A stretch of DNA of 64,000 bases, taken from assembly GCA_963668315.1 (NCBI GenBank), contig OY764216.1:4992001-5056000 (forward strand), written 5' to 3'. Position 1 is the stretch's first letter, and every line of letters starts with the position of its first letter. Positions 1-64,000 of the stretch are shown one piece after another. A program made the position numbers and the translations under genes. Source of the stretch: Spirochaetia bacterium (GTDB lineage Bacteria > Spirochaetota > Spirochaetia > DSM-2461). The notes under the pieces were generated by a model, which ran no database searches, was not told the origin of the DNA, and was given only the letters and a program-made list of their open reading frames with translations.

Positions 1-812
1 ACAGCTTCTTTATCCCTGGCAGGAAGATGGGACAGGATGTTCCTCATAAAATGAATTTTACAGCGTTGCCAGGAGCAACCGATGAGTTCCTTTCTTATGG
101 CGGCTTGAAGTCCCAGATGGGCATCAGAGACACAGAGCCAGGCATTTTTAAATCCTCTTGCTTTAAGAGACCTGAACAGTTCGGTATAAGTGCTTTCTGA
201 TTCTTCCTGCATTGGTTCAACAGCAAGGATTTCTTTGAATCCTTGTGAATTAACACCAGATACAACCATCACAGCCATATTTCTCACTCTTCCGTTATAC
301 CGGATCTTTTCATAGAGGGCATCAACCCAGATGACAGGATATTCTGAATCAAGAGATCGATAGCGGAATTCATCTACCTGTTCATCAAGTCCCTTATTGA
401 TTTCAGAGACCTGGCTGGCTGAAATATTTTCAATGCCCAGACTCATAGCCAATTTCTCAATCTTTCTGGTTGAAACACCGTTGATAAATGCTTCCTGGAC
501 AACCTGAATCAGAGCTTGCTCGGATCTCTTCTTTTCTGTTACAAAGAAGGGAATATATCCGCCTTTTCTGAGCTTGGGGACAAGGAGATACAGTGTTCCA
601 AGACGAGTATCAAATCGGCGTGGTCGATATCCAGAAAAATGGGTGGATCTTCCCATAGAATGAGACCCCTTTTGAGCTCCTACTTTATTCGCCGCTTCTA
701 TTTCCATAAGCTTTTCCAGTAGCCATTGCAATAAGCTGAAAATGGGATCCGGCTCCGATATGAATTGGAGTAGCATTTTTTCCAGATTCCCATTATCATT
801 TTCCTTAGCCAT
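1..812 (-). CDS. IS256-family transposase (3' end outside the window)
   Basis: Manual translation from ATG at 812: MAKENDNGNLEKMLLQF...SGYRPRRFDTRLGTLYLLVPKLRKGGYIPFF...QEAFINGVSTRKIE, typical Mutator/IS256 motifs. Not in the ORF track because it has no stop in the window. Confidence 0.85.
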   Translation of the reverse strand, partial: MAKENDNGNLEKMLLQFISEPDPIFSLLQWLLEKLMEIEAANKVGAQKGSHSMGRSTHFSGYRPRRFDTRLGTLYLLVPKLRKGGYIPFFVTEKKRSEQALIQVVQEAFINGVSTRKIEKLAMSLGIENISASQVSEINKGLDEQVDEFRYRSLDSEYPVIWVDALYEKIRYNGRVRNMAVMVVSGVNSQGFKEILAVEPMQEESESTYTELFRSLKARGFKNAWLCVSDAHLGLQAAIRKELIGCSWQRCKIHFMRNILSHLPARDKEA

Positions 813-909
813 CGTTTTTCTCCTTGTGGTTTTAGTAGTGCATTACCATTCTGGAGAATTCGATGGCTTCTTTCAATAATTAAAATTGCGAACTTGATTG
901 TACGCTATC
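1..909 (-). mobile_element. IS256-family insertion sequence (partial, runs off the window start)
   Basis: Terminal IR on the - strand, GATAGCGTACAATCAAGTTCGCAATTTT, ends at 909 and resembles the GATAGTGTACAATAGTGTCTG end of the IS256 at 51922-53221. Contains an IS256-like transposase. Confidence 0.85.
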
Positions 910-951
910 ATATCCCATCGGCATAAACATAAACAATTATACCTCTTTTTC

Positions 952-980
952 TTGACTCCCTGAACATCCGGTGCTACACT
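952..980 (+). promoter_or_regulatory. sigma70-like promoter of the esterase gene
   Basis: TTGACT-17bp-TACACT. Confidence 0.55.
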
Positions 981-994
981 TTTTTCATATAATT

Positions 995-1010
995 ATGTTT
1001 GCGCAAACAT
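995..1010. promoter_or_regulatory. LacI-family operator
   Basis: Perfect palindrome ATGTTTGCGCAAACAT with central CG, just downstream of the promoter. A related site lies at 5983-6000. Confidence 0.7.
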
Positions 1011-1088
1011 AGCTCGTCTTCGCGCTAGCTTTTCCCTCTGGGGATAAGGATATAGGAGTTTATCAAATGGAAGAAAACGGGAGGTTTT

Positions 1089-2744
1089 ATGAGAAAAATA
1101 CGAACCATGACATTGACGGCAGGGATCTGGCTGCCTATTCTGCTTTTTAGCCTGATGGCCTGCGCCACGGGAAAAACGGAAGTTGCCATGGGCTCGGGGG
1201 GATTTGTTCTCCCCGATGTCATCCAACTGGAAGAAGGACAGATCCGGGGAATACCGGTCGGAGATTCAACGGCCATGGCCTACCTGGGGATCCCCTATGC
1301 CGCCCCGCCGGTGGGAGATCTTAGATGGAAAGCCCCCCGGCCGGTCGATCCCTGGGAGGGAGTATTCGCCGCCGATTCTTTCGGTAACAGCGCCGTACAG
1401 CCTCCCCAGGAACCCTTTCGCATGTGGTCTACCGAATTCATTATCAGCAATAAAAACTACAGCGAAGACTGCCTCACCCTTAATGTCTGGACTGACAGGA
1501 ATTCCTCAACGGAAAAAAGGCCCGTTATCGTCTACATACACGGAGGGGGACTGACCACCGGCGGATCTTCCTGCGAAGTCTATTTCGGCGATAAAATCGT
1601 ACAGAAAGACGTGGTTTACGTCTCCATTAATTACCGGTTGGGGATCTTCGGATTCTTTGCCCATCCCGAGCTGTCCGGGGAAGGACCTGACGGTGCCAGC
1701 GGCAATTACGCCCTGATGGACGCGGTGGAAGCCCTTAAATGGGTGAAGAGAAATATTGCGGCCTTCGGGGGAGATCCGGATAACGTCACGATCATGGGAC
1801 AGTCTGCCGGCTCGCGGATGGTCCACGCTCTTATGATCAGCCCCCTGGCGGCCGGTCTGATAGACAGGGCGGTGGCGGAAAGCGCCAACCCTATCAGTCT
1901 TTCTCCTGCCATGGGTATGGTATCCCAGGAGACTCAGAACAAGATGGGTACCGCCTTTATGGAGTTCTGCGGCGCCGGCTCGCTGGCCGATTTACGGGCC
2001 ATGGATGCTCAGGAGATTTTCACCTGTGCCGTTAATCCGGATTTTCCCGGGGGCGGCCGGCGGCCGGGCTACAATACGGCCCTGACGGTGGACGGTTACG
2101 CCCTGACCGGCAGCGATCTGGATGTATACCGTAAAGGCTCCCAAAACGATATTCCCCTGATGACAGGAAGCGTCACCGGTGATACCGGTCTTTTCGGCCC
2201 GATAAACCTCACCACCCTGGAAGCCTACGGCGATTTCGCCGAGGATCTGGGGGATTTTTCAGAACAATTCCGCAGGGCCTACCCCGTCACTACCGATGCC
2301 GAGGTTGCCGCAGCGGCGGACGTACTGGCCGTGGATCAGATGAATATGCTTATCCGGGAGCTGGGAAAATCCCGGGCGATTAAGGGGAAATCCGATACAT
2401 ACCTCTATTATTTCACCAGGGAAATGCCGGCGGCCGGGGGTGTGGATTTTGCCGGAGCTTTCCACACGGCCGACGTCCCCTACTTCCTGAACTACTTCTA
2501 CGACGATCCCACCCGCCCCTGGAAGCCGGCGGATTTCGGTCTGGGAGAGATCATGTCCGACTATCTGGTTAATTTTGCCGGGACCGGAAATCCCAACGGC
2601 CCGGGACTGCCCCGCTGGGAGGCTTATGAAAACGGATTACTCCAGCTGCAGGAACTGGGAGACAGGGTCGCCCGCTATGAAGAAATGACGGCTGAACAGA
2701 TTGCGTTCTGGAGTGATTATCTCGACGCGATGCTGAACCTTTAA
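1089..2744 (+). CDS. Type-B carboxylesterase/lipase (para-nitrobenzyl esterase-like), probable lipoprotein
   Basis: GIPYAAPPVGDLRW, SEDCLTLNVW, HGGG oxyanion hole, GQSAG nucleophile elbow, GAFHTADV. N-terminal signal ending in LMAC. Confidence 0.9.
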   Translation: MRKIRTMTLTAGIWLPILLFSLMACATGKTEVAMGSGGFVLPDVIQLEEGQIRGIPVGDSTAMAYLGIPYAAPPVGDLRWKAPRPVDPWEGVFAADSFGNSAVQPPQEPFRMWSTEFIISNKNYSEDCLTLNVWTDRNSSTEKRPVIVYIHGGGLTTGGSSCEVYFGDKIVQKDVVYVSINYRLGIFGFFAHPELSGEGPDGASGNYALMDAVEALKWVKRNIAAFGGDPDNVTIMGQSAGSRMVHALMISPLAAGLIDRAVAESANPISLSPAMGMVSQETQNKMGTAFMEFCGAGSLADLRAMDAQEIFTCAVNPDFPGGGRRPGYNTALTVDGYALTGSDLDVYRKGSQNDIPLMTGSVTGDTGLFGPINLTTLEAYGDFAEDLGDFSEQFRRAYPVTTDAEVAAAADVLAVDQMNMLIRELGKSRAIKGKSDTYLYYFTREMPAAGGVDFAGAFHTADVPYFLNYFYDDPTRPWKPADFGLGEIMSDYLVNFAGTGNPNGPGLPRWEAYENGLLQLQELGDRVARYEEMTAEQIAFWSDYLDAMLNL

Positions 2745-2755
2745 GGAGCTCGACT

Positions 2756-2788
2756 AAAAAAAACAGCCCGTTGATCGGGCTGTTTTTT
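2756..2788. terminator. Bidirectional rho-independent terminator
   Basis: A-tract, CAGCCCG-ttgat-CGGGCTG stem, T-tract, between convergent genes. Confidence 0.8.
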
Positions 2789-2792
2789 GTCT

Positions 2793-4493
2793 TTACAGCC
2801 TCGTATCCCAGCGCTTGCAGAAGGGATCGACCGGGCTCTTTCCCTTGAATTCCGATCGGCCCATCAGTTTTTCCACCAGGGCGTCCACATTATCCCGGGT
2901 ATTGGAATAGGTGTTTATGTAGGTCTTGACCATGGGAACATCCAGAAGATGGTAGGGGTTTTCCATGGAGATAAATACAGTAGGCACTCCGGCGACATAG
3001 GCCGGCGCGTTCGCCCCTATGGGTTCCAGCCACTCGATTCTGACGGTGGTCTGGTTGCTCTTTGTCGCCAGAGCACAGAAATAGATGATGTAATCGTAAT
3101 CATCCATCACATCCTGATACTTTCTGACGCGCATTTCAAAAACCATGGAAGGTTCGAATACCTCTACTTCGTAACCCTCTTTCTCCAGTTTTTCTCTGAA
3201 GTAGCCGAAGTTCCCTCCCGAGACGCTGTGGGCCCCGGCGTTATCCCCTATCTTGTGCAGCAGAATTTTCTTGCCCTTCCCCGGCATGAGCGGCAGAGTT
3301 CCGTCGCTCTTCACCAGGGTGATGCTCTGATCGGCCACTTCTCTCGCCCACTGCCGGTACTCTTCGTTATTAATGATTTCCATCTCCCGGGACTCGGTCA
3401 GCAGGGTATTGTTTTTCTGTTTTTCGTGCAGTCCCAGGGCGGCCTTTGTCGCCAGGATTCTCGTGACTGCCTCATCCAGACGCTCCCCGGTGATCCTTCC
3501 GTCCTTCACGCCGTCCATCATGAGTTGAAAATCTTCCTCCAGATTTCTTGAATAGAGGAAAATATCACAGCCTGCGGCAATGATCTGAGGAACGGCGGCC
3601 GCTCTGGGCAGTTTCGTCATCATCCCCACCATGGTCGTCGCATCGGATACAATCATGCCGTTAAACCCCAGCTTCCCCCTGAGAAGATCGTTCAGAAGCT
3701 CGTAAGAAAGGGTGGCCGGCATAATCTCGCTGTCCTTGATCCCCGGCCGGAAGTGGCGTGAGTAGGCGGGATGCATGATATGCCCGGGCATGACGGAAAG
3801 CGCACCGGCGTCTATGCAGGTCTTATATACTTTCCCATAGGTTTCATCCCACTCTTCGCAGGACATGCTATTATAAGTGGTAACCACATGCTGGTCTCTC
3901 TCATCGGTGCCGTCCCCGGGGAAATGCTTGATGGACGTCAGGACCCCTTCGCTCTGCATCGCCTCCACATAGGCTTTGCCCATGGCCGCAACCCGGTCGG
4001 GATCGGAGCCGAAGGTCCTCGTGTTCGTAATGGGGCTTCTGAAATTGTAATCGATATCAATGCAGGGGGAAAATCCCCAGTTGGCGCCCACGGCCTTCGC
4101 CTCTTTCGCGCAGACCAGTCCCAGCCTCCTGGCGTTCTCCACGTCATCGGTCGCGGCGATCTGCATATTAGAACCGATGTTGGTCCCCTCGGTGATGATC
4201 CCGGAACCGCCCTTTTCCAGGTTGCCCGATATGAGCATGGGGACCTTACTTTTTCCCTGATAGTAATTACTTACCGTCCAGCAGCTCTCCCCTTTCATAG
4301 GACGGTATCCCGTACCTCCCGGCTGGAATTTCAGAACGAAGTCCGCTTCCTCCCGCCACTCTTCCTCATTTCTATGGATGAGACAGAACAGCTGCCCGAC
4401 CTTTTCTTCCGTAGATAGTCCTGCCAGAGTCTTGTTCACCCACTCTATATCATCATCCTTCAGAGAAAAAGGATTTCCCTTAAGATCGATCAT
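2793..4493 (-). CDS. GH3 glycoside hydrolase (NagZ/BglP-like; possibly a beta-glycoside phosphorylase)
   Basis: KHFPGDG-x-DERDQH, RTFGSDP, LRGKLGFNGMIVSDA and C-terminal GKSPVDPFC. Confidence 0.85.
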   Translation of the reverse strand: MIDLKGNPFSLKDDDIEWVNKTLAGLSTEEKVGQLFCLIHRNEEEWREEADFVLKFQPGGTGYRPMKGESCWTVSNYYQGKSKVPMLISGNLEKGGSGIITEGTNIGSNMQIAATDDVENARRLGLVCAKEAKAVGANWGFSPCIDIDYNFRSPITNTRTFGSDPDRVAAMGKAYVEAMQSEGVLTSIKHFPGDGTDERDQHVVTTYNSMSCEEWDETYGKVYKTCIDAGALSVMPGHIMHPAYSRHFRPGIKDSEIMPATLSYELLNDLLRGKLGFNGMIVSDATTMVGMMTKLPRAAAVPQIIAAGCDIFLYSRNLEEDFQLMMDGVKDGRITGERLDEAVTRILATKAALGLHEKQKNNTLLTESREMEIINNEEYRQWAREVADQSITLVKSDGTLPLMPGKGKKILLHKIGDNAGAHSVSGGNFGYFREKLEKEGYEVEVFEPSMVFEMRVRKYQDVMDDYDYIIYFCALATKSNQTTVRIEWLEPIGANAPAYVAGVPTVFISMENPYHLLDVPMVKTYINTYSNTRDNVDALVEKLMGRSEFKGKSPVDPFCKRWDTRL

Positions 4494-4521
4494 ACGTTCT
4501 CTCCTGTTACGCTTTGTTTAA

Positions 4522-5280
4522 TCAGCCTTTCCCCAGCGCCTCTTCCGCCTCATTCACACACTGAAGAGCATTCAATGTTCTCGGATAGCCGATATAGGGC
4601 ATGGCCTGGGATACGACCTTGATAAGAAAGGCCTTGTCGTTACCCATCTTCATATTCGCCCCGGCATGGGCTCTCAGCTGGGACTCGCACCCTCCCTGGG
4701 CGGAGAGCAGGCAGAAAGTGATCATTTCCCTCTGCTTCAGGTCCAGACCGCCCCGGGTGTAGTAATCTCCGAAGCAGTTCGCCGCAAGCCACCTGTTGAT
4801 ATGGCGCCGCTCTTCCGGACCGGACTTGTAGAACTCTTTCATGTGGGGGCCGAAGATTTCCGCCTGGGTATCCGCCCCTTTGAGGAGCCTCGTCTCCTCC
4901 GTCGTGACGGACTGGCTTTCCAGGGGCAGCTTTATCCCCATGTCAGTCATGACCTCATTGGTCGCATGGAAAATATCCAGAGTCCGTCCCATTCCCATAT
5001 AGGCGACGGCCTGGTAGACGATCTCCTTCGCTTCAACCGGGGTAACTCCGGAATTCAGGGCCCCTTCGAGCATTATTTTATACACCTCGGTTCCCTGACA
5101 GCCGATAAGGGTTGCCAGAATGGCGAGAAACCTTGTTTTGTCATCCAGATCATCTTCGTTAACAACTTCATCAAAGATAAAATTGTCAAAAAAGGCTGTG
5201 AAATCGGGATCCGTCCTTTCCAGGGGATCGGCCTGACGGGAATACATTCTATTTTTATAATCCCGGGAGAATTCGCTCAT
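4522..5280 (-). CDS. Carboxymuconolactone decarboxylase (CMD/AhpD) family protein, two domains
   Basis: FGDYYTRGGLDLKQREMITF, PYIGYPRTLNAL, duplicated CMD pattern. Confidence 0.85.
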   Translation of the reverse strand: MSEFSRDYKNRMYSRQADPLERTDPDFTAFFDNFIFDEVVNEDDLDDKTRFLAILATLIGCQGTEVYKIMLEGALNSGVTPVEAKEIVYQAVAYMGMGRTLDIFHATNEVMTDMGIKLPLESQSVTTEETRLLKGADTQAEIFGPHMKEFYKSGPEERRHINRWLAANCFGDYYTRGGLDLKQREMITFCLLSAQGGCESQLRAHAGANMKMGNDKAFLIKVVSQAMPYIGYPRTLNALQCVNEAEEALGKG

Positions 5281-5306
5281 ACCTCATACGCTCCTTATTT
5301 AATTTT

Positions 5307-5948
5307 CTATTTCGTCAACTCATCCAGAGGAAAATGATCCAGCCCGGATATACGGTAATCGGCTTTCCGATAGTTCGAAGCATCCCCTACCCCGACGGCA
5401 ACCATTCCCGCGGCCAGGGCGGCATCGATTCCCGCTTCGGCATCTTCCACGACGACACACTCGGCCGGCTTTATCCCCAGTTTGCGGGCCGCGATGAGAA
5501 ATACTTCCGGGTCGGGCTTGCTCCGGGAGATATCATTGCCGTCCGCCACGGCATCAAAACTTTTATCCAGGCCGATTTTTTCCAGGATTACCGGGGTATT
5601 CTTACTGGACGAACCGATGGCGATTTTGATGTTTCTTTCTCTCAGACTGTCCAGCAGGGGGTAAACGCCGGGAAGTATCTCATCGGGGGTAAGGTCATTC
5701 AGGGATTCACGGTAATAGCGGTTTTTTCTTTCGGCCAGTTCCCGCTTCTCTTCAGGCGTATAAGATTTGTCCCCGTGGCGCAGTACGACTTCCAGACTCT
5801 CCATCCTGCTGACGCCCCTCAGGTATTTATTCGATTCCCTGCCGAAGGAAATCCCCTCATCATCGGCCATCCGCTTCCAGGCATGATAATGGTAGTCATC
5901 GGTGGAAACGATAACCCCGTCCAGATCAAATATAACGCCTTTCATCAC
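5307..5948 (-). CDS. pgmB: Beta-phosphoglucomutase (HAD superfamily)
   Basis: IFDLDGVIVSTDDYHYHAWK, LRGVSRMESL, SSSKN, KPDPEVF, VEDAEAGI. Confidence 0.9.
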   Translation of the reverse strand: MMKGVIFDLDGVIVSTDDYHYHAWKRMADDEGISFGRESNKYLRGVSRMESLEVVLRHGDKSYTPEEKRELAERKNRYYRESLNDLTPDEILPGVYPLLDSLRERNIKIAIGSSSKNTPVILEKIGLDKSFDAVADGNDISRSKPDPEVFLIAARKLGIKPAECVVVEDAEAGIDAALAAGMVAVGVGDASNYRKADYRISGLDHFPLDELTK

Positions 5949-5982
5949 TCTGCTTTCCCGCCCTTCTGATTATTTTCATCAA

Positions 5983-6000
5983 AATGTTAACGCAAACATT
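5983..6000. promoter_or_regulatory. LacI-family operator upstream of the pgmB operon
   Basis: AATGTTAACGCAAACATT, an imperfect palindrome between pgmB and the divergent lacI. A - strand TTGACA lies at 6062-6067. Confidence 0.65.
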
Positions 6001-6176
6001 TTGATCTTCGAAAAAGGAAAAATAAACTATCCACTCCCAAATTACCATGGTATATTACAGCTGTCAACCTGAAATTACAGCCCGGTATTTCCCTCCCCGG
6101 TGACAATCATGGCCCTTTTGTTTTATGATGTTTCCCGGCGGGCATCAAATGACAGGATCAAAACCCCGGGAGAGTT

Positions 6177-7202
6177 ATGGCAAATCAGAAAGAGGTGGCA
6201 AAATTAGCAGGAGTCTCCTTTATGACCGTATCGAGAGTTATCAATAATACGGGAAATATAAGGGAGGAGACCAGAGAACGGGTTCTTGATGCCATAGAGA
6301 AGCTCAATTACCATCCGAACAGTATGGCCCGAGGCCTGAACAACAACAGAATCCACTCCATTGGAGTCGCCACCTCCCTCAGCTCATCCCATATCCTTGT
6401 AGCCTCCAGCCCCTTTTTTCACGGCCTGCTGAACGGGATAGAGTCCTCCCTGATGAAGCACCAGTCCGATCTGGTCATATCCACAAGACGCGGTCATAAG
6501 GGGACTTCGGATTATTTCAGGCTCTTCTATGAGCGGAAGGTGGACGGCATCATTCTGATAAGCACCTATCTCGACTCCTCCGATGTGGAAGAGATGCTGG
6601 CCAACAATATTCCCTGCGTCGTCATAGGAACCCGGACCGATTCGGACAGAATTGTCTGCATCGATTCGGACAATTTTCAGGCGGGGAAGGAGATCACCGA
6701 AAGGCTGATTGAGAAGGGCCACAGGAAAATCGGCTTTATCAGAGTAAGCGAGCAGAACAGTAATGTGGAAGAGCGGTACAGGGGATTCGGGGAGGCCATG
6801 AAAGCTCACGGACTGGAACCTGGGGAAGAGCACGTTTTTTCGGTAAGAATGGAAGAAGAGGAAGAGGCGGGCCGCCGGGTCATGAAGGCCGTCGCCGCCA
6901 TGGCCGATCCGCCGACCGCCGTCATTGCCTCCAACGACTTTCTGGCCATAGGCATGATCAGGGAAGCCCAGCGTCTGGGAATACCTATCCCCGGGGAACT
7001 TTCCGTCGTGGGATTTGATGCCATGGAAACGGGAAGGGTCATTCAGCCGTCCCTCTATTCGATGCGCCAGCCCCTGGGCGAAATGGGCTTCCTCGCCGCG
7101 GAAACCCTCATGCGGCTCATAGAGGATCCCCATGACGCGGGAAGCTCCCGGATATTTCCCATGGAACCGGTCCCGGGAGACAGCATGGCCCCGCCGAAAT
7201 AA
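6177..7202 (+). CDS. LacI-family transcriptional regulator
   Basis: HTH KEVAKLAGVSFMTVSRVIN, YHPNSMARGL hinge helix, periplasmic-binding-protein-like C-domain. Confidence 0.95.
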   Translation: MANQKEVAKLAGVSFMTVSRVINNTGNIREETRERVLDAIEKLNYHPNSMARGLNNNRIHSIGVATSLSSSHILVASSPFFHGLLNGIESSLMKHQSDLVISTRRGHKGTSDYFRLFYERKVDGIILISTYLDSSDVEEMLANNIPCVVIGTRTDSDRIVCIDSDNFQAGKEITERLIEKGHRKIGFIRVSEQNSNVEERYRGFGEAMKAHGLEPGEEHVFSVRMEEEEEAGRRVMKAVAAMADPPTAVIASNDFLAIGMIREAQRLGIPIPGELSVVGFDAMETGRVIQPSLYSMRQPLGEMGFLAAETLMRLIEDPHDAGSSRIFPMEPVPGDSMAPPK

Positions 7203-8984
7203 TCAATTCGCCTGGGGACTTCCGAACTGCTTCCGGTATAAGGCGCTGTAACGGCCTCCCCTCTCCAGAAGTTCCCTGTGATTTCCCTCTTCCTTCAGCT
7301 CCCCTTCCTCAATCACCATGATCCTGTCGGCATTCTGGATAGTCGAGAGGCGGTGGGCGATAATCAGGCAGGTCCGCCCCTTCTGCAGGCTGTCCATGGC
7401 TTTCTGAACCATGGCTTCGCTTTCCGTATCAAGGGCGCTGGTGGCTTCATCAAAAATCAGTACCGAAGGATTCTTCAGAAAAGCCCGTGATATGGCGATG
7501 CGCTGTCTCTGGCCTCCCGAGAGGAGCAGTCCCCTCTCTCCCACCACCGTATCCAGCCCGTCGGGCAGTTTTTCTATGAAATCCATGGCAAAAGCCTGTC
7601 TCGCCGCTTCCTCCACCTCCTCGTCGGCGGCCTCCGGTCTTCCGTAAAGAATATTCTCCCTTATGGTGCCGGAGAATAGGATCGGATCCTGGGGAACCAG
7701 GGCGATCTGCTGTCTCAGGGAGGCGATCGTGAAATTTCTCAAATCCTCCCCGTCTACCAGCACGGCCCCCGACTGGACATCGTAGAAGCGGCTGATCAGT
7801 TTGACAACGGTGGACTTGCCTCCTCCCGACTCCCCGACAAGGGCGGTGGTTTTCCGGCAGGGTATGGTCAGGTTCATCCCTTTCAGCACCGGTTTATTCT
7901 CTTGACCGTAACAGAAGTCCACATCCCGGAACCGGATATTCTCCCCGATTCCCCTAAGAATCACGGCATTGTCCCTGTCTTTCACATCCGGCTCCGTATC
8001 AAGAAGCTGAAATACCCGTTCCAGAGATCCCAGAGCCTCTGCGGTGACAATGATGGTTTCGCTCAGATAGGCAAAGGGATTATACAGCTGCTTCTGCATC
8101 ATCATAAACTGCACCAGCACGCTCAGACCGACAAGCTGAGGCTTATAAAGGGCCATGGCCGTTCCCACAGCCAGCAGGACAAGGGGGGCCAGGTTATTAA
8201 TCAGCTGCAGAGTCATCTGGCTCAGGCCCGACCAGTGGCCGGCCCGGGAATACTCCACCATCAGATTTTCCGAGATACTGTCGAATTTCTTGATCTCCTT
8301 GTCTTCCCCGTTGAAGGATTTCACCACGGTCATACCGGCGAATCGCTCCTGGGATCGGCCGGCCATCTCGGCGGTCATTTTTCTTATGTCGTGGGATATC
8401 CCTTTCATCCTTGTTCCCAGCTTGAAAAAGATATAGACCTGGGCGGGAATGAAAATGACGGAGACCAGCGTCAGAAGGGGGCTGAGCATAAACAGATAGA
8501 CCGCGATGACGAGAAAAGTCCCCATATGCATCCAGACGGTAATAGCCGCGGTGCTCAGAAAATTTTTCGCGCTGTCGATATCCCCGATGAGGCGGCTCAC
8601 CAGAGATCCGGTCTGGGCCGAATCGAAAAAGGTATGGGAGAGCTTGTAAACATGGCGGTAAAGATCGCAGCGGAGGGACATGATACTCTTCGCCGTTCCC
8701 TTCTGCGCCATCTGGCTCCTCAGGTAAATGGGCAGGGGACTGATCAAGATGAAACCGAGAACAACGAGAACAAGTCTCAGAATCTCCTGCCAGGCCTCAG
8801 CTTCGCCTATGTTCCCCCCCATCCTCGCCTGGAGCACTTCAATGGCCTTTCCGAAATAGCCGATGATAATTACGGGAACGAGAAATTTGTACAACCCGCA
8901 CAGGATGGCCCCTATATAGTAGGGCCAGTGGGGCTTCACATAGGCGAAAATCCGTATGAGCAGCGATTTTTTCTGGTTTTTCAT
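7203..8984 (-). CDS. ABC exporter, fused permease/ATPase (Sav1866/MsbA-like)
   Basis: N-terminal TM domain, GESGGGKS Walker A, LSGGQRQR signature, DEATSALD. Confidence 0.92.
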   Translation of the reverse strand: MKNQKKSLLIRIFAYVKPHWPYYIGAILCGLYKFLVPVIIIGYFGKAIEVLQARMGGNIGEAEAWQEILRLVLVVLGFILISPLPIYLRSQMAQKGTAKSIMSLRCDLYRHVYKLSHTFFDSAQTGSLVSRLIGDIDSAKNFLSTAAITVWMHMGTFLVIAVYLFMLSPLLTLVSVIFIPAQVYIFFKLGTRMKGISHDIRKMTAEMAGRSQERFAGMTVVKSFNGEDKEIKKFDSISENLMVEYSRAGHWSGLSQMTLQLINNLAPLVLLAVGTAMALYKPQLVGLSVLVQFMMMQKQLYNPFAYLSETIIVTAEALGSLERVFQLLDTEPDVKDRDNAVILRGIGENIRFRDVDFCYGQENKPVLKGMNLTIPCRKTTALVGESGGGKSTVVKLISRFYDVQSGAVLVDGEDLRNFTIASLRQQIALVPQDPILFSGTIRENILYGRPEAADEEVEEAARQAFAMDFIEKLPDGLDTVVGERGLLLSGGQRQRIAISRAFLKNPSVLIFDEATSALDTESEAMVQKAMDSLQKGRTCLIIAHRLSTIQNADRIMVIEEGELKEEGNHRELLERGGRYSALYRKQFGSPQAN

Positions 8985-9109
8985 AGTCCTTCATTTCCTT
9001 TCGGAGGATTATCCTAGCACTTTTCAAGGGGATGGATATGACAGAATCGCTCATGAAGACCTGATTAGTGTGCAGAAAGAAGCATGGTATATAATTTTGC
9101 CCGCCGTTC

Positions 9110-10087
9110 CTACAGGAGGGGAACGACAAGGCTTAGAAGAGGAACGATCAGGGCCAGCCCCATGGTTGTCACGAACCAGCAGGTATTGGCCAGATTCAGG
9201 TCCAGATCATACATGGTGGGGGGAACCAGGGCGGTAAATCCGACCGGCATGGCTCCGAGGATCAGTACGACTTTCAGAGCAAGACCGCCCGCCACGTCTC
9301 CCAGTCCCATGAAATAACCGGCTGCGACGCCGAACAGGGGCAGGAGGATTCCCTTGATTCCCCACATGGTAAATGCCGCCTTGAGGTAATGCTTCATGGG
9401 GCCGAAATGCATGGCCAGGCCGATGGATATCATGAGGAGAAAAGAGTTGGCCGGTATGATGATCCGGTTCATCTGCCCGAAAAAAGCCGGCCTTTCCACC
9501 GTCAGGTTCAGGATAATCCCCAGGAGGGTACTGAGAATCGTGGCGAATACGAAGGGATCCAGAAGTATCGTCATGACCCGTTTTCTCCGGCTGCGCCTGT
9601 CCTTGTCCTTGTCCTTATCTTCGGCGTGGGCGCTGACGCTTTTCGCCACGGGGAAACCTACCAGGAAATACCAGAATCTCTCGAAAAGCCCGTAGAAAGG
9701 AACCAGGGCGTATCCCGCTTCCCCCAGAAGAATAAAGGAGATCAATCCCCCCAGAGACCCCATATTGGTAAAGCCGCCGCAGACAAAGTAGACACCCCGC
9801 TGTTCCCGGTCAAGGCCCAGTTTTTTTGCCAGAAAGAGAGCCGTAAATGCGCCCAGCATCAGGGAGAAGAGACAGATAAAGGGAAGGGAAAACATCTCCC
9901 AGTGCTTCCAGGGAGCTACCCAGACACTGGAAACGATCGTGACCGGTCCGGCAATGACCATGCTGAAAAACTGAATATTCTGTCTCAGCTTCCTGTAGCT
10001 TCCCGGTCTGATGCGGTGAATGGAGTACCCTACCGTCAACCCGGTAAAGACAAGAAAAAGGGAAAAAAGCATGGACGCCACGATCAA
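9110..10087 (-). CDS. AEC (auxin efflux carrier)-family membrane transporter
   Basis: About 10 TM segments, FTNMGSLG and GAMPVG motifs. Confidence 0.7.
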   Translation of the reverse strand: MIVASMLFSLFLVFTGLTVGYSIHRIRPGSYRKLRQNIQFFSMVIAGPVTIVSSVWVAPWKHWEMFSLPFICLFSLMLGAFTALFLAKKLGLDREQRGVYFVCGGFTNMGSLGGLISFILLGEAGYALVPFYGLFERFWYFLVGFPVAKSVSAHAEDKDKDKDRRSRRKRVMTILLDPFVFATILSTLLGIILNLTVERPAFFGQMNRIIIPANSFLLMISIGLAMHFGPMKHYLKAAFTMWGIKGILLPLFGVAAGYFMGLGDVAGGLALKVVLILGAMPVGFTALVPPTMYDLDLNLANTCWFVTTMGLALIVPLLSLVVPLL

Positions 10088-10827
10088 ACCTCCCCTGTGT
10101 TCCCGAGCCAGTCAAGAAAGACGGGGATATTTCTGTCCCAGGCATCCCAGTCGTGAATACCCCTTTCTTCCCGGAAGGTCACCGGGAGAGAGAGACCGTT
10201 CAGATGGTCCCGAAAGCGAAGATTATCCTTATAAAGGAAATCCTCGGTTCCGCAGAACTGGAAGAGCCGGGGGAGAGGACGGCCCTCCTCTTTTCTGAGG
10301 GCGGCCAGAGCGAAAAGATCATCCTGCGCCCCGGGGGTCTCCCCGAATATCAGCCCGAAGGTATCATTGCGCCTCTTCATAACGGGACTCTGTATATCGA
10401 CCGCCCCGGCAAAGGATCCGGCCGCGGCGAAGGAGTCGGGGAGGCGCAGGGCCAGCTTAAAAGCCCCGTATCCTCCCATGGAATCGCCGGCGACGAAATT
10501 ATCCTCCCGTTTATCGGAAAGGGGAAAAAAAGAGCGGGCCAGCCGGGGCAGTTCGTCGGAGACGAAGTCCCAGTAGGGACGGCCCTGCCTCATATTGGTA
10601 TAGTAACTGTTTTCCCCCTGGGGCATGACCACGGCCAGTCCCCTTTCGGCCACATACCGCTCCAGTGAAGTTTTCCTGCACCAGGCCGTGTGATCCTCGG
10701 TATAACCGTGAAGCAGCCAGAGGACGGGGCATTTACCTCCCGGGGGAATGTTATCCGGCAGGAGAACCGACATCGCGGTGGAGAGCTTTAAGGTTTCTGA
10801 GAAGAAACGGCAGGTAATGTGGGCCAA
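10084..10827 (-). CDS. Esterase-family alpha/beta hydrolase (tributyrin esterase / FrmB-like)
   Basis: LWLLHG, GDSMGGYGA, CGTEDFL, HDW. Confidence 0.88.
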   Translation of the reverse strand: MAHITCRFFSETLKLSTAMSVLLPDNIPPGGKCPVLWLLHGYTEDHTAWCRKTSLERYVAERGLAVVMPQGENSYYTNMRQGRPYWDFVSDELPRLARSFFPLSDKREDNFVAGDSMGGYGAFKLALRLPDSFAAAGSFAGAVDIQSPVMKRRNDTFGLIFGETPGAQDDLFALAALRKEEGRPLPRLFQFCGTEDFLYKDNLRFRDHLNGLSLPVTFREERGIHDWDAWDRNIPVFLDWLGNTGEV

Positions 10828-10980
10828 GGGATTCTCCTTTCGTTGCTTGGGAATGGGATTCTTTTCCCGGAAAGCATTCTACCATAACCGGATAATTATG
10901 AATACAAGTTTTTCACGGCACCATATTGCCATGAAATTATCTCTTATGACATAATTGTTAAAAATCAGAGGGGAAAAGGA

Positions 10981-12438
10981 ATGATATTTAAAAAAAAAGA
11001 GAAAACAGATGAAAAACCGGCCGGTTTGACAGGGGAAAAACGTTCCCCCGAACAGGACGAATCAGTATATCTTTCCCAGATAGTCGAGCACTTCAGGGAG
11101 ATAACCGGCGAGAATCCCGATCTATGCCGTCTGCTTTCCCGGGAGAATCCGGCTGCCGGAAACATCAATGACCATCTGGAAACGATGGAAGCCCGCTTCC
11201 GCCATCTTCTTGAAAATATGATACAGATAATCGGGAATGAAAAGGAGCTCTCCGGAACGGTGGGCCGCCTGGATGGAGAAGCGAAATCACAGCGGAGGAG
11301 CAGCTCCGAAATACTTAAAGAGGCTTCCTCCTTTTCAGACAGCCTCAAAGCCCTTCACCGCCATACTTCGGAAACGGCCAGAACGGCGGAGGAAGCCGTT
11401 CAGACCGCCGATGAAGGAGAGAAAGAGCTGACCGTGCTTCTGGGCCATATCGAGTCCATCGATTCCAATATGGATCAGACCTGGAGGGACATGGAGAAGC
11501 TGAACGAAGCCTCCTCTTCCATTAACGAACTGACGGCCATGATCAGCGATACGGCAGAGAGACTTCATCTTATCTCGATCAACACGGCCATAGAAGCGTC
11601 TAAGTCCAATAACAAAAGCTTTCAGGTCATCGCCAGGGAGATTCAGAAAATGGCGGGGGAGACATCGCAAACCGTTACCAGGGTGGACAGCATGATCCAG
11701 AATATCCTGGAAAGGACGAAAGAAGTGGAATCGGCCCTTCTGTCATCGAAGGACTCCACAAAAGTCTGCCTGGACCGGTCGGAAAATGTCAAAGATGCCT
11801 TCGGGGAAATCAACAGGACGAACGGCTGCCTGAAGAACGATACGGAGAAGATCCGGGACGAACTGGAAAGGGGAAACGAGTCGGTAGGAATTTTATTCGA
11901 TACATCGAAGCATATCTCTTCATCGGCGGAAGGGATCTCCGCCGAAGCGGATAAAGCCGCCGCCCTGTCGGAAAACCTGGTTGCCGTGGTGAATTCGGTT
12001 ATCACCGAAATCGGCTCCTACCGTCTTAAGTGGCACGGCCGGATAAAAAGCTACTGCGAGGAAGGTTCAGTCGATTTTACGTCGCTGAGCGACTACAGCC
12101 GGGAGAGTCTCGACCGTTTTCTGGAAAATTTTCTCTCCACCCGCCCCGGTTTTGAACTGGGCTATATCCTTGACAAGAACGGCCGTCAGGTCAGTTCCAA
12201 CGTGCAGCTGGCCGAAGGGGGCCATCTTACCCGGGAAGAAGGCTTCGGCATAGACAGAAGGGATAAAAACTATTTCATCCGCGCTATGGAGGAAAAGAAA
12301 GCCTATCTGACTGACATCTATCTCTCCTCCGCCACGGAAGAACTCTGCGTGACCGCGGCCATTCCGGCCGAAGCCGGAACAGATACTTACGTCATCGCCG
12401 TTGACGCCAATCTCAAGGGTCTGATAAAAACTGCCTGA
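10981..12438 (+). CDS. Soluble methyl-accepting chemotaxis protein with C-terminal Cache/PDC-like domain
   Basis: MCP hairpin LISINTAIEASK...FQVIAREIQKMA, no TM segments, C-terminal YLSSATEELCVT. Confidence 0.82.
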   Translation: MIFKKKEKTDEKPAGLTGEKRSPEQDESVYLSQIVEHFREITGENPDLCRLLSRENPAAGNINDHLETMEARFRHLLENMIQIIGNEKELSGTVGRLDGEAKSQRRSSSEILKEASSFSDSLKALHRHTSETARTAEEAVQTADEGEKELTVLLGHIESIDSNMDQTWRDMEKLNEASSSINELTAMISDTAERLHLISINTAIEASKSNNKSFQVIAREIQKMAGETSQTVTRVDSMIQNILERTKEVESALLSSKDSTKVCLDRSENVKDAFGEINRTNGCLKNDTEKIRDELERGNESVGILFDTSKHISSSAEGISAEADKAAALSENLVAVVNSVITEIGSYRLKWHGRIKSYCEEGSVDFTSLSDYSRESLDRFLENFLSTRPGFELGYILDKNGRQVSSNVQLAEGGHLTREEGFGIDRRDKNYFIRAMEEKKAYLTDIYLSSATEELCVTAAIPAEAGTDTYVIAVDANLKGLIKTA

Positions 12439-12694
12439 AGGTAGGAATAGGCAATCCCGGACCATACGCTCCCGTATGATTTGGAAAAAACGATGAGTGC
12501 AAGCAATCAAAGCAAGGCTCGTTTTTTTCTACCATGTAAATAATTATTTCTTTTGCAAAATGAGGTTATTTTCACTTTTACGATATTCGTAAATTTAAAG
12601 TTTTTTATTGGCATTATCCTTGCTTACATGTATAATGCAAAAAAATCAATTTATGTCCGTCTCCTATACAACATAGATGGACAAGGAGAAAACT

Positions 12695-14290
12695 ATGAAA
12701 AAAGCACTATTGATGCTGCTGGCCGTACTCTTGTGCAGTACCGGTCTTTTCGCCAACGGTAAAAGTGACGACAGCTCCTCCGCTGCCGATTCCAAATCTG
12801 GCGGCGTACTCGTTTTCGGTCGTTCCAATGACGCCGTCAGCCTCGATCCGGGCTGCGAAGACGACGGGGAATCCTTCTACCCCATCAGACACATCTACCA
12901 GGGTCTTGTATCCTTTAAGGCCGGAACAACCGAACCCGAACCCTGCCTGGCAGAAAGCTGGGACGTTACCGAGGGCGGACTGGTTTATACCTTCCACCTG
13001 AGAGAAGGGGTAAAATTCTCCGACGGTACCGACATGAATGCCGACGCCGTTGTTTTCTCCTTTGAAAGACAGTTCAAAGAGGACAATCCCGCCTTCAGCC
13101 AGGGCCCCTGGAAATACTGGGGCTACATGGATATGGACAACATCATCGACAGCGTTGTCGCCGTTGACGATCTGACCGTTAAGATGACCCTCAAGAAAGT
13201 GGAAGCCCCCCTTCTCAACAACCTCTGTATGGAGTTTGCCTCCATCGTTTCTCCCGCCGCTTCCGATAAATACGGCGATGACTTCAGAAACAACCCCGTG
13301 GGAACCGGTCCCTTCATGCTGGCCTCCTGGACCAAGGGTGATTCCATTGTCGTAGAAAGAAACCCCTACTACTGGGGAGAAGGCATACACCTGGACAGAA
13401 TCATCTTCAAGGTTATCCCCGATGCCACCGCCCGCTGGCTGGCCCTTCAGAAAGGCGAAGTTGATGTCATCGACCTCCCCTCCCCCGAAGATCTGGACGC
13501 CATCAGAGCCAACGCAGATGTGGATCTCGTTTCCGGCGCCGGCCTTAACGTAGGCTACCTGGCCCTCAATACCGCCAAGAAACCCTTCGACAACAAGCTG
13601 GTCCGCCAGGCCATCAACTACGCCATCAACAAAGAAGACATCATCAAGGGTGTTTACGGCGATTCCGGACAGGCTGCCAAGAACCCCATTCCCCCGACCA
13701 TGTGGGGATACAACGATGACATCGTACCCTATGAGTACAACCCCGCCAAAGCCAAGGAACTCCTGGCCGAAGCCGGTTACCCCAATGGTTTCGACACGGA
13801 ACTCTGGGCCATGCCCGTTGTCCGTTCCTACAACCCCAACGCCAAGAAAATGGCCGAGATCATGCAGGCTCAGCTGAAGGAAGTAGGCATCAACTGCGAT
13901 ATCGTATCCTACGAATGGGGTACCTACCTGGACAAAACCGACGTGGGCGAGCACGAAATGGCTCTCCTCGGATGGGGTGGAGACAATGGTGACCCGGACA
14001 ACTTTCTGTGGGTTCTCCTCTCCGAGCCTGCCGCTACTCCTCCCGCCGGAAACATCGCTTTCTGGAAAAATGCCGAGTTTACCGCTCTCTGTAAGGAAGC
14101 CAAGGAAACCGCCGACATGGCCAAGAGAACCGAGCTTTACAAACAGGCTCAGGTAATCTTCCACGAAGAGTGCCCCTGGGTTCCCGTAGCCCACTCCACC
14201 GACTACGTAGCCATGAAAAAGAACGTAAAAGGTTTCGTCATGAGCCCCCTGGCCAGACGCGAACTCTACCGCTGCTACCTGGAAGACTAA
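12695..14290 (+). CDS. dppA: Dipeptide/oligopeptide ABC transporter substrate-binding protein
   Basis: Family-5 SBP motifs LAESWDV, YTFHLREGVKFSDG, PVGTGPF, WAMPVVRSYNPNA. Start moved to MKKALL, after an AGGAG RBS. Confidence 0.9.
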   Translation: MKKALLMLLAVLLCSTGLFANGKSDDSSSAADSKSGGVLVFGRSNDAVSLDPGCEDDGESFYPIRHIYQGLVSFKAGTTEPEPCLAESWDVTEGGLVYTFHLREGVKFSDGTDMNADAVVFSFERQFKEDNPAFSQGPWKYWGYMDMDNIIDSVVAVDDLTVKMTLKKVEAPLLNNLCMEFASIVSPAASDKYGDDFRNNPVGTGPFMLASWTKGDSIVVERNPYYWGEGIHLDRIIFKVIPDATARWLALQKGEVDVIDLPSPEDLDAIRANADVDLVSGAGLNVGYLALNTAKKPFDNKLVRQAINYAINKEDIIKGVYGDSGQAAKNPIPPTMWGYNDDIVPYEYNPAKAKELLAEAGYPNGFDTELWAMPVVRSYNPNAKKMAEIMQAQLKEVGINCDIVSYEWGTYLDKTDVGEHEMALLGWGGDNGDPDNFLWVLLSEPAATPPAGNIAFWKNAEFTALCKEAKETADMAKRTELYKQAQVIFHEECPWVPVAHSTDYVAMKKNVKGFVMSPLARRELYRCYLED

Positions 14291-14402
14291 TTCTCACCAA
14301 TTCAGACGGCTGTCCCCGGGACGGCCGTCTTTCTTATGAAAGGGGTATGCCTTCCCGCAAGGAAGCCGCCTATCCCTTTCTTTCATATAAAAAGGTTAAG
14401 AA

Positions 14403-15416
14403 ATGCTACGTTTTATAATAAAAAGACTGGCCCTCCTGTTTCCCACGGTTTTCGGAGTGGTGACTCTGGTATTCTTCATGATTGCCCTGACACCGGGAGA
14501 TCCGGCGCGAGTCATGCTGGGAGAACGGGCCAGCGAAAAACAGCTGACCGAACTGCGCGCACAGCTGGGACTGGATAGACCTCTTACCGAACAGTACGGT
14601 CTCTATCTCAAAAGAATCGTCAGACTGGACTTCGGAAAGTCCATCCGCTCGGGTCAGAAAGTCGCCGAGGAAATCAAGACTTACTTCCCCGCCACCATAG
14701 AATTGACAATTTTCGCCATGATCATCGCCTCCATCCTGGGAATATGGATAGGGGTGCTCTCGGCTACTCATAAAAACACCTGGATTGACGTTGGCTCCAT
14801 GATGGGGGCCCTTGTGGGGGTCTCCATGCCCATATTCTGGCTGGCCCTGGTCATGATCATGATTTTTTCCGTGGGCCTGGATATCTTTCCCACGGGGAGC
14901 CGGATGAATGTGCGCTACTACTTCACTCCCAATACCAACTTCTACCTGATAGACACCTTCCCCTATCTTTTCAAGGGACATCCGGAGTATTTTCTTTCCG
15001 CCCTGCACCATCTGGTGCTTCCCTCCGTCTGTCTTGCCACCATCCCCCTGGCCATCATCGCCCGGACCACCCGTTCCTCCATGCTGGAAGTGCTGAAGCA
15101 GGACTACATCAAGACCGTCCGGTCCGCCGGAGTGAAGGAAAGCCGTGTCATCTACCGCTACGCCCTGCGAAATGCCCTTCTGCCGGTTATTACCGTCATA
15201 GGACTGCAGTTCGGCTACCTTCTGTCCGGAGCGGTGCTTACCGAGACGATCTTTGCCTGGCCGGGCATAGGAAAATGGCTCTATACGGCCATACAGGCCC
15301 GGGATTACCCCGCCGTACAGGGAGGTATTATCTTCATTTCCACCTCTTTCATTCTCATTAACCTGGTGGTGGATCTGCTTTACTCCCTCATCAATCCCAA
15401 AATCAGGCTATCCTAG
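14403..15416 (+). CDS. dppB: Peptide ABC transporter permease
   Basis: PGDPA, DFGKS, RSSMLEVLKQDYIKT, ETIFAWPGIG. Confidence 0.9.
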   Translation: MLRFIIKRLALLFPTVFGVVTLVFFMIALTPGDPARVMLGERASEKQLTELRAQLGLDRPLTEQYGLYLKRIVRLDFGKSIRSGQKVAEEIKTYFPATIELTIFAMIIASILGIWIGVLSATHKNTWIDVGSMMGALVGVSMPIFWLALVMIMIFSVGLDIFPTGSRMNVRYYFTPNTNFYLIDTFPYLFKGHPEYFLSALHHLVLPSVCLATIPLAIIARTTRSSMLEVLKQDYIKTVRSAGVKESRVIYRYALRNALLPVITVIGLQFGYLLSGAVLTETIFAWPGIGKWLYTAIQARDYPAVQGGIIFISTSFILINLVVDLLYSLINPKIRLS

Positions 15417-15425
15417 GAGGAATCG

Positions 15426-16313
15426 GTGTCATCAACAGCAGCACAGTCAACAGCAAAAGCACTGCCCAAAGACCATCCCATGGCGGAGCTTTTTTATCAG
15501 ATAAGACATAACAGAAGCGCCTCGATAGGCCTTTCTATCATCGTTTTTTTCATTCTCGTCGCCTTTTTCGCCCCCCTGCTGGCCCCCCATGATCCCATCG
15601 TGCAGGATATTTCCATGCGAAAGACCCCGCCTATGACGGCGGGCTATATTCTGGGAGCGGACGACCTGGGCAGGGATATACTGTCCCGCATTATCTACGG
15701 TTCCCGGGTTTCCATGATGATAGGAGTGGTGGCCGTGGGTATCGCCATCATATTCGGCTCCCTCATCGGAATCGTCTCGGCTTATTACGGCGGCTGGATA
15801 GACGTGATCATTATGAGGATCATAGACATCATGCTGGCCTTCCCTTTCATCATCCTGACCATCATCATCGTCTCCATAATGGGGCCCTCCCTTTTTAACG
15901 CCATGATCGCCATCGGCGTTTCCCAGGTGCCCCGATACGCCCGGGTTGTCCGGGCCTCGGTTCTCGCCGAAAAGGAGAACGACTACGTACTGGCCGAACG
16001 CTCCCTGGGAACGGGCGATCTGGAGCTGATGTTCCGGTCCATCTTCCCCAACTGTCTGGCACCCGTATCGGTCCAGGCCACTCTGGGAATCGGCTCGGCC
16101 ATCCTCGAATCGGCCGCTCTCTCCTTCCTGGGGCTGGGCGCCCAGCCGCCCACACCGGAATGGGGACTCATGATCTCCGACGGAAAGGAATTCATCACGA
16201 ACGCCTGGTGGATAGTCACCATGCCCGGTATCGCCACCCTGCTGGCCGTACTGGGGTTCAACCTGCTCGGCGACGGTCTCAGGGACATACTGGATCCCCG
16301 GCTTAAGGATTAG
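15426..16313 (+). CDS. dppC: Peptide ABC transporter permease
   Basis: LGADDLGRDILSRIIYGSR, LSFLGLGAQPPTPEWG. Confidence 0.9.
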   Translation: MSSTAAQSTAKALPKDHPMAELFYQIRHNRSASIGLSIIVFFILVAFFAPLLAPHDPIVQDISMRKTPPMTAGYILGADDLGRDILSRIIYGSRVSMMIGVVAVGIAIIFGSLIGIVSAYYGGWIDVIIMRIIDIMLAFPFIILTIIIVSIMGPSLFNAMIAIGVSQVPRYARVVRASVLAEKENDYVLAERSLGTGDLELMFRSIFPNCLAPVSVQATLGIGSAILESAALSFLGLGAQPPTPEWGLMISDGKEFITNAWWIVTMPGIATLLAVLGFNLLGDGLRDILDPRLKD

Positions 16314-16324
16314 GGAGGAAAGAC

Positions 16325-17323
16325 ATGTCAGACAAACCATTTATCAGCATCGAAAATCTGGAAGTCCAGTTCAAAACGCGCCGGGGCATCGTCAAGGCTG
16401 TCCGGGGCATCTCCTTCTCCATGGAAAAGGGCGAGACCCTGGCCCTCGTCGGCGAATCGGGCTGCGGAAAATCGGTTACGGCCCACTCCATCAATCAGCT
16501 TATCCCCATGCCTCCCGGCGAGATTACCGGAGGGAAGATCTTCTTCAAGGGGAAGAACCTGCTGGAAGCCGGTAAAAAAGAGATGGAGGCGATTCGGGGC
16601 CAGGAGATCACCATGATTTTCCAGGAACCCATGACCAGTCTGAATCCGGTCTTTCCCATAGGAGAGCAGATAGCGGAAGTCTTTATGACACACCAGGGCA
16701 TGAAGAAGAAAGAAGCCCTTAAAAAAGCGGTGGAGCTGCTGGATCTGGTCAAAATCCCCTCCCCGGCAAAACGGGCCCGCGACTACCCCCACCAGCTCTC
16801 CGGCGGTATGCGCCAGCGTGCCATGATAGCCATGGCCCTCGCGTCACCCGAGCCGGGGCTCCTGATTGCCGACGAGCCCACCACAGCCCTGGACGTGACG
16901 ATACAATCCCAGATCCTGGATCTACTCTCGGACCTGAACAAGAGGGTGGAAATGGCCCTGCTGCTCATTACACACGACATGGGCGTCGTCGCCGAAACGG
17001 CCGACAAGGTGGTCGTCATGTACGCCGGGAGGATCATGGAAGAGGGAACGGTCCATCATATATTCGACAATCCTTCCCATCCCTACACCCTGGGGCTTCT
17101 TAATTCCCTGCCTTCCAACAAAAAATACGAAGGCGCGACACGGCTGGAAGCGATAGAAGGCAGCGTTCCCGATCTTCTGACTCTGGGAGACGGATGTCCC
17201 TTTGCCAACCGCTGCCCCTATGCGGATGAAATATGCGAAGAAAGCTTTCCCGAACGGACGGTTCTTGAAGGAGATCACGCCCTCTCCTGCCATCACCATG
17301 AAAAAGCGGCGCGAGGTAAATAA
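16325..17323 (+). CDS. dppD: Peptide ABC transporter ATP-binding protein
   Basis: [30 protein letters not shown]. Confidence 0.9.
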   Translation: MSDKPFISIENLEVQFKTRRGIVKAVRGISFSMEKGETLALVGESGCGKSVTAHSINQLIPMPPGEITGGKIFFKGKNLLEAGKKEMEAIRGQEITMIFQEPMTSLNPVFPIGEQIAEVFMTHQGMKKKEALKKAVELLDLVKIPSPAKRARDYPHQLSGGMRQRAMIAMALASPEPGLLIADEPTTALDVTIQSQILDLLSDLNKRVEMALLLITHDMGVVAETADKVVVMYAGRIMEEGTVHHIFDNPSHPYTLGLLNSLPSNKKYEGATRLEAIEGSVPDLLTLGDGCPFANRCPYADEICEESFPERTVLEGDHALSCHHHEKAARGK

Positions 17324-17325
17324 TC

Positions 17326-18294
17326 ATGAGCATACTGACAGTTAAAGATCTGAAAAAATACTATACGGTCACCTCCGAAACGGGGGCCGAGAAAAAGACA
17401 CTGAAAGCGGTGGACGGGGTTAGCTTTACCCTGAAAAAAGGCGAAATCCTGGGCGTGGTGGGCGAATCGGGCTGCGGCAAATCCACACTGGGCAAAACCA
17501 TTCTCCGCCTTCACGACAAAAATGAAGGAGAAGTGATCCTCCAGGATCAGGATCTTTTCAATCTCTCCCCGGGTGAACTGAAAAAAACCCGCTTGAAAGC
17601 ACAGATGGTCTTTCAGGATCCCTTTTCCTCCCTCAATCCCCGGAAAAGGGTCAAGGACCTTATCGGCCAGCCCCTGCGTATTCACGGCTGGGGCAGCAAG
17701 GCAGAAATAGATGAGCGGGTTTCCTCCCTGATGGAGGAGGTAGGTCTCAACCCCCAGTACCGCACCCGCTTCGCCCACCAGTTCTCCGGCGGCCAGAGAC
17801 AGAGAATCGGCATAGCCCGCGCACTGGCCCTTAACCCGGAATTCATCGTATGCGACGAGGCGGTTTCCGCCCTTGACGTCTCGGTTCAGGCCCAGATCAT
17901 CAATCTTCTGCTGGATCTGCGGGAGAAATATAACCTGACATACATGTTCATCGCCCATGACCTTTCAGTGGTAGAGTTCATCTCCACCCGCATCATCGTC
18001 ATGTATCTGGGACGCATCGTCGAAATGGCCGATAAGGAGGAGCTGGTCAAATCCCATGTTCACCCCTATACCAGGGCCCTTTTTCAGGCGTTCCCCGCCG
18101 CAGACCCCTCTCAGAGGGAAAAGAAAGAGAAAGTGGTGGTAGGAGATGTCCCCTCTCCCATCGATCCGCCCTCGGGCTGTCATTTCCATCCCCGGTGCCC
18201 CTTTGCAGACGAAAAATGCCGCACCCAGTACCCTCCTTTGGAGGAAGTTGCGCCGGGTCATTTCTCGGCCTGCTGGAAGAACAAAACTTTTTAA
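17326..18294 (+). CDS. dppF: Peptide ABC transporter ATP-binding protein
   Basis: [29 protein letters not shown]. Confidence 0.9.
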
Positions 18295-18313
18295 TTTTTT
18301 TTTGCGATAGCTG

Positions 18314-18342
18314 TTGACAGAAAAAATCCTTTTCTGTATTAT
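18314..18342 (+). promoter_or_regulatory. sigma70 promoter of the tRNA pair
   Basis: TTGACA-17bp-TATTAT. Confidence 0.75.
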
Positions 18343-18369
18343 AGCCAAGCACATTGAGAGTGCCCCCGA

Positions 18370-18443
18370 GCCCCGGTAGCTCAGTAGGATAGAGCAACTG
18401 CCTCCTAAGCAGTAGGTCATGCGTTCGAATCGCGTTCGGGGTA
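18370..18443 (+). tRNA. tRNA-Arg(CCT)
   Basis: Cloverleaf: GCCCCGG/TCGGGGT acceptor, ACTGC-CTCCTAA-GCAGT anticodon arm, TTCGAAT T-loop. No encoded CCA. Confidence 0.95.
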
Positions 18444-18465
18444 AAGCTCAAAGTAGCAAAAAAAT

Positions 18466-18539
18466 GGAGGCGTAGCGAAGCTGGTTATCGCGCCGGCCTG
18501 TCAAGCCGGAGATCGCGGGTTCGATCCCCGTCGCTTCCG
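18466..18539 (+). tRNA. tRNA-Asp(GTC)
   Basis: GGAGGCG/CGCTTCC acceptor, CCGGC-CTGTCAA-GCCGG anticodon arm, TTCGATC T-loop. Confidence 0.95.
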
Positions 18540-18542
18540 CAC

Positions 18543-18575
18543 AAGAGACTATCCCTGGATAGTCTCTTTTTTTTT
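18543..18575 (+). terminator. Rho-independent terminator after the tRNAs
   Basis: AAGAGACTATCC-ct-GGATAGTCTCTT followed by a T-run. Confidence 0.85.
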
Positions 18576-18730
18576 GCCCCCATAGTTTTGGGGAAATCCC
18601 CTCACTCCGCTTCTGCGGGGTCAGCCTTCGGCTCCCCTCCAATCCCTTTTCCTCCCTCATGAAAAGCCCCGAGTAAACAGTCTTAAGTCAAAACGATTAT
18701 ACACTATCGCCTAATGTTATTATAACGAAT

Positions 18731-19531
18731 TCATAAAGGACTCCTTATCCGGCTTAATCGGCTCTCTGCCATATGCAGGTAAACCATAGTCGAGCTAACC
18801 GACGAATGCCCCAGCATCTTCTTTATCGTCTTTACATCAGTCCCATTCTCCAGAAGATGGGTGGCAAAAGAGTGGCGTAAGGTATGACAAGTCGCTTTCC
18901 CTTCCAATCTCGATTTAAGGCAGGCCTTTTCAAATACTATCTGCAGCGTTCTAATGCTGTACTTCCTACCGTTTATCGACTTGAACAAATATTCTCGGGG
19001 CGATCTGTCGCCCATAAGATAAATAAGATCCTCCTTTAACGAGCGGGATATCAGCGTCACGCGGTCTTTCCTCCCCTTCCCCCTCCTCACGGTTAGAGTG
19101 AAACTTGCAAGATCCACGTCACGCACCCGTAAATCGACGACTTCGCTAACCCTGAGTCCGGACCCATATAGCATGGCAATCATCGTCCTATGCCTCAAAT
19201 TTTGCACAGAGGATAGGATAATCAGAATCTCTTCCCTCGAGAGAACGCGGGGCAGTTCTTTATTTCTTCTGGGTCTGTCAAGAACATAGGGACAATCCCT
19301 GTGAATAACCAACCTGTAAAAAGTTTTAATGCAGGCATAACATACCTTCACCGTAGCCGGCTTATCCTCATAAAGTTTCAGAAATCGGAAAATTTGCTCC
19401 CCGGGCTCATAATTATGTCTTCCCGCGAAAGACTCGAATTTATGGAAATAAAACAGATAAGCTCTAATCGTCTTAGCACTGTAATTGCGGATTTTCATCT
19501 CCGCCTCAAAGCGTTCCCCGTATTTAGTCAT
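18731..19531 (-). CDS. Integron-associated tyrosine recombinase (short, lacks the IntI-specific insertion)
   Basis: N-terminal RNYSAKTIRAY SAM-like domain. Catalytic R (GSGLRVSE), K (GKGRKDR), HxxR (HTLRH), H (LGHSS), Y (TMVY). Divergent from and adjacent to the cassette array. Confidence 0.9.
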   Translation of the reverse strand: MTKYGERFEAEMKIRNYSAKTIRAYLFYFHKFESFAGRHNYEPGEQIFRFLKLYEDKPATVKVCYACIKTFYRLVIHRDCPYVLDRPRRNKELPRVLSREEILIILSSVQNLRHRTMIAMLYGSGLRVSEVVDLRVRDVDLASFTLTVRRGKGRKDRVTLISRSLKEDLIYLMGDRSPREYLFKSINGRKYSIRTLQIVFEKACLKSRLEGKATCHTLRHSFATHLLENGTDVKTIKKMLGHSSVSSTMVYLHMAESRLSRIRSPL

Positions 19532-19580
19532 ATAAACTCCTGTTTTATTAAGCGCAGTTTTTTTGCTATTTCATGCAAAA

Positions 19581-19641
19581 TAACTGCGAACAGGAATATA
19601 ATATTGAAGGATTAATGAAATTCGCATAAGATACGTTAGAT
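19581..19641 (+). other. Putative attI-like primary recombination site (core GTTAGAT at 19635-19641)
   Basis: First GTTRRRY upstream of cassette 1. It is complementary to GCATCTAAC (20045-20053) at that cassette's end. Confidence 0.65.
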
Positions 19642-19662
19642 GCAACTTTTTTGAAGGATTGA

Positions 19663-20052
19663 ATGAGAAAAATAGACATTATACAAGAACTTAAAAATTC
19701 CAATTTAGACCTATCGAAGGTATGGACTTTATGTGGAACAGCAATGGTTTTACATGAATTGCGGGAAACAACATCTGACATTGATTTAGGGTGTTCATCT
19801 CAATATTTCAATGAACTTCTTAAAAATAACTTTCCTGTTAAAACCTGGGAGAATGGCGACCGTTCGATACATTACACTGGAAATATTGAGATATTTGAAG
19901 AATGGAATATAAACGAGAAAAATTATTTTGATGGCATTGCAACTTCATCTGTAAATGATCTAATAGAACAAAAAGAATCTTTAAACAGAGAAAAAGATAA
20001 AAAAGATCTAGAAGTTCTTTATGCTAAACGTCTCCAAAAAAGCAGCATCTAA
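19663..20052 (+). CDS. Cassette 1: small nucleotidyltransferase-fold-like hypothetical protein
   Basis: GTAMVLHELRETTSDIDL resembles the NTase G-x-A...DxD motif. The stop TAA lies inside the inverse core ATCTAAC. Confidence 0.6.
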   Translation: MRKIDIIQELKNSNLDLSKVWTLCGTAMVLHELRETTSDIDLGCSSQYFNELLKNNFPVKTWENGDRSIHYTGNIEIFEEWNINEKNYFDGIATSSVNDLIEQKESLNREKDKKDLEVLYAKRLQKSSI

Positions 20053-20137
20053 CAGACAATATATGCTCCGCTTCGCTGCGGTCTTCGACAAATCTATCAC
20101 TGCGTGATAGACTTCATATATCGTCGGAACGTTATAC
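20047..20137 (+). repeat. attC-like site 1 (short type)
   Basis: ATCTAAC...GCTTCGC...ACTTCATATATCGTCGGAACGTTATAC. Confidence 0.85.
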
Positions 20138-20176
20138 ACAATTTCTTTTTTGAAGATTTTTTTGGAGTATTTGTTG

Positions 20177-21094
20177 ATGAATAAATTATGGCTTTTTGTA
20201 TCAATCATGACCGTTTTTTTGTTTTTTTCTTGCTCTTCTACACCCTATTCAGGAATGGAAATCATTTCAGAAAGTGACGGATATAATTATTACATTGAAA
20301 ATAGTGAATCGAACTCTTTGATCATTTATATTGATGGTAGTGGATATCAATCAGTTTTAGGTCAACGAGATGATTCTGAGAAATGGACCACTACCACCTT
20401 ATCCAATCCACTATCACAGCATTTTAGGAAGAGTTATAATATTCTCATCCCTGAGAAGTTAGATTTTTCTCCTGGAGAAATATATCTTGATAATTCTGAA
20501 GTCCTGAGTAAATCAACGGTTCAGGCTCTTGGATTAAGTTATTCCCAGAAAATAGATAACTTTTTAAGTAATCATAATTTTACTGAAATTATTTTAATAG
20601 GCGCATCAGAAGGAGGTGCCCTTTTACCTTATATTTATAACAATCTGTTACATATAGGTGAAATCAATAAACTAGTAATTTGGAGTGGAGGAGGTCTTAG
20701 TCAACTGAAAGAGTTTCAAATCCTAGGTAATTCGTCAGTTTTAATGCCTGATCAATATCGTGATCTTTGCAAGCAAGTTGATGAAATGGCTGAAGCTATC
20801 AACTCAGAACCTGAAGCTATTGATAAATTTTACCTAGGGCATCCATATATTCGTTGGAGTAGTTTTTTTAAATATGAGCCTATAGATTATATTAGGCAAA
20901 TAGATATTCCCATTTTGTTTATTCACGGAGAGATGGATTGGTCAACACCTGTTGAATCAACACGTATTATTGAAGAATCAAATATTTCTGATCAATTTGA
21001 TTTTATTTATTATCCTAAGATGGAACATAGTCCTTCGTCTTTTGCTGAATTGAAAAGAGTTTTAAAAGACATTGAGGAATGGATACTTGGTTGA
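20177..21094 (+). CDS. Cassette 2: alpha/beta hydrolase lipoprotein
   Basis: Lipobox FFSC, GASEGG, HGEMD, H. Start set to the ATG after a GGAG RBS. Confidence 0.8.
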   Translation: MNKLWLFVSIMTVFLFFSCSSTPYSGMEIISESDGYNYYIENSESNSLIIYIDGSGYQSVLGQRDDSEKWTTTTLSNPLSQHFRKSYNILIPEKLDFSPGEIYLDNSEVLSKSTVQALGLSYSQKIDNFLSNHNFTEIILIGASEGGALLPYIYNNLLHIGEINKLVIWSGGGLSQLKEFQILGNSSVLMPDQYRDLCKQVDEMAEAINSEPEAIDKFYLGHPYIRWSSFFKYEPIDYIRQIDIPILFIHGEMDWSTPVESTRIIEESNISDQFDFIYYPKMEHSPSSFAELKRVLKDIEEWILG

Positions 21095-21117
21095 ACACCG
21101 TTCAAAAAAGAAACTGT

Positions 21118-21262
21118 GTATAACAGAGAATATACGGCTCCGCTTCGCTCCGGCCCAAATTGTTTCTTTGACAAATCTCAAAAAAAGTAGTTATACTTTT
21201 TCCGAGATTTATCAACCCCACAAGGGGGCGAAACAACTTCGTATATTCTCGAAACGTTATAG
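21118..21262 (+). repeat. attC-like site 2 (promoter-containing type)
   Basis: GTATAAC-AGAGAATATACG...CGTATATTCTC-GAAAC-GTTATAG, with internal TTGACA-18-TATACT. Confidence 0.88.
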
Positions 21263-21291
21263 GAAATTTACAATATGCGTATAAGGAAAAC

Positions 21292-21606
21292 ATGGTGGAA
21301 TTAACCTCAGAAGAATTCGACAATACATTTACATCCAATTTCAATGAAGTTACTGAAACGGCAGAAAATTTTAATGGCAAAGATTTTGATCAATATGTTA
21401 AGTCGAATTTAATTGATGAACTTGGTGTTATGCAAATTGAATATATCTATGATACTAAAGATGGAAATTGGAGACATGTCATATTCAAAACACAACTGAA
21501 AAACATTAATTATGTGGTTGTCATAGATATAAATAAGAAAACTATTCTCGGGCACCATGTTTTAGATTTAAACGAAAAATATGGATTAAACGCTTTGGGA
21601 TTGTAA
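21292..21606 (+). CDS. Cassette 3: hypothetical protein
   Basis: ORF with AAGGA RBS that fills the cassette. Confidence 0.7.
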   Translation: MVELTSEEFDNTFTSNFNEVTETAENFNGKDFDQYVKSNLIDELGVMQIEYIYDTKDGNWRHVIFKTQLKNINYVVVIDINKKTILGHHVLDLNEKYGLNALGL

Positions 21607-21611
21607 ACTTC

Positions 21612-21757
21612 CTATAACAGCAAATGATGCGGTTACGGCTTTGCCTTCTCCCAAATTGCCTTTGACAAATACAGAAAAAAGTATGTTATACTTTTCCCTG
21701 TATTTATCAACCCCTTCGGGGTACCAGGCAACTTCGCATATTTGCGAAACGTTATGT
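21612..21757 (+). repeat. attC-like site 3
   Basis: CTATAACAGCAAATGATGCGG...ACTTCGCATATTTGCGAAACGTTATGT. Confidence 0.88.
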
Positions 21758-21817
21758 TCAATGCCCATTTTTAAAAGCTTGTTGTAGCCTCGCCCTTCCA
21801 TGGGCTCGGAGAAGATT

Positions 21818-23320
21818 ATGAAGAAACAAATATTTTCATATATAAATCTACTTAAAGAGTATATGATCCAGTGCGAAGGCAAAATAATAATTTCCCCTTA
21901 TCATTCAGATGTAAAAAAAATAAGATCAGTCGTAAAAAATGAAAGTGCTTTATTTAATAATGTTGTGTTTCGATGTTCAGATAGCGTTGAAATAAAAGAG
22001 CAAAATGAAAAAGAGACATTATTGTTTTCAATCATTTCCGAAGCACTACACAAACCCGATGATTATTATGAAAAATACAAACCAGAATTATTCCGAATAA
22101 AAAACAATCTGCAAGAAGTTTTATCAAAGGTTTTTCAAGAATATAAAAAGAATAGATCTTTCTGTAAAATAATAGCTGATTCTATTGGGTACAAGACATA
22201 CTCAATTCCAGAATCCATAGATTCATTTTTAGGCAAGGAACATTCATATATCTTCTTTTATATTTTTTTAAACCATATTTTTATTGATTTTTTGAAAGCG
22301 AATAATTGTTATGATATAGATACATTTTTAGAGATAGAATCCAATAAATGGTATGATTTTCATAGAAAAAAGTTTGAAGGGATAAAAAATCGGAAAAACT
22401 ACGAATATGAAATTTGTTATTATCTCAATTCGCCTATATGCACTTCTGAAAATGGAACAAAATTAGGAATCTTTAAATACTATGATAAGAATATCTCGTT
22501 ACAAACATCTTACGTTAATGATGATGAATTGGGGACATTAACATATGATTTTTCAGAAAAAGATTACTTAAAATATGTTAACACTAAAATTTCATATAAT
22601 GCTAAAATCCCCATAGAAGCTGAAGTCTCAACTTTTGAGGACTTATATAAAGAAGCAGAAGATATCGGTAAGAGGTTATTGACGAATCTACGATTAGCTT
22701 ATGAATTTGAAATTGGTGTATTAACTTTAAAAATCAAATCAAGGGATCAGTTTACTCCAGATATCAGATCTGGGAACAATATTGAATTTAGTAACAAATA
22801 TACAGCATATTTACCGAAAAGGTTTATTTTTTTTACAGATACACCAATAGATATCCAAGAGACTGACTGCTTAAGACTTTTTAAAAGATTGAACAAAGTT
22901 CAGGAAATAGATGATTGGTTAAAAATTGCCTGTAAAAGGTTTAATCTTTCGATAGATAACTATTTTGTTTATAACCATGACAGATTATTGGATATTGCAA
23001 TCGCATTTGAAGCAATTTTTTTAAATGACAATGAATCGACGAAAGAATTAACATATAGGTTAAGTGTCCGTGCAGCTAAGTTTTTAGGTAAAAATAAGAA
23101 TGAAAAAGAGAATATATTTAAAATTGTAAATGATTTATACAAGTATCGATCAAAGATAGCGCATGGTGTAGATATAAACTCTATGAAACCAAAAGATAGA
23201 GATAGAATTAATGAAATAAATATAGAAGCCCCGATTTTACTTAAACTTTCAATTGTTAAGTCGATTTTTATGAAAAGCAATGATTGGAGAAATTATTGGC
23301 AAACGTTAACTTTAAATTAA
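21818..23320 (+). CDS. Cassette 4: HEPN-domain protein (ApeA-like), candidate defence RNase
   Basis: C-terminal LLDIAIAFEAIF...ELTYRLSVRAAKFLG...LYKYRSKIAHG with an RxxxxH motif. Confidence 0.72.
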   Translation: MKKQIFSYINLLKEYMIQCEGKIIISPYHSDVKKIRSVVKNESALFNNVVFRCSDSVEIKEQNEKETLLFSIISEALHKPDDYYEKYKPELFRIKNNLQEVLSKVFQEYKKNRSFCKIIADSIGYKTYSIPESIDSFLGKEHSYIFFYIFLNHIFIDFLKANNCYDIDTFLEIESNKWYDFHRKKFEGIKNRKNYEYEICYYLNSPICTSENGTKLGIFKYYDKNISLQTSYVNDDELGTLTYDFSEKDYLKYVNTKISYNAKIPIEAEVSTFEDLYKEAEDIGKRLLTNLRLAYEFEIGVLTLKIKSRDQFTPDIRSGNNIEFSNKYTAYLPKRFIFFTDTPIDIQETDCLRLFKRLNKVQEIDDWLKIACKRFNLSIDNYFVYNHDRLLDIAIAFEAIFLNDNESTKELTYRLSVRAAKFLGKNKNEKENIFKIVNDLYKYRSKIAHGVDINSMKPKDRDRINEINIEAPILLKLSIVKSIFMKSNDWRNYWQTLTLN

Positions 23321-23397
23321 ACCTGCTACATAATGCCGTCCATGGCATTATGTAGAATTTATACGCACACATTTAAAAATGGGCACTAAACATAACA

Positions 23398-24967
23398 CAT
23401 ATTAGGACCCCATCTGTCAAGGACAAATTTTCCCCTGTTCTATCTAGGTAGAACATTTTTATATGAAGATGAACCGGACCGATAAAGAATGAAGCATTCT
23501 GTCTTGTTTCTCAAACGGGCTGCAGAAAAGATCTGCTCCAAACACACATAGACACTTTAACTCCGTAATTTTACGGCATTATAGAAATACATCCGTACCC
23601 AATCCTGTCATAATCAATGAAAACGGATTTCTTGGGGAATCCAGTTATTTTCGTGATCAGGCTGGTGCAGAATTCTTCCAGACTTTCTCAATCCTGGTTA
23701 TTTAAAACAGGTCGAAGCAGATATCCAATCAGCGAACGCATAATTCTTCTTTCAAATGATAAATACGAATGATAGTCATGCTATAAAAAGCCGTATTTAC
23801 GGTCATTATCTTTTTATGATTATAGTTATACGTTAGGCTTATCTGCTCCACCTGTTATGAACAAAAACGGTCTATATCAAAGGCTTTCCTCCTTTTGAGA
23901 ACATAATATACAGCTCTGGCTAATTTATGGGCCATGATGGAATAGGCTTTCCCGTTTCCAAACTTTTGCACTAATCTCTGATGATATGATTTTATCTCCG
24001 GGCAATAGCGGATGAACATGACGGCCGCTTCGGAGAAAGCCCACTTGAGATTAGCATTGCCGATTTTGGTATTTTTGGATGCATACTGCTTTCCTCCCGA
24101 TTCCCTCTGACACTTGACTACGCGGCAATAGGAAACGAAGTTCTGTACACGAGGAAAACGGTTAATGTCTTCAATTTCATAGAGAATAGTCAGGGCAAGC
24201 ACATCACCTATCCCGGGAATAGATTTCAACAAAGAAAATGCTAGAGGATCAGAATGATTTGCTGCCTTCAAAACACGAGATTCTATCTTCCGGATCTGTT
24301 CGGTTAACGCATCAACGACGGCTATGTCGACTTCCATATTCATTTTGACCGCCGGATCATCAAACCGTTCGAGTAATTCAGTCTTCGAAGCAATCGTAAG
24401 AGAATTGATCCCCTTCTTTATGGTATCGAAATTGTATTGGGTATTGGTATTCTGGATATGAGAAAGAAGATCTGATCTCCTGCGAACAAGATATATTCGC
24501 CGTCTGAAGAGGTCTCGAATAGCTCTGGTTTTCTGTGGGTAGACATAGGCTTGAGGGATCAGGCCACCTTTTAGCAATGCCGCTATCTTCTGGGAATCGA
24601 TTTTATCGTTCTTGGTTTTTCCTCCGCTTATAGCCTTCATGTAGAGGGCGTGGCCAAGGACAAAGGGAATACTGTTTAGCTGGCAGTAATCGGCAATCCA
24701 GTACCATGTGAAAATACACTCGACACAGATGACGATATCATTAAGAAAGGGGGCGATCGCTTGTTGAAGGTGAACCGGATCAGCGATCATGTTTTTATGA
24801 TAGACGATTTCGCCATCCTGGTTCATAATGCAGATATACATCTTTTTCGTGTGGAGATCGATTCCGCAGTAAAAGTTGTGTTGTTGGGTATAAAATTTCA
24901 TAAGGGCTCCTTTGGTTAAGGTTGTTGGAAATTTTAACATAACCACTAGGGGTCCTTATGATTATCA
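23398..24967 (-). mobile_element. IS110/IS1111-family element, copy 1 (1570 bp)
   Basis: Sub-terminal IR AGGACCCC/GGGGTCCT, CA core at both junctions, no TSD, about 460 bp of non-coding sequence downstream of the transposase. Confidence 0.92.
23855..24901 (-). CDS. IS110-family (DEDD) transposase/recombinase
   Basis: GIDLH, VECIF, KNDKIDS, SIPGIG, RESGGK. Start set to MKFYTQ, after an AAGGAG RBS. Confidence 0.93.
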   Translation of the reverse strand: MKFYTQQHNFYCGIDLHTKKMYICIMNQDGEIVYHKNMIADPVHLQQAIAPFLNDIVICVECIFTWYWIADYCQLNSIPFVLGHALYMKAISGGKTKNDKIDSQKIAALLKGGLIPQAYVYPQKTRAIRDLFRRRIYLVRRRSDLLSHIQNTNTQYNFDTIKKGINSLTIASKTELLERFDDPAVKMNMEVDIAVVDALTEQIRKIESRVLKAANHSDPLAFSLLKSIPGIGDVLALTILYEIEDINRFPRVQNFVSYCRVVKCQRESGGKQYASKNTKIGNANLKWAFSEAAVMFIRYCPEIKSYHQRLVQKFGNGKAYSIMAHKLARAVYYVLKRRKAFDIDRFCS

Positions 24968-25139
24968 GCGAATATACGCTGCGGCTTCGCCTTGGCCTTC
25001 GGCAAATAAACCCTTTGAAAATATTCTAAAAAATTATGATATAATTTCCCAGAATATTTTCAAGCCCGCAAGGGGCTGGGTTTACTTCGTATATTCGCGG
25101 AACGTTATAGGAAACATATTTTTGGAGATTATTTCGCAA

Positions 25140-25661
25140 ATGAAGAATATACTTGAAATGATAAAGAAAGATGCACGATTGTCATTCTGGAGCGAAGAAA
25201 AATTGGAACTGGAAGGCTTTGAGAGGATTTCAGCGACATTGACAACAATTCATAGATTCATTCTCAGCCCTCTCATTGCATATGTCTTCATTGCAGGTAT
25301 AACCAACATGTTACTAAATGTCTCATCAGTAGAAACATACATGATTATTCTCAGTTTTGTACTTGCCATATTCGTCTTTTACTTTTATGGCTATAGGTTT
25401 CTATCTGCTAATCATGCTTTTTTCGATAGAAAAAGTCGAATTGTTCTAATTTTTCTCCCATATAAGTATAGAATTATAAGTGTAAATAAAGACAACATTT
25501 ATTCAGTCGATGGTACAACATTTAATCCTATTGATTTCGTTACAATTAGAGTTAGAGAAGGAGACAAAGTAAGAAAATATCATTTTGTCTCTTCATTTAG
25601 ATTTTTCAAAGCATACACGGAGCATCCTATTGTTAAAAATATTAGGGAATACCTTAGATAG
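25140..25661 (+). CDS. Cassette 5: hypothetical membrane protein
   Basis: Two hydrophobic segments. ATG after GGAG at 25124; the ORF-track start at 24912 is read-through across the attC. Confidence 0.7.
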   Translation: MKNILEMIKKDARLSFWSEEKLELEGFERISATLTTIHRFILSPLIAYVFIAGITNMLLNVSSVETYMIILSFVLAIFVFYFYGYRFLSANHAFFDRKSRIVLIFLPYKYRIISVNKDNIYSVDGTTFNPIDFVTIRVREGDKVRKYHFVSSFRFFKAYTEHPIVKNIREYLR

Positions 25662-25694
25662 AACCACGTGCCAAAAAATATGCATCCTATAACA

Positions 25695-27264
25695 CATATT
25701 AGGACCCCATCTGTCAAGGACAAATTTTCCCCTGTTCTATCTAGGTAGAACATTTTTATATGAAGATGAACCGGACCGATAAAGAATGAAGCATTCTGTC
25801 TTGTTTCTCAAACGGGCTGCAGAAAAGATCTGCTCCAAACACACATAGACACTTTAACTCCGTAATTTTACGGCATTATAGAAATACATCCGTACCCAAT
25901 CCTGTCATAATCAATGAAAACGGATTTCTTGGGGAATCCAGTTATTTTCGTGATCAGGCTGGTGCAGAATTCTTCCAGACTTTCTCAATCCTGGTTATTT
26001 AAAACAGGTCGAAGCAGATATCCAATCAGCGAACGCATAATTCTTCTTTCAAATGATAAATACGAATGATAGTCATGCTATAAAAAGCCGTATTTACGGT
26101 CATTATCTTTTTATGATTATAGTTATACGTTAGGCTTATCTGCTCCACCTGTTATGAACAAAAACGGTCTATATCAAAGGCTTTCCTCCTTTTGAGAACA
26201 TAATATACAGCTCTGGCTAATTTATGGGCCATGATGGAATAGGCTTTCCCGTTTCCAAACTTTTGCACTAATCTCTGATGATATGATTTTATCTCCGGGC
26301 AATAGCGGATGAACATGACGGCCGCTTCGGAGAAAGCCCACTTGAGATTAGCATTGCCGATTTTGGTATTTTTGGATGCATACTGCTTTCCTCCCGATTC
26401 CCTCTGACACTTGACTACGCGGCAATAGGAAACGAAGTTCTGTACACGAGGAAAACGGTTAATGTCTTCAATTTCATAGAGAATAGTCAGGGCAAGCACA
26501 TCACCTATCCCGGGAATAGATTTCAACAAAGAAAATGCTAGAGGATCAGAATGATTTGCTGCCTTCAAAACACGAGATTCTATCTTCCGGATCTGTTCGG
26601 TTAACGCATCAACGACGGCTATGTCGACTTCCATATTCATTTTGACCGCCGGATCATCAAACCGTTCGAGTAATTCAGTCTTCGAAGCAATCGTAAGAGA
26701 ATTGATCCCCTTCTTTATGGTATCGAAATTGTATTGGGTATTGGTATTCTGGATATGAGAAAGAAGATCTGATCTCCTGCGAACAAGATATATTCGCCGT
26801 CTGAAGAGGTCTCGAATAGCTCTGGTTTTCTGTGGGTAGACATAGGCTTGAGGGATCAGGCCACCTTTTAGCAATGCCGCTATCTTCTGGGAATCGATTT
26901 TATCGTTCTTGGTTTTTCCTCCGCTTATAGCCTTCATGTAGAGGGCGTGGCCAAGGACAAAGGGAATACTGTTTAGCTGGCAGTAATCGGCAATCCAGTA
27001 CCATGTGAAAATACACTCGACACAGATGACGATATCATTAAGAAAGGGGGCGATCGCTTGTTGAAGGTGAACCGGATCAGCGATCATGTTTTTATGATAG
27101 ACGATTTCGCCATCCTGGTTCATAATGCAGATATACATCTTTTTCGTGTGGAGATCGATTCCGCAGTAAAAGTTGTGTTGTTGGGTATAAAATTTCATAA
27201 GGGCTCCTTTGGTTAAGGTTGTTGGAAATTTTAACATAACCACTAGGGGTCCTTATGATTATCA
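25695..27264 (-). mobile_element. IS110/IS1111-family element, copy 2
   Basis: Same ends and same transposase as copy 1, offset 2297 bp. Confidence 0.92.
26152..27198 (-). CDS. IS110-family transposase
   Basis: Protein identical to copy 1. Confidence 0.93.
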   Translation of the reverse strand: MKFYTQQHNFYCGIDLHTKKMYICIMNQDGEIVYHKNMIADPVHLQQAIAPFLNDIVICVECIFTWYWIADYCQLNSIPFVLGHALYMKAISGGKTKNDKIDSQKIAALLKGGLIPQAYVYPQKTRAIRDLFRRRIYLVRRRSDLLSHIQNTNTQYNFDTIKKGINSLTIASKTELLERFDDPAVKMNMEVDIAVVDALTEQIRKIESRVLKAANHSDPLAFSLLKSIPGIGDVLALTILYEIEDINRFPRVQNFVSYCRVVKCQRESGGKQYASKNTKIGNANLKWAFSEAAVMFIRYCPEIKSYHQRLVQKFGNGKAYSIMAHKLARAVYYVLKRRKAFDIDRFCS

Positions 27265-27436
27265 GCGAATATACGCTGCGGCTTCGCCTTGGCCTTCGGC
27301 AAATAAACCCTTTGAAAATATTCTAAAAAATTATGATATAATTTCCCAGAATATTTTCAAGCCCGCAAGGGGCTGGGTTTACTTCGTATATTCGCGGAAC
27401 GTTATAGGAAACATATTTTTGGAGATTATTTCGCAA

Positions 27437-27958
27437 ATGAAGAATATACTTGAAATGATAAAGAAAGATGCACGATTGTCATTCTGGAGCGAAGAAAAAT
27501 TGGAACTGGAAGGCTTTGAGAGGATTTCAGCGACATTGACAACAATTCATAGATTCATTCTCAGCCCTCTCATTGCATATGTCTTCATTGCAGGTATAAC
27601 CAACATGTTACTAAATGTCTCATCAGTAGAAACATACATGATTATTCTCAGTTTTGTACTTGCCATATTCGTCTTTTACTTTTATGGCTATAGGTTTCTA
27701 TCTGCTAATCATGCTTTTTTCGATAGAAAAAGTCGAATTGTTCTAATTTTTCTCCCATATAAGTATAGAATTATAAGTGTAAATAAAGACAACATTTATT
27801 CAGTCGATGGTACAACATTTAATCCTATTGATTTCGTTACAATTAGAGTTAGAGAAGGAGACAAAGTAAGAAAATATCATTTTGTCTCTTCATTTAGATT
27901 TTTCAAAGCATACACGGAGCATCCTATTGTTAAAAATATTAGGGAATACCTTAGATAG
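27437..27958 (+). CDS. Cassette 6: duplicate of the cassette 5 membrane protein
   Basis: Translation identical to 25140-25661. Confidence 0.7.
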   Translation: MKNILEMIKKDARLSFWSEEKLELEGFERISATLTTIHRFILSPLIAYVFIAGITNMLLNVSSVETYMIILSFVLAIFVFYFYGYRFLSANHAFFDRKSRIVLIFLPYKYRIISVNKDNIYSVDGTTFNPIDFVTIRVREGDKVRKYHFVSSFRFFKAYTEHPIVKNIREYLR

Positions 27959-27991
27959 AACCACGTGCCAAAAAATATGCATCCTATAACA

Positions 27992-29561
27992 CATATTAGG
28001 ACCCCATCTGTCAAGGACAAATTTTCCCCTGTTCTATCTAGGTAGAACATTTTTATATGAAGATGAACCGGACCGATAAAGAATGAAGCATTCTGTCTTG
28101 TTTCTCAAACGGGCTGCAGAAAAGATCTGCTCCAAACACACATAGACACTTTAACTCCGTAATTTTACGGCATTATAGAAATACATCCGTACCCAATCCT
28201 GTCATAATCAATGAAAACGGATTTCTTGGGGAATCCAGTTATTTTCGTGATCAGGCTGGTGCAGAATTCTTCCAGACTTTCTCAATCCTGGTTATTTAAA
28301 ACAGGTCGAAGCAGATATCCAATCAGCGAACGCATAATTCTTCTTTCAAATGATAAATACGAATGATAGTCATGCTATAAAAAGCCGTATTTACGGTCAT
28401 TATCTTTTTATGATTATAGTTATACGTTAGGCTTATCTGCTCCACCTGTTATGAACAAAAACGGTCTATATCAAAGGCTTTCCTCCTTTTGAGAACATAA
28501 TATACAGCTCTGGCTAATTTATGGGCCATGATGGAATAGGCTTTCCCGTTTCCAAACTTTTGCACTAATCTCTGATGATATGATTTTATCTCCGGGCAAT
28601 AGCGGATGAACATGACGGCCGCTTCGGAGAAAGCCCACTTGAGATTAGCATTGCCGATTTTGGTATTTTTGGATGCATACTGCTTTCCTCCCGATTCCCT
28701 CTGACACTTGACTACGCGGCAATAGGAAACGAAGTTCTGTACACGAGGAAAACGGTTAATGTCTTCAATTTCATAGAGAATAGTCAGGGCAAGCACATCA
28801 CCTATCCCGGGAATAGATTTCAACAAAGAAAATGCTAGAGGATCAGAATGATTTGCTGCCTTCAAAACACGAGATTCTATCTTCCGGATCTGTTCGGTTA
28901 ACGCATCAACGACGGCTATGTCGACTTCCATATTCATTTTGACCGCCGGATCATCAAACCGTTCGAGTAATTCAGTCTTCGAAGCAATCGTAAGAGAATT
29001 GATCCCCTTCTTTATGGTATCGAAATTGTATTGGGTATTGGTATTCTGGATATGAGAAAGAAGATCTGATCTCCTGCGAACAAGATATATTCGCCGTCTG
29101 AAGAGGTCTCGAATAGCTCTGGTTTTCTGTGGGTAGACATAGGCTTGAGGGATCAGGCCACCTTTTAGCAATGCCGCTATCTTCTGGGAATCGATTTTAT
29201 CGTTCTTGGTTTTTCCTCCGCTTATAGCCTTCATGTAGAGGGCGTGGCCAAGGACAAAGGGAATACTGTTTAGCTGGCAGTAATCGGCAATCCAGTACCA
29301 TGTGAAAATACACTCGACACAGATGACGATATCATTAAGAAAGGGGGCGATCGCTTGTTGAAGGTGAACCGGATCAGCGATCATGTTTTTATGATAGACG
29401 ATTTCGCCATCCTGGTTCATAATGCAGATATACATCTTTTTCGTGTGGAGATCGATTCCGCAGTAAAAGTTGTGTTGTTGGGTATAAAATTTCATAAGGG
29501 CTCCTTTGGTTAAGGTTGTTGGAAATTTTAACATAACCACTAGGGGTCCTTATGATTATCA
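27992..29561 (-). mobile_element. IS110/IS1111-family element, copy 3
   Basis: Same ends and same transposase as copy 1. Confidence 0.92.
28449..29495 (-). CDS. IS110-family transposase
   Basis: Protein identical to copy 1. Confidence 0.93.
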   Translation of the reverse strand: MKFYTQQHNFYCGIDLHTKKMYICIMNQDGEIVYHKNMIADPVHLQQAIAPFLNDIVICVECIFTWYWIADYCQLNSIPFVLGHALYMKAISGGKTKNDKIDSQKIAALLKGGLIPQAYVYPQKTRAIRDLFRRRIYLVRRRSDLLSHIQNTNTQYNFDTIKKGINSLTIASKTELLERFDDPAVKMNMEVDIAVVDALTEQIRKIESRVLKAANHSDPLAFSLLKSIPGIGDVLALTILYEIEDINRFPRVQNFVSYCRVVKCQRESGGKQYASKNTKIGNANLKWAFSEAAVMFIRYCPEIKSYHQRLVQKFGNGKAYSIMAHKLARAVYYVLKRRKAFDIDRFCS

Positions 29562-29853
29562 GCGTCTATATGCTCCGCTTCGCTCCGGGCTTCGCCAAAT
29601 TTAAATCAAAAAGAATTACAGCGAAAATAACAAATAGTACGCTATAATAGATTCTATACAACAATAAAATGCTACGGTCATGGCTATCGTCACGGTTTCT
29701 GCTTGCGCACAAACCGCGCCAACTTCACGCCATGCCGCAGATTTTGGCGTTGTATAGAAATCGGATATGCAAGCACGTGTTTTTGATTTAAACTTCATAT
29801 AAACGCGAAACGTTAGGTGTAATGTTCTTTTTATACAGCGTAAAGGATAAGAA

Positions 29854-30303
29854 ATGAAAACAAAATTTTCACATGTAAATATTATTAGTAGTGATTGGAA
29901 AAAATTAGCAGATTTTTATATTAGAGTTTTTGATTGTAAACCAAAACTTCCGGAGAGAAATCTTTCAGGTGATTGGGTTGATAAATTAACTGATTTATCA
30001 AATGCTAGAATAAAAGGGATGCACTTAATCCTCCCGGGTTATGACACCGATGGTCCCACTTTAGAGATCTTTGAATACAATGCAAATATAAGTAATAATG
30101 GTAAAAATATAAATCTGGAAGGGTTTGGTCATATTGCTTTTGCGGTAGAGGATGTTGAGGAAAAGTTAAATCTTTTATTGGATAACGGTGGATCTTCAGT
30201 CGGTCAATTGATTGACGCTGAAATAGATGGAGTCGGCAAAATCTCAGTTGTTTATGCAAAAGATCCAGAAGGCAATATTTTAGAAATTCAAAAGTGGGAA
30301 TAA
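29854..30303 (+). CDS. Cassette 7: VOC/glyoxalase-family protein
   Basis: HVNIIS...FY, LEIFEY, GFGHIAFAVEDV, YAKDPEGNILEI. Confidence 0.88.
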   Translation: MKTKFSHVNIISSDWKKLADFYIRVFDCKPKLPERNLSGDWVDKLTDLSNARIKGMHLILPGYDTDGPTLEIFEYNANISNNGKNINLEGFGHIAFAVEDVEEKLNLLLDNGGSSVGQLIDAEIDGVGKISVVYAKDPEGNILEIQKWE

Positions 30304-30315
30304 AAAGAACACTAC

Positions 30316-30459
30316 ACCTAACAGCAAATGATGCGGTTCCGCTCCGCTTCACCCAAATTGCCTTTGACAAATACCCGTTCAATTATGATATAATTGAACA
30401 GCCATTTATCAACCCCTATTGGGGTACAGGCAACTTCGCATATTTGCGGAACGTTACCC
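30316..30459 (+). repeat. attC-like site 7
   Basis: ACCTAACAGCAAATGATGCGG...ACTTCGCATATTTGCGGAACGTTACCC. Confidence 0.88.
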
Positions 30460-30523
30460 ATTATTATTTGGCTTATAATATTTTTTTTCATCATTCGCCA
30501 TCCTTGGCTCATTAGGGGAAATT

Positions 30524-30994
30524 TTGGATTTATCTGAATATAGTGTTAAAGAATTACTGATACTAATCTCTGATATCATGAAAGAGCTGATCTCAAGAAG
30601 AATTATTAGAACATTTAATAATCCTGTTGGTGATTATACGGAGTGGCTTGTTTCATCACGGTTAAATTATACGCTTGAAAATAATTCAAAAGCTGGTTTC
30701 GATGCAACTTCCAGTACCGGACAAAGGGTTCAGATAAAGGGAAGAAGAGTCACTCCATGGAATAAATCTCACCAGTTAAGTGCAATCAGAAATCTTGATT
30801 CAAAGGATTTTGATACACTAGCAGCTGTTATTTTTGATGAAGATTACAACGTAATTGAAGCGAAAATGATTCCTCAGGAAATCATTCATGAGTATGCAAA
30901 TTACCGAGAGCATGTTAATGCACATATTTTAATCTTACAAGGTGATATTCTCAACGACAATCGAGTAAAAGATATCAAAAAGGATTTGATATAG
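30524..30994 (+). CDS. Cassette 8: small PD-(D/E)XK-like nuclease-fold protein
   Basis: NNPVGDYTEWLV...GFDAT...RVQIKGRR gives an E...D...QxK pattern. Confidence 0.6.
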   Translation: MDLSEYSVKELLILISDIMKELISRRIIRTFNNPVGDYTEWLVSSRLNYTLENNSKAGFDATSSTGQRVQIKGRRVTPWNKSHQLSAIRNLDSKDFDTLAAVIFDEDYNVIEAKMIPQEIIHEYANYREHVNAHILILQGDILNDNRVKDIKKDLI

Positions 30995-31057
30995 ATCGTG
31001 TTTAAAAGTACATCCTTGTACTTTTAAAGAACCTATACGCTGTCGCCAAATAACAAC

Positions 31058-31201
31058 GGGTAACAGCGAATTATGCGGTTTCGCTTCGCTCCACCAAAAT
31101 TGCCTTTGACAAATACCCGTTCAATTATGATATAATTGAACAGCCATTTATCAACCCCGGTGGGGTACCAGGCAACTTCGCATATTCGCGAAACGTTATA
31201 T
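31058..31201 (+). repeat. attC-like site 8
   Basis: GGGTAACAGCGAATTATGCGG...ACTTCGCATATTCGCGAAACGTTATAT. Confidence 0.88.
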
Positions 31202-31215
31202 TCAATAGCCAATTC

Positions 31216-32031
31216 ATGAAAATCTTTTTTAAATTTGGAGAAAATCCTTTGAAAGATTATGGGGAATCAAAACAATTACAGTTTCTCAACAAAACTTACA
31301 GTTTTATAAAAGACTGTATTGGAGAATCTCCAGCAGATGTTTTTATTCTAGACAATAGAAAGACATCTGAAAAATTGTTCCTTAAAATCAGCTCTAAAGA
31401 TTTTTCCTTCACTACATATTCTGTTGAACGGGAAATGCTTGTCTTGAAATGGCTAGCAGACAAAACGGATGTACCAACTGTTGTAGACTATTTTGAAAAT
31501 GAGGATTATCAATTTCTTCTGATGAAAAGCATTATTGGATTGCCAATTCTGGACACCGCACCTTCTGGAAATACTATCGTTGATTCTTTTGTCAATGGAA
31601 TAAAGACCTTTCAATCCATCAATGTTGATGATTGCCCTTTTGATAGTTCTATGAAAAAACGATTAAAGGAACTGAAATACCTGGTTAATAAAAATTTGGC
31701 AGCATTTGATGACTTTTATGAAAGTGAGTTGCCATTTGATTCCCCTGAGGATTTAATCAGTTATTTAGAAAATAATATGCATCCAGAGGAAATTGTTTTT
31801 TCCCATGGAGATTTTCAAGAAAGTAATATTTTCATCTCTAAGAAATTAGGTTTCATAGATTGGGGGCGTGGGGGAAAGGCTGATAAATGGTGTGATATTG
31901 CTCATGCTTATCAAAACATTAAAGAGCAATTGGAAGATCAGAAATATATAAACCGATTCTTTGAAAAACTAGAATTAGAACCTGATTGGGACAAGATAAA
32001 TTTCCATTTATGGCTCGATGAATTGTTCTGA
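31216..32031 (+). CDS. Cassette 9: aminoglycoside 3'-phosphotransferase, APH(3')-like
   Basis: GESPADVF, LFLKIS, YSVERE, CPFD, FSHGDFQESNIF, GFIDWGRGGKADKWCDIA and C-terminal LDELF, as in APH(3')-III-type enzymes. The true start may be TTG at 31249. Confidence 0.85.
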   Translation: MKIFFKFGENPLKDYGESKQLQFLNKTYSFIKDCIGESPADVFILDNRKTSEKLFLKISSKDFSFTTYSVEREMLVLKWLADKTDVPTVVDYFENEDYQFLLMKSIIGLPILDTAPSGNTIVDSFVNGIKTFQSINVDDCPFDSSMKKRLKELKYLVNKNLAAFDDFYESELPFDSPEDLISYLENNMHPEEIVFSHGDFQESNIFISKKLGFIDWGRGGKADKWCDIAHAYQNIKEQLEDQKYINRFFEKLELEPDWDKINFHLWLDELF

Positions 32032-32055
32032 CACCGTTCATGAATTGGCTACTGA

Positions 32056-32201
32056 ATATAACAGCCAATATACGGCTCCGCTTCGCTCCGGCCCAAATTA
32101 ACCCTTTGACCAATTCTGAAAAAAGTATGATATACTTTTCCCGAAATTGCTCAACCCCACAAGGGGCCGGGTTTACTTCGTATATTGGCGAAACGTTAGC
32201 A
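32056..32201 (+). repeat. attC-like site 9
   Basis: ATATAACAGCCAATATACG...CGTATATTGGCGAAACGTTAGCA. Confidence 0.88.
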
Positions 32202-32269
32202 AAATTTTTGTTTTCGGCTTCGTTATCGGTTTTCTGACCATCCGTGGTCAGAAAAAATGAAGGAGTAAC

Positions 32270-33055
32270 ATGGAAATTCAACATCTTGAGAAATACTATA
32301 ATAATATTGATGAGGATGGAAGGCTCCTTTCAAAATATGGTTCAGTCGAATTTTTAACCACTATGAAATATATTCAAAAATATCTTACGCAGGATATGAA
32401 GATTTTGGATATTGGGGCTGGAACAGGTATTTACAGCCTGGCTTTAGCTGATAAGTGTCATCATGTTGATGCCGTAGAGCTGATACAGAAAAATATTGAC
32501 ATATTCAAATTAAAAATAGAAAAGCATAAGAATATTACAGTGCAAAAAGGAAACGCTCTAGATTTGAGTTTTCTGGAAGATAATTTCTATGATATTACGT
32601 TGTTATTTGGCCCTATGTACCATCTTTATACAGAAGAGCATAAACTCAAAGCTCTTTCAGAAGCAATAAGGGTAACAAAACCAAAAGGCTATATTCTAAT
32701 AGCATACTGTATGTCGGATGCAACTATTTTAAATTATGGGTTTGTAAAGAAAAATATTGTGGATCTTATTGAAAAAGAGATGTTAGATACGGAGGAATTT
32801 AAGCCCCGGTCAGAACCGATAGATCTATTTGAACTTCATAGAAAGGAAGATATAGACCGCCTAAATAATAAATTTAATGTAAAAAGATTAAACTATGTAG
32901 CTACAGATGGTTTTACAAATCATTTTAGAGAAACCGTGAATAATATGAGTGACAAAGAATTTGAGATTTATATGAAATACCATTTTTTCACGTGTGAACG
33001 AGAAGATATGCAAGGAATAACTCATCATAGTCTGGATATATTACAAAAACAATAA
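32270..33055 (+). CDS. Cassette 10: class I SAM-dependent methyltransferase
   Basis: ILDIGAGTG, GNALDL, GPMYHL. Confidence 0.88.
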   Translation: MEIQHLEKYYNNIDEDGRLLSKYGSVEFLTTMKYIQKYLTQDMKILDIGAGTGIYSLALADKCHHVDAVELIQKNIDIFKLKIEKHKNITVQKGNALDLSFLEDNFYDITLLFGPMYHLYTEEHKLKALSEAIRVTKPKGYILIAYCMSDATILNYGFVKKNIVDLIEKEMLDTEEFKPRSEPIDLFELHRKEDIDRLNNKFNVKRLNYVATDGFTNHFRETVNNMSDKEFEIYMKYHFFTCEREDMQGITHHSLDILQKQ

Positions 33056-33125
33056 AAGAATGAGGAAATACTATACATCCCTGTATAGTATTATCTTCTA
33101 TCAGAAAATCCGAAAACAAAACTTC

Positions 33126-33326
33126 AGCTAACAGCGTTTATATGCTCCGCTACGCTCCGGGCTTCGCCAAATTTAAATCAAAAAGAATTATTTTAAAAAA
33201 AGAACAACAATTACGCTATAATAGATTCTATACAACAAGGATTTGCTACGGATTTGCCTATGTCACATTTCTTGTTTTCACAAGAAATTCGCCAATTACG
33301 GCAAACCGCAGAAATCGTCGTTCTAA
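33126..33326 (+). repeat. attC-like site 10 (long type, ends at the inner GTT)
   Basis: Left arm matches site 6; the sequence diverges right after the inner CGTT at 33319-33322. Confidence 0.75.
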
Positions 33327-33346
33327 AGACAAAGAAGGGGGGGGGA

Positions 33347-33871
33347 ATGAGACTAGTTATACGATTAGCCACAAAAGAAGATTCATCAAGTATTCTTAGA
33401 GTAATTAATCAATCATATAATCCATATAAAAACTTAATACCAGCTAATTGTGGATTTGTAACTTCTATAGAAGAAATAATCAAAATTATGAAAGATGAGA
33501 GCTCCTCATGTTGGGTAGCTGAAAATAATGATAGTGTTATTGGTGTTGCTACTGGAATTACAATTGCTCCAAGAGCATATCATCTTAAGCTTTTATTTAT
33601 CGCAGAACATGCGCAACGCAAAGGTATAGCTTCGAACTTATTATCAACTTATGAAAATTCAGGCAAAAAAAAAGGGTATAAATTATTAACTACCAATTAT
33701 CAGAAATGGGCTCCATGGTCAAGAAACTTCTATCTTAAGCAAGGATATAAGGAATATATTGAGGGGGATGAATTAGATTTTCCAGATTTGCATGAAACGA
33801 TTTCTTTTTATAGAAGGATTGGTAAGTTAAATAATGATCGAAAATGTTTTATATGGAAAAAGACATGCTAA
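33347..33871 (+). CDS. Cassette 11: GNAT-family acetyltransferase
   Basis: IRLAT, AQRKGIASNLL acetyl-CoA motif A, FYLKQGY. Confidence 0.85.
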   Translation: MRLVIRLATKEDSSSILRVINQSYNPYKNLIPANCGFVTSIEEIIKIMKDESSSCWVAENNDSVIGVATGITIAPRAYHLKLLFIAEHAQRKGIASNLLSTYENSGKKKGYKLLTTNYQKWAPWSRNFYLKQGYKEYIEGDELDFPDLHETISFYRRIGKLNNDRKCFIWKKTC

Positions 33872-33944
33872 GGTTACGGGTAAGGAGCACTAAATGCCAT
33901 CCGTGGCATTTACTGGACATACAGACAATAGGAATGGGCACTAA

Positions 33945-34090
33945 ACATAACAGCAAATGATGCGGTTATGGCTTTGCCTTCACCCAAATTGCCTTTGACA
34001 AATCCAAGAAAAAGCACGTATACTTTTCCTTAGATTTATCAACCCCTAAAGGGGTACCAGGCAACTTCGCATATTTGCAAAACGTTAAAT
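33945..34090 (+). repeat. attC-like site 11
   Basis: ACATAACAGCAAATGATGCGG...ACTTCGCATATTTGCAAAACGTTAAAT. Confidence 0.88.
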
Positions 34091-34093
34091 GAA

Positions 34094-34585
34094 ATGTTTT
34101 GGGAGAAGATTTTTTTACAAGGAATTATTTTGAAACAACCAAGAATTGTAACTGTTTGCGGAGCTTTAGTTATTAACAATAATCAAGTTCTCATAATTCA
34201 GGAAGCTAATAAAAAGGCTTTTGGGAAATTTAATATTCCTGGAGGTCATGTTGATTTAGATGAAGATCTGAAGGAAACGGCTATCCGAGAAGTTAAAGAA
34301 GAGACGGGAATTCCCATCATTGTTGAAGATTTTCTTGGAGTCTATACTCATCAAGCACAAGATAAATCAACAATCATCAAAATAATATTTGTTGGAAAAC
34401 CCTGTGATTTTGAAATCAATTTTCCTAAGGATGAGATACTAAACGCTACTTGGATGAACATTGATGATTTTCTGAAAATCGAAGCTGATAAGTTACGTTC
34501 ACAAGATTTATTTTCAATAATTACAGATTATAGAAACAAGAATCAATGTAATTTATCATTAGTGAAAGATATTGTTAGAGTATAA
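34094..34585 (+). CDS. Cassette 12: NUDIX hydrolase
   Basis: Nudix box GGHVDLDEDLKETAIREVKEETG. The true start may be TTG near 34130. Confidence 0.9.
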   Translation: MFWEKIFLQGIILKQPRIVTVCGALVINNNQVLIIQEANKKAFGKFNIPGGHVDLDEDLKETAIREVKEETGIPIIVEDFLGVYTHQAQDKSTIIKIIFVGKPCDFEINFPKDEILNATWMNIDDFLKIEADKLRSQDLFSIITDYRNKNQCNLSLVKDIVRV

Positions 34586-34617
34586 TTTTATTCTGACCCA
34601 TTCTCCCAAAACACTTC

Positions 34618-34761
34618 ATCTAACAGCAAATGATGCGGTTACGCTTCGCTTCACCCAAATTGCCTTTGACAAATCCAGAAAAAAGTATGATATACTTTTC
34701 CCTGTATTTATCAACCCCTGCGGGGTACAAGGCAACTTCATATATTCGCGAAACGTTAAAT
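34618..34761 (+). repeat. attC-like site 12
   Basis: ATCTAACAGCAAATGATGCGG...ACTTCATATATTCGCGAAACGTTAAAT. Confidence 0.88.
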
Positions 34762-34818
34762 ATAATTCAGGTTAGATGGATACTTGATTCAGCCATCCGT
34801 GGCCTCGAAGGAGAATGC

Positions 34819-35648
34819 ATGAGCAAAGATCACACTCCTATTTTAAGAAATTACAGGAATAATTGGTACAATGAAGATTATCTCTTGATTTAATTGCAAA
34901 AAGAATTGATCTTTATTCATGTGTAGACATTTTAGATGTTGGCTGTGGTGAATTTCATTGGACCCTATTACTTGCAAAATACTTTCCAGATAATTTTCAT
35001 TTAGTAGGTATTGATTTGAATGAGATAACTTTCTCAAAACTCACAGATATTAAAGAATTATATCCCAATTGGAATTTTATAAAAGGTGATATTAAGAGAT
35101 TGCCTTTTGAGGATAATTCATTTGATCTTGTTACATGTCAGACATTACTTATCCATCTAGACTCTCCGATTTTAGCTGTAAAAGAGATGTTCAGAGTACT
35201 AAAGCCAGGCGGAAAAGTACTCATTTCAGAACCTAATAATTTTTCTCAATCGACATTTAGAAATAGCTGGAATATAGATCATAGTACCCAGAAAAGATTG
35301 GATAGTATAACTGAAAAATTGAAAAGTGATGAGAAGAAAAAGAAAAATGGCCATGGTGATAATTCAATAGGAGAAATTGTTCCCATTCATCTCAGAAAAA
35401 ACGGTTTCTCAGAAATTAGAACCTATATGAATGATAAGGTTACCTCTCTTGTTCCTCCATATTCAACAATAGAAGAACAACAAAAAATTGATATGCTAAC
35501 TCATTTCTCAGAAAACTATCCATTTGAAATGTCAGAACAAGATAAAGAAGAATTAAATGATGAAATCCAAATGATCAGTCGAGAAGAGTATATTGCATAT
35601 AATCCAACAATGTTATTCCTGACTATGGGAGTCAAACCTCAGATATAA
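34819..35648 (+). pseudogene. Cassette 13: frameshifted SAM-dependent methyltransferase
   Basis: The frame from ATG 34819 (after AAGGAG) stops at 34893. The other frame continues ...ILDVGCGEFHW...GDIKRLPFEDNSFDLV. Consistent with a +2 (CT) duplication near 34883. Confidence 0.75.
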
Positions 35649-35700
35649 AAGTACGTCCTTGTACTTTTATTCAATCTTTTCCGTAATAACCTGGAACTAC

Positions 35701-35893
35701 ATTTAACAGCGAATGATATGCTCCACTTCGTTTCGGGCTTCGCCAAATTTCTATCAAAAAGAATTAGTTCCGAAATAGAGAATTTGTATGCTACAATGAA
35801 CAACAATATAACCAAGATTTGCTACTGTCACATTTCTTGTTTTCACAAGAAATCCGCCAGCTTCACGGTCTGCAGCAGAAATCGACGTTATCT
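35701..35893 (+). repeat. attC-like site 13 (long type, ends at the inner GTT)
   Basis: ATTTAACAGCGAATGATATG...AATATAAC...GAAATCGACGTTATCT. Confidence 0.75.
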
Positions 35894-35923
35894 TGACTAA
35901 ATATTTTTGAGGAGAAAATAAAA

Positions 35924-36319
35924 ATGTTAGGATTAACTTTATATATAGAAAATTCTAATGAAGCTTTAGATTTTTATTGTAATGCCTTCAAATTGGAATT
36001 GGGATATAATGTTAAAAATGATAATGGAACATATTTACATGCTGAACTTTTTAGACAAGGTTTTGGTGGTTTTGCAATAAGTGAATCAGATGATAAAATA
36101 ATTCAAAATGCAATGCTTGCAGCTAAACAGCCAACAATAAGTTTAGGGATGAATTTTGAAAGCAATGATGAATTAGATCATGCTTATGAAGTACTAGGAG
36201 AAGAAGGTCATATCCTACGTCCAATTGGTTCTCTTCCTTGGTCTCCATATTCAGCAGATGTTGTAGATAAGTTTGGGGTTTGTTGGTATTTATATGTAAC
36301 TCAGCATAAACCTGAATAA
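35924..36319 (+). CDS. Cassette 14: VOC/PhnB-family protein
   Basis: EALDFYCNAF, HAEL, PWSPYSADVVDKFGVCW. Confidence 0.85.
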   Translation: MLGLTLYIENSNEALDFYCNAFKLELGYNVKNDNGTYLHAELFRQGFGGFAISESDDKIIQNAMLAAKQPTISLGMNFESNDELDHAYEVLGEEGHILRPIGSLPWSPYSADVVDKFGVCWYLYVTQHKPE

Positions 36320-36382
36320 TATTTGTTTCTTAACCATTCGGCTCAATGCCTCATTAAAGGCTTTTTCAGGGCGTTTACTGCC

Positions 36383-36501
36383 TTATAATAGCAAGTGAAT
36401 ATTTGATCCGAAATGTTCAATCCTTCAACTGTAGTCGTTCGGCATCCGTGCCTCACTACTTGGTAAATCCCGACGCATACTACTTATAACAGACGATATA
36501 T
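36383..36501 (+). repeat. Degenerate attC-like site 14
   Basis: TTATAATAGC...AGACGATATAT with the core mutated GTT to GAT. The downstream GATATATGTAATGATTTTTTG still complements the end of cassette 15. Confidence 0.55.
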
Positions 36502-36536
36502 GTAATGATTTTTTGAGATTTATACAGGAGGGACAT

Positions 36537-36905
36537 ATGCCTGATTTTGATACAATTGACGATTATATCAATTCCCAACCAGAGGGTACAAAAGAAGCTC
36601 TATTTAAATTGAAGGATTGTATACTCAAAGCTGCTCCTGATGCAAAAGAATTATTCAATTATAGTATTCCTGCATTTGCTTTAGTAGAAAATGGGAAAAG
36701 AGAACAACAGATAATGATCGCAGGATACAAAAAGCATGTTGGGTTTTATCCACATCCAACAACTATTGAAAAATTCGCTAATAAATTAACTATATATAAA
36801 CAAGGTAAAGGATCTATTCAATTTCCAATAAACAAACCAATTCCTTGTGAACTGGTAATTGAAATGGTTAAGTATAGAAGAATGCGTGTTAAGGCTGGTA
36901 AATAA
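36537..36905 (+). CDS. Cassette 15: DUF1801/YdhG-like protein
   Basis: TIDDYI, NYSIPAF, AGYKKHVGFYP, KGSIQFP. ATG after GGAGG. Confidence 0.82.
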   Translation: MPDFDTIDDYINSQPEGTKEALFKLKDCILKAAPDAKELFNYSIPAFALVENGKREQQIMIAGYKKHVGFYPHPTTIEKFANKLTIYKQGKGSIQFPINKPIPCELVIEMVKYRRMRVKAGK

Positions 36906-36933
36906 ATGACGCAAAAAGTCACTACATATAACA

Positions 36934-38503
36934 CATATTAGGACCCCATCTGTCAAGGACAAATTTTCCCCTGTTCTATCTAGGTAGAACATTTTTATAT
37001 GAAGATGAACCGGACCGATAAAGAATGAAGCATTCTGTCTTGTTTCTCAAACGGGCTGCAGAAAAGATCTGCTCCAAACACACATAGACACTTTAACTCC
37101 GTAATTTTACGGCATTATAGAAATACATCCGTACCCAATCCTGTCATAATCAATGAAAACGGATTTCTTGGGGAATCCAGTTATTTTCGTGATCAGGCTG
37201 GTGCAGAATTCTTCCAGACTTTCTCAATCCTGGTTATTTAAAACAGGTCGAAGCAGATATCCAATCAGCGAACGCATAATTCTTCTTTCAAATGATAAAT
37301 ACGAATGATAGTCATGCTATAAAAAGCCGTATTTACGGTCATTATCTTTTTATGATTATAGTTATACGTTAGGCTTATCTGCTCCACCTGTTATGAACAA
37401 AAACGGTCTATATCAAAGGCTTTCCTCCTTTTGAGAACATAATATACAGCTCTGGCTAATTTATGGGCCATGATGGAATAGGCTTTCCCGTTTCCAAACT
37501 TTTGCACTAATCTCTGATGATATGATTTTATCTCCGGGCAATAGCGGATGAACATGACGGCCGCTTCGGAGAAAGCCCACTTGAGATTAGCATTGCCGAT
37601 TTTGGTATTTTTGGATGCATACTGCTTTCCTCCCGATTCCCTCTGACACTTGACTACGCGGCAATAGGAAACGAAGTTCTGTACACGAGGAAAACGGTTA
37701 ATGTCTTCAATTTCATAGAGAATAGTCAGGGCAAGCACATCACCTATCCCGGGAATAGATTTCAACAAAGAAAATGCTAGAGGATCAGAATGATTTGCTG
37801 CCTTCAAAACACGAGATTCTATCTTCCGGATCTGTTCGGTTAACGCATCAACGACGGCTATGTCGACTTCCATATTCATTTTGACCGCCGGATCATCAAA
37901 CCGTTCGAGTAATTCAGTCTTCGAAGCAATCGTAAGAGAATTGATCCCCTTCTTTATGGTATCGAAATTGTATTGGGTATTGGTATTCTGGATATGAGAA
38001 AGAAGATCTGATCTCCTGCGAACAAGATATATTCGCCGTCTGAAGAGGTCTCGAATAGCTCTGGTTTTCTGTGGGTAGACATAGGCTTGAGGGATCAGGC
38101 CACCTTTTAGCAATGCCGCTATCTTCTGGGAATCGATTTTATCGTTCTTGGTTTTTCCTCCGCTTATAGCCTTCATGTAGAGGGCGTGGCCAAGGACAAA
38201 GGGAATACTGTTTAGCTGGCAGTAATCGGCAATCCAGTACCATGTGAAAATACACTCGACACAGATGACGATATCATTAAGAAAGGGGGCGATCGCTTGT
38301 TGAAGGTGAACCGGATCAGCGATCATGTTTTTATGATAGACGATTTCGCCATCCTGGTTCATAATGCAGATATACATCTTTTTCGTGTGGAGATCGATTC
38401 CGCAGTAAAAGTTGTGTTGTTGGGTATAAAATTTCATAAGGGCTCCTTTGGTTAAGGTTGTTGGAAATTTTAACATAACCACTAGGGGTCCTTATGATTA
38501 TCA
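36934..38503 (-). mobile_element. IS110/IS1111-family element, copy 4
   Basis: Same ends and same transposase as copy 1, with independent flanks. Confidence 0.92.
37391..38437 (-). CDS. IS110-family transposase
   Basis: Protein identical to copy 1. Confidence 0.93.
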   Translation of the reverse strand: MKFYTQQHNFYCGIDLHTKKMYICIMNQDGEIVYHKNMIADPVHLQQAIAPFLNDIVICVECIFTWYWIADYCQLNSIPFVLGHALYMKAISGGKTKNDKIDSQKIAALLKGGLIPQAYVYPQKTRAIRDLFRRRIYLVRRRSDLLSHIQNTNTQYNFDTIKKGINSLTIASKTELLERFDDPAVKMNMEVDIAVVDALTEQIRKIESRVLKAANHSDPLAFSLLKSIPGIGDVLALTILYEIEDINRFPRVQNFVSYCRVVKCQRESGGKQYASKNTKIGNANLKWAFSEAAVMFIRYCPEIKSYHQRLVQKFGNGKAYSIMAHKLARAVYYVLKRRKAFDIDRFCS

Positions 38504-38651
38504 GCGAATATGCGGTTCCGCTGCGCTTCACCAAAATTGCCCGTTGGGCAACTTCACCTATTCGCGAAACGTTATCGGCAATAAGCGCCAAAGCATTTAT
38601 TATTCAAAGGAAAATCCGGCGTTCTGCCGGATAAAATGGAGGAAATTAAAA

Positions 38652-39071
38652 TTGGATTTACCAATATTGAAAGATAAAGATATTTTTCCTGATAGTAATG
38701 TTTTAAGAAAAGCTTTGAATGATGATTTTAAAATATTTCAAGAATTTGAAACAACAATTACAAATGGTGAACACAAGTTAGTTGGCGAATGGAGATATTA
38801 CAATGATGGTAAAGCTTGGATTTATAAAGCTCAATATAAAAAGAAAACAGTATTTTGGCTATCAGTCATATCAACCGGATTTACTGTAACATTTTATTTT
38901 AATGGAAAAAATTATGAAGGTGTTTTTGACTTGTCAATTGAAGAGTCAATTAAAGATGATTTCAAAAAAATGGAATTAGTTGGAAAATTACATCCTCTAC
39001 AAATCAGTGTAAATAATACGAATCAAATACCAGACATACTAGACATTATTGAGTATAAGAAAAAGTCATAA
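38652..39071 (+). CDS. Cassette 16, gene A: DUF3788-like protein
   Basis: EWRYYNDGKAWIYK...KKKTVFWLS. TTG start after GGAGG. Confidence 0.7.
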   Translation: MDLPILKDKDIFPDSNVLRKALNDDFKIFQEFETTITNGEHKLVGEWRYYNDGKAWIYKAQYKKKTVFWLSVISTGFTVTFYFNGKNYEGVFDLSIEESIKDDFKKMELVGKLHPLQISVNNTNQIPDILDIIEYKKKS

Positions 39072-39099
39072 TGTAAGTCGCAAGAATTTTTGGGGAAAA

Positions 39100-39582
39100 A
39101 TGAGAAAAGACAAAAAGAAAATGATATATTTTTCTGGACCTCCCTGTTCTGGTAAATCAACGATTTGTAAAGAATTGACTAAAAAAATAAGAAATGTTGA
39201 ATATGTTCTTGGTGATAAATATTGGATAAAGAATGATGATTGTGACTTTAATAGACGAAGAGTGAGAACTAATGAAGATATATTAAAATCACTTTGGAAT
39301 AAAACATCAAAGTCATTACTTTTAGAATGGGTTCCATATAATGGATCATTCATATCAGAACTAAAAAAGATCTGTGAAGAACAAAGATTGGAATTCAATC
39401 ATGTCGTTATTTATGCTCCAAAGGATATACTTGAACAAAGAAAATTACTTCGAGATAAAAATAAAGAATTGGGTCCAATAAATTTCGAGGAAATTAAAAA
39501 ACTGGAAAATGTTTTACTTTTTGACTCTAGTATTGAGTCGTTAAAATCAATTGTTCTAGAATGTGAAAAGTTATTTGATTGA
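39100..39582 (+). CDS. Cassette 16, gene B: small P-loop kinase (AAA_33-like)
   Basis: YFSGPPCSGKST Walker A. Confidence 0.75.
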   Translation: MRKDKKKMIYFSGPPCSGKSTICKELTKKIRNVEYVLGDKYWIKNDDCDFNRRRVRTNEDILKSLWNKTSKSLLLEWVPYNGSFISELKKICEEQRLEFNHVVIYAPKDILEQRKLLRDKNKELGPINFEEIKKLENVLLFDSSIESLKSIVLECEKLFD

Positions 39583-39935
39583 GTTCTATTTAGTCGAAAA
39601 ATGGTATCCGGATATTTTTCTATAAATTGTGCCCGTTCGTCGTCCTGGCCATAAAAGGATACCCGTCCCCATTTCACCACGATTGCCGATTTTATCTCCT
39701 CCCGTCAGGAGGAGATTACTTCCCTCTTCACCATGATCCTGTCCGTCTGTTACAAAGGCATTCCCGCTGATATGATAGAAAAAGGCACAGGATTATTCCA
39801 TTATAGAATAATGAGCTATCGAGGAGGCGTGAGGCCATATCTCTGGAACGGGGCTCCCCTGGCCATCCGCCAATAAAAAGCCCGGGGAAACCACGGGCCG
39901 ATGTTATGTCTTGGAAATAATCTTGTTTATCCGGA

Positions 39936-42908
39936 TCAGGGATGATTATTGGTCAGATACGGAAACCCGTTGTTTTCATCAATGGACCAGACCGGCTGCC
40001 CGGAGGTAAAATCAAATCCTGAAAAATTTGATTGATGAGTCATTTCCTCTTCCGTTCGAGGGGTAACGCCGGTAACTGTTGAAACGGCCGCGCCATCCGG
40101 ATCGCAGTAGACAGCGGTTAAGCTGGATGCATCGGAATTATAGTAACAGTTTTCAATGATTGGTAAATCACTACCGTATCTGCCAAGCATTGTTCCTGAC
40201 TCTACGGAGGCGGTTATTCCGCAGGATGAATAACTGTTTGATAGGGTCAGATTAGCTCCGCTTGCTCCGATTAACCCGCCTACGCTCTCGGAACTGCTGT
40301 TTCCAAGGGTTCCGATGGAGTAGCAATCCGTAATCGTACTATCAGCGGTTAGAGCGCCCAGCAGTCCTCCAACACACGTTATTCTGCCTGCTGTGGGGGT
40401 TACAGTAATATTTGAATAACAGGATGATACGTTAAGAGAGGAACTTGTATACATGCTATGTGCGTCCCCGATTATACCGCCCAGGCATGATCCGCTTCCT
40501 GTGCATTTAATGGTCACTTCAGCAGAACTGTTGCTTATATCGGATATTGTTTCAGAGTCTCCAATATTAAGATATCCAATTAGCCCCCCAATCTTGTTGC
40601 CGTATCCGCTGAAAGTTGTTGATGAGACATGGCAGTCTGAAACAACTATGCTGCCTTTGGCTAACCCTATAAGGCCGCCCATAGCCTGCTCGCCATAGCT
40701 GTCAAAGGAACCCGAGACGGTGCATGCGTTTATTGTTCCGCTTACCATCTCGCCGACAATAGTCCCTAGATAATAACTAGAAGGACATTTCATGCTGACA
40801 TTTACAAAGTTTATATTCGTTATAGTGATATTGTCTGCATAGCCCAGGAGCCCCTGATCATAGTTATTAGATGTGATTTTCAGGTTGCTGATAGTATGGC
40901 CCTGCCCGTCTATGATACCGGTGAACTTAGACCATGCGTCAGGTCCTACGGGTGTCCATTCTTTGGTATCATCATCGATAGAAAGATCAATATCCGCGGA
41001 GATAAGGTAGAAACCGCTTCGATCATCCGACATGTCGGCCAGTTGATCCGGTGTTGCAGGATAATAAACATTTCTTGATACATCATCGTAGAGGCAAATG
41101 TTGACCCCTTCACCGTTTGCTGATTCATTGCCCGCCGCATCCACAGCTACAAGCAGTGGGAGATAAGTTCCTCCGGTCGCAAGTCCATTGAATGTATAGG
41201 TTGTTTCTCCGTTTTCCAGTTTCACCTGTGCGCTGCTGTTGTAACTTACAAGAACGTGGTCAAAACTTGGATCATCTGAAGGGGTACTCCAGTTTATCGT
41301 AATTTTTCCGCCTCCGGCTTTAGTAATTACCGGATTTATCGTTTGAGGTTTACTTGAGTCATAAATGACTGTACAGCTGGTTTCTTTGGAAGTAATACCA
41401 TAGACATCTGAAGCCGCCCCGTTCCGGACTGTAACGGTAACGTCTTTTTCTACATTTGCTTCTGCGGTTACTATGATCTCGGCAGTATACGTTTTGTCGC
41501 TTCCGGTTATTTCGGATAGTCTTCCGTTTGTTACAGCTATGTCGTCGCTGTCCAAACCTGATACATTCTTATTAAAGCTGAGATTAATCGTAAAGATCTC
41601 TGCACTAGTGTAGCCCCTGTTAACATCATCGGGCGTCATTATTAGGATTACTTCTGCAGACCACATGGCATACAGTGTTATATCTGAAGTTACGATCTGT
41701 ATGGAACTTCCGGTTCTGTAAGAGGTTCCGCTGCCGTCGGCCGCTGTGTTCCATCCGGCAAAACCGTTTCCTTCAAGGGTAAACTCACAGCTCGGCAGTG
41801 TTATCGTCGCGCCCTCTGCCACGGACCTGGACGCCATCGTCCCATCCCCTCCGTTGGCGTCAAAGCTCAGGGTATGCATAATCTGCAACCATACCGCATA
41901 TAGGGTTATGTCTGACGAGGCCATAGTAAATGTACTGCCCGCGGCGTATGTCTCTCCGCTGCCGTCGGCCGCCGTGTTCCATCCGGCAAAACTGTATCCT
42001 ACAAGAGTAAAATCACAACTAGGCAGTGTTACCGTCGCGCCCTCCGCCATGGTCCTGGACGCCATCGTCCCATCCCCGGTGTTGGCGTCAAAGCTCAGGG
42101 TATGCATATTCTGCGACCATACCGCATAGAGGGTTATGTCTGAAGCGGCCATAGTAAATGTACTGCTCGCGGCGTATGTTGTTCCGCTGCCGTCGGCCGC
42201 CGTGTTCCAGCCGGCAAAACTGTATCCTACAAGGGTAAAATCACAACTCGGCAGTATCTCAGGAGCGCCCTCAGCTACGATTCGGGACGCCATTGTCCCT
42301 TCTCCGCCGTTGGCGTCAAAGCTCAGGGTATGCACATTCTGTGACCATACCGCATAAAGGGTTATGTCTGCCGTGGCCATAGTGAATGCACTGCCCGCGG
42401 CGTATATCGCTCCGCTGCCGTCGGCCGCCGTGTTCCATCCGGCGAAACTGTATCTTTCAAGGGTAAAATCACAACTCGGCAGTGTTACCGTCGCGCCCTC
42501 TGCCACGGTCCCGGACGCCATTGTCCCTTCCCCGCCGTTGGCGTCAAAGCTCAGGGTATGCACATTCTGCGACCATACCGCATAGAGGGTTATGTCTGCC
42601 GCGGCCATAGGAAATGTACTGCCCTCGGCGTATGTCGTTCCGCTGCCGTCGGCCGCCGTGTTCCAGCCGGCGAAGGAGAAATTTGTTTTTGCCAATCCTC
42701 CCGTATTGCCCCGAACCGTAACGGAAGCCCCGCTAAGGTAAGATGTGCTGTCGACCGGTACTGTTCCGGACGTGGTGCCGTTGCCATCGTAGATGACCAT
42801 GAAGGTTCTACTAGCCGGTGAATCCATTGGGCATCCGCTAACAAGGGCCGCGAGAGTTATCATCAAGATAACCGCAAACGCCCTTAGCATATTTGTTGTC
42901 TTTTTCAA
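39936..42908 (-). CDS. Surface lipoprotein with five InlB B-repeats (Listeria-Bacteroides repeat), Ig/FN3-like domains and GLUG-like repeats
   Basis: Lipobox VSGC, 5x F(D)ANGG...FAGWNTAADGSG...ITLYAVW, then GGLIG repeats and a C-terminal GFPYL. Confidence 0.82.
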   Translation of the reverse strand: MKKTTNMLRAFAVILMITLAALVSGCPMDSPASRTFMVIYDGNGTTSGTVPVDSTSYLSGASVTVRGNTGGLAKTNFSFAGWNTAADGSGTTYAEGSTFPMAAADITLYAVWSQNVHTLSFDANGGEGTMASGTVAEGATVTLPSCDFTLERYSFAGWNTAADGSGAIYAAGSAFTMATADITLYAVWSQNVHTLSFDANGGEGTMASRIVAEGAPEILPSCDFTLVGYSFAGWNTAADGSGTTYAASSTFTMAASDITLYAVWSQNMHTLSFDANTGDGTMASRTMAEGATVTLPSCDFTLVGYSFAGWNTAADGSGETYAAGSTFTMASSDITLYAVWLQIMHTLSFDANGGDGTMASRSVAEGATITLPSCEFTLEGNGFAGWNTAADGSGTSYRTGSSIQIVTSDITLYAMWSAEVILIMTPDDVNRGYTSAEIFTINLSFNKNVSGLDSDDIAVTNGRLSEITGSDKTYTAEIIVTAEANVEKDVTVTVRNGAASDVYGITSKETSCTVIYDSSKPQTINPVITKAGGGKITINWSTPSDDPSFDHVLVSYNSSAQVKLENGETTYTFNGLATGGTYLPLLVAVDAAGNESANGEGVNICLYDDVSRNVYYPATPDQLADMSDDRSGFYLISADIDLSIDDDTKEWTPVGPDAWSKFTGIIDGQGHTISNLKITSNNYDQGLLGYADNITITNINFVNVSMKCPSSYYLGTIVGEMVSGTINACTVSGSFDSYGEQAMGGLIGLAKGSIVVSDCHVSSTTFSGYGNKIGGLIGYLNIGDSETISDISNSSAEVTIKCTGSGSCLGGIIGDAHSMYTSSSLNVSSCYSNITVTPTAGRITCVGGLLGALTADSTITDCYSIGTLGNSSSESVGGLIGASGANLTLSNSYSSCGITASVESGTMLGRYGSDLPIIENCYYNSDASSLTAVYCDPDGAAVSTVTGVTPRTEEEMTHQSNFSGFDFTSGQPVWSIDENNGFPYLTNNHP
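41650..42800 (-). repeat. Intragenic tandem repeats (about 228 bp, 76 aa, x5)
   Basis: Near-identical CCGCTGCCGTCGGCCGCCGTGTTCCA blocks at about 228-bp spacing. Confidence 0.85.
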
Positions 42909-43583
42909 TTAGGGAATCTCTCCTTCCATATTGTATAATATAGGTGGAATATATACGAAGCAGAGTTCCCCGTCGTCCGGATATATATTTTGGGACTTTT
43001 TTGGAGAAAAAAGTTCATGTTTCTTTAATCGGTCCCGGAGGATCGGCTGTTCAATTCAAATACGGTGATACTGTAAGGCATAAGCTCATATTTAAAATTC
43101 TCAGAGGCGAGAGTCAATTCTTCTATATACTTGACCTCCGCGGAAGATGAATCAAAGTATAAACCTTCGCTTTGCCGTTATGGGGTTCATAGTCTCCCTT
43201 TGAATCAAAAGCGTCATTCAATTTTCCGTCCCGTTTATTTATCCCTATGACCACCATTCTGTCTTGATTAATCGAATCCCGACTTGCGAAGACCGAACAT
43301 AGCTCCTTATCCGTGGAATGGGCGGGGATGAAAAAACTGAACAGATTCATCCTGAGGAGCAAATCGAGAGTGAATCCCCAATGGCTTTTGTACGGCATGG
43401 TTCATAATATCGGAAAGATTCAGAGGTATGGGGGAAGATAGGAGATGATAAAATGGGAGAATGATAGGGATTTGAGACGAAGGCTTTAATGCCCGGAGGC
43501 GTGATTCTGCTGGATGCGGGTTATTCTACAGTCTCGTTATGCCTACAGAAGGTTTGATTTAATCAAGAATAGGTAGCGCGAAG

Positions 43584-43829
43584 ATGACGACTGTTAGGTT
43601 AAATGATGAAATTGAGACTAAATTATCAATGCTGACAGATATAGAAAAATCATCTAAATCAGAGGTGATTAAAAAGACAATTGCAGAATATTATGAATCC
43701 CATTACCAAGATAAAACTCCCTATGAACTGGGTGAGAGTCTATTCGGAAAATATGGAGCAGATGAGAATTTATCGCTGAATTATAAAGAAAAGCTTAAGG
43801 ATATGCTTAATGAAAAATACTCTCATTGA
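43584..43829 (+). CDS. RHH/CopG-family antitoxin
   Basis: MTTVRLND...SKSEVIK; overlaps a PIN gene. Confidence 0.75.
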   Translation: MTTVRLNDEIETKLSMLTDIEKSSKSEVIKKTIAEYYESHYQDKTPYELGESLFGKYGADENLSLNYKEKLKDMLNEKYSH

Positions 43830-44046
43830 TGCTGGTCCATTAATTGCCCTGTTTAATAAGAACGATAAATATAATCGACAAATAACAACATTCCTGAAAA
43901 ATTATACTGGCCGATTACTTAGCAGTTGGCCCGTAATTACAGAAATTTCCCATATGTTGAGCTTCAATGTACAAACTCAGATTGATTTTTTAACGTGGGT
44001 CAAACGGGGAGGAATACGCAAGCGAAAAAGACAGAATGAGATATAG
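43810..44046 (+). pseudogene. Truncated PIN-domain (VapC-like) toxin
   Basis: LIDAGPLIAL...D...WPVITE. Only 78 aa, and the C-terminal acidic residues are missing. Confidence 0.65.
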
Positions 44047-44317
44047 GGTTTATTTTTAAAAGTAACGGGTGTAGGGTTATGATGGTTGGAGGAGACGATT
44101 CCTACGATACTGGTGAGATTCTCTGCGATAGAATCTCATTTAGAAAGGAGGATCATTGAAACTCCATGGGACGGACGGTTTCGTCCAAATTCACCGCCTA
44201 TCTGCTCGCGCAGAGATGGACGGCTAAGAGTTATACGATATTTAAAGCAGTAACACAAAAGATGCAAAATAATGTTTCAATATAGTAGAATAAATGATTT
44301 TTATTTTGGAGAGTTAA

Positions 44318-45142
44318 ATGAAAGAGAAATTCCCGCTAAGGTTTTTCATCATTGCATTTGCATGGTCGTGGATAATTTGGTTACCTTTAATACTTGCTGG
44401 CTTTGGAATAATTCCAATAAATAAAGAATTATTAGCTTCGATTGAAACTCCAGTATCAATTGTCGCTGCATTTGGACCAGCTATTGGTGCATTTGTTTCA
44501 TTGCGAACTCTCGATGGTAAAGGAGCTGTTGCTTCTTATATTAGGTCATTTCTTAATCTTAAATTTGGATTAAAAGTCTGGATTTGGATCTTTTTTGTAT
44601 TAGGTCTAAGTACTGTTGCTTCTTGGTTTTTACCAGAATTATTTGGGGAACCCCGTCTAGCAATGCTATTACCAAATATTTATATTTTTCCAATATATTG
44701 GTTAATCATGGTATTCTTTGGGGGAGGGCAAGAAGAAATAGGATGGAGGGGTTATATTTTAACTTTTCTTGAAAGACGCTTTGGACTCTTTTGGGGTTCC
44801 TGCGTTTTAGGATTGATTTGGGCCTGTTGGCATATTCCCCTGTGGTTTATTCCTGGAACAAGTCAAACATATATGAACTTTTTCGGATTTATAATGCTAA
44901 CTACAGGTTACTCCTTTTTCTTTTCTTGGATAATGAAAGCTTCCGGGAATCGTCCGTTAGCGGGGTTGATTGCCCATGGAACAGCAAATGCATTTATTCC
45001 CCTTTTTCCGGTTTTAATAATGAAGCTTGAAGTGCCGCAAGTTAGATTCTGGATTTGGACATCATTAACTTTAATTATTGGTATTATCTTTATATTTGTA
45101 AAAATCAATAATCCTAATGGTTCTCACAAGCAAAGCACATAA
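44318..45142 (+). CDS. CPBP (CAAX/Abi) intramembrane metalloprotease
   Basis: EEIGWRG, WACWHIP, HGTAN, multiple TMs. The stop lies inside ACATAAC. Confidence 0.9.
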   Translation: MKEKFPLRFFIIAFAWSWIIWLPLILAGFGIIPINKELLASIETPVSIVAAFGPAIGAFVSLRTLDGKGAVASYIRSFLNLKFGLKVWIWIFFVLGLSTVASWFLPELFGEPRLAMLLPNIYIFPIYWLIMVFFGGGQEEIGWRGYILTFLERRFGLFWGSCVLGLIWACWHIPLWFIPGTSQTYMNFFGFIMLTTGYSFFFSWIMKASGNRPLAGLIAHGTANAFIPLFPVLIMKLEVPQVRFWIWTSLTLIIGIIFIFVKINNPNGSHKQST

Positions 45143-45260
45143 CAGTGGTTCCGCGGTCTGCAGATTCGCCTTCTATGCGTCATTACTTCACCCAGATGCC
45201 CTTTGACAAATCCCCGCATTAAGATGATATAATTAAACAATATTTCATCAATCTATCGGG
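45137..45260 (+). repeat. Relic attC-like site retaining its promoter
   Basis: ACATAACAG...CTTCACCCAGATGCCCTTTGACAAATCC...TGATATAATT...TCATCAA, homologous to sites 7 and 8. The right arm has decayed. Confidence 0.6.
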
Positions 45261-45321
45261 ATTGCTGACTTTACGGAAGCATAAAACAACATTTGTAGAT
45301 CATGTATTAGAGGAGAATCCA

Positions 45322-45687
45322 ATGAGCGAAATAATCAGAGGTGATGTTAACGAGGAATGGGCACATTCAGGCTATGTAGTAGCTGGGGATTTTGTGTTCC
45401 TGAATTACTGTGTTGGTAATGTGGGGAAATCAGTAAAAGAGCAGATTGAAGGAGCTCTTGATAATATGGAAAAACGCCTGAAAGAAGTAAATCTTACTCT
45501 GGAAAATGTAGTAAAGGTGGACGTTCTTTTCAGAGATGTTTGGAATATTCCTGTTATGGAAGAAGTATTTAAGAGGCGGTTCAAGGGAAAATATCCGGCG
45601 AGGAAAACTATTTCGACTGATTTTGCCCATGCCGGGGGCCCGGACGGCCTTGAATTCCAAATCGATGGAATTGCTTACAAAGGATGA
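45322..45687 (+). CDS. RidA/YjgF-family protein
   Basis: LENVVKVDV...YPARKT...FQIDGIAY. ATG after GAGGAG. Confidence 0.85.
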   Translation: MSEIIRGDVNEEWAHSGYVVAGDFVFLNYCVGNVGKSVKEQIEGALDNMEKRLKEVNLTLENVVKVDVLFRDVWNIPVMEEVFKRRFKGKYPARKTISTDFAHAGGPDGLEFQIDGIAYKG

Positions 45688-46208
45688 ATGATCAACGCCA
45701 TCGATTAAGGAATATTTGCTTCGCTTCAATTCGGGCCCGAATTGGCCTGGGGTAATCGTTGTATGATTTTATTAATTCCCAACAAACAAGCCGACACCAT
45801 GTGAATTAATAATTGGAATGGTTCAATAGAAACGGAAACTTGTCAGAGAGAACAAGTAGACGACTATGATAGTCACGATAAATTACAGCAAATATACGGA
45901 TATAAAGAATGTTTTGATAAGCTGCTTCTTCAGGAACCATAGCTAAAGGACAATTTTTATGGGTTGTGGATCTGAATAAAGATAGGGATCCCCCTGACAG
46001 CTTAACAATGGCAGGCCGACAGGAAACATTCCCGGTTCTCCCCTTTCATTTCTGGGGTATGTGGTTCATGACATGTATTTTAATGCGTAAGGCAAGCATA
46101 CTTTTCAGAGAGTTATCAAACCGGATGTAAACGGCCGGTTGCAGAGAAGTAACCCCGGGTTGATTGCCTGATCTCCGGGTTAGGGTAAAATACTCGCAAG
46201 GAGTAATT

Positions 46209-46880
46209 ATGGATTTCGGAAACAGAATACATGAATTAAGAAATAATGCAGGTCTGACCCAGGAGCAGCTGGCGGAGAAACTGGATATCTCAAGACAGTC
46301 GGTAACGAAATGGGAAAAGAATCTCTCCCTCCCCGATATAGATAAACTGATAGAATTAAGCCTCATTTTCGGTGTATCCATAGATTATCTGATAAAAGGG
46401 AGAAGCAAATATTCAGATTATGATAACTCAGAAACTGAGGATTATGAAATAATAAAATCCTTTCTCTGTACGGCGAAACAAAATACATACGCCGCCCATG
46501 GCGCGGAAGTGGCATCCTCAAGATCACACTCCCATGACCTCTCTTTTCAAGATGGGATTTTTTCCTATTTGGATTCCTATTTTGGCGGTGAAAGCTTCAT
46601 AGGAGAAGAGGTCCTATATGTGGGTGGAGAGCCCTTCTGGGCTATGAATTATTCGGGACGTGTTCTTGATGGTAATTTTTCAGGTGATTTTCTCAAAGAG
46701 TGTTTATCGGCCGTAAAGATTGAGAGACCATTCAGGGGACCGGAAATCCATAAAAACGGCAATTTCACTTATCATTCCAGCGTGAGGGGGGATTTTGGTT
46801 GGTTCACCGGCGAAGAAGATATCTTTTTTCAAACAGAGAAAGTTTATGAGTGCATTTTTCACGGGGGAAGGATAAAATAG
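46209..46880 (+). CDS. XRE-family HTH regulator fused to a DUF5680-like domain
   Basis: LTQEQLAEKLDISRQSVTKWE; TYA...YLDSYFGG...PFRGP...FHGG. Confidence 0.82.
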   Translation: MDFGNRIHELRNNAGLTQEQLAEKLDISRQSVTKWEKNLSLPDIDKLIELSLIFGVSIDYLIKGRSKYSDYDNSETEDYEIIKSFLCTAKQNTYAAHGAEVASSRSHSHDLSFQDGIFSYLDSYFGGESFIGEEVLYVGGEPFWAMNYSGRVLDGNFSGDFLKECLSAVKIERPFRGPEIHKNGNFTYHSSVRGDFGWFTGEEDIFFQTEKVYECIFHGGRIK

Positions 46881-46915
46881 ATCCTTGCTTCGGCCATGGC
46901 AAAAGGACGGGACAG

Positions 46916-47539
46916 ATGAAAGAGAAGAGCTGTAAAACACAGGCTATCCTCGAAGAGTCGGGAAATAACCATTCCAGGGCGCTCCGGATAATCGAAGAAT
47001 TGCACATAGTCGAGGCTTGGGAAAGGTATCACTCACAGGCGAACCTTGTCGGTTCGGTTGCCACCAATCTCCTTATGAATCATCTGGATATCGATTTTCA
47101 TATCTATTCAGAGAGATTCAGCATAAAAGACAGTTTTTCTGCGGTGGGCGAAATAGCGTCATCTGAGAGGGTGAAAAAAGTTACCTATAGTAATAATATT
47201 AACCGGGAAGACAGGTGTGTGGAATGGCATCTTGAATACGAAGACGAAGGGGCAGAAATCTGGCAGATTGACCTGATTCACCTTCTTAACGATTCGCCCT
47301 ATGTGGGAAAATTTGAGCGGGTTGCTGAAAAAATACAGAAAGCCCTGGATTCCGAATCAAGAAGCAGGATACTGGAAATCAAATGGGAACTTTCAAAGCA
47401 GAATAAAAAGGTCATGGGAATTGAAGTCTGCCGGGCTGTCCTCGAAGGCGGAGTTCATTCATACAGAGATTTTCTGAAATGGCAGCAGGAGAATCCCGTT
47501 ACGGGTATTGTCCTGTGGGAACCACTCCTCGGCAGCTGA
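46916..47539 (+). CDS. Hypothetical protein, nucleotidyltransferase-like motif
   Basis: LVGSVATNLLMNHLDIDFHI (GS...DxD). Confidence 0.65.
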   Translation: MKEKSCKTQAILEESGNNHSRALRIIEELHIVEAWERYHSQANLVGSVATNLLMNHLDIDFHIYSERFSIKDSFSAVGEIASSERVKKVTYSNNINREDRCVEWHLEYEDEGAEIWQIDLIHLLNDSPYVGKFERVAEKIQKALDSESRSRILEIKWELSKQNKKVMGIEVCRAVLEGGVHSYRDFLKWQQENPVTGIVLWEPLLGS

Positions 47540-47583
47540 CCGAGTTTGCTTATTCAGATCTATCCGTTATTTTAAGGAGTTTT

Positions 47584-48036
47584 ATGAACGTATCGATTCT
47601 GCCGGAATCCCCGGAGAGCAGAGAAGCGGCCATGCTTATGGGGGAATTATCCGCCATACTTGAGTCCATAACAGGAGACAGCGGTCAATCATCCTTCAGC
47701 AATGAAGATGTCGCAAACAACAGATCGGTCTTTCTTATCGCCCGTGATCAGAGGAATTCACCCGTCGGCTGCGGAGCCATTCGCCCCTTGGATGATCATT
47801 GCGGAGAGATTAAGAGAATGTACTCAAAATTACCGGGATTAGGCTCCCGTATTTTGACCTGCCTGGAAGAGAGGGCCGGGACCTTAGGCTATCGGATTCT
47901 CAGACTGGAAACAAGAAAGATTAATGAAAGGGCGGTTAGTTTCTACTTGCGCAACGGATACGATATAATTGAGAATTATGGAAAGTACCGGGGAAACGAA
48001 AAGGCTGTCTGCTTTGAGAAAAAGCTGGTCGGATAG
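47584..48036 (+). CDS. GNAT-family acetyltransferase
   Basis: PVGCGAIR, EIKRMY, LETRKINERAVSFY. Confidence 0.85.
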   Translation: MNVSILPESPESREAAMLMGELSAILESITGDSGQSSFSNEDVANNRSVFLIARDQRNSPVGCGAIRPLDDHCGEIKRMYSKLPGLGSRILTCLEERAGTLGYRILRLETRKINERAVSFYLRNGYDIIENYGKYRGNEKAVCFEKKLVG

Positions 48037-48041
48037 ATAAA

Positions 48042-48584
48042 ATGGATTTCACTCTTTACCACTATTTTGAAGAGTCGGAGGGACCTCTCAGAAATTTATC
48101 GGCCCTCCCCATTGATGAGAGCGCCCATATACTCGAACAGATGAAAAAAGACTCATCCCGCCGATACGCCGCACAGAGACCTGACGGCTATATGAAGCGG
48201 AGAATCGAACTTGAAGGAATTATCCGCAATCTTTTTATAGAAAAGGGGGGAAAACCGGAAAAAACCTATCCCCACTATTTTGTCGTGGGAAAATGCCCCT
48301 GGTTCGATGAGTGGTATATCCATACATCTTCCCTTACAAAACAGATATGGGAGATTGACCCCGATACGGTCTCATTCACATACGGCGACTCCTTCCCCAC
48401 TTTCAGCGACAGGGTGAATGACGGCAGGGAATACAGAAAAAAAGTCTATACATACGATGAGATTTGCCGGCTGATTGAAAAATACGGCTATCCCCAGATA
48501 TGGAACCCCGATGGACGGCTCGGTCCGGAGCGTTATATAGAAGCCCATATCTGGAGCGATCGGGACTTATTGAATTTCCTATAA
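48042..48584 (+). CDS. Conserved hypothetical protein
   Basis: 180-aa ORF in an operon; SFTYGDS and YIEAHIW motifs. Confidence 0.7.
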   Translation: MDFTLYHYFEESEGPLRNLSALPIDESAHILEQMKKDSSRRYAAQRPDGYMKRRIELEGIIRNLFIEKGGKPEKTYPHYFVVGKCPWFDEWYIHTSSLTKQIWEIDPDTVSFTYGDSFPTFSDRVNDGREYRKKVYTYDEICRLIEKYGYPQIWNPDGRLGPERYIEAHIWSDRDLLNFL

Positions 48585-48718
48585 ACAGCCCTGTCCCACG
48601 GAGAGATCACGGCGATGCTCCGGATCATCCGATCTCCCGGGAGATCGGGCAGGTTCCCGCAGGAACTGAGGGAGCGGCTCTTTTTTTTGTAAAAATGTTA
48701 TTTTCCCATAAAATGCAT

Positions 48719-48747
48719 TTGACAGAGATTATGACATTATCTATTAT
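48719..48747 (+). promoter_or_regulatory. sigma70 promoter of the NUP gene
   Basis: TTGACA-17bp-TATTAT. Confidence 0.65.
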
Positions 48748-48774
48748 TCTGTAATTTTTAAAAAAGGAGCATTT

Positions 48775-49776
48775 ATGCATCAATTGAAAAAGTCTGTCCT
48801 GATTCTGGCGGTTCTGTCTTTCGCGGCTGCCGGAATCTTTGCCAAAGGCTCTGCCGATCCTGTCAGTGTGAAAGTCCTCGAGATTTCCCTCTTCGAAGTG
48901 GGAGAATATGAAGGCGATTTCGCCGGAGAATTCCAGCACTGGTATGAAAAATACTTTTCCGGAACCGATTCCTATGAAATCAAGGGAATCCCCCATCCCC
49001 TGTTTGTCAACGAAGAGGGTGTAGCGGGAACCGTAGCGGGAATGGGAAAAGCCCAGGCCGCGTCGACTCTGACAGCCATTCTCTCCGACAGCCGGTTTGA
49101 TTTTTCCGAAACCTATATCGTTATATCCGGCTGCAGCGGAGCGACTCCCGACCGGGCCACTCTGGGAGATGTCATCATCGCCACCCAGCTGGTGGATTAC
49201 GAGCTGGGTCACGGCTGGACAGAATCGGACACACCCGCCGGCACCGAGGGAACCTTTCTCAAGGACGACAGCTATACCGACTCGGGTTTTATTCCCCTGA
49301 ACAGCAATCTGGTAAGCTGGGCCTTTGAGCAGACCATCGGCGTGGAACTTACCGATGATCCCAAAGCGGCGGACTACCGGGCACTTTATCCCCAGGAAGC
49401 GGCAAGAGCCCTCCCCTCCGTCAAGACCGGTGTCTCCATGACAGGAGACAATTACTGGCACGGTCCGGGATCTTCTGCCAGGGCCGATGAGGTCTGTGCC
49501 GACTACGACGCCGACAGATATATGGTCACCCAGATGGAGGATAACGGCTTCGGCGTTGTTGCCAAAAGATTTGATATGCTCGAAAGACTCCTCGTTATCC
49601 GCGACGTGGTGAACTTTGACCAGCCCCATCCCGGTCAGACGGTCCTGGAAAGCCTTGATACCAGCTCCGGCGGTTTTTCCATCGGCATGACAAACGGATT
49701 CCTCGTCGGATCCGCCATTGTCGATCAGATTCTTGCCAACTGGGAGTCCATGGAAGACTTGACTTCCGTTGAGTAA
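48775..49776 (+). CDS. Purine nucleoside permease (NUP)-family exported protein
   Basis: FEVG...GEFQHW, GMGKAQAA, DSRFDFSETY, YWHG, QMEDN, NFDQP; signal peptide. Confidence 0.82.
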   Translation: MHQLKKSVLILAVLSFAAAGIFAKGSADPVSVKVLEISLFEVGEYEGDFAGEFQHWYEKYFSGTDSYEIKGIPHPLFVNEEGVAGTVAGMGKAQAASTLTAILSDSRFDFSETYIVISGCSGATPDRATLGDVIIATQLVDYELGHGWTESDTPAGTEGTFLKDDSYTDSGFIPLNSNLVSWAFEQTIGVELTDDPKAADYRALYPQEAARALPSVKTGVSMTGDNYWHGPGSSARADEVCADYDADRYMVTQMEDNGFGVVAKRFDMLERLLVIRDVVNFDQPHPGQTVLESLDTSSGGFSIGMTNGFLVGSAIVDQILANWESMEDLTSVE

Positions 49777-49806
49777 AGTCTCCTTCCCGGAATCATATCT
49801 AACTTA

Positions 49807-49851
49807 AAAAAAGGCAGCTGTTGTCGAGAGACGAATTCAGCTGCCTTTTTT
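49807..49851 (+). terminator. Rho-independent terminator
   Basis: AAAAAAGGCAGCTG...CAGCTGCCTTTTTT. Confidence 0.75.
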
Positions 49852-49929
49852 GCATATTTTTCCCCCGTATATTAAAATTATTATATCGCCGCTTTACCGC
49901 GATGAACTCTTGCTGGGGATGTAAAAAAA

Positions 49930-51920
49930 ATGCTGTTCCATAGGAAAGGATCAAAAAAAAAGAAACCGTCCAAGGGGGAGGCTTTTCCCGCTTCCCGGGG
50001 AGATACGGGCTTTAAAAAGGAAATGTGGCGCAATGATGAAGCTCAGAGGATTGCCCACTTCGGATATTGGGAATGGCATATAGCAAGCGGAAAAATCATC
50101 TGGTCCGATGAAATCTACCGCATATACGGACTCTCAAAAGAGGATTTCACCCTTGACCTGGATAACATATTTGACCATATCCATGAGAGAGACCGGGATA
50201 TGTGCATGGAAATTCTCAATAACACCATGGAGAACCATAAGCCGGGATGGTTTGAGATTCGTATAATCCGCCCGACCGGAGAGATACGCTGGTACGAATC
50301 GAGTGTTAAGCCTTTCTATGATGAAAAGGGAAATATCGATTACATTCTCGGGACCGGCCACGACATAACAGAGCGTAAGCGTGCCGAAAACCTGGCGGCG
50401 GAACGGGAGAGGCATCTGCGGGTTACATTGAACTCCATCGGTGACGGGGTCATCTCAACCGATGTCAATGGTGTTATAACGGATTTGAACCCTGTAGCGG
50501 AGGCACTTACCGGCTGGAACCGGTCAGAAGCCTCCGGAAAAGAGTTGAACCGGGTGTTTACGATATTCAATTCAGAAAAGGATAATAAACCGGTAGATCC
50601 CTCCCAGACCGTTCTTTCCGGGGGAAAACCGGTAAGATTCGCCCGGGGAATGACATTGAAAAAAAGGGAAGAAGGCACCCTTAAGATAGCCTGTAACGCC
50701 GCCCCGATTTTTGATGATGAAAATATACTCATCGGAACGGTGCTGGTATTCAGGGATATCAGCGAAGAGATCTCCCTCCAGGAGAAACTGCAGCAGAGCC
50801 AGAAACTGGAGGCCATCGGACAGCTTGCGGGAGGCATAGCCCATGATTTTAACAATGTCCTCGGAGGAATTATCGGAGCGGCGGATATCCTAGCCGCCCA
50901 TGTCGGGGATAAGGGGATAGTGAAAAATATATCAAACTGATTATTGAAGCCGCCGAACGCGCCTCGGAACTGACCAAGAACTTACTTCTTTTCGCACGAA
51001 AGCACCAGCAGACCCTGCAAGTTGTGGATATCCATGAAGTGATACAGGACACCTTGACGCTGCTGAAGAACACCACTGACCCCAGAGTAGAGATACGACA
51101 GAATCTTAAGTCGGAATCCTGGAAAACCGTCGGTGATTCATCCCATCTCCAGAGCGCCCTTCTTAACCTCTGCATTAATGCCGTTCATGCCATGCCCGAA
51201 GGCGGAACTCTTAGCATTGACACCCGGAACCGGGCCCTTGACGACGCTTACTGCCGGGCCAGTACCTTTGATGTGGTTCCCGGTAATTTCATTCAGATAG
51301 GGATAAGCGATACGGGATGCGGGATTTCCCCGGAGAACCTTTCCAGAATATTCGATCCTTTTTTCACCACCAAGAAAGTCGGTATGGGAAGCGGACTGGG
51401 ACTGGCCATGGTCTATGGAACAGTAAAGCAGTACGGCGGGGCGGTTACGGTTGAAAGCGAGCTATCCTCAGGAACCCGTTTCAAGATACTGCTTCCCGTG
51501 GCCGAAGAGAAGGACAATGCCGTTCGTAATCAGCCGGAAGAACCCGTGCCGGGTCAGGGAAGAATTCTCCTTATAGATGACGAACCCATGATGCGGGCGA
51601 CAGGAAGGAATATCCTGTCCGAGCTGGGCTATTCGGTAATTGAGGCGGCAGACGGGAAAGAAGGTCTTGATAAGTACCGCCGGGAATTTGAGACCCTGGA
51701 TCTCGTGATACTCGATATGATTATGCCTGTCATGAACGGGTTCGACTGTTTCCGCGGAATAAAAGAGATCAATCCCAACGCCCGCGTTCTCCTTTCGTCG
51801 GGATACACCCGTGACGAGAATGTGGAGCAGATGTTTGCAGAAGGCCTTTCGGGTTTTATCAGAAAGCCCTTCCGCATGGGGGAACTGAGTCACAAGATCA
51901 GCGATAGCCTGCACAGATAA
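49930..51920 (+). pseudogene. Frameshifted hybrid sensor kinase (2 PAS, HisKA, HATPase, REC)
   Basis: ORF 49930-50940 ends just after the H-box AHDFNN. The other frame resumes DSEKYIKLIIEAAERASELTKNLLLFAR into ORF 51024-51920. Consistent with one G missing from GGGG at 50913-50916. Confidence 0.8.
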
Positions 51921-51921
51921 T

Positions 51922-53221
51922 GATAGAGCAACCCCTTTGTCTGTAAAATCAAAAAAGTTAATCAGTCTCCATATTTAAATACCGCTTACCTGTGAACCAT
52001 TGTTCATCTATTTCCATTAACAGAGCGGAAACCAATCTATCGACAGATTCCTTATTTGGAAATATCATAGCCACCTTCGTTCTTCTTTTAATTTCCCTCA
52101 TCTGACGTTCTGCCAGATTTGAAGTCCTTAACCTTCTCCAATGTGACTTTGGCATTTTAAAGATCGTGAGCGCTTCAGGAACATTCTGATCCATCCAACT
52201 GCTTAGTTCTGGCGCAGTTTTCTCATACTTCTTCACCGCCATAGAAAGAAAACGGTTAGCCTCCTCTCCATTGGGAGCGTTAAAAATGGTTCTTATATCC
52301 TCCGCGACCTCTTTATCCATACTTTTCTTTGGCACATGATGTCCCGCATTCTGTTGCAGATGGAACTGGCACCGCTGCCAGGGAACTGTTGGAAAAACCG
52401 ATTCTATTGCTGATCTCAGGCCGCTATGAGCATCGGAAGTTATCATCTTCACGCCATGGAGCCCCCGATCTACCAGACCGGAAAGAAAACCTCTCCAGTG
52501 TACATCGGCCTCACTGAGTTCTGTAGAAATACCCAATACTCGTCTCATCCCATTATTATCAACACCATAGGCAATTAGAACGGCTGCAGAAACAACAGTT
52601 CTATTCACTCGAGCCTTCTCATAAGTGGCGTCAACGACAAGATAAGGAAAAGCTCCCAGAGGACGATTACGCCATTTGGTGATCTCTTCATCAAGGAGAG
52701 CTGCCGCTTCTGAAACCTGCGATTGGGAAACTTCGAAGCCGCAGAGCTGTTCTACTATTTTGGTCACTCTGCGAGTTGATACGCCTTGGATGTACATCTG
52801 AGCTATGGCCATTTTCAGGGCTCTTTCGCTGCGGCACCCCTTTTCAATGCTGCCAGGATAGAATTCCATCCCACGGACCTGTGGGATCTCGATGGGAATT
52901 TCGCCGACTCGAGTCCGGATCTTTCTGCTCTTGTACCCATTCCTATGCCCAATACGATCATCGTTCCGTTCATAATGACTGGCTTGAATTGCCTTCTCCT
53001 GCTCTAACCGCATAGATAAATTCATTATTGAACTTATGACTTTTGTTAATCCTTCTCTATTCTCTGCCTGGAGGTCTTCAATCATTTGATCGAAAACGCT
53101 ATAGTAATCCTCGTTAGTCATGATGCCTTCTTTTGTTTTTCGTCGAACTAATCGAAGACTGATTGGCTAACTTTTTCAAGCCCCCTTTATTTCTAATTTA
53201 CAGACACTATTGTACACTATC
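51922..53221 (-). mobile_element. Complete IS256-family element (1300 bp) with 8-bp TSD CAGATAAT
   Basis: Imperfect terminal IRs GATAG...TGTCTGTAAA. CAGATAAT occurs at 51914-51921 and 53222-53229. Confidence 0.92.
51958..53121 (-). CDS. IS256-family transposase
   Basis: RNGYKSR, GVSTRRV, VDATYEK, SDAHSGL, WQRCQFH, RTSNLAER. Confidence 0.93.
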   Translation of the reverse strand: MTNEDYYSVFDQMIEDLQAENREGLTKVISSIMNLSMRLEQEKAIQASHYERNDDRIGHRNGYKSRKIRTRVGEIPIEIPQVRGMEFYPGSIEKGCRSERALKMAIAQMYIQGVSTRRVTKIVEQLCGFEVSQSQVSEAAALLDEEITKWRNRPLGAFPYLVVDATYEKARVNRTVVSAAVLIAYGVDNNGMRRVLGISTELSEADVHWRGFLSGLVDRGLHGVKMITSDAHSGLRSAIESVFPTVPWQRCQFHLQQNAGHHVPKKSMDKEVAEDIRTIFNAPNGEEANRFLSMAVKKYEKTAPELSSWMDQNVPEALTIFKMPKSHWRRLRTSNLAERQMREIKRRTKVAMIFPNKESVDRLVSALLMEIDEQWFTGKRYLNMETD

Positions 53222-53264
53222 CAGATAATCCTTTCCATTACGTATATACCCAGGTAATACTCCC

Positions 53265-55382
53265 CTATTCCAGCGCTTCCGGTCGGGAGAAAAGAAATCC
53301 CTGAATGATTCTCAGCGAAGTGGTTTTTATTTTTTCCAGCTGCCGTTCCGTCTCCACTCCTTCCGCCACGATCTCATAGTTGTATATCCGTGCGATATTG
53401 CAGAATACTTCAAATAGCTGGAAGGCTTTGGGATCCTCCAGTATCTTGCTTATAAAGGATTTGTCAATTTTCATCTCGTCGAATCTCATTTTGGTAAGAT
53501 AGTTCAGTGAGGAGTAGCCCGTACCGAAATCATCAATCGATATCCGTATTCCCAGGTCATGAAGATTATCGATAATACGGTTTATCCTCTCCGAGTCGGA
53601 AATAAAGACATCTTCGGTGATTTCCAGAATCAGCTTTCCCGGGGGGATCTCATGACGCTCGAACTGACCTTTCAGATATTCGTAACAGCCTGTATCAATG
53701 AAATAGGCCGGGGATATATTAACCGACAGGGATATATCTCGGTTGTATTTCTTCTTCAGCTTCTCATAATCGGCCAGGACTTTTTCAATCATATAATGGC
53801 TGAACTCCGTCACCATGTTCTGGCTGTCTATGGCGGGGATAAACACGGCGGGAGAGACAAAGCCCAGCTCCTTCGAATTCCACCTGGCCAGGGCTTCCAC
53901 CCCGATAACCCGCCCGGTTCGGCAATCAACCTGGGCCTGGTAATAGGCGGTCATTTCCCTCTCCTTCAACGCCTTGGCAAGATAGCGCTTCATGGCCAAT
54001 TCGTTCTCCAGGGAGATCCGGATATCCTCATGGTACTCCTGCATTCCCATCATCTTCCCATCTTTGCCGAATTTCATGGCCATGCTGACCTTCTCGTACA
54101 GTTCCCCGAAGGAGCTGCCCTGGGAGGGATAGGATACCATGGCAAGCTGAAGATCGATAATCTGCCCGTATCCCTTGCGGTGGATGTAATCCTTGACCGA
54201 CTGCCTCAGGCCATAAACAAGGTCGATGACCTCCCCATGGCTGACATTTTCCATCCAGAGGGTGAATTCGTAGCTGCTCGTCCGGGCAATATACAAATCG
54301 GTCTCTCTCAGCTGCTGGAAGTAGGTCCCGATGATTTTCAGGAGACGGTCACCCTGCCTGTATCCCAGGGTGGAGTTGATGATTTTCAGACCCTGGATAT
54401 CTATCTGGACCATATAACCGGTGATACTCCGGCGGGAGATCCTCTTCTTGATATAGTTTTCAAGACCGTGTCTGTTGGGTAGTCCCGAAAGATCGTCATG
54501 GAAGGCAAGATAGCTGATATACTTCTCTTTCTTTTCGAGATTCTCCCTGGCCCCCTTCAGGGAACTGATCATGTGGTTGTACCCCTCGACCAGGAGGGCT
54601 ATTTCATCTTTGTGATAACTCTTCTCAACCGGTTCATAAATATCGGAGGCGACCTTCCCCATCCCCCGGGCGACGGAAACTACCGGCGCAGCCACTTTTC
54701 TTACGTAAATAATGATGACCCAGGATACAATCAGTATGAGAAGGCTTATGGTCACTCCCAGCACCAGCAGGATCATATTGGCGGCCTGATTGAAATCGAT
54801 CTCGTAGGCCGTGGCCACGACAATCCAGTCCCAGGGTTCATAATAGCGGCTGTAGGAGATTTTCCTGGCCACCCGTTCCGAATGGGGAAGCCACCATGAA
54901 TAATAGACAAAACCTCCCCCGCTCTTCCCCGTCTCTATCTGCTCCCGAACCAGAAAACGCTCGCTGTTTTCCAGGTCGGTCACATCCAGAACATTCTGAC
55001 CTTCCAGTGAGGGATGGAGGATCTCATTGCCCGAGGAATCATAGATGATGAAGTAGCCGTGGCGGCCCAGATCAATCCTGCCGTGCAATGTACGCGTACC
55101 GTCCGCTTCATTCAAGGACCCCATCAGCAGCTCTTTAATATGTTCCTGTGATAACTCCCGGCTTACGAGGCCCGAATCCACCTTGCCGTATTCCGACTCG
55201 ATCAAATCGACCGCCTGAAAGACACTGTTTTTTAATATCTGCTCTCCCCTCTTGTTCAAGCCGTTCCTGGCAATGAAGTATCCGGCGAAACCGATAATAA
55301 GGCTGGAGAGACTGAGAAGAATTATATAAATAAGAATCAGCTTTTTCGCATAATTTGAACCTTTCGGTGTAATTCTTTTCAT
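53265..55382 (-). CDS. Membrane c-di-GMP phosphodiesterase (Cache, HAMP, degenerate GGDEF, EAL)
   Basis: Two TMs flanking a Cache domain, HDDLSGLPNR, GGDEF replaced by SSYEF, EALARW, DDFGTGYSSL. Confidence 0.88.
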   Translation of the reverse strand: MKRITPKGSNYAKKLILIYIILLSLSSLIIGFAGYFIARNGLNKRGEQILKNSVFQAVDLIESEYGKVDSGLVSRELSQEHIKELLMGSLNEADGTRTLHGRIDLGRHGYFIIYDSSGNEILHPSLEGQNVLDVTDLENSERFLVREQIETGKSGGGFVYYSWWLPHSERVARKISYSRYYEPWDWIVVATAYEIDFNQAANMILLVLGVTISLLILIVSWVIIIYVRKVAAPVVSVARGMGKVASDIYEPVEKSYHKDEIALLVEGYNHMISSLKGARENLEKKEKYISYLAFHDDLSGLPNRHGLENYIKKRISRRSITGYMVQIDIQGLKIINSTLGYRQGDRLLKIIGTYFQQLRETDLYIARTSSYEFTLWMENVSHGEVIDLVYGLRQSVKDYIHRKGYGQIIDLQLAMVSYPSQGSSFGELYEKVSMAMKFGKDGKMMGMQEYHEDIRISLENELAMKRYLAKALKEREMTAYYQAQVDCRTGRVIGVEALARWNSKELGFVSPAVFIPAIDSQNMVTEFSHYMIEKVLADYEKLKKKYNRDISLSVNISPAYFIDTGCYEYLKGQFERHEIPPGKLILEITEDVFISDSERINRIIDNLHDLGIRISIDDFGTGYSSLNYLTKMRFDEMKIDKSFISKILEDPKAFQLFEVFCNIARIYNYEIVAEGVETERQLEKIKTTSLRIIQGFLFSRPEALE

Positions 55383-55467
55383 ACTGAATTAATCATAATT
55401 CATGGAAGCCGGGCTATGCAAATTCTCTTTCTTTGCTATTCCTTACCAATTATATTACAATTCCACT

Positions 55468-56511
55468 ATGATGAGTTCATTTGAAAAACCCACAGTGCTC
55501 GTGGTTGACGATATGCCCGATAATATTTCCCTCCTAACCGGCATCCTTTCCAGGGATTACAGGGTAAAAGCTTCCAATAACGGCAAGTCCGCCATAAGCC
55601 TGGCCCTGAAGGCGCCTCCCCACATCATTCTGCTGGATGTGATGATGGGGGGGATGGACGGCTACGAAGTCTGCCGCCAATTGAAAGCCGATCCCAGGAC
55701 CCGGAATATCCCGGTTATATTCGTGACGGCCCTGGGAAATATGCAGGACGAACAGCGGGGATTCGAAGCGGGAGCCGTTGATTATATAACCAAGCCTTTC
55801 AGCCCCTCCATTGTTCTCGCCCGAGTAAATACCCATCTCTCCCTGCACAGGCAGAACAGTATTCTGGAAGGGGAAGTCAAAGCCAGGACACAAGAGCTGG
55901 AGCAGAGCCGTTTCGAGATTATCTACAGACTGGGCCTGGCCGCCGAATTCCGGGATAACGAGACGGGAAAGCATGTTCTCCGCATCGGGTACATAACAAG
56001 GATTCTGGCTCTGGCCATGGGGCTTGACCGCAAGGAAGCGGATATTATCCTCAACGCCGCCCCGATGCATGACGTGGGGAAAATCGGGATTCCGGACAGC
56101 ATACTCCAAAAGCCCGGCCCTCTGACGAAAATGGAACGGGACATTATGAAACGCCATGCCCGCCTGGGGGCCGATCTCATAGGCGAGCATAGGGACAGCC
56201 TTCTTTCGACGGCCGCGTCGGCTGCACTCAATCATCATGAAAGATGGGACGGAGAGGGATACCCCAGGGGATTGAAGGAGGAGGAGATTCCCCTGATTGG
56301 ACGTCTGACGGCCATAGCCGATGTGTTTGACGCTCTGACCAGCAAAAGGCCTTATAAAGACCCCTGGCCGGAAGAGAGGGCCATTGATTATATCAAGGAT
56401 GAATCGGGCAGACAGTTTGATCCGAATCTCGTCCCCCTGTTCACAGAGAATATTGAAGAGATTCTCGAGATACGAAAAGCCAACTCCGACGAAGGAGAAA
56501 TGGATTACTAG
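55468..56511 (+). CDS. Response regulator with HD-GYP domain (RpfG-like)
   Basis: REC domain (VVDD, LLDVMM, KPF), MHDVGKIG, HHERWDGEGYP. Confidence 0.92.
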   Translation: MMSSFEKPTVLVVDDMPDNISLLTGILSRDYRVKASNNGKSAISLALKAPPHIILLDVMMGGMDGYEVCRQLKADPRTRNIPVIFVTALGNMQDEQRGFEAGAVDYITKPFSPSIVLARVNTHLSLHRQNSILEGEVKARTQELEQSRFEIIYRLGLAAEFRDNETGKHVLRIGYITRILALAMGLDRKEADIILNAAPMHDVGKIGIPDSILQKPGPLTKMERDIMKRHARLGADLIGEHRDSLLSTAASAALNHHERWDGEGYPRGLKEEEIPLIGRLTAIADVFDALTSKRPYKDPWPEERAIDYIKDESGRQFDPNLVPLFTENIEEILEIRKANSDEGEMDY

Positions 56512-59500
56512 ATGAAACTCCGAACTTTCTTTACCGGGGCCCTGCTCCTCTCCCTTTCTCTCTTCTTCACGGGACAGTACTTGATAACGGACAGATTTAT
56601 GAGCAGGGGCCTCACAGAAATGGAAAATATGGATCTTGAGGAAGAGATTATTCAGATTCAGAAAGGCCTCACGGACCGGATGGTGCTGTTGGATATTCTT
56701 CTGAAGGAGTATGCCACCAGAGCGGATATCGGCCGGTTCATAGAGGGCACGAGCGGGATTTCTCCCGATGAGATCCTTGACCCGGGTAATCTGGCTCCTT
56801 CGGATATCCTGTCCGAAGTCATTCTGGACAGGGAGGGCAATACTCTATTCACCGGGGGGGAGACTCTACCGGATATTCCCCGGCAGATCTCCTCGTTTCC
56901 CCTGATGAATCGGGAGACGGGAATGCGGGGAGGAATGATCTCCCTGGGAGATAAACCGGGGCTTCTTCTGATACGGCCCGTGCCGGGGTCTTACGGAGAA
57001 GAGCCTCCCCAGGGTTCGCTGATCTTCCTTTGCTCCCTTTTCCGGGAAGGCCCCCTCTCCGGGGAAGAGAGCGGACATTCACAGGTGAAAGTTGACATGC
57101 TCACTCCTTCCGAAAGGGAAAATTATGCCGGGAAGAGGGATATTTTCTTTACCCGGGCAGGCAGTGTCATTACCGGTTCACTCCCCCTCGTTGATATCTA
57201 CGGAACGCCGATTGCTCTGATTTCCGCTGAAAAGCCCTGGCTGTATTCCCGGTACCATGACATTGTCCTCAGAAAAAGCCATATCGCCCTGGTCATCTAT
57301 CTGGTGATCATGGGGGCCGCCATCTATCTCTCCTTCAGCCGTATTCTCTTCTCACGGCTAGAGAGGTTTCTCGGGCAGATCAGGGAGATTTCCAGAACGG
57401 GCAGCCACCGCGGAAGAACCAGACTCACCGGTGACGATGAAATTGGGGAACTGAGCACCACGGTGAACGAAATGCTGGACAGCCTGGAAAGATCCGAAAA
57501 GGTTATAAGGCAGAGCGAGAATTACCTTTCCCGCCTGACCAATGCCGTCCCCACGGGTATCTATCTGATTGATCCTGAAACCCGGACTCTCGCCGAGATG
57601 AATGATTACGCCCTGAATCTGCTGGGACGGAACAGGAAAGATGTGATAGGCAAGAGATGTAAGGACGTGGTCTGTTCCCCCGAGTACTGCTGCCTCGAAA
57701 GTGAGTTTGATTCCGAGCATACCTTTATGAAGAGGTACGTCATATCAAAAGACGGCCGAAGAATTCCCGTGTTGAAATCCTATTCGAGAATTGAAAAGGA
57801 CAATAAGGAATATATTCTGGAAACGATCACCGATATCTCCGATCTCGAGAAACTGACCGGTGAATTAATGGAAGCCCGGGAAAATCTGGAGAGAAAAGTC
57901 AAGGAGAGGACAGCCCGCCTGGAGGCTGTTATCAATACGGCCATCAACGGGATCGTTGTCTTTGACAGGGAGGGGACAATAACCGACTTCAGCAGTTCCG
58001 CCGAAGAAGTCCTGCTCTACAGAGCCGACGATATCATAGGAAAGAAGATTGATATATTCATAGCTCCGCCCCACAGGGACAGAATATCCGAGGGACTGGC
58101 CAATTTCCTGGGAGCGGATCCGCTGAATTTTCTGGGGAAACGCCATCGCATCAAGGGCATAAAAGAGGGGGGAGAGATATTCCCCATGGAAATAGCCGTC
58201 AATAAAATGGTTAATGGGGATGATGTCTTTTTTGTCTCCGTTCTTAGGGATATAACGACGGAGCAGGAGTTCCAGAATTCCATAAAAAGAGAGAAGGAGC
58301 AGCTTGAGAGGATACTGGAAACAAGCCCTATTGGAGTAGGTATATATGTGGGCTATGAGGCAAAATATCTGAACACGGCCATGAAAAGGATGGGACTTTC
58401 CGAAGGTTCAATTCTGAAGGACCCCTGCATTTCCGGGGAAAGGGAAAAGGAACTGGCAGAGCTTTTTGCCCGGGATGGTTTTTTCTTCAATCAGAATGTC
58501 CATTTCCATGGGAAGGAGAAGCCCCTGGATCTGCTTCTGTCGGCCTACCGCCTGGAATATGACGGGGAAGAGGCCGTCGTCGGGTGGAATGTTGACATTA
58601 CCGACTGGAAAAGTCTGGAAGGCGAACTGAACCAGAGCAGGCAGAAGTATAAGGATCTTCTCGAAAACCTGGGCAGGAATTTCCTTATTTACAGCCATAC
58701 CGGTGAAGGGGAATTCCTGTTCATCAGCGAGGGGGTCTCCTCAGTTTTCGGCATGAAAAGCGACGATGTGATCGGCAGAAAATGGCAGGAAGTATTCGAG
58801 TGGACATCCGGTTCGGTGGAAAGGACGGAAAAGCACTTTGAAGCCTTTGCCCGGGGGGAGACGGACTTTATACAGATTGAGATGGAGTATAAACATCCCG
58901 ACGGCTCAATCCGCACCATACTGAACTCCTGCCACCCGGAAAGGGATGACAGAAACCGCATTCTCTCAATAGAAGGTCTGGTCGAAGATATCACCGAGCG
59001 GAATTTTATGGAGAGGGAGATCGAGCAGAGCCGGTTGAGATACAGGCAGCTGGTGGAGGAACTGGGAAATAAGTTTCTCATCTACAGCCATGATCTTGAA
59101 GGGATCTTTCTGTTCGGAAGCGAGGGCTTCAAAACGATCTTTGCCAGGGAGCCCGATTCGGTGGTGGGCCGGGAGTGGATGTCCTTTATAGAATGGCTCC
59201 CCGGCTCGGTGGAACGGGCGGCGGCTAATGTGCAGTCCTTCGTGGATGACAGAAATCACAACTTCAACCAGTTCGAAATGAGCTTTCTCCTTCCGGACGG
59301 ATCGGAAAAAACGATCATGGTGTCCCACCACCCCGTCAGGGATAAATGGGGAAAGGTACTGAGAGTAGACGGTCTGGCGGAAGATATCACGGACCGTAAA
59401 AAAGCCGAGGAGGAACTCGCCCAGGCCAGGGAAGCCGCCGAGAAGGCCTCCCGCATCAAATCGGAATTCCTCGCCAATATGTCCCATGAGATAAGAACCC

Positions 59501-61641
59501 CGATGAATGCCATCATCGGCCTGACCCATCTGGCCCTCCAATCGGGACTCACCGCCAGACAGTACGACTATATATCCAAAGTCAGACGATCCGCCGATAA
59601 TCTGCTCGGCATCATCAATGACATTCTGGATTTCTCAAAAATCGAAGCGGGGAAAATCATACTGGAGCATGTGGATTTTTACCTGGAGGATGTTCTCGAG
59701 CATATTTCCGTGATGGTGAAGCATCAGCTGGACGAATCGGAGCTGGAACTGCTCTTTGATATACCCGAGAACATCCAGACCGCCCTCGTGGGTGACCCTC
59801 TGAGACTGAGTCAGATCCTTCTGAATTTCAGCTCCAACGCCGTGAAGTTTACCGAAAAGGGAGAAATTATCCTGGCCGTACGCTTCGAGGAACGACGGGG
59901 GAATACAGGGCGCTATCATTTCTGGGTAAAAGACACGGGCATCGGAATATCGGAACAGCAGATGGCGGTTCTGTTCAGTGAATTCAGTCAGGCAGACAGC
60001 TCGACGACACGAAAATACGGAGGAACCGGCCTGGGACTTGCCATATCCAAAAAAATTGTGGAGCTGATGGGAGGAGAGGTCTGGGTCGAAAGCGAAGTGG
60101 GCATGGGAAGCACTTTCCATATGAGGGTCGACCTGGAACTTCAGGAGAAGGAAAACGGGCTTGTCTATAACAGGGATGAGCTCCGGAATATCCGCCTGCT
60201 GGTGGTGGATGACAACCCCGCGGCCCTTCAGATAATGGAGGAGATGCTCCGGTCCTTCGGATTTACGGCCGAACTGTGCAAAACGTCGGACGAAGCGGTC
60301 CGGAAGCTGCTGGAGCCTCCTGAGGCGGGCTGGGACCTGGTCCTCATGGACTGGAATCTTCCCGGGAAAAGCGGCATTGAAATCTGCCGGGAGATAAATA
60401 ATATGTCCGGTGCCCCCGCCCTTCCGGGGGTTATCCTGCTCACGGCCTATGCCGAGGAAGATGCCCGGAAAGCCGGAGAGGATATACCGCAGATTAAGAA
60501 GTATCTTTCCAAACCGGTTCTGCCGTCCGTTCTGCTTGACAGCATCATGACCTCCCTCGGCAAAAAGACCATGCAGAAGCCCAGAAAGATACGCCATGAC
60601 GGGAAGCTGGAAGAGATCAAACAGAAACTGGCGGGGGCAAGGATTCTTCTGGTGGAGGACAATAAAATCAACCAGGAAGTCGCCGTCGAACTGCTGGAGA
60701 GCAGCGGGATCACGGTGGCCCTTGCCGAGAACGGTCTGGAAGCCCTGGAAGCACTGGACAGGGAGGAGTTCGACGGGGTTCTTATGGATTGCCAGCTTCC
60801 CCTGATGGACGGTTACGAAGCGACGGAGAAGATCAGGGAGCAGTCCCGTTTCAGCGATCTGCCGGTTATCGCCATGACGGCGAATGTCCTCTCCGGGGAC
60901 CGGGAGAAAGCCATGAGACACGGGATGAACGACCATATAGGAAAACCGATTAATCCTGTGGATTTCTTCACGACAATAGCGAAATGGGTGACCCCGGCAA
61001 ATCCCCTTCCCTCCGCCGGAAGGCTCCCCTCCGCCTCCTTGCCTGAGAAGGAGATTCCCGAACTGGCCCATCTTGACAGGGATAGGGGACTAAAGGTCGT
61101 ACAGAACAGTAAATCGGCCTACCTGAAAATCCTCAGCCAGTTTGCCGGTCTCTACAGAGATTTCGGGAAAGCCTTTTCCGAAGCTCTCGGGAGCACTCAG
61201 CCGGAAGAAGCCGTCCGTCTGGCCCACTCCCTGAAGGGATCGGCGGGAAATATCGGAGCCGATGCCCTGCACGGGGAAGCCTCTCTCCTGGAAGCGGTCT
61301 GCCGGGAAAGCCCCGGTTCCCCCGCCGCGGAAGAGCAGTTTCATCGGGTGGCAGAGCTCCTGGAACCTCTTGTGGAAGAGATCCTCCAGAAAATTCCCTC
61401 CCCTCCCCCCGAAGGGAAGGAGACAACGCTTAAAGCTGATGTCAACCTCAGAGGAGAGCTTATGGAACGGATCAGGCAGCTCCTTAAGGAGAGCGATACG
61501 GAAGTTCTCTCCCTGGTGAACGAACTGGCCGAATCCCTTGGAAAGGACAGGTTCAATCTCCCCTTCAGGAAATTCGCCAGCTCGGTGGAAAATTACGAAT
61601 TCGAAACAGCCCTGGAGGAACTGGAGAAACTCGATCTCTAG
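56512..61641 (+). CDS. Large hybrid histidine kinase (periplasmic sensor, HAMP, multiple PAS, HisKA, HATPase, 2 REC, Hpt)
   Basis: [21 protein letters not shown], two REC domains, [13 protein letters not shown]. Confidence 0.92.
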
Positions 61642-62672
61642 TTCCGGCCGGCCATAGCCTTCCTGACGGCTTCCCGGGCATTCAGGTCGGCTTTAATCAC
61701 CTCGTCGCACCAGATGTCGAATTCCCGGTCCTCCCTCTGCAGCTCTTCATGGGCCAGGACATATTCCACGGTTCTGGCGATCCCCTGGTCGAAACGGACG
61801 GCGGCGGAGAACCCGGGGACAAGCCGCTTGAGCTTGGCGTTGTCAAAAACGACGCTGTTCGCCTTGTCTCCCATCAGTCCGCCGGTAAAGTCGTACACAC
61901 CGCCGGCAGCCAGAAACTCGCTGGAAATATGAACGGCCCTGAGCTCCCGCCCCAGCGCCCCGGCAATGGCCTTATAAATCTGATTCCAGGTCAGGCTCTC
62001 GTCACTGGTAATCTGCACCGCTTCACCCAGGGCATGAAGATTCCCCATCAATCCGATAAACGCCCGGGCGAAGTCGCTGTTATGAGTCATGGTCCAGAGA
62101 GAAGTTCCGTCGCCGTGGATAATGACTCTCTTCCCCTCAAGTATCCTCCGGGCAATCTGCCAGCTGCCGTTCCGCCCGTGTACTCCCAGGGGAATGGACC
62201 GTTCGTCATAGGTATGGCTGGGCCTGATAATGGTCACGGGAAAGCCTTTTTCCCGGTACTGTTTCATAAGATAATCTTCGCAGGCGATCTTGTTGCGGGA
62301 ATACTCCCAGTAAGGATTGGCCAGGGGCGTCCCCTCGGTGATGCGGAAGTCGGAGAGGGGCTTCTGGTAGGCCGAAGCGGAACTGATGAACATGAACTGC
62401 TTTGTCCGACCGGCGAAGAGTTCATAATCCCTCTCAAGCTGTTCAGGGGTAAAGGCGATGAAATCCGCCACCACGTCAAAATCCCTGTCACCCAGCAGCT
62501 CCCGCACCCGGGGCAGATCATTTATGTCCGCAATAAGCTGATGGAGATTCTCTCCCGAAAATACCCCGCGGGTTCCCCGGTTTATCAGATAGAGCTCATG
62601 GCCCTCCTCAAGAAGCTGCCGGGAAATGGCCGTGCTGATTGTACCGGTTCCCCCGATGAATAAAATTCGCAT
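61638..62672 (-). CDS. NAD-dependent epimerase/dehydratase (extended SDR)
   Basis: [21 protein letters not shown]. Confidence 0.88.
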
Positions 62673-62817
62673 GATATGCCTCCTCGCTCTCCTATCTTAA
62701 CATGGAATCCCTTTAAGGCCAAATCATCGGATAAACCCGGATAATCCCGTAAAATGCAAAACCGTTGATTATTACCGCCGTCTGTGCCATAATGGCTCAA
62801 AATATTCTCATTATTCA

Positions 62818-62906
62818 AGGCAAAGTAGAAACACAGCCCCGTAGGTAGTCCGGGCGGTCTTTCACAGAAAGATCCAGTAACCGTCTTATGATGTCCGTCT
62901 TTGCCT
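62818..62906 (+). ncRNA. yjdF riboswitch (azaaromatic-sensing)
   Basis: P1 AGGCAAAG/CTTTGCCT encloses AAACAC...GGTAGTCCGG...CAGTAACC...GATGTCC, the conserved yjdF-motif blocks as I recall them. Lies directly upstream of a YjdF-family gene, after a TTGATT-17-CATAAT promoter. Confidence 0.85.
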
Positions 62907-62934
62907 CTAGGTAAGTTATATCTGGAGGTATAAT

Positions 62935-63318
62935 ATGTCACAGGTGGTTTCTACCATTCTTTACAACGGCCAGTTCTGGATAGCTCTGGTGGAAAAGTAC
63001 GAAGATGACGGTTCCCTATATATAGGAAAGCACACATTCGGGCCGGAACCTAACAATTCGGATATTCTTGATTTTTACCGCGACAGGTATGAACGGTTGA
63101 AATTTTATCCCGTTGATATCCCGGTCCGGATTAAAAAGCAGTACTCCCGGAAAGAGCTGGAGAGAAACAGAGGAAAATCTTTTGCCGGTTTCAAGGCGGA
63201 ACAGAAAAAATACCTGATGGAAAAGAAAAGGGACCGGAAAATCCTGGAAAAAGAGTCTCAGGAAGAGAAGTACCGTAAAAAGGCGGTCAGGAAGAAGGAA
63301 AAAAAACGCGGCCGCTGA
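62935..63318 (+). CDS. yjdF: YjdF/DUF2992-family protein
   Basis: GQFWIALVE...TFGPEP, basic C-terminus ending KKEKKRGR. Confidence 0.85.
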   Translation: MSQVVSTILYNGQFWIALVEKYEDDGSLYIGKHTFGPEPNNSDILDFYRDRYERLKFYPVDIPVRIKKQYSRKELERNRGKSFAGFKAEQKKYLMEKKRDRKILEKESQEEKYRKKAVRKKEKKRGR

Positions 63319-63461
63319 TTATAATGGAAACATTGAAAAAAAAGGCCGGAAGCTTCCCCGGGCGGGACTGTCCCGGGACAAGTTGATTTTCAGATACTAT
63401 AGGGCACTCCTTGGTACTTTTCATCTAATTAAAGGACTTTTAACATTTTTGAACTTTTTCT

Positions 63462-63490
63462 TTGACAGATCAAAAAAACCGTTATAGAAT
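63462..63490 (+). promoter_or_regulatory. sigma70 promoter
   Basis: TTGACA-17bp-TAGAAT. Confidence 0.65.
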
Positions 63491-63533
63491 ACTCATAAAT
63501 AATTATAGTATAACCATAGGAGGTGCCTATTCT

Positions 63534-64000
63534 ATGGCCGAGGTAATACTCAAAAACATTTGTAAGGTGTACGACGGCGGAGTAAAAGCTGTTGATAACG
63601 CCAACATCCACATTAATGACAAAGAATTTGTTGTTCTTGTAGGACCTTCCGGATGTGGTAAATCTACCACTCTCAGAATGGTTGCCGGTCTTGAAGACAT
63701 CACGGACGGCGATCTTTTCATCGACGGCAAGAGAGTAAATGACGAAGCTCCCAAAGACAGGGACATCGCCATGGTATTCCAGAACTACGCTCTGTATCCC
63801 CACATGACCGTATACGACAACATGGCGTTCGGTCTCAAGATCAGAAAGTATGCCAAGGATGAAATCGAAACCCGTGTTAACGAGGCGGCCAGAATTCTGG
63901 ACATTGAAGAGCTTCTCGCCAGAAAGCCCAAAGCTCTCTCCGGTGGACAGAGACAGCGTGTAGCCGTAGGACGTGCTATCGTTCGTAAGCCCAAGGTATT
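63534..64000 (+). CDS. Sugar ABC transporter ATPase (MsmX/UgpC/MalK-like), partial
   Basis: Manual translation: [13 protein letters not shown]...[18 protein letters not shown]...[11 protein letters not shown]...[10 protein letters not shown]. Confidence 0.9.

What the first reader, a model, noticed from the sequence alone, without database searches (positions are those of the whole stretch)
23396..38503. IS110/IS1111 element that targets one dinucleotide in these attC-like sites
Seen: four 1570-bp copies, all antisense to the cassette genes, each inserted at TAA-CA-GCG directly after the inverse core. CA is present at both junctions and there is no TSD. Three different right flanks imply at least three independent insertions. 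Only sites reading TAACAGCG are hit; sites 8, 10 and 13 have this sequence and remain empty, while AGCA, AGAG, AGAC and AGCC variants are untouched. Known: IS1111-attC elements target canonical attC sites, and IS110-family enzymes are guided by bridge/seek RNAs. Inference: this is an RNA-guided parasite specialised on this cassette system. Splitting the attC would lock the neighbouring cassettes until the IS excises.
Basis: partly seen in the sequence, partly recalled or inferred. Interest (0 to 1): 0.8.

Follow-up and report, generated by a model that had tools for sequence, protein, structure and literature searches.

The report
Guide-retuned IS110 hunting atypical attC sites
Five identical copies of a jumping gene sit at the same base of unusual gene-cassette recombination sites, and a short guide sequence inside the element matches exactly the sites that are occupied, so it is likely an RNA-guided parasite of integron arrays whose guide was naturally retuned to this atypical cassette system.

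Summary
Observation confirmed. Four identical 1570-bp IS110-family copies sit antisense at TAA|CA|GCG. A fifth copy lies in a second array, in the same kind of site.

The 459-nt non-coding 3' end holds guide-like segments matching both target halves (TTCGC-TG, ATAAC) and the donor end. The left-guide match co-varies with targets in two separate sets of relatives (96/170 vs 61 shuffled; 92/130 vs 60).

All 5 of 21 attC-like sites reading ATAACAGCG are occupied; none of the other 16 is.

It is not an IS1111-attC member. The transposase is 20-22% identical over the C-terminal part only, it cuts at R'' rather than six bases further in, and its guide order is IS110-type. It belongs to a widespread ISGsu4/ISMahy12-like clade that mostly sits in canonical attC. 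This branch is retuned to atypical sites beside a short integrase lacking the IntI insertion. One relative genome carries both types, largely sorted by array.

Against: a sister element with the same guide sits in a mismatched site, and no RNA or circle was seen. The scan met this clade before on other DNA. New variant of a known kind.

The parts
23396..24967 (-). IS copy 1 (both CA core dinucleotides included)
23855..24901 (-). IS110-family recombinase, 348 aa, D15/E61/D99/D102 and S268 present
   Evidence: Pfam PF01548+PF02371, NF033542 above cutoff, residues
23398..23854 (-). 3' non-coding region (about 459 nt), candidate bridge RNA
23730..23739 (-). left target guide GCGTTCGC + core TG
   Evidence: matches target; covaries in relatives
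23642..23650 (-). right target guide ATAAC + TG
   Evidence: complementary to right target; A before TAAC separates occupied from empty sites
23543..23549 (-). left donor guide (one wobble to the element's own right end)
   Evidence: covaries with right end in relatives
23401..23411 (-). right sub-terminal inverted repeat, 3 nt from the core
   Evidence: 10 of 11 match
24949..24959 (-). left sub-terminal inverted repeat, 6 nt from the core
23415..23420 (-). TTGACA -35 box, predicted to form a junction promoter with a GATAAT -10 in the circle
   Evidence: sequence; junction read; conserved in relatives
25693..27264 (-). IS copy 2
27990..29561 (-). IS copy 3, in a long site matched by only 3 left-guide bases plus wobbles
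36932..38503 (-). IS copy 4
23396..27989 (.). two identical 2297-bp units (IS + rest of site + cassette gene)
   Evidence: depth
24966..25110 (+). 3' part of the split attC-like site 4 (arms, 9-nt L'-R' spacer, GTTA core)
31061..31198 (+). empty site 8, G before TAAC
33129..33322 (+). empty site 10, C before TAAC, no outer 3' arm found
35704..35889 (+). empty site 13, T before TAAC, no outer 3' arm found
18731..19531 (-). 266-aa tyrosine recombinase heading the array, without the roughly 38-aa insertion of a canonical IntI

Best explanation
This is an intact, recently expanded IS110-family insertion sequence that sits at one CA dinucleotide on the edge of the inverse core of attC-like sites and likely finds them with a bridge RNA encoded in its 3' non-coding end. 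Shown: five identical copies, all at that CA; guide-like segments matching left target, right target and donor end; covariation of guides with targets across relatives; and occupancy of all five ATAACAGCG sites and no other site of the family. Inferred by analogy with IS621 and ISEc11: the element excises as a circle, the end-to-end junction forms a promoter, and the recombinase-RNA complex pairs the left guide with the bottom strand and the right guide with the top strand, recombining at the 2-bp core. The clade reads the AAC inverse core shared by attC sites; this branch changed its left guide to TTCGC and the base before TAAC to A, which fits the atypical sites of an integrase lacking the IntI insertion. 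Insertion replaces TAAC by TATC on the site's 3' part and would weaken that site until excision.
For: Copies and flanks. Occupancy 5 of 5 against 0 of 16, p 4.9e-5, or 2.1e-4 for 4 independent events; the rule was noticed after seeing the sites, but its deciding base is read from the guide. The 12-mer ATAACAGCGAAT occurs 4 times in the IS-free genome and all 4 are occupied. Left guide against target, positions -5 to -1: 96 of 170 vs 61.3+-5.9 shuffled in 34 guide sets, and 92 of 130 vs 59.9+-5.1 in 26 separate metagenome sets. Donor guide variable base: 29 of 34 vs 12.8 and 25 of 26 vs 11.4. Sister L083 (64%) changed both guides and its target matches both. A roughly 94% identical element in run X8 covers the same site type and has a guide change that improves pairing (my reading of tables 3 and 8). 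In G061 the 73% sister lies in the atypical array, while 8 of 9 copies of a 54% lineage with another guide lie in a canonical array beside a full IntI. R-box helix lost in the fold with the IS end.
Against: The 73% sister L001 has the same guide core but sits in a site with two left-guide mismatches, while a perfectly matching site in the same array is empty. Copy 3 here pairs only 3 contiguous left-guide bases, and 28 of 41 empty non-attC 9-mer matches pair as well or better by a simple count. The right-guide base covaried in the first set (23 of 34 vs 16.8, p 0.005) but not in the second (19 of 26 vs 19.6; nearly all C). The shuffles ignore relatedness. No conserved RNA fold was recovered (single-sequence z -0.01; consensus fold with 0 pairs), and no right donor guide was identified. 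The ninth copy of the G061 second lineage is in no evident attC.
Confidence: 0.82

Rival explanations
1. Sequence plus structure: guide pairing is needed, but the extruded attC hairpin is a second gate, as reported for ISPpu10 at REP sites.
For: All 5 copies are in attC-like sites although 41 other ATAACAGCG 9-mers exist, and copy 3 has a weak left match. The left target here is itself one arm of the attC stem. The ISPpu10 preprint reports such a gate (10.64898/2026.03.19.712850, abstract and section 7).
Against: 38 of the 41 empty 9-mers lie in long ORFs, so selection against gene disruption can explain them. Local hairpin energy does not separate occupied from empty matches (occupied -2.7 to -5.8; empty median -3.2). 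The 12-mer alone picks 4 of 5 copies.
Confidence: 0.3
2. The copies mostly arrived or multiplied with cassettes (integrase shuffling, IS-IS recombination), so the apparent specificity reflects few real insertions.
For: Copies 1-3 sit in a perfect 2297-bp tandem repeat, and recombination between copies can swap left and right flanks.
Against: Four different left and four different right flanks among five copies, in two arrays 1.6 Mb apart. 94 of 103 relatives with a readable right end have NAA before the core.
Confidence: 0.08
3. The element is an ordinary member of the described IS1111-attC group (ISKpn4, ISPst6, ISPa21, ISPa25).
For: attC target, antisense orientation, 3' non-coding region and sub-terminal repeats 6 and 3 nt from the ends.
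Against: Four ISKpn4-like transposases align at 20-22% over only 138-181 C-terminal residues and group with a classical IS1111 enzyme on a long separate branch. They insert six bases 3' of TAAC, have 257-266-nt non-coding ends and the opposite guide order.
Confidence: 0.04

Closest known systems
ISGsu4 and ISMahy12 (ISfinder; proteins seen in supplement file 6 of PMC11187229)
   Same: The only two of that set sharing the CGIDLH and WAFSEA motifs and the MxFY...Y start with this enzyme (compared by eye, identity not computed).
   Different: No attC targeting or guide analysis for them turned up in my searches (one search lists one unrelated paper). Their own targets were not examined here.
IS1111-attC group (ISKpn4, ISPst6, ISPa21, ISPa25; Tetu & Holmes 2008, Post & Hall 2009, both known to me only through citations; seekRNA shown in PMC11187229)
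   Same: RNA-guided DEDD elements that insert antisense at one position of attC, with a 3' non-coding region and sub-terminal inverted repeats.
   Different: Separate enzyme lineage (20-22%, C-terminal part only); cut at the R'' edge rather than six bases further in; 459 vs about 260 nt non-coding end; reversed guide order; here an atypical attC family.
IS621 / ISCro4 bridge recombinases (PMC11208160; PDB 8wt6, 9t56)
   Same: DEDD plus serine catalytic set, 2-bp core at both junctions, left target guide before right target guide, then a donor guide.
   Different: Guide region lies downstream of the gene, long sub-terminal repeats, core TG, weak sequence likeness (E about 1e-9), extra look-alike loops of unknown role.
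ISPpu10 (bioRxiv 10.64898/2026.03.19.712850)
   Same: IS110 element aimed at a structured repeat and found at the borders of tandem amplifications.
   Different: Targets REP sequences; its stem-loop gate was tested there and is untested here.

Membership tests
IS110 family (bridge recombinases) | DEDD RuvC-like domain plus Tnp domain with catalytic serine | tested here: met
   PF01548 + PF02371; NF033542 200 bits vs cutoff 140; D15, E61, D99, D102, S268
IS110 family (bridge recombinases) | 2-bp core at both junctions, no longer target duplication | tested here: met
   CA at both junctions of all five copies
IS110 family (bridge recombinases) | non-coding end with segments matching target and donor that covary with them | tested here: met
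   left target guide and left donor guide covary in two sets; right target guide in one of two; right donor guide not identified
IS110 family (bridge recombinases) | structured RNA expressed and bound by the recombinase; circular intermediate | tested here: inconclusive
   no significant fold; no circle junction among the joints shown, 12 joints not shown; binding not testable here
IS1111 group | sub-terminal inverted repeats of 11-13 bp, 7 (or 6) and 3 nt from the ends; long non-coding region downstream | tested here: met
   11 bp, 10 of 11 matching, 6 and 3 nt; 459-nt downstream region; criteria from PMC11187229
IS1111 group | transposase related to IS1111 over its full length | tested here: not met
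   21% to a classical IS1111-type enzyme, E 1e-7; separate long branch
IS1111 group | top-strand complement precedes bottom-strand match in the RNA | tested here: not met
   the guide identical to the top strand (pairs with the bottom) comes first, taking the top strand as the IS-sense strand; rule from PMC11187229
IS1111-attC group | inserts antisense at one position of attC | tested here: met
IS1111-attC group | same insertion position as ISKpn4-type elements | tested here: not met
   4 of 4 ISKpn4-like loci lie six bases 3' of TAAC (remnant L178 similar); this element lies at the last base of TAAC
IS1111-attC group | transposase related to TnpKpn4 | tested here: not met
   20-22% over 138-181 residues; ISPa21 and ISPa25 not aligned
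canonical integron (host system) | IntI-specific insertion in the catalytic domain | tested here: not met
   about 38 residues shorter than the full IntI of G061 in that region; TIGR02249 184 bits vs cutoff 265
canonical integron (host system) | attC with R''/R' complementarity and 5 and 5-6 nt spacers | tested here: inconclusive
   R'' is complementary to each cassette's own start, but the L'-R' spacer is 9 nt; recombination untested

The most novel reading that the evidence does not exclude
An IS110 lineage independent of IS1111-attC has tracked integrons across many phyla by reading the invariant inverse core. One branch reprogrammed its guide to colonise an undescribed integron class (short integrase without the IntI insertion, attC with a 9-nt right spacer), so that sibling elements in one genome partition the two integron types. 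The attC hairpin acts as a second recognition gate, and the element gives the array a new way to duplicate cassettes.
Probability: 0.3. Interest if true: 0.72.

Novelty: new variant of a known kind. Interest (0 to 1): 0.52.

Why it matters
It is a natural reprogramming series for a bridge recombinase. One guide base (A before TAAC) separates all occupied from all empty candidate sites in this genome, which makes a direct bench prediction: site 8 should become a target after a single guide change. It shows attC parasitism arising convergently in a separate IS110 lineage with mixed IS110 and IS1111 features. The clade's insertion points also mark inverse cores, so they can flag atypical cassette arrays; here that is an array run by a recombinase lacking the IntI insertion, for which I found no description. 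The principle, RNA-guided IS110 elements aimed at attC, is already known, which caps the score.

Tried and rejected
RNA fold of the guide region gave no signal alone (z -0.01) or as a consensus of 33 sequences (0 pairs); the alignment was not structure-aware. A second look-alike loop matched targets weakly (37 of 130 vs 29.7, p 0.014, with unanchored rows scored as non-matches) and does not match this element's targets, so I do not count it as a guide. No right donor guide was found by eye. No RNA holder was listed. No circle junction or empty-site joint was among the joints shown. Run X4 had patchy depth; one contig ran from the IS into a single flank, which I could not interpret. A second read-laying was not obtained, so circles and empty sites remain untested in other runs. 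Local hairpin energy did not separate occupied from empty 9-mers. The strict pattern search found 15 sites and missed some; profile searches replaced it. The attC classifier had no shuffled control. Rows dropped before counts: set 1 used 41 of 77 loci plus own with both ends readable, reduced to 40 distinct non-coding regions and 34 guide sets; set 2 had 83 loci with a transposase, 44 complete, 11 without anchors, leaving 32 rows and 26 guide sets. Tetu & Holmes 2008 was not held; Post & Hall 2009 was not looked up. File 5 of the PMC11187229 supplements was unreadable, and figure images (target logos, trees) could not be seen; they may bear on cut point and on which elements are the phylogenetic exceptions. 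ISfinder itself could not be searched.
Full report
OBSERVATION. The window holds four copies of one element, identical over 1572 bp including a CA at each end, starting at 23396, 25693, 27990 and 36932. Each encodes on the minus strand a 348-aa IS110-family recombinase (PF01548 and PF02371; NF033542 at 200 bits against a cutoff of 140) with D15, E61, D99, D102 and S268. All junctions read TAA|CA on the left and CA|GCG on the right. Copies 1-3 lie in two identical 2297-bp units. A genome search found exactly one more copy, at 3441061-3442632, in a second cassette array and at the same CA of the same site family, with a 28-bp duplication of its right end. That gives four independent insertions and one duplication. 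In runs X1 and X2 (one sample, possibly the source) the IS contig had about five times, and the bin with the duplicated cassette about 1.8 times, single-copy depth.

THE TARGETS. Profile searches of the IS-free genome gave 21 site 5' ends: 14 in the window, 6 in the second array, 1 elsewhere. The sites are attC-like: the inverse core is complementary to each cassette's own start and the arms pair. But the right spacer is 9 nt, and the 266-aa integrase at 18731-19531 lacks about 38 residues present in a full IntI from G061 (the name I2 for that insertion is recalled). The same site type lies beside homologous integrases in L170, L175 and G061.

ANATOMY. In IS sense there are 66 nt before the gene and 459 nt after it. 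An 11-bp sub-terminal repeat (10 of 11 matching) lies 6 and 3 nt from the cores. A TTGACA near the right end would pair with GATAAT across the circle junction (inferred promoter). An alignment of 40 non-coding regions shows three conserved anchors: a variable stretch plus TG before ATTGG, a TAAC plus TG about 90 nt later, and ATAAGTG before TTTGG. In this element they read GCGTTCGC-TG (23739-23730), ATAAC-TG (23650-23642) and ATGTG-TG (23549-23543). They match the left target, the right target and the element's own right end.

IS THE MATCH REAL? Among 34 distinct guide sets from genome contigs, positions -5 to -1 of the left guide equal the element's own target in 96 of 170 cells against 61.3+-5.9 for shuffled pairings. 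The base before TAAC matches in 23 of 34 against 16.8, and the variable donor base in 29 of 34 against 12.8. In 26 separate sets from metagenomes the left guide gave 92 of 130 against 59.9 and the donor base 25 of 26 against 11.4, but the base before TAAC did not replicate (19 of 26 against 19.6; almost all C). The shuffles do not correct for relatedness. The sister L083 (64%) changed both target guides, and its target matches both. No conserved fold was recovered, no RNA run was listed, and no right donor guide was found.

WHY SOME SITES ARE EMPTY. The right guide predicts A before TAAC. All five sites reading ATAACAGCG are occupied. The five empty TAACAGCG sites have G, C, T, C and C there, and the six ATAAC sites without GCG are empty: 5 of 5 against 0 of 16 (p 4.9e-5; 2.1e-4 for four events). 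I noticed the rule after seeing the sites, but the deciding base comes from the guide. The 9-mer occurs 46 times in the genome, and 41 lie outside the site family and are empty. The 12-mer ATAACAGCGAAT occurs 4 times, all occupied. Copy 3 has only three contiguous left-guide matches; 28 of the 41 empty matches pair as well by a simple count, but 38 of them are in long ORFs. Context, structure or selection therefore adds to sequence, and I cannot say which.

RELATIVES. 77 genome loci (49-73%) and 79 metagenome loci share the same ends. The three bases before the core are NAA in 46 of 51 and 48 of 52 loci with a readable right end. At least 15 of 39 rebuilt targets have canonical attC geometry within 150 bp by my reading of an uncontrolled heuristic; several (L005, L006, L011, L035, L068) show no clear attC. 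In a tree this element and L001 form a branch (support 0.999) nested among elements in canonical sites. Genome G061 is a natural control. Its 73% sister lies in the atypical array, about 22 kb from a 48% identical short integrase, while 8 of 9 copies of a 54% lineage with another guide lie in canonical attC beside a full IntI; none of those nine is in the atypical array. The ninth sits in no evident attC. Against strict guide rules, that sister has the same guide core but occupies a site with two mismatches, and a perfect site in its array is empty. Only 3 of 60 related genomes searched carry a clade member at E 1e-60.

MECHANISM. Most likely (0.82) the element excises as a circle, expresses recombinase and bridge RNA from the junction promoter, pairs the left guide with the bottom strand and the right guide with the top strand, and recombines at the 2-bp core. 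These steps are inferred from IS621 and ISEc11 (PMC11208160, passages; PMC11187229, passages and section 6). After insertion the site's 3' part begins with TATC instead of TAAC, and the predicted bottom-strand fold loses the R helix while keeping the L stem. So the split site is probably weak. Intact sites further out could still move the block, and recombination between copies 1 and 3 would simply explain the tandem repeat.

COMPARISON. attC targeting by the IS1111-attC group is known (Tetu & Holmes 2008 and Post & Hall 2009, seen only as citations; restated in PMC11616780 and PMC9229058, passages). Four ISKpn4-like plasmid elements align to this enzyme at 20-22% over 138-181 C-terminal residues, group with a classical IS1111 enzyme, insert six bases 3' of TAAC and have 257-266-nt ends. 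The guide order here is the IS110 one. The nearest named elements are ISGsu4 and ISMahy12, found by motif in supplement file 6 of PMC11187229. I also read supplement 1 of that paper in full as text, searched file 3, and read passages of its preprint. The ISPpu10 preprint (abstract, section 7, passages) gives the precedent for a structural gate. PMC8618304 passages gave nothing relevant. Searches listed no paper on this clade at attC or on the atypical integron; the library lacks most subscription journals.

EARLIER SCAN NOTES. The scan met this clade on other DNA (e1-2767947) and other IS110 branches at attC. These are unchecked notes; I had reached the clade assignment before seeing them.

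VERDICT. Real and well supported. It works like IS1111-attC elements but is not one. It is a new variant, notable for a one-base occupancy rule and for natural retuning to an atypical integron. Interest 0.52.

Noticed in passing
window 18731-19531 and sites 20050-38575; L170, L175, L194-L195: Integron-like array headed by a 266-aa recombinase without the IntI insertion, next to tRNA-Arg and tRNA-Asp, with attC-like sites whose right spacer is 9 nt; the same pairing recurs in three other genomes. No description found in my searches.
   Followed up: partly
window 29560-29817, 33129-33322, 35704-35889; genome 3438006, 4547361: Long sites appear to carry a second, nested palindrome ending in GTT; sites 10, 13 and 3438006 lack the outer 3' arm.
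   Followed up: no
window 36484-36500: A truncated 5' half of a site (TAACAGAC type) sits at the start of the cassette before copy 4.
   Followed up: no
genome 3442633-3442660; L080 right end: Short tandem duplications of the element's right end (28 bp in the fifth copy, about 23 bp in a plasmid relative), cause unknown.
   Followed up: no
window 23609-23625 and 23805-23890 (copy 1, minus strand): Two further look-alike guide loops in the non-coding end, one overlapping the gene's stop; only a weak match to targets.
   Followed up: partly
genome 3437800-3445300: Second array of the same atypical sites with no homologue of the short integrase beside it; it shares a methyltransferase cassette with window 32270-33055.
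   Followed up: partly
window 31216-32031: Cassette encoding an APH-family phosphotransferase (PF01636), possibly an aminoglycoside resistance gene.
   Followed up: no
L078 1068-3544: A classical IS1111-type element lies just upstream of a clade member on a Vibrio plasmid.
   Followed up: partly
window 41652-42674: Tandem 228-bp repeats inside a 990-aa Listeria-Bacteroides repeat surface protein gene.
   Followed up: no
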